A DNA stretch of 64,000 nt from contig NW_005434638.1 in assembly GCF_000315625.1 (NCBI RefSeq), positions 526,121 to 590,120 of the forward strand. The letters run 5' to 3'. The position numbers and the translations under genes were made by a program. Shown here in pieces: positions 1 to 64,000 of this stretch. This DNA is from Guillardia theta CCMP2712 (taxonomy: Eukaryota; Protista; Cryptophyta). The stretch's first letter is position 1, and every line of letters starts with the position of its first letter. The notes under the pieces are model-generated. The model made no database searches, had not been told where the DNA came from, and worked only from the letters and a program-made list of their open reading frames with translations.

Positions 1-18
1 AGGGTTGGCAGGTCGATC

Positions 19-2145
19 GTGAAGCAGAGCTTGGTGAAGTGGGGATACTACGAGAACGTCTGCACCTTCTCGTACACGCAGGCTTGGTGGGACTGGGAGC
101 GGTGGGAGAGAGAGATCGACTGGATGGCAATGAGCGGCATCAACCTTCCCCTCTCCTTGACTGGCCAGGAGTATATCTCTCAGCGCGTCTTCAGGAGGCT
201 CGGACTCACAGACGAGCAGATGGCCTCCTACTTCACGGGCCCTGCCTTCCTTGCCTGGAACAGGATGATCAACATCAAGGCCTGGGGAGGGGGCCTCACG
301 CAGTCCTGGATAGATCAGCAGAGAGATCTCCAGCTCAAGATCCTCGCGAGGGAGAGAGAGCTGGGAATGCTGCCTGTGCTCCCTGCCTTTGCTGGGGGTG
401 TGCCCGAGGGAATGAAAAGCCTGTTCCCTGAAGCAAAGTTCACCCGCCACGGCAACTGGGGCGGATTCGCTGAGCAGCACTGCTGCGTGATGATGGTGGA
501 CCCGACGGACCCTCTCTTCCTCAAGATCGGCAAGATGTTCGTCGAGGAGGTGCGAGCGGTCTACGGCAGCAATCACATCTACTCCTGCGACACCTTCAAC
601 GAGAATCGGCCGAGGAGCGAGCATGGAAGCGTCGGGCTAGACTTCCTGTCGCACTCCTCCCGAGCAGTCTTCGAGTCGATGCGAGCAGCTGACCCCGACG
701 CCGTGTGGCTGATGCAAGGGTGGCTGTTCATGAACGACGCCAGGTTCTGGCAGAAGAGGGAGCTCGACGCGTATCTCAGCGGCGTGCCTGAGGACAGGAT
801 GATCATCCTTGACCTCTTCACCGACGTGTTCCCCGTGTGGAAGAGGAGGGACCTGCAGCGGCCGACGCCGATCGAGAAGAGAAGGTGGGTCTGGAACATG
901 CTACACTCCTTTGGAGGGAATTCAGGCATGTACGGGAGGCTGCAGGTGATCTCCAAGGACCCGGTGGTTGCCAAGAAAGAGTCCCAGACGATGGTGGGGG
1001 TGGGGATCACGACTGAGGGTATCGAGCAGAACCCAGTGGTATATGAGATGATGGCGGAGATGCGGTGGAGGGAGCAGGAGGTCGACGTTATGAGCTGGGT
1101 CGAGAAGTGGGCGGACAGGAGGCTCGGGCCGGAGGCTTCGAGGGAGAGGAAGGCCTTGGGGGAAGAGGCTTGGAGGGAGCTCGCTTCCACTGTCTACAGC
1201 TGCCCGGGCACGCAGATGGGGCAGGTGAAGAGCATGGTGGAGTCGCGGCCGCGGCTAGACTTGGCGTCAGGATGGATCCCTAACTCGGACTTCATGCCCA
1301 TCAAGAGGCACTACCCTGAAGAAGCCCTGGTGCGAGCATGGCTGAAGCTGCTGCGGGCGACGCGAGGAGGAGCCGATGGCTACACGTGCTCGAGCTCTGC
1401 TTCCTTCGACATAGCCGACGTGACCCGTCAGGTCCTCTCCGACCTCTTCGCCAGGCTCTTCCAGCCCCTCTCCTCCTTCTGCCAGACTCGCCTCGCCGGG
1501 TCTGCTGCTGTGCGGTCGTCCGCTCGAGGAGCAATCAGCACGGAGGAGGAGGCGGAGGAGAGGATGCAGACGCTGCTGGGCATCATCTCTGACATGGACA
1601 AGATGGTGGGGACGCAGCCGCGCATGCTGTTGGGGAAGTGGATCGAGGACGCGCGAGCGTGGGGGAAGAGCAAGGAGGAGGAGGAGGTGCTGGAGTTCAA
1701 CGCCAGGAACCTCGTGACGCTGTGGGGGCCGAGGGGAGAGATCGCCGACTACGCCTCGAAGCAGTGGCAGGGGTTGTTGTCAGACTACTACATGAGTAGG
1801 TGGAAGCTCTTCTTCGAGCACCTGCAGCAGGCGATCCGGGGGACACGAATCTTCAGCCAGCAGAGGTTCCAGCAGGAGCTTCTCGTCTTCGAGCAGCAGT
1901 GGCAGACGCGGACTTCGTCCTCCTTCCCCTCCTCCCCCGAGGGAAATGCAGTCGAACTGGCATGGCAGCTGCACGACAAGTACATCAAGCTGATCCAAGG
2001 AACGCTCGGACAGGGGACGGAGGATTTGCTTCCCCAAGGACCCGTCGTGCATGCTCCTGGGGCAGACATCCTTGCAGCTGATTCCCCGAGAGGAGGTGAG
2101 GAGGAGGAGGAGGAGGAGGAGCAAGAGGAGGAGCAAGAGGAGTAG
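19..2145 (+). CDS. NAGLU: alpha-N-acetylglucosaminidase (GH89), 5' end probably outside window
   Basis: GH89 motifs YYENVCTFSYTQAWWDWERWEREIDWMA, GPAFLAWNRM, YSCDTFNE, MLHSFGGN, EGIEQNPVVYE, EFNARNLVTLWGP, DYASKQW in a 708-aa ORF. Confidence 0.95.
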   Translation: MKQSLVKWGYYENVCTFSYTQAWWDWERWEREIDWMAMSGINLPLSLTGQEYISQRVFRRLGLTDEQMASYFTGPAFLAWNRMINIKAWGGGLTQSWIDQQRDLQLKILARERELGMLPVLPAFAGGVPEGMKSLFPEAKFTRHGNWGGFAEQHCCVMMVDPTDPLFLKIGKMFVEEVRAVYGSNHIYSCDTFNENRPRSEHGSVGLDFLSHSSRAVFESMRAADPDAVWLMQGWLFMNDARFWQKRELDAYLSGVPEDRMIILDLFTDVFPVWKRRDLQRPTPIEKRRWVWNMLHSFGGNSGMYGRLQVISKDPVVAKKESQTMVGVGITTEGIEQNPVVYEMMAEMRWREQEVDVMSWVEKWADRRLGPEASRERKALGEEAWRELASTVYSCPGTQMGQVKSMVESRPRLDLASGWIPNSDFMPIKRHYPEEALVRAWLKLLRATRGGADGYTCSSSASFDIADVTRQVLSDLFARLFQPLSSFCQTRLAGSAAVRSSARGAISTEEEAEERMQTLLGIISDMDKMVGTQPRMLLGKWIEDARAWGKSKEEEEVLEFNARNLVTLWGPRGEIADYASKQWQGLLSDYYMSRWKLFFEHLQQAIRGTRIFSQQRFQQELLVFEQQWQTRTSSSFPSSPEGNAVELAWQLHDKYIKLIQGTLGQGTEDLLPQGPVVHAPGADILAADSPRGGEEEEEEEEQEEEQEE

Positions 2146-2539
2146 GAGCCTAGGAAGTAACTGACTCCTTCGGTTGCTCAGAGCGAGAGGCAAGGGATGG
2201 AGAAGCCTTGCTGCTCGACGCTGCTCAAGGTGCAGGTCTCTTTCTCCTGGTTTCTTTCTCCCTACTGTGCTGACGGTGTGATTGCAGCTGAAGACTCAGC
2301 ATCCTCCTCCTCCTCCTCCTCCTCGAGGCGTCGGAGGAAGTCGCGGGAGGGAGTGGCGAGCGGCTCCTTGAGAGATCAGCTGGAGGGAAGGCAATAGGAG
2401 GAGGACGAGGCTGCTGTATTGAGATCATAATGACTGCGAAGATTGAACGACACATTAACAGAGCAGAAAAAAATTAAAAGGAGGGAAGTTGGAGGACTCT
2501 CCTTTCTTCCAACGTCTCTTCCACCACCTTAGTCTCCTC

Positions 2540-2570
<31 letters not shown>

Positions 2571-2615
2571 TCCTCCATTCTTGTCTCTATCATCACAGCT
2601 CGGGGATATGGTACA

Positions 2616-4580
2616 CTAGCGCACGAGCGAAGACCACGCGGCAGAGAAGTAGTCAGCACCTGCAACGACCTCATCGAGGCCGAAAGAGAGAGGAGGAGAG
2701 GGGGGGGGGGGGGGGGGGGGGAAAAGAGAAGGAAGGGGAAAAGGGGAAAAACAGTGGGGACAGGAAAATGGGGGATAGGGAGGGTAAAATTATCTTCTAC
2801 AGGGGGGGAAAAGGGGAAGGGGTCATTTTCTTTTTTGGCAAGGATGGAAAAANNNNNNNNNNNNNNNNNNNNNNNNNNNNNNNNNNNNNNNNNNNNNNNN
2901 NNNNNNNNNNNNNNNNNNNNNNNNNNNNNNNNNNNNNNNNNNNNNNNNNNNNCGAGAGAGAGAGGAGAGGGAGGGGGGGGGGGGCGGGAGAAAGAGAGAG
3001 AGAGGAAGAGGAGGAAAACGAGTGGGGACAGGACAATGGGCGATGAGGAGGCAAAGATAACGTTCGACAGGGAGGAGAAGGAGGAAGGTGACAGCACGAG
3101 GAAAGGAGAAGGAGGAAAGAAAGACTGGCATGGGAGGGAGAGAAGTAACCGGAAATGACTGCGAGAAGAGTTGAAACCCAGAGGAGGAGTATGGAGGTCC
3201 AGAAGAGTATGCCCAGTCCGCTCGCTCCTCCTGCTCACTACGTCAGACGCGCGAGGCACGTCTCTCCCGTTTTACCCGTCGGCATTACAAACAACAGGCC
3301 AGTGATTGCGAACATCTGCATGAGCGGAATGAGGCGAGGAGGAGGAGATGGGAAGGGGTAGGGTGCAAGAGGGGAGATAGTAAGGGAACGGAGGCGATGG
3401 AAGGGGAGGAGATGAGAGAGGAGGAGATGGAAGGGAAGGAGATGAGAGAGGAGGAGAGGGGGGGGGGGGAGATGGGTGCTGAGGAGGTGGGAGGACAGTA
3501 GGAGGTGGGAGAGGAGGAGATGGGAGGGGAGGGAGTCGCTCTGGAGGTAGCAGTGCAGAACCTGGATCGCTGTCTTCCACTTGCCGAGGTTCCCCACTTG
3601 TACTTCAGCTCTCTTGCCCTCCTGCGGGGGAATCTGAGGGGACGCCGAGGTACATGAGCACGCCGCTACCTGTGCCATCCACTCTCTCAGAGCAGACACG
3701 GCGATCTCTCTGCAGATGGTGATGGCGGAAGCGACTGCGACTCCTCCTCCCACCCGGCTATAACCCTGGGACACGAACATGATCCCACGAGCTCGAGGCC
3801 TGTGCAGAGTCCTCTCACCGCCGAGAGGAAGACGAGGGCAGTGGCGACCATGAGCTGGATCAGACTCGTCAGGTCATGAGGAGACTTGTCGTCATTGACT
3901 TGCCTTATCAGCTACGGGATCGAGGAAAGCGCCGAAGTTGGACGAAATTTTCCATCTCCTCGCCAGGTACCTGCTCTACCTATCAACAGAGAGGAGACGC
4001 ACTTTCTCCTTCTTCCTCACCCGTCCACCAGATCCGTCAGGGATGCGACAGCAAAGATGACCGAGGCGACGACGTTGCGACCCTGGCCGGCACGATCAGC
4101 GCTAAACCTTCTATGGGCTGAGAGGACATACCGGGTACGACGACACGAGAAAGGCAACCATGAGGGGTATCATCAAAACTCTCGCCTTGTCTTGCAGGTC
4201 ACTTGGGTGAAACCTCCACCTCCCCTCACCATCGTCAGGACGTTGGGCAAGTTCCACAAGTGCTTGTCCTTGGCCCACTTCCACTGCAATAGAAGAATGA
4301 TTATCTTAACACTGCATGTGAAATCTTCCAGCACCATGCTACTCGTTTCTCCCTCCTGTTTGTTGTTGTCTTCAGTGCCTTGAAGAGCTGTAGAAGCGTC
4401 TTTCTGCCATGATCGCGAACATGTCACTAAAACACTCTCAGACTTGCTGCACAAACCTTGCTGCTGTTCAGATTACGACCTTGTCTACAACATCGACAGA
4501 TCAGCATCCGAATCTTGAAACAGGGAGTCTGTTACCTCGATCGCATTTGCACTTGTGAGACTGAGTGGGGAAAGGTCATG
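2616..4580 (-). CDS. pgsA: CDP-diacylglycerol-glycerol-3-phosphate phosphatidyltransferase (PgsA/PGPS type), multi-exon; 5' end uncertain, may extend to ~5590
   Basis: spliced exons read HLWNLPNVLTM, GYLARRWKISSNFGAFLDPVADK (CDP-alcohol phosphotransferase signature), ICREIAVSALREWMA, VGNLGKWKTAIQ, and last exon GADYFSAAWSSLVR* with stop at 2616-2618. Confidence 0.9.
2853..2952. other. assembly gap (100 N), inside an intron of the pgsA-like gene
   Basis: run of N flanked by purine-rich low-complexity sequence. Confidence 0.95.
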
Positions 4581-5402
4581 CGGCAGTAGTCGCGCTGTTT
4601 ATCACCTCTAGCGTCCAAGGCTGCGCTCGGATCAAACAGTCAAAGACAGCGACAAGACTCTGCGTTTACCTGTGAGAGGGAAGGAGCAACTGGGGGGCTG
4701 GCGGGCCAAGTCAGGCACGGGGGCCTTGACGAAGACTCTGTTGCAGGAGCTTGAAAAAGCTGCTGCCTTGTGAGACGTTTTCGCCCTGCTCAGACTAGGA
4801 CTAGGACACGTACCTGGCTTGCAGACAGGTCGGAAAGAGCTGGCGAAACCGTCGGTCAACGACCGCGGGCACAGAGGAGAGGGAGGAGAGAGCCATACCT
4901 GAGATGAGAGTGTTGTGGAGCCTCTGGTGGCAAGAATCCAGTCAGTCAGGGCTGAAGCCCAGCATGCGACTCGGGGACGATGAGGGCTCACCTAGTGGGA
5001 AGCTGCTGAGGGGCAACATCTCATCGTGGTAGTTTCGAAGATCCTGAATGAAATGCAATGAGCACAAGCCAAGATCGGGAGCTTTTTTTCTGCGAGTTCC
5101 CTCAGCCCTCATGGCATCTCTCTGCACACACCATGCTGTCTTGACCTCGCTGGCCTCCATCTCCATCCTGGCGCAGCACCTCGTGGCCTCGCTATCTCAC
5201 TCCACCGACCTCTCTGCTTCCTGTTCGCTGTGCTGTGCTGTGCTGTGTGTTCCATTCCTGAACATCTCTTCATTCCCTTCCCCTTCCCCTACCAGCCCCC
5301 TTATCCTGGCCCTTTTCCTTGCCTTTGCCCTTCTCTTCCCCTCTTTCCCCTCACCAGCTCCCCTCCCCTTCATTCCCTCGCTCCCCTTCACTCGTATATT
5401 TT

Positions 5403-5525
5403 CCTGTCCTGACCTGACCTGACCTGACCTGTCCCGTCCTGTCCTGTCCCGTCTTGTCCTGTCCTTTCCTGTCCTGTCCTGTCCTCTCCCGTCCTGTCCT
5501 GTCCTGTCCTGACCTGACCTGTCCT
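5403..5525. repeat. (CCTGT/CCTGA)n pentamer microsatellite
   Basis: direct inspection. Confidence 0.9.
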
Positions 5526-6081
5526 CTCAACCAAGTGCATTGCAGTTTGCCTTCATACTGCTGCGGAACAGCGTAACCACCCCTACCCATTCAGATCCAT
5601 ACCAAATTACCCCTACTGCCATCTATACCCATTGAAGTCCTACCCCACCCCCAGATTTTCCCGCCTACACTTAAAAGCGAGTGGGAGGGGTGGAAAATTT
5701 CAAGTCAGTCCTGAGTGAAGTTCGGATCGGGCGGCCGGGCCGTGCTGGCGGGCCCTCCCGGAGTCCCTTCAGTGCTCTTGCCGCCGTTCGGCCTGCCGCG
5801 CATTTTTACCTGCCATTCAGAGTCACTCACACTGTCAGGCAGACTCCGAGCATCCTGGCATCCTTGCTCATAGTCAGCGGCTCAGTATGCCGCCACTGGC
5901 AGTTGCGGATGATGCCATGATGGTTCAAGGTTAGTGCGGCCCGCCAGCCGCGCGGCATGACAGTTGAGAGTCAATCCGCCTACCTTCGGCTCTGATTCCA
6001 CCAGAGCACTGTACAATCACAAAACATGGTCTAACAAAGCGCTGAAAGAGAAATTTATTTTACAAATCACCTACTGTGCAC

Positions 6082-6627
6082 TCAGCTATCGAACAGTAGG
6101 TGGGCAGCATCGGTGTACAACAAGAAGTCACGAGAAATGCTTCGCCTCTTCCTGTATTGTTTCTTGCGATCCTCAAAGTCGCTGGTGTCTTTGTTTCTTT
6201 CAAACGTCAACCTGCATATTTTTGAAAACCGAAGAACGAATCTGCTAAGGATCGCCTGCACATACTTCCCAAGATTGAACACTCTCTGTACTAGGCCAGC
6301 GATGAGCATGTCTTTTGTGGTATAAGCTGCACTTGGCTCTGGTAGGGTAAGCGTGACACTTCTGCAGTCAGAGCTTCCTCTGACGCTGGAGTACTCCTGG
6401 GTTGCGGTTGACGAGGATGACGTCGTCCTCGAGGGTGTGTGGGTCACTTTCGTGACGTCAGGCCGCATTTGATCGGTTAACCATTTCTTGCTCGATTCCT
6501 CTCCGATGGTTTTTCTGAGCTCAATGAAGAAATATAGGTCTGCTACTTTGAGTTTCTTCATGGCCCTTTGATTGGTTGGAGATGATGGACATCTCGCGGG
6601 AACGCTATCGACGCGCGTTTTTTCCAT
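6082..6627 (-). CDS. hypothetical intronless protein (181 aa)
   Basis: ATG-initiated ORF with natural composition; no recognised motif. Confidence 0.35.
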   Translation of the reverse strand: MEKTRVDSVPARCPSSPTNQRAMKKLKVADLYFFIELRKTIGEESSKKWLTDQMRPDVTKVTHTPSRTTSSSSTATQEYSSVRGSSDCRSVTLTLPEPSAAYTTKDMLIAGLVQRVFNLGKYVQAILSRFVLRFSKICRLTFERNKDTSDFEDRKKQYRKRRSISRDFLLYTDAAHLLFDS

Positions 6628-7994
6628 TGCGGCAATGCCAAAAATTCACGATTGGTCTCAGTTTGGTGTTTAGACTTGATCTAACTCAAGAAAGGCGATC
6701 CCTTTTGTTTCCTGTTGCTTCTAATTTGCTCCGTGCTCCCTCCTGACGATGCTGGTAGATTCCTCGGTCTCGCCTTACCGCCTGTCCCCTTCCTCCTTTT
6801 ATCCGCCTGCGTCTCGGAGTGGCAAAATCGAAACGATTGGACAAATCTAATGAAATGATGACAGTCTTTGCCTCACTTGATGACGATTTTTATCTTTACT
6901 ACTGTCATCACACAGCACCTACCCTTCGAAAGAAGTTCACACAAGGGGTGTCCAACGACACAATTGTATTCCAAAACGATCGATTTCATGAATATGATGT
7001 CAGCAGTCATGAAGCACTTTACCCCATCATCCACCACCCGTTCTTTTCCATGGAATAAGAGGGGTACCTTGCGATGGTGTGTCCAAGTAAAGTATGAAAG
7101 CCAATCGTATTGGAGCAGTCATGTCTTCAGTTTAGCACCTAACATGACTGCTGACAGTCATCGACTTCGGATGGATCCGATCGACTACAGCGGGGGCAGG
7201 GAACCAGCAAGGTTGTATGGAATTAGTGCCCTGTGATCAAGGCTTTCAAAACGTCTGAGGCCGACTTGATCTTGTATTAGCATCTCAACTGTGGAAATGA
7301 CTAATAAATTTCCGTGGGGCAAAACTATCTAAAAGATCTAAAATTGTTACAGTCAGCCGAATGTAAAAGGAGGTTTTCGCTCAGATACAGCCAGCCACTG
7401 CCCAGGCATAGTGCCGCGGCCCGGCCGCCGGCCGGGCCGGATATGATATCACATTTACTCAAAGTTAAGTTAAAAGTCAGTACGAGGACAAACAGTCGGT
7501 ACTGGTACTACTTTTAGTCAAGGTACTTCGTTATGATACAAACTCATCAGATGTAACTAAACTTTTAATGGATTTATACAGTTGAGTTGAAATCCTGTAC
7601 AAATATCCGCAGACATCAGTACTGAATGTTTACTTCCGAAGTACCGACTCCGAAGCTTCCGGTACTGTAGGGATCCGAACTCCCGTACTATCCTTCTTAC
7701 TTCCCTGTTGCTCGAAGCATCCACCTCCCAGGCATGGCTCCTTGAAGAAGGGACGCTGCTGGCGAAAGAGTCGTCCTCAGCATCCATCTCCCTCCCACGT
7801 GTTGCTCCTGCTAGCTCGAGGAGCCGCAGTCAACTTGCCGAGGCGATCTCAGTCCTCCCGATCTTCCAGTCTCAGTCCTCCCGATCGGGGAAACAACGTT
7901 TGCCAGGCGCGGCATCTAGCCTTGTTGTTTTCATCCAGCCTTTCCTGTATCCATACCCACACCCACCTCCAAGTTCTCTAACGCTTGAGGAGGC

Positions 7995-9050
7995 ATGGGA
8001 ATGGCAGAGTCATACCTCTGCTGCACAGATCCACCCGAGGCCCAGCAGAAGATGAGGATCGTGCACCAGAAGAACGTCAGAGGGTCTCTCAAGCCCATCC
8101 TCTACTCACCCGAACAAGGATTTCAGCGCGGCGGCCGCGTGTCTCCAAGACATGACCAGGACAATATATCCAGAAAGAACATTCGATTCAAAGACCCTCC
8201 CGAGCATCAAGCAGCGCAAAGGAGTTTCAATGTGGTTGTCAATCATAATGAGCAACGTGAGAATAAAACAAGTGAATCAAAGCCGGCTTCCGACAAGGCA
8301 CCAGATGTCATGCTCGAGGCCTTCAGGCGCTTTCCCTCGTACCACAAGGGCAAGGTTACGCTCCAGGACATCGAGCAAAACCTGCGGAAAGTGTTGCCCG
8401 ACGCCAGGAATCTTGAATGTCTCAAGGCGTCTATCGCGCAGGCGAGGAAGCAGTCAGAAATCGATCAGGTACAGTGGGAGGACAAGGCATGCAGGAGATG
8501 AGACCCTGACTTGTCTGAGCAGGTCGATATCGAGACTTTCAGGAAGTCCTTTGAGACGCACTTCAAAGCAAGAGAGCAACCCACAATCAGCAGTGGAGAT
8601 CGATTTCAACACCAGTACCAGGCTAGATTCGGAGAAATGTTTGATAGCTTTTGAGTCTGGAATACTGATACTGTTCGATTCCTCTCGGAGCCGGATGGTC
8701 CTTGCGCTTCCTATCGGAGTCAGATGGTTGGGCCGACCTCGCGGTTTCTGGCTTTGACATGCAGGTCTTACAAGCATCCCATGACGCTGCCGAAGAACCG
8801 CCTCTACTAACACCCGCCGCCCCCATTTCTCGCTCCTTTCTCGCTCACGATCCAGTCCTTCTTCGACTCTCCCTCGCTGATCCATACTCATACTCGTATA
8901 CATCACCCGCACCTTAAGCTGGAGAGTGGTGTGAAACAAAAGCTATAACACGGGAGCACTGTCTTTTGCAGGAGATATTAAACTTGCGAAGGCCCTTTTC
9001 ACAAGATCATCGAGTTTTCCTAGGAGGACGAAAGATCACTGAGCTCTGAG
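7995..9050 (+). CDS. hypothetical multi-exon protein with degenerate EF-hand-like pair
   Basis: MLEAFRRFPSYHKGKVTLQDIEQNLRK and, after a GC-AG intron, VDIETFRKSF; gene ends uncertain. Confidence 0.45.
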
Positions 9051-9947
9051 ACTGATCCTCTGGCTGCCACGAGCCTTGAGGACCTCATAGATGGCAGCAC
9101 AAGAATCATGCTTTGTCAATGGTTGTCCCTGCAACAGTAGAGCATTGCCGGATACCAAGGCTCTGAGTCTGCTAACCGTTGAAGCTCTTGAAAGAAAGTG
9201 AGAAAGTTCAAGTCTGATTCAGCCTGATGGGTTTGCGTAACGTGAGAGGAGAGCAGAGTGTGTCAAAGCAGAACCCAAACAGGCGTCCTGATGTCATACT
9301 TGAGGCCTTCAGGCCGAACTCGGAAAATCGATCCTGGCAGAACTGTGGGAGGACAAGGACCGTCACTCGGACTGATGATGCATTGAGACTTTCAGGAAGC
9401 CTCAGGCTCGGACATCAGAATCATCCGTGACTTCAAGGCTGTTGACGAGGATCCGTTCAAAAAGAATTTCGACGCGGGGCCCTCAGCAACAAGCCTCTAG
9501 GTTGTCGCCGGATCGGATTTAAGTTACACGGCGGTGCACGCTGCGGCTCCTCTGACTTACTGAAGATCGGACTGACCGGGCCAGTAACTATGAACCACGT
9601 GCAAGCCCACTCAGTACAGGGCCGACCCGGAATGTTCAAGCCCGGGCTCGCTGGCCCGGATCACCGAGTCACGCCCGGTGGCCGCCCGGAGGGCCGGCCG
9701 AGTCCCGGACACGGTCACCACCTTTACTCAACTAGTGGACCGTTCGGTGCCCGGCGGCGGGATGATGACGGTGTCACTGAACGGGCAGCTGATGAAACGT
9801 GGCAGTCAAATTCCCGCCTGAGATTCCAAATTGTACAATCAAAATTAAAAGCTGAATTTCAGTAGCGCCAAGGTGTAATTCTAACTTTTAGAGGAGATTT
9901 TCAGCATTAAGGTTCAAATCATCCTTTGGACCGGAAATAGCGCAAAA

Positions 9948-10330
9948 ATGGTAGCCAGGAGGCGCATGGCGCTGGCCATGGTGGCGATGGTATTAGGTGA
10001 GGATGAGAGAAGAGGAGGAATTCATGATCCCTTCGTTATTATTGCTGCATTTGCTGGGGAGCTGGTTGCGTCTTGATGGTTTTACTTGTGTGGGGTATGG
10101 TGGGACTGAAATTGTTCCGGTGACGTGTCGTGGTATGTTGGAAGCAGTCTGCTGTTTGCCGGTTGCGTTGTTCACGAACTGATATATCTCTGTCTATCTC
10201 TATCTCTATCTCCATCTCCATCTCTATTCCCGCCTCCTCCTCCATTTTCCCTCTACCTCCACCCCCACCTCTACCACGATCAATTAGTTTCTGTACCTTG
10301 AGTATTATCTATCTCACTCACTCACTCACT

Positions 10331-10365
<35 letters not shown>

Positions 10366-13300
10366 CCATCATCATCAGCATCATCAGCATCATCTAATCT
10401 TTCTCCCTTGCAGGGCTTGCAACAGCTCTAGAGACCGAACTCTGTGGCGACGCCATCTGTGGGACGTACGGAGTCAAGCCGTCCTTCGACGACTCGAACC
10501 GTCCTCCGAGCCAGCAGGTGTGTGCTCTTGTACCGAGTATTGAACGCCTCGAAATGGGGAAATGAACACGATTGATGATCCGATGAAGGTTCTTGGTCGG
10601 GCAACATGGACCGTGTTCCATACCTTTGCTGTGTATCTTCCAGACACCATGGGGGACGTGGAGGTGACGATGAAGCACATGGGTCGAGAAGAACGCATGA
10701 CGCCTCTGCTACAGGTCAAGATGTTCCAGAACTTGATCAACTCAGCAGGGTCACTCTACCCTGGGAAGGTTAGCAAGAGCTGGTGTAGACGCATGTGGAT
10801 GGATTGATTCTTTCCTCCCAGGGAGGGGAGATCGTCAACGAGATCTTGAACAACGATGTGTTTAAGAAGGAGATTCAGAGCATTAAGAACAGGGAGGACG
10901 GCATGCTCGTGGCATGGAAACGTGATGTCGAGATCTTATTTCGAACTCCTGCTCACCACCAGCGACGTTTGCAGTTCACAATGCCGTCACTGCTGCTGTC
11001 AAGCCCGATGCTGTTCCGTTTCCAGAGGCCTTGGGTGCGTTGAGATGGCGAACATTCACATGTCGCTCGTTGACGCCAAGCTCAGGGATCAAGCCGTCTA
11101 TGTTTGACCTCCTTAACAAGCCGGACAGCAACCACGTGCAGCTGGAGGTATGCGGAGCTTATCTTGTGATAGATGGTAATGCACGCTTAAATGCAGAATC
11201 TCAACATCGCGATGAAGAAGCAGATCATTGACGCTCTCACTTCTGTCAGTCTCTTCCAATGCTCATCTTGGTGCTCGTCTCATCTGTTTTCGCAGCGATG
11301 GAAGGCGACAGACGGCCTTATCAACAAGCATTGGTCCCAGAGAGACTTGCTCAACCTCCCTCCTGACCGAACCATGTTGGGCCGTGCGTTCTGGACTGTA
11401 CATGCAACTTCCTTGCTCGAACCGCGCTGACCCTGGAGATGACAGTACCTGCATACAACCTCCGTGTACCTTCCGCACAACCCAACAACCCAGCAAATCG
11501 AGGCCTTTAAGTCGCTATTCGACGCTGTCTATCATATCTTCCCCTGCCCTGTCTGCAGGTGTTTTTGACATGTTGGAGGGTGTCCCGCCTGTTTGACTTG
11601 TGCTCGCCGTAGAGGACACTTCAGGCTGTTCTATCCCGACGCTGTTCTGCAGAAGGAGGCAAAATCAGCTTGCTCGATGCCGTTTTCCTTGCCGCTGACG
11701 TTGTTGCAAACAGCATGAGGATATCAAGAGCAAGCACGATGCTATCATGTTCTCCTGGAAAAGTGAGCTGCTGCCGTCATCTTGCAAGGATGGCCCTCAC
11801 GCGTGTTTTGTTCTCAGTTCACAACATCGTCACCGCTGACGGCATCAACCGTGACGAATGGCCTGATCGCACCATGTACCCCAAGGACATGCACTTCAAT
11901 GTTTCTCAGGTCCACTCCTGATCCAACAGTCGATAACCGAAGTCTTTATCCTCCTCCCTCCATTGCTGCAAGATTCAAGTCTTCCAGCACACCCGTTCCC
12001 TGCCCTTGTCCGCTCCCCATGTTCTCTCTTCCCTCTTCACTTTCTCCTCCTGTCGTTCCTTCGCTCACAGCTATCATGCCAGTTCTTGATCCCCTCACCT
12101 CACGCGGAAGAAGATCAGATGAAGCTCAAGATCTGCCCGACGAAGACTGAGACTTGTCTGGTCCGCGAGCGAGCGTCTTGTGCAGTCCCGGGGTTGACGT
12201 GACGCACCAGGACAAGGACACACGCTTCGAAGTGATCGCTGATGTCGAGTCGAGGTGGAAGGTGAACCCTTGGAGCGATCTCATGCTGCAAGCTGATGTT
12301 GTCTGCTTGCAAACAGATCGAGGGAGGCATCGATCAGCCTCTCAAGGACGACTCCCCTGGTGCTGCTCCTGTCGATCCCTCTTGACGGGTCCTGACCGTT
12401 GCGCCTTCAGCTGCCTGCGATCCGCCCAAGGAGGGTCAGAAGGTGCTCAAGATGGAGGTAGAAAGGGACGAGGTGTGAAAGCGGAGGGTCCCGTGACCTG
12501 TCGGCAGATGTACATCATGGGCAAGTGCCCATGGTGCGCCAAGGCGATGGAGAAGATCGCGGATTCGATCAAGTGCGACTACACTTGCTCGTACCAGGGG
12601 CAAGAATTGACGGCGAGATTGGACTTCAATGTGCACATGGTGAGAAGGGACACGTGCGAGGGAGTGGAGATGTTGATGATGATGATATTGTTGTTGTTGT
12701 CGATGACGATTTTAAATGTTGTTGTTGTTGTTGTTGTTGATGATGATGATGATGAAATGATGATGGTGGTGACAATGACGAATGTAACAGGTTGGTCTCA
12801 ACAATGGAACTTGGGAGCAGCCGTGGCTTAAGGCCATTCACGGACCATCTGGTGACTCTCAACCTCGACTTTCATCAAACGCTTCACTCCTGGCATCTTC
12901 TTGTTTCCCTCCGTCTCTCTTGCTCTGCTTCTTTCCCACCTGTTTGCTCCCTAACGATCTGGCAGAGCTTGTTGGCGAGAGACTTGAGCTCTGTGCAAGG
13001 CAGCATTATGCAAAGGTCAGATGAGGACGAGAAGGAGGAGGGGTCGGAGGTAGAGGGGTCAGAGGAGGACGAGGAGAAGGAGGAAGGGTCAGAGGAGAAG
13101 GAGGAGGAAGGGTCAGAGGAGAAGGAGGAGGAAGGGTCAACGGAGGAAGAGGTGGTGGTGGTGGTGGCGGCGGCGGCGGTGGAGGATTTCTTACTTGGAT
13201 TTGTAGAACTATGAGTACGTCAAGTTCTTCCACTGCATGGACGAGAATGTTTCCGTGATTCCTATTCGAGCACCTGAATGTGCAAAGAAGGTGAGGGAGA

Positions 13301-14181
13301 GGAACGGGAGGAGACAAGATGATGAGTGTGGTACAGCACAACATGGACCTCGACCTGCTGGTTTCCTGCGCCAACATGGAGGTAAAAGTCTGAGGAGGAG
13401 CAGGAGATAGAGCAGAAGGGAGGGGGGGAAGGGGAGGGTGTGGAAGGTGAGGAACTGATAATGTGCTGAAGGGTGAGACTCTTGTCGCAACTTCTTATGG
13501 ATACGCGAGCTGGATGGTGAGGAGGAGGCAAAGAAACTCGTGGGAGTGACGAAGACGGCAGGGGATCGACATCACCCCAACGTTTGTGCTCAACGGCAAG
13601 AAGCACGTGCTCGGACTCCCATCCAACTTCTCAGGTGGAAGGAGCAGCAATGGGGAAGGAGAGAAGGGAGGGAGGGAGTGGAGAGGAGGGAGGGGAGAGG
13701 AGGAGGGAAGAAGCGAAGGGATGGAGGAAGGAGAAGGAAAAGAGGGAAGGAGGGAGAAGAGACGGGGGTAATGAGGAGGCAAGGTTGTAAAACTGAGCGC
13801 TAGATATCGTCTGCGAGCAACTGGCGACGACCTCGACCACTCTGGCGGAAACTTCTCTTTACAGCGGAGGAAGCCTCCGGATGGCGAGCGGGAGGTGAAG
13901 GGAGGGAGAGGATGCGGTAGAGACTGACGAGCTGCAGTGAGAAGAGGGACCTGGTGGTGACTGGCGTTGCCGTTGGTTTCATCACTATGGTGAGCGGGGG
14001 GAGGAAGGGGGAGGAGGCGGATGAAAGGGGTGGGAGAGCAAGGCAGGAGGAGGATGGAGGTGATGTTGGTTCGTACGATCATTCGCTTACTCGGAAACTT
14101 CAGGTTGTGATGGGAGCTGCGCTGGTCGTCATGCGGCTGAGGACGACCAAGGATGTTGAGCGACAGGCTCTCCTGCCTTGA
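9948..14181 (+). CDS. secretory-pathway pseudo-Erv + Erv/ALR sulfhydryl oxidase + GILT-like thiol reductase fusion with C-terminal TM helix
   Basis: spliced product: signal peptide MVARRRMALAMVAMVLGLATA; PPSQQVLGRATWTVFHT..YPGKGG..WKLHNAV; PPDRTMLGRAFWTYLHT..FPCPVCRGHF..WKIHNIV; YIMGKCPWC..IHGPSELVGERLELCA..FFHCM..ITPTFVLNG; TM; tail KDVERQALLP*. Confidence 0.85.
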
Positions 14182-14340
14182 ATAAGAATGTAGTGTAGCG
14201 AGGAGGGACCATGAGAGAGTGGGGGAGGAGGAGGAGGAGGAGGAGGAGGACGAGGGGAATGTCACGGATCATGAATGTGCTGTAAATTTTGAATTCGTTG
14301 CAATTCAAGCTCGCTCAGTGATTAAGGAGAAGGAAGGAAA

Positions 14341-17300
14341 TCACCACAAGGTTACACAAAGTCGCCATGGCGAGGAGAGGTGAGGAGGACGAGGCAGCGG
14401 ATTCCTGCGGAGCAAGTCAAGTAGACTTCGAGGAGGACATGGCATGAGAGCAGCACTAGACGATGAAGGAGAGCAAGAGGAGAGGGAGGGAAAGAAGAAA
14501 GAGGAGGTGAGGCAAAAGAAGAGGAGGGGGAAGAAAGAAGAAAGGGGGAGGGGGAAGATGAGGCGAACCTCGTCGAGCTGCTGAAGCTTCTTATTTAACG
14601 TGTGTAGGGATGATCTCATCTCGTCTTCGAGCTGCTTCATCTCCTGAAGGGAACATCACTCGTCTTGCTCCCCACCGTCCCCACCACCCCACCAAGCACC
14701 TCTAACACTTCCTCCTCTTCCTCACCTGATCTCTTCCCCGTCTCTTCTGACCCTTTGCCGCAACTTTCTCATGCCCAATGGGCCCCTGCTGCAGAGACGA
14801 TTGAGCGAGCGAATGGGGCGAAAGGATGGAGGAGAAGGAAAGGAGGACGACAAGAGCACGGCGAGATGAGGGAGGCTCGTTGGAGAAGGACAAGGGGAGG
14901 AAAGAGGATGGCAGCAACGAAAAGCAGGAGGCAGGAGAGGGGAGGGAAGAGAGCATTCTTTACCTCAGCTACACGCTCGATGGCCTTGTGCCCGTGTTTC
15001 ATCACGACCTTCTCTACGGTGACCGTGGATGCATGCTGCTGCGACAAGGAGCTTCGCTGGTCCTGTTGCCCGCCTCAACTCTTCGCCCTGCCCCACCCTC
15101 CTCGACCTCCTCCTCTCACCTTCACTACAACCGATCGGACTGGCAGAAATCCAGCAGGCTGGCCAATGCAGAGATCCCAGTGTGTCCAACCATACTGGCC
15201 GTTGATCGCTTTAGCGTCTTGACTCTACGGAGCAGGAAGAGCAGAGGAAGAGGTCAGAAATTCTTTCCTTTCCCAGGGCACGTCTACCTTGGTGCCGCAA
15301 GACCCCTCCACCGCGCACCATGCTGCGTCCTGATCCGCCCTCGTGCATTCCGTGTATGTCTTGTCATCGCAGATGACGCACCATCCCTGCTGCATGTATC
15401 CTCCCTCCAGCTGGCACGCCGAGTCCTTCAGCGGCTTCACCTTGCACAGCTCGGAAGGAGCGTACTTGAAGGGCAGGCGGCACGTGCAGCCATTCTGCGT
15501 GCGAACCTTGGGGATGACGTCGGGCAGCTGCGGCTGGTCGGTGCCAGCTATGAGCGGCCTCTGAGCACGGAGTGAGAGGTGCAAGTTGGTGGTCGAGGAG
15601 AGGAGAAAGAGGATGACGAAATGGGTGAAGTGAAGAATGGAGAATGGAAGTAGAGAGAGGAAGAGGAAGAGGAAGAGGAAGAGGAAGAGGAAGAGGAAGA
15701 GGAAGAGGAAGGGGATCAGGAAGAGAAAGGGGAAGAGGAAAGAAAAGGGGAAGAGTAGCAAGGAGAGAGGAGGACGAGGGAAGGAGGAAGCCAGACCTTC
15801 TCCGGCTGCTCCTTGCAGATGTCCCAGTGAGTCCATCCGAACCCTCCGGGTCCCGTGTGCGCCATCTTGCTGTTGCTCTTCTTCCCGCAGGCTCCCTTGG
15901 TAGCGCACCAGGCGCCTCCCTTGCTGCTTGAGATGTCCGTGCAGGACGTGTAGACGATACGGTTGCTGCTCTGGCCGAATACAGGCGGGGAGTACTCGAA
16001 GGGGAGCAGGCACTCGCACCCGTCGACAGTCTTCACAGGCTCCGGCTCCAACCATCCCGGAGGATCTCCGACGCACTTGTCCCACTGCATCGTCTCCCCC
16101 GATGCCGTCTTGCCCGTGTAGCCGCACGTCGACTCCTCCACCGGGCACCACCAGAAGTTCTCCATGCCGCTCTTGGTCTGGCCATAGCGGGTGCAGGTGG
16201 TGAGGGTAACGGAGTAGCCGAGGCCCGGGGGGGTGATGGTGTAGGGCATCTTACACTTGCAGCCTTGCAACGTGCTGACGGACTGGGAGGGGTAGGGCAT
16301 CACTCCCTGCTCGTGCGACTCCACCTGCTCCATGCAGTAGTCCCAGTGGTCCCACCCGTACCCCCTCGGCGTCAGTTTAGCGCGGGGGTCGTTACTCTGG
16401 ATGCCGCAGTTGGGCGACTCCACAGGGTCGATGGCGCACCAGGCCTGGTTGGGGCTGCCGATATCAGTGCAGCCCAAGTACGTCACCTCCTGTCCAGCGA
16501 GGCTCGAGGGCTGGAACACCCACGGCTGCTTGCACACGCAGCCCTGGCGGGTCATCAACTTGGGCTTGAGGGGAGCCAGGAAACCAGCAGGCTCTCCGAT
16601 GCACTTGTCCCACCTCGACCACCCGAAGCCTCCCGGCCCCTTGTACGCCTGCGGCAAGTCGCTCTTCTTGCCGCAGCTCTGCTCATTCACGGGGCACCAA
16701 GCCGCATGCATGCCGAACCTCTGGCAGGTGTTGAACTCCTTCACCTCGTGGTTGGTTTCCGCGTTGGCGATCTTGAAGGGGAACATGCAGGAGCAGCCAC
16801 TCTCCGTGCGGACGAAAGGCAAAGGGTGGGGCACAATGCCCTTGCTCAAGTCAGCCACCAGCTCCGTGGGCTGATACTTGTCATCGCAAATGTCCCAGTG
16901 CGTCCATCCATACTGCCCGGACTTGGTTCCTGCCTTGGGGTCTGCGGACGTCGTACCGCAATCTCCTTCAACCGCGCACCATGCCGTGCCCGGGCTGTCG
17001 ATATCAACACATCCGTTGTAGATGACCCTCTTGCCCCCGAGATCCCACGGCTCGAACGACCAAGTCGTCTTGCACGTGCATCCCTGAACAGTGGTGGCTG
17101 GCTTGGGCGGCAAGGCCAAGAAGCCCGCCGGTTCTCCCACACACTTGTCCCAATGGGTCCAGGACAGTCTCGAGTCGCCGTACTTGCTCTCTGGCGTTCC
17201 GGTGCGGCCGCAAGATCCTTCCGTGGCGCACCAGTGAGTGCCATGGCCGCCATGTAGGGTGCAGGCGTACAGCTCAAGCTTCTGCAGCCCCCCGAGCGAC

Positions 17301-18689
17301 CTGGGGTAGAACTCGAAGGGGAGCTTGCAGGTACAGCCCTTCTCAGTGACGACCTTAGGAGCGGGGGAGGGCAAGAACTTCTCATCGTGAGGAGCAGGCT
17401 GGCTCATGCAGAAGTCCCAGTGAGTCCATCCATACCCTCCCTCCTTCACTGTGGCCTTGGGATCGCTGGAGCTCTTGGGGGATCCAAACTTGCCACACTC
17501 CCCGTCCGCAGGGTCCACTGCACACCATGCCTTCCCTGGTGACCCAATGTCTGTACAGACGTCGTACTTGATGGTATGGTCCTTGAGCTCCGGGACGTCA
17601 TATTTGAAGGGCAAGAGGCAACGGCAGCCGGACACAGTCTTGATAGGAGGCCACAGGAAATCCTCCAGGGCCCTCCTGGCTGCAGACTTTCCACCGATCT
17701 GCTTGATCGCAACTCCCAGCCATTCGGACAGAACCTTGGCCTTCTGAGCGTGATAGTCGCGCTTCGAAATCACACCCTTCTGGTAGAGCCCGTCGATGTC
17801 ACGCAGTTCGTACTCCATCTGCATGTCGTCGGACGGCTTGTTCTGCTCCCCAGCCAACGGAGCGGCGATCCCCATCTTTGCGCTGCCCGAGTGACCAGAG
17901 CCAGGCAGGGACGAGCCAAGAATGACTCTCCTGAGCATCGAGATGACATAGACCTCCACCTGATGATGAACGCGGGCCCTTATCCTCAGGAGCAGTGGCA
18001 CCAAGAGCCTGGATCGCATCTTCTTCATCTGTTCAGCATTCAAGTTCTTTCGCAGCCCGACGTCGCGGACAGTCTCCTTCACGCGCTCGTGAGCCTCGGC
18101 GTCCAAGTTCTTGATGAGAGGAGCTTCAATCCCTTCCACGATGGGCAAGATGTAAGGGTTCTCAGTGGACTTGCCGCTCTCAGCCCACTCCAGCATCTCC
18201 TCCACATACCCCGCCTTCATGTTGCGCAGGAGGGATACAAGGTTCTGAGCATAGGACTCTTGCACCTTGGGGTCAGAGATGGGAAGAAACGAAGGAGGAA
18301 GCTTCAGACCCTTGTACGGCCTTGTCCCATCCTCCCCCACCGCCTCAGCCATCTTCTTGTCATAATCCTCCTCATCCTCAGCCGTCCACTCTTGTCCTGG
18401 CATCCTGTAGATCGAAGGAGGGGCTGAACCCTTGCCTTTGACTGAAGCTAGCTTTCCCTCCAGGGAGTGAAGGGTCTTCTCGATCTCCGCCGCCCTCTCA
18501 TTCAAAAACTTCTCGTCGAGCTCAGCTGGGAGATCCGACGGCCTCTGGACCACAAGAACGAGCCCGACGATAAGGACTAGAGGGCCGGCAATGTATAGGG
18601 GGCTCAAGCTCCTCTGTGAACACAAGTCAGTCAGCTGATCGAAGTCGGAATGAGTTCCATCTCACCGGCGAAGCTTTGAGACCAGGCAT
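14341..18689 (-). CDS. type II membrane protein with SHOCT-like motif and 8 FN2-like Cys/Trp repeats; 3' end approximate
   Basis: N-terminal TM (IAGPLVLIVGLVLVV); LRDIDGLYQKGVISKRDYHAQKAKVL; repeats T.xGCxC..P[FWY]..C..[AW]WC..CG..WTHWD.C. Confidence 0.8.
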
Positions 18690-19199
18690 TGCAAGATCAG
18701 TCGCCGAGAGTTGGCGAGAGAAGCTGAGGATCGAGAGAAATTAGTCCACAGCAACAAGACAATCAAGGATTGATAGAGAGAATATAGCGAACAAACTGGA
18801 AGGAAGTGGAAGAAAAACTAAAGTACGATGTTGGGACAGCACAAGAACAAGAGAGTTGAGAGTGAGAAAATCAGTATATCGTCTCTCTCGAAACAAAATG
18901 AGCTACCCTGCACGAGAAGGTTGGAGATCGGAACACATTCGACAAGGTAGACAAGCAGAGGCAAGAACGAGTTGATGATGGCGAGGAAACATGTTAGAAA
19001 GGGAGTATGGAGGTTTCATATCGATAAAACGAAGTGATTGAAAGAGACGAGGAAGAGGAATTGCTAGCAATATCAGATGCGTAGGCAACACTGGTGGAAA
19101 TCACCACAGGGACAAAGGAGGGAGGAAACAGAAAAGGTGATACAGCAGGAGGTTATGGAAGTGGGGACGATTTGATGGGGGAGGAGAAGGTTACGGAGC

Positions 19200-19500
19200 A
19201 GCGGCAAGAGGAGAAGGAGCAAGAGGAGGAGGAGGAAGAGGACGAGGACGAGGAGGACGAGGACGAGAAGGAGGAGGAGGAGGAGGAGGACGAGGAGGAC
19301 GAGGAGGAGGAGGACGAGGAGGACGAGGAGGACGAGGAGGACGAGGAGGACGAGGAGGACGAGGATGAGGACGAGGACGAGGAGGAAAAGGAGGAGGAGG
19401 ACGAGAACGAGAACGAGAACGAGAACGAGGAAGAGGAAGAGGAAGAGGAGGAGGAAGAGGAAGAGGAAGAGGAAGAGGAGGAGGAGGAGGAGGAGGAGTT
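19200..19500. repeat. (GAG/GAC/GAA)n purine triplet microsatellite
   Basis: direct inspection. Confidence 0.9.
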
Positions 19501-19875
19501 GTCGGCGGTGACAGTCACGGCTGCTGCCATGATGACTGTGACGCTTCGCAAGCGATGCCCGTTACAACAGTTACATCTAAAAAGAAAAGATATTAAGCTA
19601 ATTGTGTTGTTGAGTAAAACTACCCGACAATGGCGGAGGAGCGCCTTGGCGCTGCAGTGCGGTGAGTGGTGAGAGGGAGGGAGGGGAGGGGAGGGGAGAG
19701 GAGAGGAGAGGAGAGGAGAGGAGAGGAGAGGAGAGGAGAGGAGGGGAGGGGAGGGAGGGAAGGGAGAGAGAGGAGAGGAGGGATGGATGGATGGAGAGGA
19801 GGTAACATATGATGCTGTGAAGTTAGTGAGAGGATATGATGTTGAAACAAGAAGAGAGATCTAGGCAGAAGGAGG

Positions 19876-22997
<3,122 letters not shown>

Positions 22998-23245
22998 TGG
23001 AAATGTGACGATCTCCAAGATTTGACCATCGGCACACACCTGCCTCAAATGTGTATTCTCGCGATCTTGCGGCAGAGGTGATCATTGTACGCCTTTCTCA
23101 AACTCTTCTCTGTGAACTTGAGATGCAGGTCAGTTCAAAGTGTACAAAAATAATGTTTCTTAGACCCTTTCATTAATCGTTTTCATGGACTAGTGAAGAC
23201 GTGAAGCTCATCTGAGTCAATCTTTCTACAAGTATCCGTTGCTCA

Positions 23246-23305
23246 TCATTCTGCTCTGCTGCTGCATGTCCGCGTATTGAGGCTGCCCCATGGGCTGCTG
23301 GTACA

Positions 23306-23340
<35 letters not shown>

Positions 23341-24091
23341 AAGCAACATCAGACCCTCTATGTCTCCTCCTCACTCTACCTGAGCCCCCACAGGAGCTAC
23401 TCCGATGCTCTGCAGGTAGGCGTTGGTGGCGTCCTGCGACATAGCACCTGAGTTGTATCCCGCATTCCTGCCCGACAGTCACTTGCTAACCAGCAGCCTC
23501 ACACGTCTCCTCACATCCCCGGGAACTGCATGGTGCTCGGAGCCTTGGCACTCGTCTTGGTGGTGAAACCCTTGAAGCCTATCAGTCTCTTGCCCGCGCG
23601 CCATGTCAGGTCACTGGCGGCACCTGTCGTGCGATGGCGGCGTTCCTCCTCTTGTTGAAGTCATCCCATGCTGTGTTGGGGACGGACATCTGCTGCGGCG
23701 CTTGCTGGACCGCGTAGGTCATCTCCTGTGGAGGCGCCTGGTACTGGTCCGCAACCATGTACACCTGCGGCTGGGCCACCGTCGTGACATGCGGCTGGGC
23801 CACCGTCGTGACATTCTGAGGAGAGTACTCGTAGAACTGCTGGGAGGGCTGCAATCTAGACTCAGAGGCGACGAGGAGGGCACAACTACCTGAGACATGA
23901 CGTAGGATACAGGTTGCGGTGAGACATTCACGTTCTGTACGTACTGGACTGCCACTGGCTGTCATGGAGAGGTCCAGAGAGTGACATGGACGGGTCGTAC
24001 CTTGTCTCTGTTGGGCATAAGGTGACTGTGGCGGATAATTCATGTGCTGATAACTCATGTTGTTGGGTGAGTTCTGATAAACAGCCTGCAT
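23246..24091 (-). CDS. small Gln/Pro/Tyr-rich multi-exon hypothetical protein
   Basis: MQAVYQNSPNNMSYQHMNYPPQSPYAQQRQ..VTTVAQP x2..AWDDFNKRRNAAIARQ with clear splice sites. Confidence 0.6.
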
Positions 24092-24656
24092 CTGCACGAA
24101 AATTTCACATTTGGGTGTGATTCTTGACCCGTTGCACCCAATGACGCACAGAGTTATATCACGTTGCAGACTGATTGCTTCGGTTAACTGACTGCTCGAT
24201 GTACACGACCATCAAATTGTGAGGACAGTTACTGTGTGTCTCGTATGGTTGAGTAGCCATTCAAATGTTTGGTTTCATCCACTCCACTACGTTCGATCCC
24301 CCCACCATAGACCATCTTTCTCCTCCCTGCCTCCTTCAAGTCTTCCAGTTCATCGATCTGCTTGTCCTCTCTCCTCTCTCTCCTCCCTCCTCCCTCCTCC
24401 CTCCTCCCTCCTCCCCTCCCTCCCTCCGCCACGTCAGCCCTCCCATCTTTGTCTTTCTTGCCGCATCCCGCTCTTCCACCCCATCCCACCCCCTTCCCGG
24501 TCTCTACCTCCCCTATTCCTGCAATAATGGGGTAGTCAGTGGTCGGAGCAGGGGTGGTCGCGGGACTACCTCGAAGTAGAAGATTTTTTTGGGTTACTGG
24601 AAATGCCGCGCCTACTGGCAAGAGTTGATACAAGGTCGTAGGACGAGAGCGGGAAA

Positions 24657-25010
24657 GAGGTAGAGCAGGAGAGATAGAGCAGGAGAGAGGTAGAGCGGGA
24701 GAGAGGTAGAGCAGATGAGAGGTACAGCAGGAGAGAGGTAGAGCAGGAGAGAGGTAGAGCAGGAGAGAGATAGAGCAGGAGAGAAGTACAGCAGGAGAGA
24801 AGTACAGCAGGAGAGAGGTAGAGCAGGAGAGAGATAGAGCAGGAGAGAGGTAGAGCAGGAGAGAGGTAGAGCAGGAGAGAGGTAGAGCAGGAGAGAGATA
24901 GAGCAGATGAGAGGTAGAGCAGGAGAGAGGTAGAGCAGGAGAGAGGTAGAGCAGGAGAGAGATAGAGCAGATGAGAGGTAGAGCAGGAGAGAGATAGAGC
25001 AGGAGAGAGG
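24657..25010. repeat. 16-bp minisatellite (RTAGAGCAGGAGAGAG)n, ~22 copies
   Basis: head-to-tail units with few variants and no spacers. Confidence 0.9.
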
Positions 25011-25763
25011 TCGATCGCCAGAAACACACAAGAATACAAGTGAGAAGTTTGCACGAGCTTTTCGAACATGTGAGAACATGAGATCGAAAGAGCAACAATT
25101 ATGCTGAAACTTTCACCTTAGATTTGAATTCACAACATCTATTCAACTTTTTTTCACCATTGATTTCACCATTTTCCCACGTCACCTTTAACTTATCTCT
25201 CCCCTTGCACACGTACAATTGTGTCGACTATTTGCGTTTCCAGTGGTTGTCAATAAACATCTCATGGAAGAGGACTTGATGACTTAATGATGTCCGAAAC
25301 CTTTGTGGATTATGAGTGTACCTGAGACACTGCAATCTTCACACTGCAATCTTCGTCTATTGAGTTATCAGAGGGAAGTGGCAGCTCATTTAGAGAATCG
25401 GAAGCAATCAAATTTGATTTCTACAGTCACAACAACTTTGAGAGAATCCAGTTGTAACTGTTAAAAATATCCCAGAGAAGAATTACATAGAGGTCAGCTG
25501 TTTGAAATGCCTGTCCTAGCATCTTCGCCACTCAATATCTTGCAAACGAGTGAGGCTAATGATGAATTTTCAACATCAACAAGTTTTACCTTGTAAGTTT
25601 CAGCGACAGTCTTCTCGTCGAAATAAAAGACTTCCAGCGGCATGTGAACACTCGAAAAACTGCCAACCATCTCAGGAGGAGAAAGGAGATGACGATGAAG
25701 ATGGAAATGAAGATGGAAATGAAATTGAAATTGTAGATGAAGTTTTCGAAGGTGTTAGAGCGT

Positions 25764-28700
25764 TTACCCCATCGAGGGGAAGGTAGCATTGTTGGGGCTA
25801 GCTCGAAACGGATCTGAGAAGCCGTGTTCCTTGTAAGACACGTACCACCTGTTCACAGTCTGGTCAGCTGCTGCTGGAAGGAGCGAGCGTTGAGCTCTTA
25901 CCTCGCCACTTCCTTGCGGGAGAGAGTGTAGTCCTGGTCGAGATCCCAAGTCTTGAGGATCCGCAAGGAGTCGACCATTCGGCTCCCTGCAGGAACAGAG
26001 TCACAAGGGTTGAGAGGCACGAGCAGAGTCTCTGACCGAAGGAGGAATGCAGCATCGTGTGGAGCTCCGAATGGGAGAGACGGAGGTTCTGGTCCTGGTC
26101 GTACAGGTCGTACAGCTTCTGCACTTCCTTCTGCGATTCATCCACTAACAAGGACATGTCAGGAAGGCAACGAGTTAGCAAGATGCCTCGCTCTCTTACT
26201 TTCCCTCTCATGTTCATCGCGCTCCATGTATCTCTCCTCCTCTTGCTCCTCTTGCTCCTCTTGCTCCTGGGACTGCATCGATGCCCCTCCGATCGTCACT
26301 GCTTCCGCTGCTTCCCCGGAGGATTGAAAATCAAGCGCTGGAGAGGAGGATTCTGCCGCCTCCTGACGTCCACCGAGGGCAGAGTAAATTCCCTCCGCCT
26401 CGTCCTCGCTCACACAAATTTCCTCCTGCCGTCAACTTGACAGTCAGCAGCGGACGAAGCATGCGGTCATGGCTCACCGCAGGCAGTTGGGAGCTGCTAT
26501 ATCCCATGCAGCGAGCAGAAACATTCCCAGCTCGCACTGGAAGGGCCGGGGCCGCGTGCTGTTGGGCCTGCTGCATCTGCCCCAGGAGCTTCCCGATGTC
26601 CTCGAAGGAGGTGACAGGAAGCATCTGCATCGGCTGCATGCTCTGTGCCGCCACCGCCTGCCCTCCGGCCCCTGGCTGGACCTGGTTGGTACGGAACTGA
26701 AACCCTGAGATTTTGAGCTGCGGTAGAGGATGTAAGGCAACGATGTGGATGCGGGAGGAAGTGAGGAGAGGAGGATGGAAAAGAGGAGGAGGATGCCTGG
26801 GAGGAGAGAGCATGGTGGAAGCTCTCAAAAAGGGTGAGGCCGAAGAAGAGAACGGGGTGCAGCGGGGAGAAAGTTTTGATGGCGATGGAGGGTTGGGAGA
26901 GGATGGAAAGTGAGCAGAGGAAGGAGACTACTGAATAGATCAATGAAAGCATGGGATGGCAGAGGGATATGCGGGGAGTTTGGGTTTGCTTGATCCACCT
27001 GGCCTGTGTTAACGTTCCCGAGAGCTTCTTCGATTTTCTGAGCAGATAAGGAGGAGAAGGAGGAGGAGAAAAGGTTAGATAACAAACGGGAGGGAGGGGA
27101 GGGCAGTACCTGTTTCATAGCCCCTATGGTCTCCCAGATGTTTCCCATACCTCCCGCCGGCAGTTGTATCTAAATAGCAAAAAGATCACATTATCCTGAG
27201 CCTGTATAGCTGTCTCCCCCTCCTCCCTCTCCCCCTCCTCCCTCTCCTCCTCCTCCCTCTCCTCCTCCTCCTCCCTCTCCCTTCGTCTCCTCCTCCCTCC
27301 CCTCCCTCTCCTCATCCTCCTCCTCCTTGAACACTCACACCCTCTGCCCTCTGCCCTCTGTCTGCTAACCCGCACCTGGACGTTGAAGGTGTTGGTCTGA
27401 GTCCCGATGATCTCTTGCATTGCGTGCCGATCCCTCCAGGCTGGCAGCAGACCCAATCGACGTCTCTCGCGCTTCTGAAACAGATGCTGCAGGAGCGAGG
27501 TGAGGTGGCGGAGGAAGAGGAGCGCACCGACCTGCAGGCTTGTACCGACTCGCTCCTGGTCGATTGGAGTCTGGGGGAAGAGGGACAGAGTCAGAGCAAG
27601 GGGAAGGCCAGGTAGAGCAGTGGGATGAACGTGGAGAGAGCAAGGAGGAACGTGAAAGACAGGATGTTGTTCGCAGAGCACCTCGAACGTGTCTCTTGCG
27701 TTCTGAAACTCCAAGTCGAGATGGGAGTACTTGAGAGACGCTTGCAACGAGGCACAACTGACAGGCAGCAAGGAAACAGTCAGAATCCTTCACGCAGGAG
27801 CCAGGACGCTCTTCTCTCCTACCTCCCCAGCATCTGCTTCGCCTGCTGTAGCTCCTCCAGGGCCTTCACTCTCAGCGTCAGGGTCAAGTCAGGATCCCAT
27901 CGCAGCATCTCACCATGGACGCGTTGCGGTCAAGGCAGAGGGTGGGCCTTGGCAACGTGCAGTCGTAAAGGCCGTCGGTGACGTCCGATGACTCGTTTTG
28001 AACAGCATGAAGCTCCTCCTCCTTCATCGATATCGTCTGGCATGAACTCTCCCCATCCTGACTCTGCTCGTCATCTCGTCCATGCTGGTGATGGTGGTGG
28101 TGCTGCTGCTGCTGATGATGATGATCGTAAAAAGGATTCGGAAACTTTGGGAGGGAGGAAAATCCGGCAGAGGAAGTGAAACGATCGCCAGGCAATTGTT
28201 GCAGCGGGAGAGGATGCCCTTCAGTTGAGAAGACGAAGGAGCCGTTGAGAGCCCAGTGACGAGGAGTGAAGAGAAGGTAAAGATATCTGCAACAAGGGGG
28301 CATGATGTGAGGAGGCGAAGACCAGGTTGAAGGAGAATGGATGGAGGAAGGGAGCAAGGGAGAGGAGAGCAGGGAAGGAGGAGGGTAAGGAAAGAGTCAG
28401 CGAGTGAGGGAGGGAGGGAGGGAGGGAGAGATGCAGGGAGGAGGGAGGGAGGGAGGGAGGGAGGGAGGGAGGGAGGGAGGGAGGGAGGGAGCAGTACTTG
28501 AGGGTCTCGGAGAGGAAGAAGGAATCCATCTTATCTTGCAGTAAGTGAGTTTCCACATCCTCGATCGCTGCGTGACCACAAGGGACGCGCGTCTGCTCGA
28601 GGGAGGAGAGGATGTCTCGTCCCACCTGTACATAGTGGGGATCGCGCGTAGCCTGGTAGAGGTACATGGTGCTCTCGATGAGCTCAGGACGAAGAGGATA

Positions 28701-30655
28701 TGACCTGGACGGGAAGCAGGAGGAGGAGGAGGTGAAGCAGGAGGAGGAGGAGGAGGTGAAGCAGGAGGAGGAGGAGGGAGAGTGGCAGGAGGAGGCAGGA
28801 GAGGACATGGAGGAGGAGACAGGTTTGGCAACAGGATGAGGAGAGGGGAGAAGAAGGGGAGGGAAGAAGAAGGGACAGTCATTCTCTCATTCAACTTCGT
28901 GGCATGGTAGCAGCTACCTCTGTCCTTGTTGTACCCGTCCATCGGCCAGGTTGTAACCTTCAGGAGTGTATCCATACCTGAGAACAGAAGAACATTATCT
29001 CCTCTTCCTTGTAGTTTCCCAGTCTTCCTTTCTGCCTCCCCATCTTCCACCCTTAGATACCCTCCCCTCCCCTCCCTCTCCCCTCCCTCTCCCCCTTCCT
29101 CTCCCCCTTCCTCTCTTCTCCCTCTCCCCTCCCTCTCCCCTCCCTCTCCCCTCCCTCTCCCCCTCCCTCCTTCTTGCTGTTCTGAGTTTCTCATTCACCT
29201 CCTCCATACACCATAAAAAGCTGAATGCGTCTCGCTCGCGTCCTTCAAGTTGCCAGCAATGACCTGCTCACGTCAATCAGCACGAACTTTCATTTTCACC
29301 CGCCGCCAACCCCCTCGTCCTCTTGTTCTCCTCGCTACCCTTCCCTTCCCCTCCCTGCTCATGCTACGCACCACGTCCTCCTCCCTTTCAACTCCGCGTC
29401 CCCGCTCCCTCTCCTCCCACACACCTCGATGGCCGGCCAGAACGACTGCAGGCTGTTGTAGATTGGCCACACGAGCTGTGCCGACTCCATGTTCACGTCC
29501 ACGTACCATGGCGACTTCGCCAGGAGCGCCTTGGCGGAATGGTACGCCTGCTGGAAGAGGAACAGAAACTCGTCCTCCCCGTAGAGGATGTAGCTCTTGA
29601 TCAAGTACTCGTAGAAAGAGTCGATTGACGTTCCCACCCCGCTGTCCTTGTGCGTCCACTGCCCCGTCATGATGTCAAGATGCGCTCCGATCAAACCCAT
29701 GCTCGATCTCCTTGACCACAGGGCTAGCAGGGACCTCTTTGCCACCCGCTCAAACTCCCCGCGTCCTGACAGCCTTGACAGCATGCCGAACTCCAGCATG
29801 AGAGTCCCAGCGCATGCTGAGGACGTGATGGTCGTCTCCCCCACGGCAACCCCGCTGCAGGACACGTCAGACGCTGGAGGTGCCCGAGCAGGAGGGAGAG
29901 AGGGAGGGAGGGAGGGAGGGAGGGAGGGAGGGAGGGAGGGAGGGCAAGGACACATATTCAGCGCATGAGTTAGGTGAGAGGAGCGTTGAGGGCTGGTACA
30001 GGCACGTTCATCCTGCCCCTCCTCACCTTCTGAGGTTGATGGTACCGTAAGGAATGCCCGTCGGAGTGTCAAAGGCGGGGAGGAGGCGTTCCCCGAGCTC
30101 GAGAGCCTTCTTGAGCAGGAAGCCGTCGTAGTCGTCCATGAGCTTCAGCTTCGGATCTCGAGCGAGGAGGTGAGAGGAAAGAAGTCCGCCGAGCACGCGG
30201 ATGTTTGTTTCGAAGACAGACACCTGAACGTCCTTGTCGAAGGAGAGATGCTTCTTCAGCAGCCCCACCGCTCTCGCAAACTCCGTCCTGTTCCCGAGCA
30301 CAGCCAGCATGTCTAAAGAATCCACGAGCGTGAGCGCGTAGGAGCCGAAGTTGTCGATGAAGCTGCAGGAGAGCGGGAGAAGCTCGTCATGCGGGAAGGC
30401 ATGCATTATGTAGTTGTCGTATGCATGGTAGAACATCCTCTTCACTCTCTTCCGCAACTGATCCAGCTCCTGCTCGCTTCCGGGAGGAGCAGCAGCCGGA
30501 GTGAACGAATCCTTCAGGTCTCTCAACAACTTGGCGAGAGGGTCCGGTCGAGTCTCATGAACGTCCTTCCTGTCATGGAGATTCCTTCCCGCTCCCGCTA
30601 GGTTAAGGAGGAGGAGGAAGGCGAGGAAGGAGAGGGGATGCCTAGCAACTCGCAT
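25764..30655 (-). CDS. GH47 alpha-1,2-mannosidase, EDEM-like, apparently with a long C-terminal extension ending in an EF-hand pair
   Basis: signal peptide; MFYHAYDNYIMHAFPHDEL, VSVFETNIRVLGGLLSSH, AFDTPTGIPY, IDSFYEYL, YPLRPELIES, DKMDSFFLSETLKYLYLLF, FSTEGHP. The GH47 core (28200-30655) is secure; the link to the distal exons is by manual splicing. Confidence 0.85.
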
Positions 30656-30887
30656 GTCCGTCCTCAGTCACTTGTGACTGTTCATGCAGCTGGATGCAGT
30701 TCATAGAAGCCAGACATGCCCTGGCATGAGGCGTTGAGGAGGTGAAGAACGAGACGCACACTTCCGAGGGGGGGAGGTCGATGCAGGTTTGGAAGGACTC
30801 GTTCTTCTAGCTGTCTCTGACAAGTGGGAGAGGAGAGGTGGCAACAGGGAGGCGGGTGGGTAGATGGAGGTGGAGAGGAGGAAGAGA

Positions 30888-31056
30888 GGCCCCACCAACA
30901 TACACATGGGCGACCTCTGGCTTCTGGACTTCACGATCGCTCTCGCATGGGTCTTGCCGTCCTCTTCGCAGGGGCCTTGCGCTACTGCTCTTTGTCCTGA
31001 TCCTTGTTCCCCTGCTTGTCTTGCCTGCCGTCGCTTGCGTGGTTGAGTAGCGGTTT
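30888..31056 (+). mobile_element. internally deleted copy of the neighbouring non-LTR element 3' region
   Basis: near-identical to 32203-32251 joined directly to 32582-32701. Confidence 0.85.
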
Positions 31057-31591
31057 GACTAAAACATTTGTACCAGGAGCTAATCCTAATCATGATTGAC
31101 AAGATTTAGCAACACAAATGGATACCGCCTTCTCATGGAGTCCAGCAAGGCAAGCTTCATATTCATCCTGGATTCGTGAAAGAACCGTGTCTGACACCCT
31201 CACAACGGATCTGAGTAGAAGCAGTTGAGCTGAGGTGTGTGGATGAAGTTTAGCAACAGATATTCAGTACATGTGATGGTGACCGGGTTTAATGTGCATC
31301 TTAACTTTGTTCATGTGTTCATTGTAATTAGAACATGAGTAATGTAATTGCAACACCTCATGTGCATAAAGCTGTTCTCCATCCTGCTTGTACTTGCTTG
31401 CAACATCAACTACAACAGCATAAGCTAACATCTCACACACCTTGCAAGCGCTCGTTCTGCGCAAGCATTTCAGGTTCACTGCTAATCCAACACTTCCAAA
31501 AATGAATTAAAAAGAGAATAAAACTTTAAAAGATAAGGTCATGGTACAAATTATTGACTGATTTTAGAAGGAAACTTGATACCGCAGTATA

Positions 31592-32810
31592 TTGACCCCA
31601 GTGACCTGGATGACGCACGCCTGCACAATTCGATCCCATCTCCAGCGCTCTTTCAACTCGCGGGCGGACCTCCATTCCTTCCCCCCCAAGCGCTCAGTCA
31701 CTGGACGGTTGATGCAGACTTTTCCCCCTCATCTTGAGCGGCGGGCGCATCTATCCCAAGTTCAGGCAGCCCTTCTCCGGGCTCATAGCAGCTACACTGT
31801 GGAGCTCTATCCCCCCGAGTCCGCAAGTCCGCCTTCTAGTCCATTCCCCCTGGAGCCCTCCTTCGCAAGACCCAGAGCCCCCAGCGGCGATTGCAGGAGG
31901 CCACGAACAGTCATCCTTCCAACCAGTGTCCCATCCACCTCGCACGAGGAGTCGATCGCTTCCTCCATGGCCTACCTCCGGCTCGGCTGCCTCCCACCTG
32001 TGATCGTTGTGCTACAGCTCTCGACCCCTCGGCGGGAAGCAGTGTCTCGCATTTGGCCAATTGTCGTCATCGCGCAGCTCTATGGACCACCGCACATGAG
32101 CAGTGTACTGTGGTTCTTCGCGACATTTGTGTGGAAGCGGGCATTGTCACCAAGCTCCATCAACAGGGACTGCGACAAACCCGGACCCACGTCCCTCAGC
32201 ACGGCCCCACCAACAGACACATGGGCGACCTCTGGCTTCTGGACTTCACGACACCTGGAATGGGCTGGTTCTGGACTTCACGATGACACACCCCTACAAC
32301 AGCAGCGGCAGCCCCGTCGGACTTTCTGCGCTCTCCGGCCCCGCCCAACAGAAGATTTCGGATCATCGCGCCAGTTATGGCACCCATCACCCGCCGAAGG
32401 CCTTTCTTCCCTTCACTGCAGGTACGGATGGTCTTCTTCATGCTGACGCTTTGCGGTTTCTCTGGTACCTGGCGAATCACCATGGAGCTACGCTGACAGC
32501 GGAGTGGGATGGATGCGCTCAGGAGGCGGTGTATGGGGACCCTGGCTTTCATCGTTTGCGTGCTCGCCTGTTTCGGCAGACCGCTCTCGTATGGGTCTTG
32601 CCGTCCTCCTCGCAGGGGCCTTGCGCTACTGCTCTTTGTCCTGATCCTTGTTCCCATGCTTGTCGTGCATGCCGTCGCTTGCGTGGTTGGAGTAGCGGTT
32701 TTTGCTGCCTTTTTCGTTTTCTAGTCTTTTATTGAGGCGGGTTTGCAGGCTTTATCCTCCCCCTCCTTTTGTTTGCTCCGGTTTGCCCTTCTTTTTCAGT
32801 CAATCATAAA
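31592..32810 (+). mobile_element. 5'-truncated, frameshifted non-LTR retrotransposon of RLE type (CRE/R2-like)
   Basis: CDRC-x13-HLANC zinc knuckle, RHMGDLWL..GLVLDFTMTHP PD-(D/E)xK nuclease and FLPFTAGTDGLLHADALRFL, spread over different frames. Confidence 0.8.
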
Positions 32811-33017
32811 TATAGAGTTTTCGCATGAATGCAGAGGGAGGGAGGGAGGGAGGGAGGGAGGGAGGGAGGGAGGGAGGGAGGGAGGGAGGGAGGGTAGGGG
32901 GGGGGGGGGGAAGGGGGGGATGGATTGAATGATCGGGAGAAGCTATGCAGATTGAGCAGAGAAGATCTTTGCATGTACATGTTGTAAGAACGGAACCCAC
33001 CATTTACTTTTTTGCAG

Positions 33018-36000
33018 ATGCAAGTGCTTGGATGTTTGCGGGGAAGCGGTCGGTTGACTCGCTGCCTTGTGCATCAATACCGTTCACAAATCTTGTATGA
33101 ACCTTCCTTGCGGTCATCTGCACACTGCAAGCTTCTCAACCTTTGGGGAAAAAACATCTCATCAGATAACCAATGGATTAATTTGCAGAGACTGGATCAA
33201 GAGTACGTTGAAGCTAGAAAGGCGTTGAGAGACATTCGGAGAAAGGGGACTCGCGAAGAAATAGTGGTGGCCGAACGCGAGGTAGCTGAGATGAGGCTTG
33301 ATGCAGCCAGGGCCAGGGGGAACCCGGTCGAGATAGCAGGGGCGGAGCAGGACCTGGCCCAGGCGAGGCTTGATGCAGCCAGGGCCAGGGGGAACCCGGT
33401 CGAGATAGCAGGGGCGGAGCAGGACCTGGCCCAGGCAAAAGCCGCGACAGTAGAAGGAATGGCCCAGGCGAGGCTTGATGCAGCCAGGGCCAGGGGGGAC
33501 CCGGTCGAGATAGCAGGGGCGGAGCAGGACCTGGCCCAGGCAAAAGCCGCGACAGTAGAAGGAATGGCCCAGGCGAGGCTTGATGCAGCCAGGGCCAGGG
33601 GGAACCCGGTCGAGATAGCAGGGGCGGAGCAGGACCTGGCCCAGGCGAGGCTTGATGCAGCCAGGGCCAAGGGGAACGCGGTCGAGATAGCAGGGGCGGA
33701 GCAGGACCTGGCCCAGGCGAGGCTTGATGCAGCCAGGGCCAAGGGGGACCCGGTCGAGATAGCAGGGGCGGAGCAGGACCTGGCCCAGGCAAAAGCCGCG
33801 ACAGTAGAAGGAATGGCCCAGGCGAGGCTTGATGCAGCCAGGGCCAGGGGGAACCCGGTCGAGATAGCAGGGGCGGAGCAGGGACTCACTCAAGCACAAG
33901 ATCGAAGCCGAATTCTCCGGGCAAGCATTTCTCCTATATTTGCTTTTGAAGGCAATTACTTGGATGGAGTGTAGATGCACGGCTGATGGCTGTTTACAGG
34001 TTTACGTGCTCTTGCCAAGAAAAGTATGAAGGACCGTGCAGTTACAAATCTGAAGGAGTTCCTGCGCAATCGGCTGAGCGCAGAACAACATTTGGAGTCC
34101 GGCAATCGAACACCGACCGAGGTTTTCAGCTCATTGAATCCGATTGACAGAGTGGTGAGTATGAGTAAGACCAAGGATGAGGGTCCTTACACCTGCTTGT
34201 TGGAGGCGTGTTCAGGAAGTGGAAAATCCATGTGTGCTGCGGATTATTTTGTTCGCAACCCTGATACATGTTTGTACTTCTTGTTTGGCCACAAACATAC
34301 ACAGCTCATCTACCAGGAGGTGTCCGAGATAACAAATCTTATCAACCGTGCTTTGGACATTGACTTGTGGAATTGTATTGGGGAGTATACCTCGAACCAG
34401 GGGGAGGCTGCCGCGCTTGTTGCTATCAACATCAGTATGAAGCGAAGTCAAGGGTGGCATGTACTCGGAGTGCTGGGGTTTCTTCTGAATCAGACAGAGG
34501 AGGTTAAACCTGTCACTGTCGAACAAGCGAAGAGCTGGCAGCGGAATCTGTGGGTTTTATTAGACGAGGCCATCCCCTCACATAGAGAAGAGTGTCACAT
34601 CCTATATCCAATCGGCAGGTTGGTACTGTTGAAGCGAATCTTGCGGAATGCCAGGATACATTGTATGATGCTGGGAACGAATACTCTAATCATGAACTTT
34701 AACGACGCAGCTCAAAGATCGCCAGACAGTCGGGATGGTGAAGAGAAGCTACTCTGCGTCACACATCGAGCTCTTCCTCCTATCATTCCTCCATCGCATG
34801 ATCACTTGGCATGCCTCGAAAGGATCTTTGGGGAGAAAGAAGCCTCTGTTTTGCTGGATAATGTGAATCCATGGCTTTGCAGATTGTTCATGGTTGAAGC
34901 CATGGCAAAAGCAACTGAAAGCTATGAACCTGCCCATGCTCTACGTAAGTTTGCTTCTCCAATATTGGAGACGGTCAAGGCGGTAAAAAGTAGCTTCAGC
35001 AAAGCTTCTTTATACTGTATGTTTCAGATTGCAGCCCACGAATCTTTATCTCAGGTGCACCTGTCGACGAGCTTTGCCTTGCTAAATATTTGGCCGGGCA
35101 ACCCACCAACAAGAGGGGATGATAGCTGCATAGTAACACTGGCAAGAGAAGCATCAAACCCAGACAAGATTACTTTGAAATCTACATCACTTTATGAGAT
35201 AACGACCAGATTTGCACCAGCTCATGTTGACCCATTGACTCCGGCCATATGTGCAGGCAATGGACGGCCTTTTGGAGAGGACAAATCTGCGCTGTTAGTC
35301 TTACAGGAGATCTATAAGCAGCAGTCTTTTAAGAATGACTCAACAGCCGTGGATGCGTGGAAGCGAGATGGTGGTACGTTGGAGTCTTTTGGAGGAGTGG
35401 TCATGATGATCAGCAGTTGGTCTGAGCCTCAAGACATTCTCAAGAACATTGCTTTTCATTGTGGCAGCAAAACGGAGACGAGAAGTGTGAATGAAATCCT
35501 TGAGACGATTGCGGTCGGGAATCAATTCGAAGATTTCTTTGAGATTTTAACGTCCTGCATCCAAAATCTGCTTCCGTTTTCAGCTACAAGTTCAGGAAAA
35601 GGAAGTGCGGCTTATGGGTACTATACGCGTGCGACAGACCAGAACCAGGTTGACGCAAAGTTTCAAGGACCTGCTCATGAGACGAGAAAGAGAATGATTG
35701 GAAGGGCAGAATTCAAGAATAGGAGCACTGCTGTACCTACATCGGAGTGCCGTAACATTGTTGGCAAGCTGCTTACCCCTGAGGTCGATCTTGCTTTGTT
35801 CATGATGTCCGAGATGAAGCAAGGGAGCATTGAACAGATCGTGCAGGAGTGTAATACCGGGACAGAGGTGTTGATTTTACATCTCAGAGATAATAGTCAC
35901 TGGCGAGCTTGTATTGTTGACCAGCGCAAGGATGAAAGAGAGGCCGAAATCAGGGGTCATAGGAAAGTTTTGATGATAGTGGAAGTAGGTCTGACGACCG

Positions 36001-36056
36001 AACCGTTTTGCAGTCCTATAGCAAAGACTCCTTGGACACAGAAGGAGAGTGACTGA
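33018..36056 (+). CDS. Crinkler/CR-effector-like protein: N-terminal helical tandem repeats + P-loop NTPase + PD-(D/E)xK-like nuclease
   Basis: two same-frame ORFs joined by a predicted 48-nt GC-AG intron (33952-33999); ACSGSGKS Walker A, VLLDEA Walker B, QVDAKF..GRAEFKNR. Confidence 0.7.
33291..33893 (+). repeat. coding tandem array of 7 x 72-bp and 3 x 33-bp units (AABABAAABA)
   Basis: ARLDAARARGNPVEIAGAEQDLAQ and AKAATVEGMAQ units, almost identical at DNA level. Confidence 0.95.
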
Positions 36057-36339
36057 CATGGTACATTGATTAAAACTGACTATGATACTCTGAGATGTAA
36101 TGAGGAGGGGAGAAGGCCTTGAAGAGGGGAGGGGAGGAGGGAGAAGGGAAGGGAGGAGGGAGGAGGGATGTGAAATAGGGTTTTACCTGCTCTTCTCTCA
36201 GGTAGCAGACTGGAGAAGTCTTGGCGAAGTCGCCCAACCACCGTGACATCAGATAACCAAGGGAAGAGCCTGGACTAAACTCTACTGAGTCACGTATTGT
36301 GACTAGCCCGGCCGTTCCGAGGGCCCAGGCTAGTATGAT

Positions 36340-37011
36340 TATTATTCAACGGTTGTGACTCCCAAGGTTTTTTCCCCTTCATGGGTCCATTTACCCTCCG
36401 ACCAGCATGCAGCGAGTGTTGCCTTCATCAAGCTCGAATGTGCGGACCTGCGGAGCTTCTCGGTCGAGACGGCGGGAGTGGTGGTAGGCGGCATACCTTT
36501 GGGCTCTAGAGACTTCATCAGAAACTGGCTTCAGGAAAAGCTTGCTGCTCTTGACGATGACCTCCACAAGCTGGGATCGCTGAGTACCTTACATCCCTTT
36601 GCCTGCAAACACCTTATTCGAGCTACTCACATCCCAACCTTGCAGTATTTCTTACGGGGCATCGATCCTGAGCTCGTGACTGATGCATGCGCTGCTTTCG
36701 ACCAGAGTGTTCTCCTGGAGCTGGGCAAGGCTTTTGATTGGCCATTGCCTGACAGAGGCTCGGACGTTGACTTCGGTCTGGCCAGCTCTTCATTCTTGTC
36801 TCCCCTGGAGTTTGCCTTCTTCAAGCGTCAGCTTCCGTACCAGGAGGGGGGGGATGGGTTCACACCTCAAGCGGGGGTCAGTTTATCAGCCTATTACAGC
36901 GCCACGGCCAGCTTCTTACAATGGAGCGCTACCCTACCCTGTGTGCAGACCTGGACATTCTCCACCCCTCCCCTGTTCTCTCGCCTGGATGGTACCCTTG
37001 TTAGGGATTGA
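36340..37011 (+). mobile_element. non-LTR retrotransposon fragment (RT thumb/post-RT region, CRE-like)
   Basis: GVVVGGIPLGSRDFI, LQYFLRG, AFDQSV, QLPYQEGGDGF, SAYYSA motifs typical of RLE-type LINE ORFs. Confidence 0.7.
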
Positions 37012-37308
37012 CAATCCTGATGATGTGCTTCGACTTTGTGAATTTGAACCGTTAACAAGCAAACAGGAACCTCAACACAACCGCGCTCACTGAACGTATA
37101 GAAAGTTCGGATCCATTTTATTCGACCAAAACCTACCAAACCAACCAGACCGACCGGATAAGACAGCTCAGCGGCTAGTTGACTGAAGTATTCGTATCCG
37201 CTTACGTAACCCCTAACATACGCTCCCAAGCGCATTATCATCTGAGAAACATCTCTATGAACTTCGCTGATCATTAAGATACTGCATAACAAGAAAACGG
37301 CAGCCACC

Positions 37309-38307
37309 TCAAGTCATTTCAATTGAGTAGCGCAGAGTGCACTTTGAATGCTGAGAATCTTCGTCGGTATCCTCCGCTGACTCATCGTCGTACGAAACCA
37401 CATGATGCCTTGACCTGTCATTCCCATACGCATCGGTCGTCAAATCCATGGACTTAGCCTCTCGATACAATTCTGGCAACAAACTCCCAATACTCAAAGT
37501 CTTGTTCACATTTTGCCTCTCCAAGTCACTCAACAACTTCATGACGAAACTCGCGGTCACCTCATTGAACAAATTCTGTGCGAAATACCGTTCAAGACCA
37601 AACCTTGTGCAAGCTGTCTCGACTTGCCCTTGTCCATGATATAACAGCATGCAACAAGCAATAAAATGATTTGCTAAAGCTGAAAACCTGTTGACAAAAT
37701 CCGAAGTCTTTTCCTCTGACCCTTGTATGGTACTTTGAATCTCACCCAAAATATACTGCGAGTGCGACAACGACAAACACTCCTTCACCAGCAACGATTT
37801 GAATGATTCCCAAGTACCTTGTGTGGAAATTAATCTATCCTCGCCACGCAATGTTTGCAACCAATTCCTCACACGATTACCCTCTAATGTTGCAGCAATG
37901 TCAACCTTTTGATCTGGAGGAATTCTTTGACGCTGGAATTGAAACTCAAGCTCCCCAAACCAACTTGCAACGAAATATTCTAGAGTCACTTCTCCATCAA
38001 ATCGAGAAATATCCTTGGAATGAAATTTCACTAGGGAAGACTGCTGCTTTACATGCTGACTTGACATGTCGTTCGACATGCTCGTATTATTTTGCTTGCA
38101 TATTGCATCAGCCCCTCCTGGTTCCTTGATCGGAAGGTATTGAACTGCTCCTGATTCATTTAATCTGAACCGTTGCATCATTTCCTCGAACATTTTTTTA
38201 TTTTCTTCCCTAAGAACAGAGATTTCCTGTTTTGTCTCAACGAGCTCTCTTTCCTTACGAAACATCACTTCCTTGACGAAAGCTTCATACTTTACTTGCA
38301 TGTCCAT
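37309..38307 (-). CDS. solo Ty3/gypsy-type Gag (capsid)-like protein with N-terminal coiled coil
   Basis: ISRFDG..WFGELEFQF..KVDIAATLEGNRVRNW..TWESFKSLL..QGSEEKTSDFVNRF matches the retrotransposon gag pattern; no pol or LTR seen. Confidence 0.7.
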   Translation of the reverse strand: MDMQVKYEAFVKEVMFRKERELVETKQEISVLREENKKMFEEMMQRFRLNESGAVQYLPIKEPGGADAICKQNNTSMSNDMSSQHVKQQSSLVKFHSKDISRFDGEVTLEYFVASWFGELEFQFQRQRIPPDQKVDIAATLEGNRVRNWLQTLRGEDRLISTQGTWESFKSLLVKECLSLSHSQYILGEIQSTIQGSEEKTSDFVNRFSALANHFIACCMLLYHGQGQVETACTRFGLERYFAQNLFNEVTASFVMKLLSDLERQNVNKTLSIGSLLPELYREAKSMDLTTDAYGNDRSRHHVVSYDDESAEDTDEDSQHSKCTLRYSIEMT

Positions 38308-38363
38308 TGCGAGTTGCAATTCTTCTCGCAACCGTTCTTGTTTGCAGGAAGATTCTTGGCGCA

Positions 38364-38765
38364 ATGTGCAAGATCCAGAACAAAATAGCCAAGGCCGGCG
38401 AAAAGCACGAGATCAGCGTTCGTATCCAGAATCCAGTAAGGATTGACGTTAAGCAGACCATTACCATCAAGACCACATTCAGGTGTGCACGCACCATCCG
38501 TGCACAGAGCAACGTCTACAACTCCGAACTGCCTCCAGAAACACCCGTCGACCCCAAACCTCAACGGATCCGCATGTATTACACTCGCATTGAAGGCACG
38601 GACCACGATGGCAACCCTCTGATCACCGAGGGAAAATGGAGGCTTGAGTCGCTAGAGCGATTCTCCAAGAAAGAAAATTCCCTTGAGAGCGATTCCGGAG
38701 TGGATCTCGATGAGCTTTTTGAGACCGATCTTGATGATTCATCATCTTCGTGCGCAAAACCATGA
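38364..38765 (+). CDS. hypothetical intronless protein with acidic tail
   Basis: ATG at 38364, head-to-head with the Gag-like ORF. Confidence 0.5.
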   Translation: MCKIQNKIAKAGEKHEISVRIQNPVRIDVKQTITIKTTFRCARTIRAQSNVYNSELPPETPVDPKPQRIRMYYTRIEGTDHDGNPLITEGKWRLESLERFSKKENSLESDSGVDLDELFETDLDDSSSSCAKP

Positions 38766-38837
38766 GTTTTCGATGCAGCTTAAGAGAGCGGCTGGTGAGC
38801 AGTAGGAATAGACCACGCATGATGATTGACAACCCCA

Positions 38838-40166
38838 TCAGCCCAGCCCCACGATCACGGGCATGAGCTCCACCACCCCATTGTCCCTGTTCCACTGCAT
38901 ATTCTCCAGGTTCTTAATGAAGGGCTCGTCAAAGGAGAAGTACTCCTTGTGGAGCTCTAGGCTCTCTGTGTCCTGGTTCTCCAGCTCGAACATGCTCCCG
39001 GGGATGGTGACGACGTTGTGCTGGTGGATGTCCATGGAGATCGTGGAAACCTTCACGTTGTCCCTCCTTGATTCATAAAAGCCCCTGACGGTCCTCCTCA
39101 CCCTGGCGATGGGGTAGGAGCCCGTGGGGAAGGCGCCGCAGATGAACTGGGTGCCGAAGCCGGTGCCGTAGGACTGGTAGCCGTTGTAGTTGATCCTCGA
39201 GCCCTTGAAGAGCCATATGCCCTCGCAGGGGTGCATGGGGCAGAGGATGCCGTTGTCCACGCTCTCGGTGTTGCAAGAATGGTTGTAGACCGAGATGATG
39301 TCCATGGACGTCTTCTGGATGTCATGGAAGAGGGTCTCTGTGGTGGGGGAGGCGATGTAACACCCCGAGCTCGAGTGCTCGTGCATGTCGAGCTCCACGG
39401 GGATCTCCAGCCCGAACTCGTCTGCCACCATCTTGATGATCTTGGCCCGGGCGCGCTGGGACGCCTTCCTCAGCCAGTGGACCTCTTCGCTCTCGCAGAG
39501 CTCCGCCGTGGTGACCTTGTCGCCCATGTCGAGGATCATGTTGTAGAAATCATGGGCTGCGTAGTTCAGCCCCCCCGAGCAGACGATGTAGAGCTTGTGC
39601 TCTCGGATGTCATTGATGAAGCCTCGGGTGAAGCCGTGGTAGATGCCGATGAACTCGGGCGGCTCGTACTACCAGAACTTGGAGTCCGTGTACCTCCTGT
39701 AGTCGTTCAGGTAGGCATCCCCCTCCTCATGCACGGTGTAGGCGTTGACCGGCATGCACTGGAAGGATGCCTTGTTGTGGAGGGATTCCTGCTGGATGGT
39801 GGTGAGGACCTTCTGGATCTTCTCCTTGCAGAGCTCGATGTTGGAGAGCAGCTCGATGGCCTTCGGATTGACACCCTTGGAGCCATCGGACTCGGGGGAT
39901 ATGCACTCCGTCATGGTCAACCCGAAGAACATCTTCCTGGAGATTGGTAGGACATCGGCGGTCACCTGGGAGCCGGCGTTGAAGCGGAAGCCCTGGAACT
40001 CTCCGAGCTCGTTGATGTGGTGGGTGGGCATCACCATGATGGAGGTATGCTTGCTGGGGGTGAGGAGGGCGCGGCAGGTGTCCACCTCGTCCTTGCTCAG
40101 GGGGTAGAGCTCGTAGGATCGGTTGATACGCTCGTGCAGCTCGATGTTCTCTGAGTCCCGCGGCAT
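38838..40166 (-). pseudogene. divergent RtcB-fold protein (442 codons) with a single in-frame TAG at 39669-39671
   Basis: ORFs 39669-40166 and 38838-39539 are in the same frame, bridged by YEPPEFIGIYHGFTRGFINDIREHKLYIVCSGGLNYAAHDFYN; motif order is colinear with RtcB. Confidence 0.6.
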
Positions 40167-40284
40167 GCGTTTGAACGGCAGGGGGAGTTCATGGGTTCTT
40201 ATACCCTATGGGTCCCGCCACTATAAATTCGGCCGGCGAATCGCGGGTTTGGAAAAACTGCCACCTAGCCACACCCGCCCACGC

Positions 40285-40425
40285 TTACGGAACCCTTTCA
40301 TTTACGGACTGCCTATCTTTCCGTACACCCTCACACAGACGGTTTTAAGGAACCCCTTGCACTTACGGACAGCCTATCTTTCCGGACACCCCTACGGACC
40401 CTTTTGGAGACAAAGCTTACGGAAA
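40285..40425. repeat. two imperfect ~46-bp direct repeats (60-bp period) plus dispersed TACGG boxes in a divergent intergenic region
   Basis: 40285-40330 vs 40345-40391. Confidence 0.8.
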
Positions 40426-40435
40426 ACATACAGTG

Positions 40436-41005
40436 ATGCAGTTCCACGTCAACATCATGGGCAACATCCAGCGCCGAAACCTCGCCGAACCCCTCGACCT
40501 TCCCAACAATGCCACCCTGGAGGGCATGGAGAGGATGAGGAGGGAGATGAACCTCCGCGCCAGGGTCTTCAGGACCATGATCGACAGGAAGGCCCTCAAC
40601 GAGCCGCAGGCCTCGATTGTAGTCCAGGGCATGCTGTGTGTGGTGGCGAACTGCTCGAGGTTCCGCGTCTACCTCGCCGAGCAGACGAGGATGGCGGTCC
40701 CCTTCAAGATCATCACGACCCTCTTCAAGCGGTTCACCGTGTCCAATGAGAGCGCGAGGTGGTTCAAGACCACATGCACCAGGCTGCTGTATTCCCTTGG
40801 CAGGGATATCGACACTTGCATTGACAATGGGGATAAGCATTACCTGAGGAACTACGCCATTTCCTTCTACCGCTTTGCCGTCGCCTTTGACAAGGCAATG
40901 TTTGTCCTCAGGGATCCATGCGAGCAGTTCTTTTTCATCTACATCTTCCGCGTCATGCAGAGGGCGCACAGGAACATCACTGAGAAAGACGAGATGGGGA
41001 ACGAT
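40436..41005 (+). pseudogene. hypothetical intronless gene, 3'-truncated by junction with the opposite-strand Cys-rich fragment
   Basis: GC3-rich coding style up to ..NITEKDEMGND, after which the ORF reads as antisense of the Cys-rich gene. Confidence 0.5.
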
Positions 41006-41007
41006 TT

Positions 41008-43053
41008 CCACACATTGATTGTTCTCGTAGTAGGAGCCGTTGTTGCAGGAGTAACACATGAGCGCCGGAGTCTGGTAGTCGCCTGGAACCCTGAGCACCT
41101 CGTAGATTGTGCCATCCAAGGCGGGGATCTGGTTATAACCCACTCCTCTCAGCACCGAGATGGATTGGTAGAAAATCACCGGAGACCATATGGCAATCCT
41201 TCCTCCCCCTCCCCCTCCTCCCGAGAAAGTTACTGGTGTAAGAGGCAATCAGCACACCGCCTCCTCCATGTCCCCCAAGGTTGGTCTCCGTGCTGTAGAC
41301 GTTGCAGTCACCTCCCTGACCTCCCGGAGAACCTTGGAAGGCGTACCAGGGCCAGAGCTCCTTGGCACCGTACACAGGGCCGCCAGGAGCCGAGCCAAAG
41401 CCCCCTTGCCCTCCGAAGCCACCTCCCGACCCCCCGTAGTAGCAGAATCCTGCATAGTAGCCCGCTCCCCTGGTCTCGGAGGCTGATGCAAGATGTCTGA
41501 TGTCACCCGTGATGTTGACGAGCCCCACCGAGTAGATGGCAAAGGGATTGGATCCTCTCAGAGTGTTGGTGTCAAGCGAGAGCAGCGATTGTATGTAAAA
41601 CTCACAGGTTCCAGAGTTCCACTCCCCTGGAATGAGCTCGTGCTGGTCGATGACAAGGTAACAGTCGGAAGTGTCAATGATGAGCTCCTGCAGCGCCACC
41701 ACTCTGAAGCTCTCACCCGGGCCCACCTTTAGATCGGAGCACTGGCAGACTACCTGGCCTACCGCGGAGGTGAAGGTGTTGGTGGGACAAGGGGTGCAGG
41801 CCCCGTCTCCCTCCAATGATTTGTAGAAGGAGAGAGGGCATGGCTTGCAGACCCCGGAGTCTCGGTAGTTGCCCGGGGAGCAGACGCAAGAGGACGGGTC
41901 CGTGGCTCCTGCGAAAGAAGTTGTAGAGTTTATCCCGCAGGCCTTACACTCTAGCCCGTCCTTGTAGTATCCCTTGTCGCAAAGACAGTCGTCGATGCTG
42001 TAGGGCTTGATGTCGAAGTGGCTGTTCGCCGGGCAAGGGTATGCGCAGGGGACACACTGCCCTCCCTCCTCGCACTGCTGGCAGGAGCAGTCGTTGACGC
42101 TGGTGGACTTGGCGGGTGAAGCCTTGTTTGACGGGCACATCTGGCACTCGCCGTTGGGATCCATGTACCAGTTCGCTACACAGTAGCATGTTCTTGAATT
42201 GATATCAGAAGTCATGTGCCTACCACAGGGCCTACAGTCTAGGAACCCATTGAAATCGACGGTTCCTGCCATGCAGACACAGCCAAAGGTAGATCCTTGC
42301 AAAGGAACCAAATTGCCTGCGCAGGCTCTTGGGAAGGTGTCAAAGAACTCAGGGTATGGGTTGTAACAGACACCCTCGAATTCGAACTTATTGTCCTCAC
42401 ACCTGCACTTGATCGAGCCATAGTCGTTGGTGAATAGACCGGTGCCACATTGGGTGCAAGAGCCGAAGCCGTCATAGTCCTTGTAGTAACCCGGCTTGCA
42501 AGGGTTGCAGTCGGATGTTGTAAACCCCTCGTATCCCATTGGACAGCCACAGTCGTCGTAGCCCATGGTCTGTGGGTTGTAGGCCATGCCGTACCTTGAC
42601 GGGCATATGCATTGATCTGAGGATACGCTACCCCTGGATGATACCATGTTTGCTGGGCAAGGGGTGCAAGGCCGGTTTCCTCTCTCGGACTTGTAGTGGT
42701 TCTCGGGGCATATGAGGCATATGTTGCCATCCTTGCCGTAGAACCCTGGCTTACACTTGCAATCGAGGAAGTGGCCGCCTCGATCAGGGTTGTGGAGTTT
42801 TGAGAGCATGATATGCATTGTGTGGATCCAATGATATCCTTGTAAGTCCCAAAGCCGCAGGCACTACATGACAGGCCATCTCCAGTATATCCCTTGTTGC
42901 ACTTGCAGTTGGATGCCCCTATGCTAAGGGCGGAGGATTGGGCGTTGACGTCGCAGCTCTTGCACTTTAGATCGGTGTCTTGGTACTGCCCGGCGTTGCA
43001 GGGGAGGCAGAGGTCTGTGTAGGTCTCATAGCCCGCAAGACACTGGCAGTGTC
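41008..43053 (-). pseudogene. Cys-rich TNFR/ephrin-receptor-like (GCC2/GCC3) repeat protein with Gly-rich insert; truncated at both ends and frameshifted
   Basis: repeated C.C.PG.Y....C..CP.N...S..CxC units; GGHGGGGVLIAS..SGGGGGGGRIAI; frameshifts near 42770 and 41210. Confidence 0.8.
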
Positions 43054-43942
43054 ACTCAGTTCAAAGTGATCGTCCCCCATCTTCAACAGCACGTACATGA
43101 TCGCATTGTTGACAATCGACATCCTCTCCTTGTTCCTGCAAGCGTGACTGAAGACGCTCAATTCCTTGCTCGAGGGATGAAGTGGGTTGTCGAAAGGGAA
43201 CTGCACACGGTGGGTTCCTGGGTTCCTTTCCAAGAAAGCCTTCTTCTCCTTGCGAAACTTGATCTCCTCCTCGGAAAGATGGCTGTTCTTGCCCTTGGAC
43301 TGCTTCTTGGTGGATTTCACCTCTTCATCATCAGACTTTTCATCATCAGACTTTTCATCATCAGACTTTTCATCATCAGACTTTTCATCATCAGACTAGC
43401 CTCTTCACCATCAGCCTCTTCACCATCAGCCTCTTCACCATCAGCCTCTCACCATCAGGCTTTTCACACCAGGCCGCAAATATCTGCACCCATCTTTGAC
43501 GGGTGACCAGAGTCTGCTCCTCCTTCTTAGCCTCAAGGAAGCTGACCTTGGGCATCCCAGGCTTGCAGAAGACCTCGATGTCGGTTCCAGGGAAGTCGGC
43601 ATAGATCTCGGCCACCATCTTGTCGACATTGGCAGCCTTGAACTTGTTGCAGTTCAGGATGTCCTTGAGCTTGCCAAGGTAAGACTGACCGGTAGGGGTC
43701 AGCTTCAGGGCGTCCAGGAAAGGGTCCAAGACGGGAGTCGCCTTGATAGCGACAACGCGGGTAGCACCGGTGGGAACACTGCTGTCAAAATTTTGCACAC
43801 TGACATCATTGTTTTCACCAATGGTATTGATGCCATTCAGATCCTGGTCCGTATGCTTCGTTCCCAAAACATCAGAAGAGTTGTGCAAAACCGTCCTACC
43901 ATGTTCAGGAGTGTCAACCCTTTTTCTTGATCTCGTCTCCAT
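43054..43942 (-). pseudogene. hypothetical intronless gene with 15-bp acidic repeats (DGEEA/SDDEK), frameshifted and 3'-truncated
   Basis: METRSRKRV.. ORF continues across the repeats at 43322-43460 into VKSTKKQSKGKN.. Confidence 0.55.
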
Positions 43943-43970
43943 GATTCCAAAAAAAGTTCCAAGGAGTACG

Positions 43971-44827
43971 ATGGAGGCTGCCTTGCAGGAAGCTGCCTTG
44001 CAGGAGGCTGCCTTGCAGGAGGCTGCCTTGCAGGAGGCTGCCTTGCAGGAGGCTGAGACAGTGACGTTTCTGGACACCAGGCTGTTTCCCAGCTTCTTAA
44101 GGGCTTATGACATCTGTGTGATCTGTGGTATGCTGCTAGAGCCCAGTGACGATAGCAGGAGCCACCGCGTGCAGACCTTCTTTCACAACCTCGAGCTTAG
44201 CTGACTGAAGACCACCTTCACCTGGGAGTGCATAAGTTCGCTGTGCAAGACCTGCCACGAGGACGAGCGGCTCAGCTCCTGCTGCAGGTGCACCAACTGG
44301 TTGAGGAGGTGCAACCGCTTCCAGACCACGGAGGAGAAGCATGTGGGTAAGAAGTCTTACCTGCCTTTGGACGAGCTCATCGCCTTCTCCTTGGCACCCG
44401 GAGAGATTTCCATCCCCGACAGCAGGAATCTGAAGAGGCTGTTCAATGTACTCATGGAAAGCAGGAAGGTAAGACTGGGATCCAACTTGCTTGTGTTCAG
44501 CAACTATACCTGAGGATGAAGATGATGATCACGAGATGGTTGAGGTCGAGGGACTTTATCATTGAGGACGGTTTCGACTTGCCCAACGGCTTGAGCATCA
44601 GGTATCACACTGTCTACAACGAGGGGAGCGGTGTCATGCTATTGGAGATTCAAGCCAGGGACCTGGTCTTCGAGCAGCGACAAGAGCTTGGCAGGCCCTG
44701 CAAGAGGAAGAGTGGCCAGCAGGATGAGTTGGAAGGAGGAGGAACTCCGTCGAATGTAGAGAGTTGGGGTGCAGGAAAGGATGCTACAATGTTGAACACT
44801 TGTTCTATGATGGAGGTTGACGAGTAG
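43971..44827 (+). pseudogene. Cys-rich (zinc-binding-like) hypothetical gene with (EAALQ)5 N-terminus, interrupted by stop and frameshifts
   Basis: CVICG..CKTC..CCRCTNWLRR..LPLDELIAF..PG..PDSRNLKRL; TGA at 44202-44204. Confidence 0.5.
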
Positions 44828-45118
44828 CAGCAGAAGAGGGACAAGGATAGCTGAGGAGATGTCGCCAAACTGAAGTCCTCCTCTTTCATGGTGGGACGCG
44901 ATCGCTTTTCGTGCGGTGAAACATGCTGTAGCCCCATGATCTCAGGACTGCCTGTTCCCCACGGGTGAGCTGAGGGTAGCTCCTACATAGCTACCTCTCC
45001 TCGAGGAAGATGTAAAGTTGTCGAGTAAAGGCGCGATCATGTTCCAGTGGTTCTCATAATTCCATGACATACAAAACCGCCTCTTGCATGGCAGAGGACA
45101 GGACCTGTTGGGAAACAT

Positions 45119-46058
45119 CTACTTGAGGGTCCCGACGAGCTCATATTTGCCAGAGAAGAAGCTCTCCCAGTCGTTCAAGCTGCTTCCTCTTCAGCACCAC
45201 CGCCAGTGAACTCAACCGCCCTCACCTTGAGATCTCGCTCGGGGTGAAGTCATCAATGGAAGGATCCTTTTCATCTGCAGCATTCCCATGAGCTTTCCGA
45301 TGTGGAGATTCCTCCTTGCTTCTGCCCCCTCGTGCCTGCACTCCTTCTCCTCCTCCTCCTCCCTCCTCCTTCATCCTCCCCCTACCTCTTTCTCCTTCCT
45401 TCTTCCCTGCCCTGTCTGCGTGCTGCCGTCCCCTCGTGCCTCACGATTGTTCCCTCTTCCTTTCTCTCCTTGTACCTTCCCCCTGCCGTTCCTCCCTGCT
45501 CACCTGGCTTCACTTGTGCCTTCCCGAGCATGCGCGATGCATCTCTACCAGCAAACGCAGCGTACGGTCCCCCAGGGCCTGTGAGATCTTTTCACGACAA
45601 GCGAGAAGGGAGCATGCGACCGACCGTAGAATCCTCCTCCCTTAGTCACGTCGTACACATTTCCCTGCAGCTGCGCTCACCGTCTGCAAGATCCATCTAG
45701 AACATGACCTTGATGCCGATGAGGATGGGCTTCAATGGGTTCTGAACCAGGGAACCGCGGAGGAGAACGTTGGCGAGTCAGAATATGTGCGAAAACGATG
45801 AGAGCATGCTGTTCTCACCGAGCCATTGTACTTGAAGAGCTCGTCCTTGGTGTACGCCTTGCCCTTCACCAAGGGCTCCAGCTGCTTCTTCTTCCTCTTG
45901 TCTCTATCGTCCTCTACCTCTTTGGGTGCTAGCCACCTACGCACGAGCAAACCAACGGGATGAGATACGAAGGAGCGACTGATAAGGCAGGGTCACCTCG
46001 CAAGCAAGTAGATAGTGCATAGAGATATTGTCACAGTGATCTGCCAGGAAGGTTTCAT
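45119..46058 (-). CDS. MAPR/PGRMC-type cytochrome b5-like heme/steroid-binding membrane protein, multi-exon
   Basis: N-terminal hydrophobic helix; YTKDELFKYNGS..PILIGIK, GNVYDVTKGGGFYG, GPYAAFAGRDASRMLGK, LNDWESFFSGKYELVGTLK*. Confidence 0.9.
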
Positions 46059-47002
46059 CGTGCTTGTCAAGATAAGTTCAATTGTTGAGCCTCACCTCAG
46101 AGCCCTTGATGCTTTCCCTGAAGTGATGAAAGAGGCTGATGAAAGGCCCGAATACCATCTCCCTGCTCGTACAAGACTCAGCACATAGATCATGGCTCAT
46201 GGAAAACTCTCTGGTGTCTCGATTGCTCTCCTTAGAAACGATCTAGTGCGCTTTGTTTGTTAGTTTGTACCCCTCGATGGACGTGTTTTCAATGCTTGCC
46301 CTGTCCTACGTCAACAAACCTCAAAGATGACAGCAATGAGTGTACAAACATCATCTCATGCATACATACAAAAGAAAGGACTCTCCTCCAACCTCCTCAA
46401 CTCTGCCTCGTTCACCCTGGCCATTCCCATCTTGCGTCCTCCTCTCGCCTTCCGACATACACTCTGAAGCTCTGAAGCAGGTATGCTTTGGACCACCCTG
46501 TGATGGACTTTGGGTATCCACCCCTCCAGTTCCAAGTCCAAATTAAAATAGGGAAAATGGGTACCCCTACCCCAATACAATATCCACCCCACCCATTCTA
46601 CCCCCCCCACTCCTGATTGTCCTCGTAAATTCTACCCGACTCTGGAATAGGTCTTGTGTCCCTTATGAAGTTATCTACCACGTAAACTTTGTCACGATGA
46701 ACGGTCCGTGAAGATGTTTGCCTTGAGAAGTACAATGAGGGATTGAACGTAAGGTGGGCTTTCGGAGTTGTTGAATAGATAAGATTCCTCTTGTGAGTTA
46801 TGCGGTGCCAGGAGCTTTGTTGATGAGGAAGGGATATCTGAATGGGGAAACGACATCAGTCAGATGGGATGTTGAAGTAGAAGAGCAAGGTCAAGCTTGG
46901 ATGAGACGCGAAAAGATGAGGCGAACCGTGGGAAACCGTGCTACTCAAATCGTTGTATCTTGCTCTGGTTCCCCGCAACAAAATGTTAACTTGCTTGTAT
47001 AT

Positions 47003-48553
47003 TCACACCAGCATCTCACGGAGAATTGGGCTGCTTACTCTCTTGACAATCATGTTGAGGTGTGAAGGATACATCGTTATCTTCCACTCCGGCGTGACTT
47101 CGGGGGATTGAGGGTCGAGATCCAGATCGAAGTTCTGCACAATCGTGGCCAAGGTTGCCATCATCTCCTTCTCCGCAAAGCCCCTGCCGATGCATTGCCT
47201 GGAGCCAGAGAGGAATGGAATCCAGTGAAAGGGATGTGCTTCAGGTTTGGCAGAGCTAGCTCCAAGCCATCGCTCGGGCCAGAAGTCATCCGGTCTCTCC
47301 CAGAGATCAGGATGCCTTCCGAGGACGAAGGGAGAGAGCACGATCGTAGTGCCTTCTGGGATCTTGTAACCGGACAACACTTCCTCTCGTGTTGTTATTC
47401 TGACTGTGAGAGGAGCTGTCGGGTACATCCTGAGAGTTTCTTTCATGGTGGCGAACAGGAGTGGAAACTCCTTGTCCTGAAGCTGCCTCATCGTCGGCGA
47501 CTTTCCTTTGAGCTTCCGGAACAGTTCACCTCGGAGTTTCTCGCGGAATCCTGGATTCTTGGCCAGGAGGAAGAGAGCCCAGCTCAAAGCATTGCTAGTC
47601 GTTTCATGTCCTGCAAGCATGAAGGTCTGCACATTGTTTGCAAGCTCTGCATCGGTCAAGCCCTGACCCGATTTTGCTCGAGCCTTGATCATAAGGCTCA
47701 GTAGGTCGTCGTCGACAGCAACGCCAGCCTTGATCTGGGAGTGACGCTCCTGAACCACTCTCCTCACAGTACCGCGAAGAGTCTCAGTGGCTTTGTTTGC
47801 CTGAATGATGATGGGGAGTGGGAGATACTCGAGAATTGGAAACATCCGCAGAATGATTGTTCGAAGGCTCAGGCCCCCCATTGGCATGATATCCTGGAAG
47901 GCATCTCGGACCACAGATTTCCCTCCCTCAACCGACTGAAAGTCAAACCCGAAAGCCGAAAGTCCAATCACGTCCAAGGTAAGATGAGAGACCTCCTTCT
48001 TGATGTCCAGCACGAGGGGTTGCCCCTGGGGTTGAGATGCACAGAGGTTTTCCCACTTTTTCACAAGTTTCTCAGTGACAGAAACAAAGACGGGGTAGAT
48101 CTTGGTGATGGCTTCGAAGTGAAAGGCTTCGCTGATGATTCTCCTCTGTCGAGCATGGTCATCGCCTTCAATCACCAGCAATCCTTCTCCTGCGACCCTA
48201 CGGACCAGGGTGATCTCTCGAGTCGGTTTTGGGAATTGCCTGGGGTTGGTGACAAGGACATACTTCATATCCTCAGGATCGGTGATTAGCACCCTGAAAT
48301 TCATTCCAAAGCTTCTGTAGCAGACAATCTTGCCGTATTGTCGAGTCCAATTTAGCTCGCAGGAGCATGGGGAGCTGCCTCTCAAGGTACTGTACATTCC
48401 AAGGAAGAAGGAGGAGGCCTTGGGTCCCGGGATGGGATTGAGGATGATCGCTCTTCTTATGCACTTGTAGGCAAAGACTGAGAAGCGGAGGAGGCGGTAG
48501 CTGCCATACGCTATGGCAAGCGCGCGCACCCCTCCCCACACAGAAACCTGCAT
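47003..48553 (-). CDS. cytochrome P450 (microsomal type)
   Basis: proline-rich hinge (PIPGP), AGHETT I-helix, ETLR, PERW, FLSGSRQCIG heme motif. Confidence 0.97.
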   Translation of the reverse strand: MQVSVWGGVRALAIAYGSYRLLRFSVFAYKCIRRAIILNPIPGPKASSFFLGMYSTLRGSSPCSCELNWTRQYGKIVCYRSFGMNFRVLITDPEDMKYVLVTNPRQFPKPTREITLVRRVAGEGLLVIEGDDHARQRRIISEAFHFEAITKIYPVFVSVTEKLVKKWENLCASQPQGQPLVLDIKKEVSHLTLDVIGLSAFGFDFQSVEGGKSVVRDAFQDIMPMGGLSLRTIILRMFPILEYLPLPIIIQANKATETLRGTVRRVVQERHSQIKAGVAVDDDLLSLMIKARAKSGQGLTDAELANNVQTFMLAGHETTSNALSWALFLLAKNPGFREKLRGELFRKLKGKSPTMRQLQDKEFPLLFATMKETLRMYPTAPLTVRITTREEVLSGYKIPEGTTIVLSPFVLGRHPDLWERPDDFWPERWLGASSAKPEAHPFHWIPFLSGSRQCIGRGFAEKEMMATLATIVQNFDLDLDPQSPEVTPEWKITMYPSHLNMIVKRVSSPILREMLV

Positions 48554-49184
48554 TTGCGAGCACCAAGAACAGAGACCCTACCCCTACGTTGAAGAGACCA
48601 GAATGCTTGTATTGATTGATCACCCATCCTTTTCCCTACAATGACCCCACCTTATTCCAATCAAAACATCAACGTGTACCCCTACAAATCCTAGTGACAA
48701 CCCACGGCCCTGCCCAAGGCGGAAGGATGAACCTTCACTTTTAAAAAAGCTATTTTAACTGCCCACAGTCGCAATAGTGAGTAAATGTTTAGTCAACAGC
48801 TGAGCGCTGGGCCGGTACTACGGTACTATAGTACTATGATCGGCGCCGACAGAGTCGATGAGGGCCGAGAAGCCTTGAAGCCTTCACTGAAGCCGGCGGC
48901 CCGCCCGCGCCGCTGCCCGGCCCAGTCCGATCGGAACCGTCGTAACTTAGTACGGTAACGAGTACGGCACGGTCCGATCCGGCCCGGCCGTCACTGGCCC
49001 AGGCCCTCAGGCTGCCGCCAGTCACTCAGGGCCCCGCGGCTCACCGGGCCTTGAAGCCGCGATGATGATCTACAAGTTATCAACGAATACGTAGTTTGCC
49101 CTCAGAAGCCTGAGTTCAACTTTAGATCTTTCTTCGATCTTCAATAAACTTGAACTTTTACACAACTGAAAGAACCTCCCCATA

Positions 49185-50141
49185 AGGCCGGACGTTAGCG
49201 CAAGGGGTGCAGAATAAAATGTATTTGTTTTCCCTCACAATTTCTCAAAAACGTGGCATTAGCGGTTAGGAAAATTTGAATAATATTCCGTAACGGCTAT
49301 TTCTGGGGGAAAACAATACCTTGTTTTCCCCCAGATGAAGATGTTTTCCCGAGCACTGTTGTGAGCGTTACCGCCTGTTCAAATTGGACTTGAATGGAGA
49401 CCGTGAAAAAAAACTTGCCACCGGGCCTCGATACGCCGCTAATGCCACGTTCTTTTACTCAAAGTTAAGTTAAAAATCAGTACGAGGACAATCAGGAGAG
49501 TCGAGGAGGCTTGACCGGGCCGCTGACACTGTCGCACAGGCCAAACGGCGAGAAGAGAAAAGACAGCGAGAACCAAACCCAATCCTGCCGACTGCTGTCC
49601 CCCAAACTTAACTGATACCTTCACTTAACGGCGCGCAGGACAAGTCCCCCGCGCGGCCATGCCAGCGATGTCGCGGTGGCCGCCGCCGAAGGAATGAGAC
49701 GCATACCGGGATGCACCCGCGATGATGGCAGCGTAGGACAGGGAGGCCTTGAGCTGACGGAAGATCCTGGACCGAATGCGTTTGCAAGTCGGATCACTCG
49801 GCTCACCTGAGACGTCTTGCGAGGCCGAGAGACCATCCAGCGCTGCCGTTTCCTTGTTCCGAAGTTCGCCGAGCGATCCGCCAGCCACCACAGAAAGCGC
49901 AACGCATCGTCCTGCAAGAGGCCATCAGTGCTGGCGATGATGGGAAGAAAGGCCTTTGGCGGGACGTGCTGAGCATATGCATTACGATGCCCTCGGATCT
50001 TCCGCTGTGCTGCCGCTTGAAGTTTGCTCTCGGAGCGAGGTCCGGTATTCCATCATTGTCAGCCACGTTCTATTGTACACAGCGATTTTGAATGCCCGTG
50101 CAAAACAACCTAAATTTACCCCTTGCGCTAACGTCCGGCCT
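49185..50141. mobile_element. non-autonomous terminal-inverted-repeat (TIR) DNA transposon (MITE) with TA target-site duplication (TSD)
   Basis: perfect 24-bp TIR AGGCCGGACGTTAGCGCAAGGGGT at 49185-49208 and its reverse complement at 50118-50141, flanked by TA on both sides. Confidence 0.9.
49454..50061 (-). mobile_element. 5'-truncated RLE-type LINE nested in the MITE
   Basis: 10-bp TSD GCCACGTTCT at 49444-49453 and 50062-50071; encodes QDDALRFLWWLAD..KRIRSRIFRQ, similar to HADALRFLWYLAN..RLRARLFRQ of the 31.6-32.8 kb element. Confidence 0.85.
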
Positions 50142-50330
50142 TAGTGAACCCGGCCCGGGCCTAAACTATCCAACTCCCGAAACTTTGCGCCGAACTTAAA
50201 CTTCTTACTTCAAATCTAAAGCGATCTAAAGTCGCTTTCATTACTCTGAGGCGCGCCCACAACCTACCCCCTAAATGGAACAAGGTTGAAGATTTTTCAA
50301 ATTTCATCAGGATTTTTGCAAAAATATTAA

Positions 50331-52480
50331 GTGTTCCAGAACACGTTTCGTCGAACAAGGCGAGAGACGGGGGAGGAGCGAGCCAAGGTTGAGGTTGAGG
50401 AGGAGGCCCCACAAGCAAGTGGTCAACGGGAGGCCCACCAAGACCATTTTGTAGAGTTGGATCAGCTACACAATCATGGGAGGAGAAACCAGCTTCGCGA
50501 GAAGCAGAAGCAGCTTCCCAAGAGGAACAAGGATCCGCATCGCAAGGAGGAGGGGGAGGAGGGGGAGGAGGGGGAGGAGGGGGAGGAGGAGCTTCGCAAG
50601 AAGAGGGAGCAGCTTCACAAGGAGAAGGAGGAGGAGCTTCGCAAGAAGGAGGAGGAGCTTCGCAAGAAGGAGGAGGAGCTTCGCAAAAAGGAGAAGCTTC
50701 GCAAGAAGAGGGAGCAGCTTCGCAAGAAGAGGGAGCAGCTTCACAAGGAGAAGGAGGAGGAGCTTCGCAAAAAGGAGGAGGAGCTTCGCAAGAAGGAGAA
50801 GCTTCGCAAGAAGAGGGAGCAGCTTCGCAAGGAGAGAGAGGAGCAGCTTCGCAAAAAGGAGGAGGAGCTTCGCAAGAAGGAGGAGGCCCAGCTCCGCAAG
50901 GAGAACCTGGTTTTGAGGCAGATTCCGTCATCTGTAGAGCGAGGGATAGCTTGGGAGGAGTCAGAGGCGGGGCTTGATCGCATGGGCTTTTGCGAGCAGA
51001 GAAAGTGCTTCCGCCTCGATAGCTCGTACTTATCGATGGATGCAAGCCATGTCAGCAACCAGGAGCTTTTTCTCTACTGCCGAGAAGCCTTCACGAAGCA
51101 GCAGAGCTTCCTGAGAGAGCGAGTGCTGGAGCAAGGCGCTCTGGGCTGGATCCAAGGGCCGCCAGGTACAGGGAAGACGACTACGACGCTAGCGTTCTGC
51201 CTGTCGCTGGACATGAAAGAGTGGATGGTGACTTTTCTCAGGCTGAAGCCTGTACACATCTACTGCATGCAAGTGGTGGACGGGAGGCGAAGATTTTGCA
51301 AGATCTTGTATAGCTCTGCAGCTGAGGGGTGACGGGAGGCTTTTGCAGGGCGCGAGGGCAAGAAGCATGTGGTAGTACTAGATGGTTTCCTGAGACAGCA
51401 AGAAACTCATCAAGGCGTGTATCGGAGTGTCTGGTATGGCGTGATGCAGACCAGCAACATCGACGGCTGGCTGTCGTAACATCGATGTCATCTCGGGGGA
51501 AGGTGTACATAGAGTGGGATCAAGAAATGAAGCTTGAGACGCATAAGGTTGTTTCCTGGACGCTCGATGAGTACCTGCAGGCGGTGCAGCACGACGAGCT
51601 GTATGAGCAAGTGAAGCCCTTCTTGGAGATGGATGTGGAGGTAGGATGGATGCTAATCACGACATGGGATGGGCAAGAGACGAGAGAGGAGCGGGTCGCA
51701 AGGAAGTACTATCTCGCCGGGGGCTCATGTCGGTTCATGTTCCAGACAACCGTGGCCAATGTGAAAAAGGCATTGGACGACGCCATTGAGAGTGGTACGA
51801 ACCTGGAGACCGTCCTCCAGGGCAACGTAGGAGAGTTTTCGCCGCAAGCTATCAACCGGTTGATAGCATACGTCGAGTTTGGAAGTAAGAGAAGCTGGTT
51901 GCCAGTGAGCAAGTATGTTGCAAGTACGCTTGCGGCGCGTACTGCAGAATCGACTTTGAGGCAGTTGGCTCTTAGTTATGGCATTGGAAATCCGGGCGTG
52001 AAGGAAAGTCTTTTCGAGATGCTTTTCTTCAAGAAGATGGAAGAAACAGGGTTGAGTGTGACTTACCGTGGCCCGAGACAGACCGAGAGCTGGGATCGAT
52101 GTCTTGTGGTGAATTTCTCATCATTGCAAGGCATCAAGACGCTTCCTGCGCAAAATACGTGCTTGAGGCCCATTAGCGCGTTTCAGGGAGGATATGACGC
52201 AGTGATGGTCGACCAAGAGAAGCGGAAGGTGATGTTTGTACAAGCAACGATCGCACAGAAACACTCTTTCAAACTCTCTTTCTTCTTGAAGGCTCTGAAA
52301 GCGCTTAACATCCCGGAAGGTGGGGGGTGGAAGGTGGAGGTTGTTTTCCTGATTCCGGTTGAGGAGCTTGCAAGGTTTGAGATCAAACCCATCGAAGACA
52401 GCGGGGCGCTAAAGGATTACGAATGGAAGAGAGGAGAGGAGGAAATGCAAGCAGAAGTAGCAGGGATTTCTATCTTGTAG
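50331..52480 (+). pseudogene. second Crinkler/CR-like gene: ELRKKEE coiled-coil repeats + P-loop NTPase + PD-(D/E)xK-like nuclease, with nonsense codon and frameshift
   Basis: GPPGTGKTT; in-frame TGA at 51330-51332 followed by KHVVVLDGF (Walker B); frameshift near 51420; YLAGGSCRFMF; GGYDAVMVD..VMFVQATIAQKHSFK. Confidence 0.75.
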
Positions 52481-55400
52481 TCAGGGAGATCCTTAGAGAG
52501 GAGAGGTCACATGCCGAAGAACATCGTTTCTTGAGGCACGCATGGAGGTAGCCAAACCCCTTCACAGTTATGCGGCTGATGTTTGTGAAGAGTAAAGTCT
52601 CGGACATGTGAAGAACAGGCTTTCACTGGTCATGTTGTTCCAATCGAGACGCAGCAGTTCTTCGTCATCCGTCTCCTTTCATGCCGAGGCTGAGAGCCAA
52701 GTGCCTACTTGTCATTGAAGCTGGTGCCCAGATGACTTTATTCGTGCTCGCGCCGGCGCAAGGCACACTCAAACATCTACTCGAGCGTTTGTCCGTTGAG
52801 GGTACTCCATGGAAGGCTGCAGCAGGATTCGATGGAAAGGTCGCCACTTTCCGCTCTTCTTTCCTTGCATCATCATTGACACGACGGTGAAGGTTGTACA
52901 CTGCGACTGCAACAAGTTCAAGCAGCTCTGTTCCTATGTGACAGCGTGCTTGCTCTGGTGCTTGCTATCTTTATTTATGACTAGCTGTTTGTCCCGGCGA
53001 TGCCCGGGAAAGAATTGACAAAGTCCGAGGGTTGTTGAAATGCTGGATGTAAATATACACCACGGTTCCATTTTCTCATCAGCACAAACGCATGAGATGA
53101 TCGTGACCGCTTTTAGAGGTGATGCTTGGAAAAGTCTCACACTTCCTCACACCCAACTCGATGTTTAGACACCTGTCTAAACTGAGAATGCACTGTGTTG
53201 CGTGACCCTTCAAAAACTGATCTCTGTTCTGAGTCTCCTCTGCCCAGGAGCATCTGTGTCCTTCCTACACAATTGATCATTCTTCCTTCCTCTTGGATCC
53301 TTCATCATCTGCTCCTCAAAAATTTTATTGTCTTGCTGTCCCTTTCCTCGACTCTTGTCAATACTGATCAATCTGAAAACTGAAATTTTTCTCTTGACCT
53401 GTAAGGATTTTTGCAGTCGTGCATACGAAGGAAATCAATCTTGGAACAATTTAAGCATATTACTCTGTTTTTATGTTGGGTTGCAAATATTCTGAGATTT
53501 GAAGATGAAGCCTCTTGAGGAAAACAAATTCTGCATCCTGCAACTCTGTTCAAAAGGATGATAGAAAAAACATTAAGTTGAGATGTTACCTGACGGAATA
53601 ATATACACAGAACTTGAAGTTCAACATGTTAGCACCACTGCTTAAAAACTGCTGCAAATTCAGTGAGTAAGGTAACGTAGTTCAGTGAATATTAAGTCCC
53701 TACAGAGGAGTGTTCACAATTCGGGAAGAACCTGAACCTAAGTAACTTTCCCAGCCACCGTCACATCTGGAGGAATGGCTGGTTGCTGAGAAGAGTGTCA
53801 TGCAATATAGCCTAACATAACTTCATGCACATCACCTCAGGTCAAAGAAGACCGATATGTCATTTTAATTTCGCTCCTCTTCTGTTTCCGTGCAGATTGG
53901 GGGGGCTGTTTTCCTTCCACTTCTGTCGCCCTGGCGATGCATGCTGTCGCCCTGGCGATGCATGCGATGCGATGCATGCTGTTATGAACATTCAAAACTG
54001 ATGGTTACGTGAAAAGTCCGGCTAGATGCAAGTGGGAACATACCTTGAGAGGGCGGAGCATGAAGGAAAGATGCTGGTGCGCGGACTGCTCGAATTGTTC
54101 AACGAAGTTGGAGTTGACTGAGAACCTTGTAACAAATTCCTGTTCAAATGGAAGAGGTTTTCAGATTTCTTTTTAGAGAGTTTTGTTTTTTTAGCGCCGA
54201 GACCTTCGGTTACAAATTTTGTAGGTGCAAAGGCTCGCAGCCTTGTAGGATATGCACGAAGTAGAGAAGAGAACAAGAGAAGAGAAGAGTAGGTCAGTAT
54301 ATCTGTATCATTCTAATGGTGAGCTCAGGTGCCTCCTTTTGAATAGTGATTCTCCCGATCAGATCCTCAAGAATGTCTGATCAAGGTTCTACCGTCGTTT
54401 CTTGATTGAGATATAACAAATCCTTCAGGTACCGTTGGAGTGTCAAAGAAAGAAAGCTCTAATGAATTCCCACATCATTAGTTCCACCTAACTGAAAACC
54501 TGCACCGCCGGGCACTAGCCCCACAGCCGCCGCGTGACCGGCACGTCACTTAAACTCAAGTCAGAATCTTCAAATTCTGAGTGGCGTCGGTGTCGACCGT
54601 AAACCCTTGCAGACTCGTCAGGGACGCGAATACGAACGGTTGAGGAAAGGATATTGGCAAGAAAAGATATTGGCAACACTTCACAGAATTCCCAGCTACC
54701 AGCAAAGTATCTTTGTCAGCGTTGAGGAATTCATCAGTTGATAGAAGCCTTGGAACATGCTGCGCTCGACGCCGGGATGATTGCGACTGACCTCATCGCC
54801 CTTCAGGAAATTTATACGACAGATGGAACAGTCTTGCCATTACACAGTCGGAGCAATGTGGTACACCGGACCATGGCTCATACCGCACACACAGTGCACG
54901 TGACAGAGAAAAGGTCACCATGTCCAATGTACCACTCCAGTTCAGCATGGGCAGTGTTCCAAGAAATATATCGCTTCACAATCAATAAATCCTTAGATAA
55001 ACAACAAGCAGACTGCTAGCGAGTAACTTCTCTCTGCAGTGACTAATTTTCCGAAACGAAGTGACAGAGATGTAAAGTATCACTTTCGTTCGAACAAGAA
55101 ATGAGTGCAGACACAGCAGCAACTTCGTTGTCCACGTTTCATATCTTGTTATTCCAACTAGCGTGAGAAATAACCTCGATTTTTTTTTCTTTTTGATGGC
55201 GATTTTCAATTGTTGTACGATGCAGGTTATGTCTTGCGCGAGCCATAAAGATATTTGAGAAGTAGTAGCCTGCAAAACCTAGCACACAGAGACAACAAAT
55301 CTTGCAGTTTCCCCATCGTCTTCGGGCAATCAACCGAAATACAAAACTCTGCAGAAAACTATGGTGAAAGACTCAACGACAAGATAGACAACAATGGACC

Positions 55401-56574
55401 AACCTGACCCAGAACCTGACCTTTCCTGTACAAGACATTATGGCGTGTACTACCTCTCTTCTCTTTCTTCTCTCAATGCTGTCTGTATCGCTTTCTTGCT
55501 GCATAACCTTCTTGCCCATCTGCTACATCGCACCAATCAGCGTGACCATCTCTGATCCGGGCCTTGTAACTCATGTCCCCAGGTTTTTTTCCATTTTTTT
55601 CCGGAGTAACGTGACTTTTCAATGGTCATGGTTTTCATAACATGATCACCAAGCAGTAACGTGATATTTCTCTTTAAAACACATTTAGTATGTCATCACT
55701 CACGAGATCATAGACGTGCACCTGGACGAAAGCCTTCAGTCACGTTACCTCAAAGCAAATACAACAAAACAGTCACGGCATGGTATCTGCTCGGCGATCT
55801 CCCGCCACAAGGGGCGAGGGACGCGGGGGTGGTGAAAAAGCTAGAGAGCTCTAGGTGGAAGGGGGTCATGCGACCCGAGGGTCCTCGAGGGGCGTCACCT
55901 CAACGAGGTTGTCATGATCTATTCGACGGGGTGGAGGTGAGAGAGGGTGTAAATTCATATCCCCTAGTTCTGGGGTAGGGTGGCTCGTAGCGGGAACGGT
56001 CAGTACCGGTGGTGGGGAAAAGTCATAGGTCGGCGGACACTCCTTGGTTCATGCGGATGAAGTTTTTGTATAAAGTTTGAAACACTAATAGAGATTTTTC
56101 AATTTGAAGTGAAAATTACAGGCGTTCGTAACAAAGTGTTCGATCCGACACCTGGTAGGAAGGGCACAGTAGTGGCGACGAATGTGGCGGGGGCGGAAGG
56201 GATTTTCTCAGGGTGGGGTCAGAGTGCGATATTCTTGGGGGTGGGGGTAGTTTTTTAATTGAAGGAACACCCGGAAGTGGGGTGGGGTCCAGGCACTTTC
56301 GGTCCGACTATCGTCGGTGGCTGAGGATGCGAGAGACCTTACGAATGGCGAAACGGCGAGAGCGAGCAGACATGGCGTTTTAGTGTTGCGGCGCACAGAC
56401 CGTTCTCTTTGGTGTTGAGGTAACTCGAAAGATCTGTTGGAACTCAAGGCGCTCAAAGCCTTACACTCAAAGTGGTTCAGTTTCGTGGTGGCGTATGATG
56501 GTTTGACGGTGTGCGTGCGTTTTGATACCATACACATCTAACTCTTTCCCGCTCTCTCGTTGAACTCTTCAATG

Positions 56575-57342
56575 CCAAATCGCCACTTTGCGATTTCGTA
56601 TGATACTCCTCATGCGAACAGAGAAACAGTTGATGAAGTAGATAGGATCCTTGGGCTGCAAACCAATGGAATCTGCAGAGCGAGAGTGATGGCAAGGACG
56701 CCCGATCAACGGGTACAGCTGACGGCATTTAACGAGTTTCCGGATCCAGAAACAGAGTCAAGATATCGCAAGTACTTCATGGAGTCTGGGCTCCTCGATT
56801 CCGATTTTGTTTTCTTCAAAGTACTGGTTTTCTTGGGAACGTTCTACAACATCTCGATGGCTTTGTTCCGATGGGGAAGGGGTCCTTCGAATCGCATGAC
56901 AGATATCTTTGTCTACGTCAGAGTGGTGCTTATCCTCCTTGGCTGGTGGATCATCATCAGGTGGCAGTATCTGCCTTTGAGATGCCGAAGGCTTATCAGC
57001 CAGTTCCTGAGAACTTTGATGGTTGCCCGCGTCTTCATGCACTTCTGCGAGAACTACTACGCGAATTTCACAGTGGATGCAAACATTGTCTTTACGACTC
57101 TGTACTGCCTTGGATCGATCGTCTTCTCCACGACATGGCTGGGCCATCTCGCCTACACGATTCCGGTCTGCATGTCCAGGCACGGTATGCTGCTTTTGAA
57201 GCGTGGGGGATCTCTTTCAATCCAAGAGCTCCCAAATTTCGCTGTCCTGTTTGTCCTGATGGTTGGATTTGCGTTTGCCGCTTACTTTCTGCATGGTCGG
57301 AAGAGGCGAAAGTTCGCTTTGATATGGTGCAAAGGTCAGTGA
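56575..57342 (+). CDS. intronless multi-pass (5-6 TM) membrane protein
   Basis: several hydrophobic helices bracketed by EFPDPETESRYRKYF and GRKRRKFAL. Confidence 0.7.
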   Translation, partial: PNRHFAISYDTPHANRETVDEVDRILGLQTNGICRARVMARTPDQRVQLTAFNEFPDPETESRYRKYFMESGLLDSDFVFFKVLVFLGTFYNISMALFRWGRGPSNRMTDIFVYVRVVLILLGWWIIIRWQYLPLRCRRLISQFLRTLMVARVFMHFCENYYANFTVDANIVFTTLYCLGSIVFSTTWLGHLAYTIPVCMSRHGMLLLKRGGSLSIQELPNFAVLFVLMVGFAFAAYFLHGRKRRKFALIWCKGQ

Positions 57343-57746
57343 CGAGGGGAGAAGGGAAGAAATTCGGGGCAGGATCGATGTGTTATAAAGTGGGGAATAG
57401 TACAGAGAAGAATGTTGTAACAAATGCATGATGTAAATAAACCTTGTATCAGAGATGAATTACATCATGGCAGGATGAGAGGGCCGAAACTTTGTATTCC
57501 TGTTGAACTCGGCATCACGAAGAGGTGAAAACAAGCAGATTTGCGCCACGAACCTCCTGGTTTCCAGGATGAGGTGACAGCAGGGGTAGCTCAGTCATGA
57601 GATTCATGGTCACGGATTCTACAAGTCTGTCATTTGCTCCATGTATGTGCTGGAAGAAAAAAGAGATGGTTTTGACAAGTTGACGATTCTCATGCCGTTT
57701 ATGAAGAGTGCATCAGTGTGTTTGTAGAGGTTCATTTCTCGTGCTG

Positions 57747-59955
57747 CTATATCTCGATCGGTCGATCTACAGAATCAATACGGAACCCAGTCTCGTTCAA
57801 CTCCCAGCGCAGAAACTCCTCCTCCCTTGCCGTCTCCTCCCGTGCACTTGCAATCTGCCAAGAACACCAGAGTTACCTCAAGATCCCTTCCTCCTCTCCA
57901 TCCTTCATTTCACCCTCTTGGTCCACAGATTCCGTGCATTTTCCGTTGTAGCCACGAGCTCCCAATCACCTCCATGAACCGTCCGCAGCTAAATAGGAAA
58001 GTGTTGGTTTCGCGCCGGAGGGCGGATGAGGTGGAGAAGTTGGACAGCATGTGGGAAGGAGGAGATTCAGAGCCGTGGAGGGAAGGAGGGTGCGAGGCGA
58101 GGAGTAAGAGGAAAGAAGAGCAGGGAGTCTTGATCCTGCACCTTGAAAGCGCAAGGGTTGATGGTCCTCTCGTAGTCTCTGAATCGCTCTCCACGAGACA
58201 AAAACTCCTCCCTCAGGTCATAGCGACGCTGGCAGATAGCATTCCTGTCCTCCCTGGATGCAGAGGAGGCTCAGAATGGCTGACTGGACCCTGTCTCCTC
58301 CCTCCCTTACTCTCTCAGAGTCGAGACCTGACAGAAAACAATCTCTTCCATCTGTAGAGTCTCTTCACATCGCAGCAGCCGCGCGCCTTCGCGACTTCGG
58401 TGAGCTGGTCCCTGTCGTTTTGGAACATGTGAGATGCAAGAAGGGGCAGAAGAGCAAGGACTCGACCTTGACCAGCACCAGCTTCCAGCGAGATCCCTCC
58501 AAGTTTTCTGGAAGGAACGGGGCAAAATCGTCACTTCAATTTGTGCGTGCAGAGGTTCATACACACCAGCAATCTCTCTGGGAATCAATTTGCTCTCCAG
58601 CGTGAGAGGCATCTGCACTGGCCTGGAACAGACACAAAGGAAGAGAGAGCGTTTGAGCTGAGTAGCAAAGAGTGGTTTTGGCATGCAAGACCTGAGCGCC
58701 ATGAAGATTTCATCCCAACTTGTAGGATCGCCTTGCACTCTCTCGAACAGTACTCCCTGCATCTGTAGACCTTGCAGGCCTGAAGACCCGAGCATGTCAG
58801 AGCTGCTGCGGAGAGATGAATTCTTACTTGTGGGAAGGGGCAGCGTTGGATCGAAGGCAACGCCGAACTGATAGGATCCAGGTGAAAGAGCCAAGGCGCG
58901 ATCCGTCATGGGACTTGATTCCGGGGTTGCAGAAAACCCCTCCTGACTAGTGTTGATCTCCAACCTGGCTTTCTCCTTGTGAAGAGGTGAATCGTTTCGC
59001 TGGCTATCAAGATTGTCCTTGGACGTTCTGGTCTGCAAATCTGTGAGAGGACGGCATGTCAATGAACCAAGAATTACTGAGGCTTCCTTCAGGTACAATT
59101 CCACATCCTTCGCTCCGCAGTCTATTGCCACATCCAAAGGGGAGAGACCATGGTGATCTTCGATGTAAGTTCGAGCCCCCAGTGAAACCAAAAGCTTTGC
59201 TATCCTGATAGAGCAGTCAGACAAGAGAGTTGTTCGGAATCATTCGAAAACTTACGTGACTTTATCAAAGTCCGCACAGGACAATACGCAGAGATGCAGT
59301 GGGGTTTGGCCATGGATATTTTCTGATACAGCATGGCCTTAGGGAGGTTAAGTCCGCACATAGCTTCAGACTTACGGCAATTCACGTCAGCCTTTCTTTC
59401 AAGTACCAAGGCTTTAATCTCATTCGCACTTCCTCTCACAGCAGCTGAATGAAGCGCCGTGTTACCGTGTCTCATCTGTTTACGAGATCCAATCAGACAC
59501 ATGGGCGTCAGCTAAGATACGCACTTTGATGGCTTCAACGTTGCCGTTTATGCTCTCCGCCGGCTTATCCCTGGAAGATTCCTCACCTGAAGCAGAAGTG
59601 TTAGAACCATAAAATGTTCTTGTCTTGTTCTGAGTTCTTCTAAACGATTTCCCCTCTTCCCATCTAAACCTTCTCTCAAAGGCTCAAATTTTCACGGCTG
59701 GATACAACCTTGTTCTCTAATCGGCTCGCCATGCTACTACCCTCTTCTATCTCCACCTCCGTCTCCCTCATCTACCCCTCCCCTTTGTTCCGCTCTCCTC
59801 CCTCTGCCCCCTCTCCCCCCTTCTCCTCTCCATGCTCGCAACCTCATCTCCTCCCCTGTTCCTCTCAAAACCTGTATGCTCTTACTGTTCCCCTCCTCCT
59901 CTCCCTCTCTCGCTTGCAACTTACATCCGCAGCCTCCCGACGCTACTGCGCCCAT
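57747..59955 (-). CDS. ankyrin-repeat protein, multi-exon, with predicted N-terminal acylation motif; 3' end approximate
   Basis: HGNTALHSAA..KADVN, HGQTPLHL, HGLSPLDVA; predicted first exons splice to MGAVASGGCGCEESS; a YCSRECK MYND-like remnant. Confidence 0.75.
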
Positions 59956-61342
59956 AGCGCGAAATTTGACTCGGGGAGGGGTAGTATGAGTAGTCGCACA
60001 TCAAATGTACCGGTAGTGGATCGTTTTTCTCCGACGATACCTCATCCGATGTATACTTCGGATGGGAATAGGAGGGGTCACAAAGGGTCTCCTTCGGAGT
60101 TCCGTAGGGTGGGGTGTAGATTCAACTGGTGCCCCAGGGGGTAGCCAACAGATATCTCCGACAAATGACAGCTCTGTTTGAAGTGAGGAAGAGAGAGGAG
60201 GGAGGGAGAGAGGGAGGGAGGGAGGGAGGGAGGGAGGGAGGGAGGGAGGGAGGGAGGGAGTGGAGAAGAGTGAGGGAAGAAATAAGAATGAGGGCAGTTT
60301 TCTTTCCGGTCTTTTCGTCCTTCTATATTTTGCCTGTGGTGAACCTCGAGCAACAGAAATGTCACGAAAACTCACCCTTCTCCTATCTCTCCACACTTTT
60401 CTCTTCTCTTCATACTCCTCCCCCATACAGGAAAGTAACAGTTCACAACCACAAACAGCATCAGAAGTGAAAGCATTGTATCTGAATACAAGGATCGCAC
60501 CAGCCCCCCGCCCTCGCTGCGTCTTCCCTTCCTGCTCCTCTTCCTCGTACAGTCCATATCCCCCGACAAGTCATGCCGCTGGAGCGGAGGGGAATAGCGG
60601 CTCGACGCTGTGCCAGATGATGCCAAAGAAGGGACTCTTGGAGCTGGAGACGGAGATCAGAAGGGCTGAAGAGAGAGAGGGAGAAAGAGGAAGGGACCCT
60701 GCAGCATCATCTTCGTCTCTGCCGTCCTCAAAGGTTGTTGCATGATGTGAGGTTGAACTATCGTCTTGTCCGACTATCTCCGTCTCCTCCACGCGGAACA
60801 ATCGCATAAACTTTCGAAGGGCTGGCAGCCTGCAGCAAGTGAGGAGGAGCTGAGGGAACAGGTGGAGCAAAGGCAGGTGGAGCAAGAGGAGCAAGAGGAG
60901 CAAGAGGAGCAAGAGGAGCAGGTGGCGGAGGGTGAGAAGGAAAACGCACGATGCATTCTTGCTTTCCCATACGATCAGCACGCCTGTCGGAGACAACCTC
61001 CGTATACAGCTTTCGGCCTCAAAATCAGCGATTCGAGCAGCTGGGAATCGACAACAACCCGACAAGGCTGGCTCTGACGTCGTTTGCTCCGCTGCTCTGC
61101 GATATGGCAAAATCAAACTTCCCACCCTCAGGTATGGTGAGCAAGAAAGTTACGACAAGTCGAAGGGTCCCATCGGCAGGATGCATGGTCCAGACCCTTC
61201 TGCCTGTAATTATCTTCTTCTCTGACGCTACACAAGGATCAGCTCCTGCTCTTTTCTCTCATCCTCGCTCACCCCTGATGGTGCTGGCGACAAACTCTCC
61301 TCCTTGTCGATCCACGCGGAGAAAGAAGCTCTCGCTTCCTGC

Positions 61343-62038
61343 TCATCTCGTCACTTCCCGCTTTTTCTCATGAGGCCGCATGCTCGCACCCATCTCTGCT
61401 ACCCACAGCCCCGGCAGCTGCGACATGTCGGCGACGTCGAGGTCTTCCTTCCCTGCTACGTGACGCGGAGCATGCGAGTTGGTTTCATTCGGAAGGATGG
61501 TGCCATCGTCACTCCCGCTCCCTCTTGCGTCCTCCTCCTGCCTTGTCTTCGCCTCTACCTCCTCCCTTCCTCCCCCCGCCTCTTCCTCCTCTTCCTCCTC
61601 CCCCTCCTGTTCCACCATCTCATCCTCGAACCAGGGGTCTCCTTCCCCTTCCTTATCTTGAGGGGTGAAGAACCAGCCGAGGTGGGCAAGGCAGCCCTTG
61701 CAGGCGACGCACTGCCATGCGAACCCCGGGTACCACGAGTGTCGAAGCACTCTCCTGCCGTAGATGAGGGAGTTGACAACCCTCCTCGTCCTCAAGACCT
61801 CGAACGACGAGCCGTGGGGGTTGACCAGCACCTGCGTCTGAACATGCTGATCGTTGCCGACCGGGCGGTTACGTCGCTCATGGGCGAAGGGAGAAGTCAT
61901 GGCACGCATGCTGGTCGATGTTGTGACCTTCTTGCCGCATTCGGCGCATGTGAGCCAGGCTCCAGGAGCAGCGAGCGGTCTGTGGGCAGAGCAGAGGAGG
62001 AGGAGGACAGAGAGTTGGCGCGACAGCCTTGCATGCAT
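61343..62038 (-). CDS. signal-peptide CULT (cereblon thalidomide-binding) domain protein; probably further 3' exons toward ~60570
   Basis: MHARLSRQLSVLLLLCSA; CAECG..VNPHGSSFEV..HSWYPGFAWQCVACKGCLAHLGWFF. Confidence 0.85.
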   Translation of the reverse strand: MHARLSRQLSVLLLLCSAHRPLAAPGAWLTCAECGKKVTTSTSMRAMTSPFAHERRNRPVGNDQHVQTQVLVNPHGSSFEVLRTRRVVNSLIYGRRVLRHSWYPGFAWQCVACKGCLAHLGWFFTPQDKEGEGDPWFEDEMVEQEGEEEEEEEAGGGREEVEAKTRQEEDARGSGSDDGTILPNETNSHAPRHVAGKEDLDVADMSQLPGLWVAEMGASMRPHEKKREVTR

Positions 62039-62367
62039 TAGAAGCGGAGAGCAGGTAGAGGGAAGGGGGAGGAGGACGGGAGCGAGCCCAGCAGGAGGCG
62101 GCGAAAGACAGTGGGAGGTGGGATGGGAGGCAGTCGGGGAGCTCTGCTGGAAGCGGACCAGGACAGGAAGCCGGTCAGCGGTAAGGCATGCTTCAGGTGC
62201 AGGGAGGGGAGAGGGGGAATTACAAGAGTTTGTCGGAATTTTGTTGACGGAAGGGGTCGAGTCCATGGTCAGGGGGAGTTGACGGGGAGGGGACGGAGTT
62301 GACGGGGAGGGGAGGAGCTGGAGAAAGTAGGGGGGAGGAGAAGATCACAAGGTGTCTAGATATGTCT

Positions 62368-64000
62368 TCATTCATCCCATGCATCAGCTGAGACAAAGTT
62401 CTCCTCCTCCTCACTCTCCTCCTCCTCTCCATCCTCGTTGGAGCTGCTGCATGATTCCCCAGAAGAGCTCTTCCCGTCTTTTCCCTCTCCCCCGTCATCA
62501 AGCTCCCACTCACCCAGTGCCGTCCGAGCCTCTTCCGCTTCCCTGCTCTCCTTCCATGCCTGCCCCCAACCCGGCACGACGGCTGACCTGTACTCATCCA
62601 GAAAATGGCGGTAGGAAGGGAAGAAGCGGTAATAGGACAGCACGGACTTCCATAGCTTGTTCTGCCTGTGAGTAGGAGTAAGAAGACAGAGGACGAGCAA
62701 GAAGCATCATAGTCACATCAACGCCTGCTCATCTCCTATGACGACCAGGCTCTGCCTGGCCCTTGAGATGGCCACGTTGACCCTCCTCCTGTCTGCGAGG
62801 AAGCCGACGCTGCCACCAGCAAGTGTGCGAACGCAGCTCAGGACGACGACCTCAGCCTGGGGAAGACAGGGAGCGTCATGTGCAAGGAGAGGCAGGAGTT
62901 TGGAACACTAGCATGCGAGGGAGTAGAATCACGGTGGAAGCAACATGTTTGAAACAAAAACATGCTCGTTGAAGTGAACAGACACGTTTGGAGAACAACA
63001 GAGTGCGAGAAGAGAATCATGACATCGAATCGCATCTCATCATTGTCAATCTCCACGTGGAGGGATGCATGAAAGCACTCGTCTCACCTCCCTTCCTTGC
63101 ATGGAGTCCACTGACATCACCTCCACATCCCCCAAGTTCTTCTTGAGAAGCTTCTTGCTGATGATCGATTTCTGCCCGTTGTAGAACGACAGAACAACTA
63201 CCTGAGCACTTGCTCAGCTCTTCTCACCACTGCACGTGCCTTTTCTCGTCTCGTCTTCTCTTCTTACTTCTCTTCTTATATTCTCTTCGCACTTTTTTCC
63301 TCTCCTCCCCTCCTTCCCCCCTCCTCTCCTCACCTCTCTCTGTGTGTGAACCCCAGAATTGATCATCGCCTGCACAATCTCCAAGACTGTGTCGCACGCA
63401 CAGGACAGCGGGTCAGCTACTGCAGGATCATGGCAAGAGGAAGAAACTTCACCTGCATCGGCCTCCATATCATTCATGAGTGAGGAGGAGTTCGACGGTT
63501 TGCTCTCTATCCCTGAGACGTGCACGAAGCTGGCAGGAAGAGGGTGGGAACGAGCTTGCTGCAACCCTCCTGTCATTGCTTCCCCAACCCCCTGCTTGCC
63601 TTTCTCTCTCCTCCCCTTGCCTCAACATCTTCTCTCCTCCTCTCCCTCTCCTTTCCCCATCCCCTCCCTCTCCTCTCTTCCTCCCCTCTCATTGCTCTCT
63701 GTCTCTCTATCCTCCCTCCCTATTCTCCCCCGCCCCCCCTCCCCACCACATCCTTTCTCCTCTTCTCTCTCTCTCTCCCTCTTCCCTCTCCTCATGTCCC
63801 TCTCCCCTCTCCCCTCTTCCCTCTTCCCTCTTCCCTCCTCTCCTCTCCTTCCTCTCTTCCCATCACTTCGTCCTCCCATCGTCTCACCGCAGTCTCCGAG
63901 TCAGTCTTGAGCTTGCCCCTGTAGAACTCTCGGCTCACGGCCTCCGCGATAGAGGGATGCATGCGGTACTGGACATCGAGCATGAAGCAGGGAGTACCCC
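62368..64000 (-). CDS. SF1 Upf1/DNA2/Sen1-like helicase, C-terminal exons (5' part outside window)
   Basis: MLDVQYRMHPSIA, LSFYNGQ, SVDSMQGRE, SCVRT..GFLADRRRVNVAISRAR. Confidence 0.92.

What the first reader, a model, noticed from the sequence alone, without database searches (positions are those of the whole stretch)
9948..14181. 'Reverse QSOX': pseudo-Erv + Erv + GILT-like fusion with an endolysosomal sorting tail
Seen: the many short exons splice into signal peptide, a CGDAIC motif, an Erv-like bundle with YPGKGG (10757-10768 plus next exon) in place of YPCxxC, a second Erv domain with intact FPCPVC (CPVC at 11545-11556) plus the W/H/HN FAD-binding residues, a GILT-like thioredoxin fold with CPWC (12526-12537) and HGPSE..LC, one TM helix, and the tail ERQALL (14158-14175). 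Known: QSOX is Trx followed by a degenerate Erv and an active Erv forming a single-chain pseudodimer; GILT is normally a stand-alone lysosomal reductase; [DE]xxxL[LI] is an AP-adaptor sorting signal. Inference: an independently assembled QSOX analogue with reversed domain order, in which GILT is coupled to a flavin oxidase for disulfide formation or H2O2 production in an acidic compartment such as a vacuole or secretory organelle. I know of no described protein with this architecture, and the ORF track hides it.
Basis: partly seen in the sequence, partly recalled or inferred. Interest (0 to 1): 0.88.

Follow-up and report, generated by a model that had tools for sequence, protein, structure and literature searches.

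The report
Algal back-to-front disulfide-making enzyme
A cryptophyte alga makes one spliced transcript that joins two flavin-oxidase (Erv) domains, a GILT-like thioredoxin domain and a membrane anchor; our literature searches found no description of this layout, which likely makes disulfide bonds late in the secretory pathway, a second and likely independent route to what the enzyme QSOX does.

Summary
The gene is real. It has 27 exons (9948-14181, +) and encodes 627 aa. In each of three runs, one spliced contig of about 1.97 kb crosses the Erv/GILT junction in frame. The same layout occurs in at least five named cryptophyte genera.

Order: signal peptide, CX4C, Cys-less pseudo-Erv, active Erv (CPVC), GILT-like thioredoxin (CPWC), TM helix, ExxxLL tail. 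It is not a QSOX: domain order is reversed, there is no CT-CXXC, and the Erv is of Erv1/ALR type. It is not a canonical GILT: the signature cysteines are missing.

New here: relatives with a single Erv plus GILT (Roombia and unnamed eukaryotes) indicate that the fusion came before the Erv duplication. The N-terminal CX4C is kept in 31 of 33 clusters and looks like an Erv shuttle disulfide. Copy 1 kept CX4C and lost CxxC; copy 2 did the reverse. All 37 fused clusters have a dithiol CxxC, against 9 of 123 motifs in unfused relatives.

Best reading (0.55): a relay from substrate through CPWC, CX4C, CPVC and FAD to O2 in a post-Golgi lumen. Activity, coupling and location are untested.

The parts
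9948..14181 (+). Whole gene: 27 exons, 26 introns, 1884-nt CDS, 627 aa. Exons: 9948-9996, 10414-10517, 10589-10663, 10715-10768, 10822-10921, 10975-11034, 11086-11147, 11197-11244, 11296-11397, 11446-11558, 11613-11658, 11714-11762, 11818-11909, 12083-12160, 12211-12261, 12317-12359, 12411-12457, 12508-12639, 12791-12851, 12966-13015, 13207-13290, 13337-13381, 13472-13516, 13562-13634, 13804-13894, 13938-13989, 14104-14181
9948..10427 (+). Predicted signal peptide, aa 1-21, split by intron 1. The next 30 aa are acidic (5 D/E, 2 K/R), unlike a plastid transit peptide
   Evidence: hydropathy; charge and upstream in-frame stop; no signal-peptide predictor was run
10443..10460 (+). CX4C (C27-C32), proposed shuttle disulfide on a flexible N-terminal tail
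   Evidence: 31 of 33 clusters; pLDDT under 50 in the homologue model
10497..11319 (+). Pseudo-Erv unit, about aa 45-192. YPGK (10757-10768) replaces CxxC; W58, H62, W126, H129, N130 and R185-W186 are kept
11359..12328 (+). Active-type Erv unit, about aa 206-365: W217, H221, CPVC (11545-11556), H258-F259, W286, H289-N290, RxxY 305-308, R359-W360; extra Cys pair C336/C343
   Evidence: Pfam; conservation
11659..11713 (+). GC-AG intron (intron 11)
   Evidence: 55-nt skip in 3 runs
11910..12082 (+). Intron 13, at the place where the two-gene reading would split the locus; spliced in frame (NVSQ|FLIP)
   Evidence: 173-nt skip, GT..AG, 80 letters on the shorter side, in X2, X4 and X5
12440..13826 (+). 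GILT/DsbA-like thioredoxin domain, aa 386-562: CPWC (12526-12537), HGPSELVGERLELC (12839-12994), Thr-Pro loop (13574-13579), seven further invariant Cys
   Evidence: Pfam GILT in homologues; fold; conservation
13951..14133 (+). Predicted single TM helix, aa 590-612, split by intron 26
   Evidence: hydropathy up to 2.39; helix in homologue model
14158..14175 (+). ERQALL, an acidic dileucine motif in the 15-aa predicted cytosolic tail
   Evidence: 18 of 21 homologues; the 3 misses lack the C-terminus; shuffled tails average 0.67 of 18

Best explanation
The locus is one spliced gene for a 627-aa protein with a Cys-less Erv domain, an Erv domain with CPVC and a GILT-like thioredoxin domain with CPWC, and it likely works as a membrane-anchored, self-sufficient sulfhydryl oxidase in a post-Golgi (endosomal, vacuolar or secretory-organelle) lumen. 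Shown: the transcript, the domain content, and conservation of the three cysteine pairs and the tail. Predicted: the two Erv domains pack as a single-chain pseudo-dimer. Inferred steps: (1) CPWC takes two electrons from substrate thiols; (2) the flexible N-terminal CX4C carries them to CPVC of the second Erv domain, as shuttle disulfides do between subunits in Erv1/ALR/Erv2 dimers; (3) CPVC passes them to FAD and then O2, giving H2O2; (4) ExxxLL recruits an AP adaptor. Inferred history: an Erv1/ALR-type domain with its shuttle fused to a GILT-like domain; a later tandem duplication turned the homodimer into one chain, with copy 1 keeping the shuttle and copy 2 the active site.
For: Single spliced contig across the junction in 3 runs. 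Full-length homologues at 48-66% identity in one chain, named from Hemiselmis, Guillardia, Baffinella, Teleaulax and Cryptomonas. CPVC-type and CPWC cysteines are invariant in 21 of 21 homologues, with the FAD-contact residues listed in PMC3616962. CX4C lies 13-32 residues before the first Erv in 31 of 33 clusters, in single- and double-Erv forms alike; 0 of 23 double forms have a Cys pair before copy 2; 0 of 31 pseudo-copy motifs contain Cys. N-terminal CX4C and inter-subunit shuttling are known in Erv enzymes (PMC4019985, PMC3509050, passages). The Erv-Erv module of homologue P0051 folds at pLDDT 85, pTM 0.85, with a low-confidence tail, and aligns over both domains to QSOX1 3lli at Z 13.7, rmsd 4.0, 220 aligned. 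Fused thioredoxin domains are dithiol in 37 of 37 clusters (35 by pattern; P0103 and P0245 by eye), against 9 of 123 motifs in 74 unfused tandem clusters. Tail motif in 18 of 18 complete homologues. Weak hint: the VIA alignment to the interdomain-disulfide QSOX 3t58 starts at the model's first CX4C cysteine against chain residue 75, next to the thioredoxin cysteine 76 (that role is recalled).
Against: No activity, cofactor or location data. The full-length model does not fix the thioredoxin domain against the Erv module (pLDDT 65, pTM 0.53). The tail's position rests on residues with pLDDT under 50 and on range end-points only. Z 13.7 is near the level that helical bundles can reach without kinship (note). 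Fusion need not mean coupling: recombinant Arabidopsis QSOX showed no interdomain transfer (PMC3616962, Discussion). Two apparently complete stand-alone thioredoxin proteins (P0099, P0140) group with the fused forms and also have CxxC. GILTs are described as reductases (PMC7017176, passages), and mammalian lysosomes need reduced thiols (PMC12435214, passages), which sits oddly with an oxidase there. The dileucine motif is not canonical in most single-Erv forms. All counts are among kin and are not independent.
Confidence: 0.55

Rival explanations
1. Direct QSOX-style relay: CPWC docks straight onto CPVC, and CX4C is structural or a side entrance for small thiols.
For: The Erv-Erv module is predicted to resemble the QSOX module; a low-confidence linker joins the two halves; fused domains are dithiol.
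Against: The QSOX features tied to direct docking are absent: no CT-CXXC in 0 of 46 active copies and no Cys loop before the active Erv helix 1. A conserved CX4C on a flexible tail and its complementary loss fit a shuttle better.
Confidence: 0.15
2. Uncoupled halves: the GILT-like domain reduces or isomerises disulfides using luminal cysteine, while the Erv module separately oxidises small thiols and makes H2O2, for instance in food vacuoles.
For: GILTs are reductases (PMC7017176, passages). Plant QSOX showed no interdomain transfer in vitro (PMC3616962). Stand-alone relatives P0099 and P0140 group with the fused forms. The full model has no fixed interdomain pose.
Against: The fusion is kept at about 26-29% identity across distant forms, and the resolving cysteine tracks with fusion (37 of 37 clusters vs 9 of 123 motifs). 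An oxidase tethered to a reductase would tend to drain it (inference).
Confidence: 0.15
3. The same relay, but working at near-neutral pH in the Golgi/TGN or at the cell surface (scales, periplast, secreted proteins), with the dileucine acting as an AP-1/AP-2 recycling signal.
For: [DE]XXXL[LI] binds AP-1, AP-2 and AP-3 (PMC4114066, passages). QSOX works in the Golgi and outside the cell (PMC3616962). The GILT signature is not met, so acid adaptation cannot be assumed.
Against: The best named structural match of the domain is lysosomal GILT (Z 12.0, tied with ScsC at 11.8). The motif is kept in 18 of 18 complete tails while flanking residues vary.
Confidence: 0.15

Closest known systems
Quiescin sulfhydryl oxidase (QSOX)
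   Same: One secretory-pathway chain with a thioredoxin-fold CxxC, a pseudo-Erv and an active Erv, often with a C-terminal TM; the predicted Erv-Erv module aligns to 3lli at Z 13.7, rmsd 4.0, 220 residues.
   Different: Order reversed; the thioredoxin domain is GILT/DsbA-type, not PDI-type; no CT-CXXC or backstop Cys loop; 10% identity; profile E 0.006-0.38 against QSOX vs 5e-16 to 2e-10 for the best Erv1-type hits; the pseudo-copy is still 35% identical to its twin and keeps most FAD residues; an N-terminal CX4C is present.
Erv1/ALR/Erv2 single-domain sulfhydryl oxidases (Pfam PF04777)
   Same: Best sequence and local structure matches (AtErv1 2hj3: E 5e-16; rmsd 1.4 over 98 residues); CxxC, W/H/HN and K/RxxF/Y residues; a shuttle-like Cys pair on a flexible tail.
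   Different: Duplicated in one chain; no CX16C structural disulfide (no Cys at those places); fused to its own thioredoxin-fold partner; signal peptide, TM and sorting tail.
GILT / plant OSH1 (Pfam PF03227)
   Same: Passes the Pfam cut-off in 6 of 6 homologues (25-30 bits vs 22.4); mouse GILT 6nwx is the top structural match of the domain (Z 12.0, rmsd 3.9, 163 aligned) and a profile hit at E 3e-6.
   Different: The signature CQHGx2ECx2Nx4C is reduced to HGPSELVGERLELC; membrane-anchored; fused to an oxidase.
Baculovirus Ac92/P33
   Same: A separately evolved pseudo-Erv/Erv pair (PMC3616962, Discussion); Z 7.1.
   Different: No thioredoxin domain; viral; weak structural match.
Tandem GILT/DsbA-like proteins of Myxococcota and Deltaproteobacteria (uncharacterised)
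   Same: Best-scoring unfused hits of the family profile (E down to about 4e-31); same M-x-x-C-P and HG-x-x-E motifs.
   Different: Two thioredoxin domains, no Erv, mostly monothiol CxxG/A/S (114 of 123 motifs); named as bacterial only for P0104's cluster and 17 loci.

Membership tests
QSOX | N-terminal Trx domain, C-terminal Erv domain (PMC3616962) | tested here: not met
   Order is Erv-Erv-Trx in the window and in all fused homologues
QSOX | Pseudo-Erv directly upstream of the active Erv, forming a pseudo-dimer | tested here: met
   Sequence repeat; predicted module pTM 0.85, aligned to 3lli over both domains. Prediction on a 65%-identical homologue
QSOX | Third, C-terminal CXXC (CT-CXXC) after Erv helix 4 | tested here: not met
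   0 of 46 active copies have CxxC in the next 35 aa
QSOX | [quoted passage not shown] | tested here: not met
   No Cys between C32 and C252 in the window; 0 of 23 double forms have a close Cys pair within 45 aa before the active copy
QSOX | PDI-type Trx domain | tested here: not met
   Pfam gives GILT only, no Thioredoxin family, at E up to 0.1 in 6 of 6 homologues; fold matches are GILT, ScsC and DsbA types
QSOX | Interdomain Trx-to-Erv electron transfer | not testable with these tools
   Needs enzymology
Erv/ALR (PF04777) | FAD-proximal CxxC with W/H, H-F, HN and K/RxxF/Y residues | tested here: met
   Second copy: CxxC 21/21, W217 and H221 19/19, H289 21/21, R/K305 19/21, F/Y308 21/21; the second Asn of helix 4 is Thr; Pfam cut-off passed
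Erv/ALR (PF04777) | Shuttle disulfide on a flexible tail (CXC, CX2C, CX3C, CX4C; PMC4019985) | tested here: inconclusive
   Motif, place and predicted flexibility fit; shuttle function not shown
Erv/ALR (PF04777) | FAD binding and O2 use | not testable with these tools
   Needs purified protein
GILT | CXXC/S active site in a thioredoxin fold with helical insertion | tested here: met
   CPWC 21/21; Z 12.0 to 6nwx; Pfam cut-off in 6 of 6 homologues
GILT | Signature CQHGx2ECx2Nx4C (PMC7017176) | tested here: not met
   Reads HGPSELVGERLELC: H, G, E and the last C kept; two Cys and the Asn absent
GILT | Thiol reductase activity at low pH in lysosomes | not testable with these tools
   Needs assay and localisation
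AP-adaptor cargo | [DE]XXXL[LI] in a cytosolic tail after a TM helix | tested here: met
   ERQALL starts 9 residues after the predicted TM; 18 of 18 complete homologue tails. Adaptor binding not tested

The most novel reading that the evidence does not exclude
A second, independently built class of self-sufficient eukaryotic disulfide catalysts: Erv1-type oxidase, shuttle and GILT-like oxidoreductase in one chain. It would turn the GILT fold from a lysosomal reductase into an oxidase for acidic compartments, and living single-Erv and double-Erv forms would record how an Erv homodimer becomes a pseudo-dimer by complementary loss of shuttle and active site. The pseudo-copy may still bind a second, non-catalytic FAD.
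Probability: 0.4. Interest if true: 0.85.

Novelty: new variant of a known kind. Interest (0 to 1): 0.72.

Why it matters
QSOX is the described fusion of a thioredoxin fold with an Erv domain, and how its pseudo-Erv/Erv module arose is left open in PMC3616962 (Discussion). This family appears to have reached the same design from other parts and in the other order. It also keeps both the single-Erv and the duplicated state, so the step from homodimer to pseudo-dimer can be studied directly. If it works at low pH, it would be a disulfide-forming enzyme for endolysosomal or secretory organelles, where GILT-fold proteins are known as reductases, and a possible tool for making disulfides in acid. 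It gives Cryptista, with or without plastids (Roombia is recalled as plastid-lacking), a redox enzyme that databases label only 'Sulfhydryl oxidase' or 'hypothetical protein'.

Tried and rejected
Two genes: rejected by the in-frame spliced joint and by one-chain homologues.

My first acceptor for intron 13 (12071, adding four residues with a Cys): rejected.

QSOX or canonical GILT membership: rejected (see membership tests).

Plastid or periplastid targeting: unlikely, since the mature N-terminus is acidic and a relative occurs in Roombia. No predictor was run.

Widely annotated family: no Atlas cluster with both Pfam families among the rows shown for two queries. The Atlas lists only clusters of 50 or more, so this blank is weak.

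Viral origin: one scan of viral contigs with P0118 found none of 5 pattern hits to be a relative. This single scan is weak.

Redox partner of the bacterial relatives: 83 ORFs from 14 of the 17 loci had no DsbB, VKOR or DsbD family at E 1e-5. Uninformative.

Third homologue search (alignment A3) returned only 4 proteins and no new named taxa, so the taxonomic range of single-Erv forms is open beyond Roombia.

No RNA holder on record was listed; raw reads of X18 were too few.

No model of thioredoxin-Erv docking was obtained (no verdict), so that step is untested. A wide VIA-align search was not obtained.

No tree with QSOX, Erv1, Erv2 or canonical GILT sequences was built, as none was held. Independence rests on motifs, profile scores and single-Erv relatives.

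No paralogue in the window; no whole genome was held.

Three look-ups of earlier findings returned nothing.
Full report
1. Observation. The stretch is an intron-rich eukaryotic gene. Reads were laid on 9700-13690. Three runs from three studies (X2, X4, X5) each hold one contig of 1967-1968 nt with depth only on exons and 23 joints, of which 15 were shown. These match introns 1-15, with one correction: intron 13 is 11910-12082. The protein is therefore 627 aa. The joint that links the Erv half to the thioredoxin half is GT..AG, in frame, with 80 letters on its shorter side. The contig's running length at exon 21 agrees with the model, and it runs on into exon 25. The fourth run (X18, raw reads) gave 5 reads and no information. 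The runs are 'RNA' by the tool's guess only, but they skip the introns.

2. Family. One exon retrieved 10 of 10 candidates as relatives, five with both PF04777 and PF03227 on record. A full-length query gave 23 proteins among 7062 candidates. Named members are Hemiselmis andersenii, Guillardia theta, Baffinella frigidus, Teleaulax amphioxeia and Cryptomonas curvata, at 48-66% identity to the model. Two Hanusia phi fragments are closer (P0002, 96% over 48 aa; P0221). So the window is a cryptophyte; I did not pin the species. Some homologues hold Erv and thioredoxin in one called ORF on contigs of 10.7 and 80.7 kb (P0004, P0019), which suggests uninterrupted genomic frames; I did not check their DNA. 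Databases call the proteins 'Sulfhydryl oxidase' or 'hypothetical'.

3. Anatomy. The two Erv copies are 35% identical over 91 aa and 30% over a 165-column unit ending in RW..G; both have a phase-1 intron at WK|xHN. Copy 2 has CxxC in 21 of 21 homologues and the FAD contacts named in PMC3616962, except that the second Asn of helix 4 is Thr. Copy 1 has no Cys at that place in any of 31 motif reads but keeps W58, H62, W126, H129 and N130, so a second flavin is not excluded. The C-terminal domain passes the Pfam GILT cut-off in 6 of 6 homologues, has CPWC in 21 of 21, a Thr-Pro loop and seven further invariant cysteines, but lacks the GILT signature given in PMC7017176. The tail has [DE]xxxL[LI] in 18 of 21 homologues; the three misses lack the C-terminus. 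Shuffled tails give 0.67 of 18 on average, at most 5 in 2000. Kin are not independent.

4. Structure, predicted on homologue P0051 (65% identical). Full length: pLDDT 65, pTM 0.53, with no fixed pose between halves. VIA-align put residues 44-367 on the QSOX1 pseudo-Erv/Erv module (3lli, Z 13.4) and 384-568 on mouse GILT (Z 12.0, rmsd 3.9, 163 aligned), tied with ScsC (11.8). Foldseek ranked ScsC, YjbH, DsbA and FrnE types first and GILT 33rd. The Erv-Erv module alone: pLDDT 85, pTM 0.85, residues 1-23 under 50; 3lli Z 13.7, rmsd 4.0, 220 aligned, 10% identity; AtErv1 rmsd 1.4 over 98 residues, 24% identity; Ac92 Z 7.1. Foldseek found no match at E 0.001 or better for this model; QSOX led at 6e-3. 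The tool warns that helical bundles can reach Z near 13 without kinship.

5. History. The profile search (2027 hits at E 0.001, best 150 listed) found relatives with a single CxxC-bearing Erv followed by the same thioredoxin domain: Roombia truncata P0083 and unnamed P0082, P0090, P0095, P0103, P0112, P0118 (profile-profile E 1e-70). A distant double form also exists (P0079 group, about 29% to P0095). In a tree of 41 Erv domains, all 16 pseudo-copies lie on one side of a branch (100/99), with a long-branch warning for P0079 and no root. In a quick tree of 51 thioredoxin domains, all 20 fused ones lie on one side (SH-aLRT 94, unstarred) together with four unfused rows, two of them fragments. 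The simplest reading is fusion first, duplication later; loss of a copy in the single forms is not formally excluded. Profiles score Erv1/ALR far above QSOX (5e-16 vs 0.006; 2e-10 vs 0.12), and QSOX's CT-CXXC and backstop cysteines are absent. This supports an origin apart from QSOX, without an outgroup tree.

6. Mechanism. The key clue is CGDAIC. A CX4C precedes the first Erv in 32 of 33 clusters by pattern; one match (P0033) is spurious and one miss (P0168) has an aberrant start, so 31 of 33 are real, the window's model included. No Cys pair precedes the second copy in 23 double forms. Erv shuttles include N-terminal CX4C and act on the other subunit (PMC4019985, PMC3509050). In a fused dimer the shuttle of copy 1 would serve the active site of copy 2, leaving copy 1's CxxC and copy 2's shuttle redundant. 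That is the loss pattern seen. The VIA range against the trapped QSOX 3t58 starts at the first CX4C cysteine opposite residue 75; this is a weak hint from a low-confidence segment. Coupling is supported by the resolving cysteine: 37 of 37 fused clusters have CxxC (35 by pattern, two by eye), against 9 of 123 motifs in 74 unfused tandem clusters. An Erv has no NAD(P)H domain and passes electrons to O2 or cytochrome c (PMC4019985, passages), so coupling would make the thioredoxin domain an oxidant (inference). Against this: plant QSOX showed no interdomain transfer (PMC3616962), stand-alone CxxC relatives exist (P0099, P0140), and docking is untested. The compartment is inferred from the tail alone; the motif binds AP-1, AP-2 and AP-3 (PMC4114066).

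7. Novelty. Five searches found no description, judged from listings: Erv/GILT/fusion/sulfhydryl oxidase, at least 3 of 4 terms (46 papers, 20 listed); GILT/Erv1/cryptophyte, at least 2 of 3 (38, 20 listed); Evr1_Alr with GILT (0); sulfhydryl oxidase with Guillardia (1, PMC6115763, listing only); Erv/pseudo-dimer/thioredoxin/fusion/protist, at least 4 of 5 (35, 15 listed). The library lacks most subscription papers. Seen: PMC3616962, parts 1-4 of 7, the Discussion and term passages, with 0 hits for GILT or Guillardia in the main text; its supplements, which list sequences, were not opened and could bear on this. PMC3509050, PMC4019985, PMC7017176, PMC4114066 and PMC12435214: passages only. Recalled, not from a call: that Roombia is a plastid-lacking katablepharid within Cryptista; that residue 76 of mouse QSOX1 is in the thioredoxin CxxC; the traits of transit peptides.

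8. Verdict. The architecture is real, expressed and conserved, and we found no description of it. It likely works like QSOX without being one. It is rated a new variant of a known kind because single-chain thioredoxin-fold/Erv oxidases are known and every domain is known. Interest 0.72; 0.85 if acid-pH oxidase activity through the shuttle is shown.

Noticed in passing
window 15716-18661 (-): A 981-aa open frame with many Cys/Trp repeats, fibronectin type II-like (PF00040, E 2e-9, 37.7 bits), tail to tail with the gene. A disulfide-rich protein next door; no link shown.
   Followed up: partly
window about 28221-30667 (-): Glycosyl hydrolase family 47 (EDEM/mannosidase-like) gene in several exons.
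   Followed up: partly
window about 36300-44100: A run of long, intron-poor frames with no Pfam match, beside Cys-rich ephrin-receptor-like/TNFR-like repeats at 41133-43051 (-). It may be an inserted mobile or virus-like element; this is an impression only.
   Followed up: partly
window 47003-48577 (-): Cytochrome P450 in one open frame of 524 aa (E 1.5e-87), unusual in so intron-rich a genome.
   Followed up: partly
window 32988-33974 (+): Protein with tandem repeats of about 21-28 aa (helical, Ala-rich), followed by a 689-aa frame with a P-loop-like motif and no Pfam match.
   Followed up: no
window 61343-62344 (-): Weak Yippee/Mis18 match (E 1e-4, under the cut-off). The single-Erv protein P0112 has a similar-looking N-terminal extension, possibly a gene-model artefact; not compared.
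   Followed up: no
L001-L017; P0102, P0104 and about 70 more clusters: A large family of tandem GILT/DsbA-like proteins, mostly monothiol, bacterial where named (Myxococcota, Deltaproteobacteria), some fused to RCC1 repeats or kinases, with weak vacuolar-sorting-receptor TRX matches. No shared redox neighbour.
   Followed up: partly
P0071 (Cryptomonas curvata): Carries two CX4C motifs before the first Erv domain.
   Followed up: no
P0069 vs window model; P0066, P0067, P0033, P0075: The named Guillardia protein is only 55% identical to the window model and has a CDKGVC variant, so cryptophytes likely hold two or more paralogous subfamilies.
   Followed up: partly
P0218 (Gocevia fonbrunei), P0099, P0140: Stand-alone GILT-like proteins: the amoebozoan one is monothiol with a TM and groups with the tandem family; the other two are dithiol and group with the fused forms.
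   Followed up: partly

Follow-up and report, generated by a model that had tools for sequence, protein, structure and literature searches.

A probable mirusvirus genome remnant with an RtcB-fold gene in the nucleus of Guillardia theta

Mirusvirus traces in the cryptophyte alga Guillardia theta are already known and capsid genes have been published: its genome contains mirusvirus MCP, portal, triplex 2 and protease genes, and many decaying marker genes were noted in endogenous mirusvirus regions of cryptophytes (PMC10827195). An RtcB-like gene cluster is present in 63.1% of mirusvirus MAGs vs 0.06% of NCLDVs (PMC10132985), and on the strength of this difference an RtcB-like gene with a portal fold and Snf7 marks mirusviruses. 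A PF07699 orthogroup occurs in 524 genomes, and mirusvirus genes of 1290-1344 nt give the same two BFVD matches as the model of the RtcB-fold family described below (PMC12768974). Snf7, according to the literature, has not been found in nucleocytoviruses.

Here we analyse a window of 64,000 nucleotides from a G. theta contig (NW_005434638.1). With a probability of roughly 0.88, positions 38333 to ~44830 of this window are an inert mirusvirus genome remnant, integrated in the nucleus and decayed by deletions, frameshifts and nonsense changes. A preliminary description had proposed an internally deleted endogenous viral element, possibly of mirusvirus or nucleocytovirus descent. That is still the best reading, and the RtcB-like gene, together with the portal-fold and Snf7 linkage of its relatives, favours a mirusvirus over a nucleocytovirus.

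A decayed block beside a retroelement

The virus-derived block spans ~6.5 kb, holds seven intronless ORFs at 94% coding density (Table 1) and has the GC and CpG content of the host. It had originally been drawn as ~8 kb, from 37010 to 44830, with about eight intronless ORFs. Eight ORFs do lie within 37309-44827, and from 38333 onwards the block is real, integrated and decayed, but the leftmost 1.3 kb (LTR and gag) belongs to a retroelement. The segment 36999-38332 is part of a multi-copy gag-LTR retroelement, outside the virus-like block, with a TG...CA terminal repeat containing a poly(A) site (seen in 110 reads), a gag gene and DNA depths of ~800 over the LTR and 323-448 over gag, vs 66 for single-copy sequence. 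Both 8-mer ends of the LTR are unique to that site within the window, and a second LTR, a primer site and pol are absent from it. Other copies of the retroelement are expressed, as RNA reads over gag carry their letters (e.g., 143/143 at 37335). Loose ends at 38331-38332 were found in runs X1, X2 and X6. The retroelement appears to abut the left end of the viral remnant, a further deletion having presumably taken its 5' part. Both head-to-head distances reported earlier hold, the ATGs lying 56 nt apart at 38307/38364 and 28 nt apart at 43942/43971, but since the left-hand gene is retroelement gag, the 56-bp spacer is a junction and not a viral promoter.

Table 1. Features of the locus, in window coordinates
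Feature	Position	Strand	Remarks
LTR of multi-copy retroelement	36999..37218	-	220 bp; 8-bp inverted ends; AATAAA signal; poly(A) site at 37101
gag-like ORF, same retroelement	37309..38307	-	332 aa; Retrotrans_gag E 0.001, below Pfam's cut-off
Left junction, retroelement/virus-derived DNA	38332..38333	.	probable position, where retroelement copies cease matching
ORF C	38364..38765	+	133-aa ORFan; cluster of 2 members; no family match
Gene D, RtcB-fold putative mirusvirus marker	38838..40166	-	broken by in-frame stop 39669-39671 (codon 166)
Divergent D/E spacer	40167..40435	.	38-nt direct repeat (40293-40330, 40354-40391)
Gene E	40436..41008	+	first 191 codons of 460-aa ORFan; cut by deletion
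Gene F	41009..43052	-	internal fragment of large gene with Cys-rich ephrin-receptor-like repeats; both ends cut off; frameshifted twice
Gene G	43053..43942	-	ORFan; acidic 15-mer repeat; frameshift; 3' end lost at F joint
Gene H	43971..44510	+	Cys-rich ORFan with 15-mer repeat; stop at 44202-44204
ORF I	44516..44827	+	103 aa; singleton (cluster of 1); right border uncertain (44510 to ~45100)
Flanking spliced host gene	45122..45950	-	split into 6 coding pieces whose frames differ; GT donors at the ends of several

The block is chromosomal, single-copy and broken at the mapped lesions. The nonsense and frameshift lesions of the preliminary description were recovered as the stops in genes D and H and as frameshifts at ~42760, ~41230 and 43395-43445, the last inside the 15-mer repeat, and the abrupt gene fusions seen near 41005 and 43053 could be located at 41008/41009 and 43052/43053. 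Gene E is 51% identical to a 460-aa protein (P0195), homology ending at residue 191 of the latter, which makes the joint 41008/41009 exact. A paralogue of gene F on a 24,450-nt contig aligns from 41027 and carries 169 letters at ~41230, against 8 in the window; at the joint 43052/43053, a paralogue of F ceases matching at 43049. The E-F and F-G fusions would be the work of at least two large deletions that brought together parts of what was a longer viral genome. In a second study's independent DNA run, zero-difference contigs covering 39454-43353 and 44026-45334 reproduce the lesions, the repeat at 43354-43419 lying outside the listed contigs, and depth over the block is 66-82 vs 66 at the host flank. 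The contig 44026-45334 joins gene H and ORF I to the spliced host gene, which we presume from a motif to be MAPR/cytochrome b5-like; the one exon searched had no Pfam match.

The remnant looks silent, raw RNA depth across it being 0-0.18 (nine bins). This agrees with the expected lack of expression, but the test is weak because adjoining host genes reach just 0.3-1.1; minus-strand RNA reads at a depth of ~1 start in the bin of ORF I. The absence of microsatellite introns noted previously has its counterpart in a scarcity of pure purine or pyrimidine tracts of at least 20 nt (0.4% of the block vs 5.3% and 3.2% of the flanks), but this is not diagnostic alone, since a 7.7-kb stretch at 5352-13091 is also without such tracts. 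Rfam returned nothing real in 30000-50500.

Gene D, its relatives and the remaining ORFs

Gene D corresponds to a named G. theta model in the protein database and shares 92% identity with a 451-aa environmental protein that is intact. G. theta has at least four more gene models related to gene D, and the divergence of these copies (69-78% identity) implies repeated integration or long coexistence in this cultured model alga. A comparison with the intact close relative L001 (78 synonymous vs 34 non-synonymous codons) suggests former selection. The RtcB-like assignment proposed earlier was confirmed as a fold on the predicted model of a relative (P0003; Z 17.9, rmsd 4.0, 301 aligned): the top nine entries of the structure search, which was also run with Foldseek, are without exception RtcB (Z 15.4-17.9), and the score then drops to 4.6 for the tenth. 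For C, D, E, G, H and I, nothing informative came from NCBIfam, Pfam or PHROGs. IMG/VR was scanned with D, A1, G1, gag, A2 and P0195 and yielded no relative, a PDB sequence search gave one match for A1 (E 0.9) and none for A2 and gag, and the ESM Atlas had no usable match. The spacer between D and E is a possible promoter region.

Relatives of gene D were found at 80 metagenome loci, on ORFan-dense contigs where they often adjoin a portal-fold gene (family f2) and a Snf7 gene (family f1). Among the 77 loci with the RtcB-fold gene called, f2 is present in 30 and f1 in 32, the loci being partly redundant (24 and 25 distinct proteins); one or both occur in 26 of the 31 loci of at least 10 kb, which have coding densities of 83-99%. 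The f1 representative is Snf7 (E 8.5e-12), and for the f2 model portal or neck entries make up 50/50 rows among the matches listed (best Z 10.0), in agreement with a second search. Heliorhodopsin and RING genes also lie on these contigs, and a PF07699 gene adjoins the D relative at locus L058. Portal linkage is seen only for D relatives at 31-49% identity, and in a FastTree tree of 48 selected rows the cryptophyte clade (support 1.00) is without any portal-linked locus. The f2 profile had no match in 36000-45500, as expected for a deleted fragment. Relatives of E and of D sit on contigs of the same two sizes, 5903 and 7635 nt; E was also tried as a member of the portal family and rejected (E 0.91). 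Spliced, syntenic host homologues, the outcome that would have spoken against a viral origin, did not turn up, and the environmental relatives examined are intronless and in virus-like contigs.

The product of gene D has probably lost the ligase active site and is then not an RNA ligase. We take D75, C78, H185 and H337 of E. coli RtcB to be metal ligands and the nucleophile. All four are invariant in nine of nine true RtcBs. Among 87 homologues, the D75 position is F in 73, the C78 position is T, H, V or I, the H185 position is V or C in 70, and the H337 position is F or Y in 75 while three keep H; this mapping is motif-anchored, the profile alignment not being significant (E 0.057), and N167/H168 were not placed. 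Apparent replacement of four catalytic positions across the homologues suggests a pseudo-enzyme, and our best guess is an RtcB fold that had lost catalysis and served virion morphogenesis. More tentatively, and with the odds against it, the mirusvirus 'RNA ligase' core gene may be a dead enzyme turned virion-assembly protein in a portal/RtcB-like/Snf7 cassette, and the block may fingerprint a still-circulating mirusvirus lineage of Guillardia-like cryptophytes. Contigs that match D, F, G and H reach depths of 88-145 in one freshwater metagenome, where pieces matching host flank genes stand at 6.5-7.5.

The Cys-rich repeat protein of the preliminary description is gene F, which has ephrin-receptor-like repeats (PF07699, E 1e-18), but its Gly-rich stretch, since a paralogue shares it (41236-41570 aligns), belongs to the family and is no insert. 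Zn binding by gene H finds no backing in Pfam (0 matches), the claim having come from the Cys pattern alone. A contig in run X7 is related to gene G, and a single X7 contig (depth 127.8) matches G and H together. Informative protein homologues are lacking for C, G, H and I; for G (query G1) none was found among 86 candidates of 130-415 aa. ORF C, possibly 5'-truncated, would be viral judging from its position.

Lineage of the block

As the preliminary description stated, no hallmark gene is visible: none of the genes in the block was identified as capsid, portal or terminase. Descent from a nucleocytovirus, or from a different large DNA virus with an RtcB-like gene, could draw on this absence and on the one NCLDV marker listed for G. 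theta (PMC5294986 Table 1), but it is very unlikely given the near-absence of the RtcB-like cluster from NCLDVs (just 0.06%) and the linkage of the relatives to a portal fold and Snf7. Nucleocytovirus core genes (double jelly-roll capsid, A32 ATPase, PolB and others) have no Pfam match in the block or in 28 + 129 + 51 proteins of the relatives' contigs. We know of no nucleocytovirus with the portal fold. The block itself carries a gene of the RtcB-fold family, a mirusvirus-specific core gene if, as fold, size and matches rather than sequence comparison suggest, this family is the published RtcB-like cluster.

A mosaic, in which only D and E are viral and rearrangement brought them together with host or mobile F, G, H, C and I, is unlikely, although retroelement pieces flank the block, protein homologues tying C, G, H and I to viruses are lacking, and a paralogue of F on a 16-kb contig (depth 83, in what is guessed to be an RNA run) may be transcribed, so that F-like genes may be host genes. 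Against it stand the tight packing of intronless ORFs, the frequency of PF07699 genes in mirusviruses and beside the D relative, and the joint occurrence of G and H on one environmental contig. Least probable of all is that the block is contaminating sequence, or a free virus or episome joined in as a chimera. The whole block is not crossed by any one contig or read, and the bridge over the left joint is weak (a zero-difference contig, 38303-39246, with just 30 letters on the left side), but reproduction of the lesions at host depth in the independent run, together with the contig from gene H into the spliced host gene, makes contamination unlikely; the chimera that had been named as a refuting outcome did not appear. 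The remnant, in which neither virion nor replication genes were identified, cannot form particles of its own.

Comparison with known mirusviruses

Taken by itself, the locus is an unexceptional case of decay in an element of known type. Its wider use is that mirusvirus relics without capsid markers are recognisable by the RtcB-fold gene. Cryptophyte regions of MCP clade E03 include the same host species and likewise form an ORF-dense viral region inside a host scaffold, but they were found by capsid-module markers (PMC10827195), none of which was identified in the present block, so that capsid-module screens would probably miss it. The Mirusviricota core gene 'RtcB-like RNA-splicing ligase' (gu_c_555, PMC10132985; OG0000045/134/158, PMC12768974) shares with the gene D family its fold matches, a length of ~430-450 aa and the lack of a Pfam match. 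It was called a ligase from fold alone, whereas in the gene D family, which often adjoins portal and Snf7, the four motif-anchored catalytic positions appear replaced. If the core protein is a pseudo-enzyme, the published label needs revising and the mirusvirus assembly module gains one more candidate. With the RtcB RNA ligases (E. coli RtcB, human RTCB) the family shares a fold (Z 15-18 over ~300 residues) but only 8-12% identity, and it appears to conserve neither the metal ligands nor the guanylylated His. AurliV-2, an integrated mirusvirus of Aurantiochytrium, is likewise chromosomal mirusvirus DNA in a protist, but whereas AurliV-2 is expressed and its proteins are detectable (PMC12606086), the G. 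theta block is a 6.5-kb deleted relic.

Extent of the element and its neighbours

The block of intronless ORFs C to I, which ends near 44830, is best read, with a probability of about 0.88, as a decayed endogenous mirusvirus fragment, a further case of an already known kind of element. In 37309-44827 six-frame translation bears out the preliminary description, from the eight ORFs and the spacers between them to the stops and frame changes that were claimed, and ORFs cover 94% of the bases in 38333-44827. A start at 37010 is not borne out. The ORF that follows the LTR (see table) has a weak gag match and a depth of about 5-7 times single copy, and homology to the retroelement stops at 38332; with the LTR features this identifies a cut retroelement, and the element proper therefore begins at 38333. 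The scarcity of simple tracts in the block is real, but a similar stretch also occurs at 5352-13091; the only tandem arrays in 36169-45340 are two coding 15-mers. Composition gives no signal, since GC (0.549) and CpG observed/expected (0.66) equal the host values.

RNA reads on the gag-like ORF carry letters of other copies, which are strongly expressed and polyadenylated, and the retroelement possibly belongs to a gag-only, non-autonomous LTR family. The adjoining ORF fragment has no Pfam match but bears some resemblance to the sequence that follows a non-LTR reverse transcriptase. Two further intronless ORFs, likewise devoid of Pfam matches, may be Crinkler-like.

Features in and around the element (positions within the window; single-copy depth 66)
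Feature	Position	Strand	Observations
Repeat	32151-32801		very high-copy; summed depth 6,352
Intronless ORF	34026-36056		676 aa; P-loop-like motif; about two copies
ORF fragment	36334-36998		multi-copy, depth ~410; cut by LTR
Retroelement	36999-38332		gag, then LTR directly
Retroelement LTR	36999-37218		inverted 8-bp ends, AATAAA signal, poly(A) site
Gene D	38838-40166	-	RtcB-fold gene
Gene E	40436-41008	+	
Gene F	41009-43052	-	
Gene G	43053-43942	-	
Gene H	43971-44510	+	
Cytochrome P450	47003-48553		intronless; E 1e-87; one run X6 contig covers full span
Repeat	49077-49727		very high-copy; summed depth 60,920
Loose ends	49453-49454		many
Intronless ORF	51326-52480		384 aa

Integration, decay and a possible living relative

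Contigs of DNA run X1, which comes from a different study than runs X2-X5, match the window with zero differences at 38303-39246, 39454-43353, 43420-44021, 44026-45334 and 45400-49214, at depths of 66-82, and that at 44026-45334 runs into a spliced host gene. No record spanning the whole block was found among the sequencing runs compared. In RNA run X21 (raw, 6% read) the block has a depth of 0-0.18 and the host genes next to it have 0.3-1.1, which is weakly consistent with transcriptional silence. In the freshwater metagenome X7, contigs at least 80% identical to D, F, G and H reach depths of 88-145, one of them joining G to H, whereas pieces matching the right host flank lie at 6.5-7.5. Such a picture would be expected of a free virus, but equally of copies integrated in an alga of higher abundance.

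Gene D matches the Guillardia theta model GUITHDRAFT_108947 at 100% and gene E matches GUITHDRAFT_108948. The former model (420 aa) leaves out the stop-bearing stretch of D, which is read as a gene-prediction artefact. The contigs that carry relatives of D share their two lengths with those that carry relatives of E, which suggests a conserved D-E pair. Homology between E and a 460-aa relative breaks off at residue 191, which corresponds to nt 41008; the fragment of F, in antisense, starts at precisely this point. One F paralogue, on a 24,450-nt contig of run X1, has 169 letters in place of 8 at 41227-41236 and reaches far past both ends of the match; the match to another breaks off at 43049. 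A 16,235-nt record of run X6 (depth 83; guessed to be an RNA run) also holds an F paralogue, intronless in its matched part, which may be a giant Cys-rich gene that is expressed and derives from a virus. Between D and its relative L001, 78 synonymous and 34 non-synonymous codon differences (the stop counted among the latter) argue that D was under selection until fairly recently.

The RtcB-fold family and its neighbourhood

A search with an alignment of 11 relatives of gene D gathered 629 representatives with E-values no higher than 0.001. The model of one relative, P0003 (pLDDT 65), retrieved nine RtcB ligase entries at Z 15.4-17.9, the next entry having Z 4.6, and Foldseek likewise matches it to RtcB ligases. 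In metagenomes, 119 of 300 candidate stretches were confirmed and 80 loci kept. Among the 77 partly redundant loci with the RtcB-like gene called, family f1, whose representative is Snf7, occurs in 32 and f2 in 30; one or both are found in 26 of the 31 loci, also partly redundant, of at least 10 kb. Against 48,161 chains the f2 model (pLDDT 57) gave portal or neck proteins in all 50 matches listed (best Z 10.0), and in BFVD ten matches with E-values no higher than 0.001, of which those with a name are for the most part portals. For a protein rich in helices this is a modest Z, but the uniform match list makes the predicted portal fold convincing. Further neighbours have Pfam matches in 8 of 129 cases, heliorhodopsin and RING among them. 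Eight further conserved ORFan families (f3-f7, f9, f10, f12), lacking Pfam or PHROG matches, each recur near the gene in 8-18 loci (L004-L078).

Four more G. theta models are 69-78% identical to gene D. In a FastTree phylogeny of 48 selected rows, the three of these that were included group with D, P0004 and P0005 under good support, and no portal-linked locus falls within this cryptophyte clade. Across 185,579 prokaryote genomes the scan returned one locus (L095-L099), on a 57,858-nt contig (G001:C3) of a bacterial MAG. It holds RtcB-like and portal-fold genes, the same cluster as in the metagenome loci, along with a heliorhodopsin gene, and none of its 51 proteins matched a bacterial housekeeping gene; it likely stems from a mirusvirus and was put into the wrong bin in GTDB.

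Active site and published mirusviruses

In 87 homologues (380-530 aa), hydrophobic or small residues mostly occupy the positions that motif anchors assign to E. coli D75, C78, H185 and H337, the profile alignment being not significant and N167/H168 without placement; the H281 position is His in 38 of them. The former four are kept in nine of nine true RtcBs. The family has thus probably lost ligase activity, judging by its sequences; the polar residues that it does keep (H58, D170, H186, H199, E237, R247, D269) make a different chemistry possible. The literature searches returned no report of such site loss, nor one of this locus, which supplements may nonetheless cover. The portions available of PMC12220804, PMC12606086 and 10.1101/2025.04.19.649669 add nothing on it. 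Four mirusvirus markers, with an MCP of clade E03, are recorded from G. theta (PMC10827195; no scaffold names noticed in the portions available), as is one NCLDV marker (PMC5294986).

An RtcB-like ligase ranks among the mirusvirus core clusters, present in 63.1% of mirusvirus MAGs and 0.06% of NCLDVs, with a mean expression (1.71) near that of triplex 1 (2.23) and above those of portal (0.41) and terminase (0.08; PMC10132985). Gene neighbourhood and expression suggest a role in morphogenesis. Snf7 is a mirusvirus core gene absent from nucleocytoviruses, and a PF07699 orthogroup occurs in 524 genomes (PMC12768974). The supplement of the same study contains RtcB-fold genes of 1290-1344 nt, with two BFVD hits identical to those of the model of a gene D relative.
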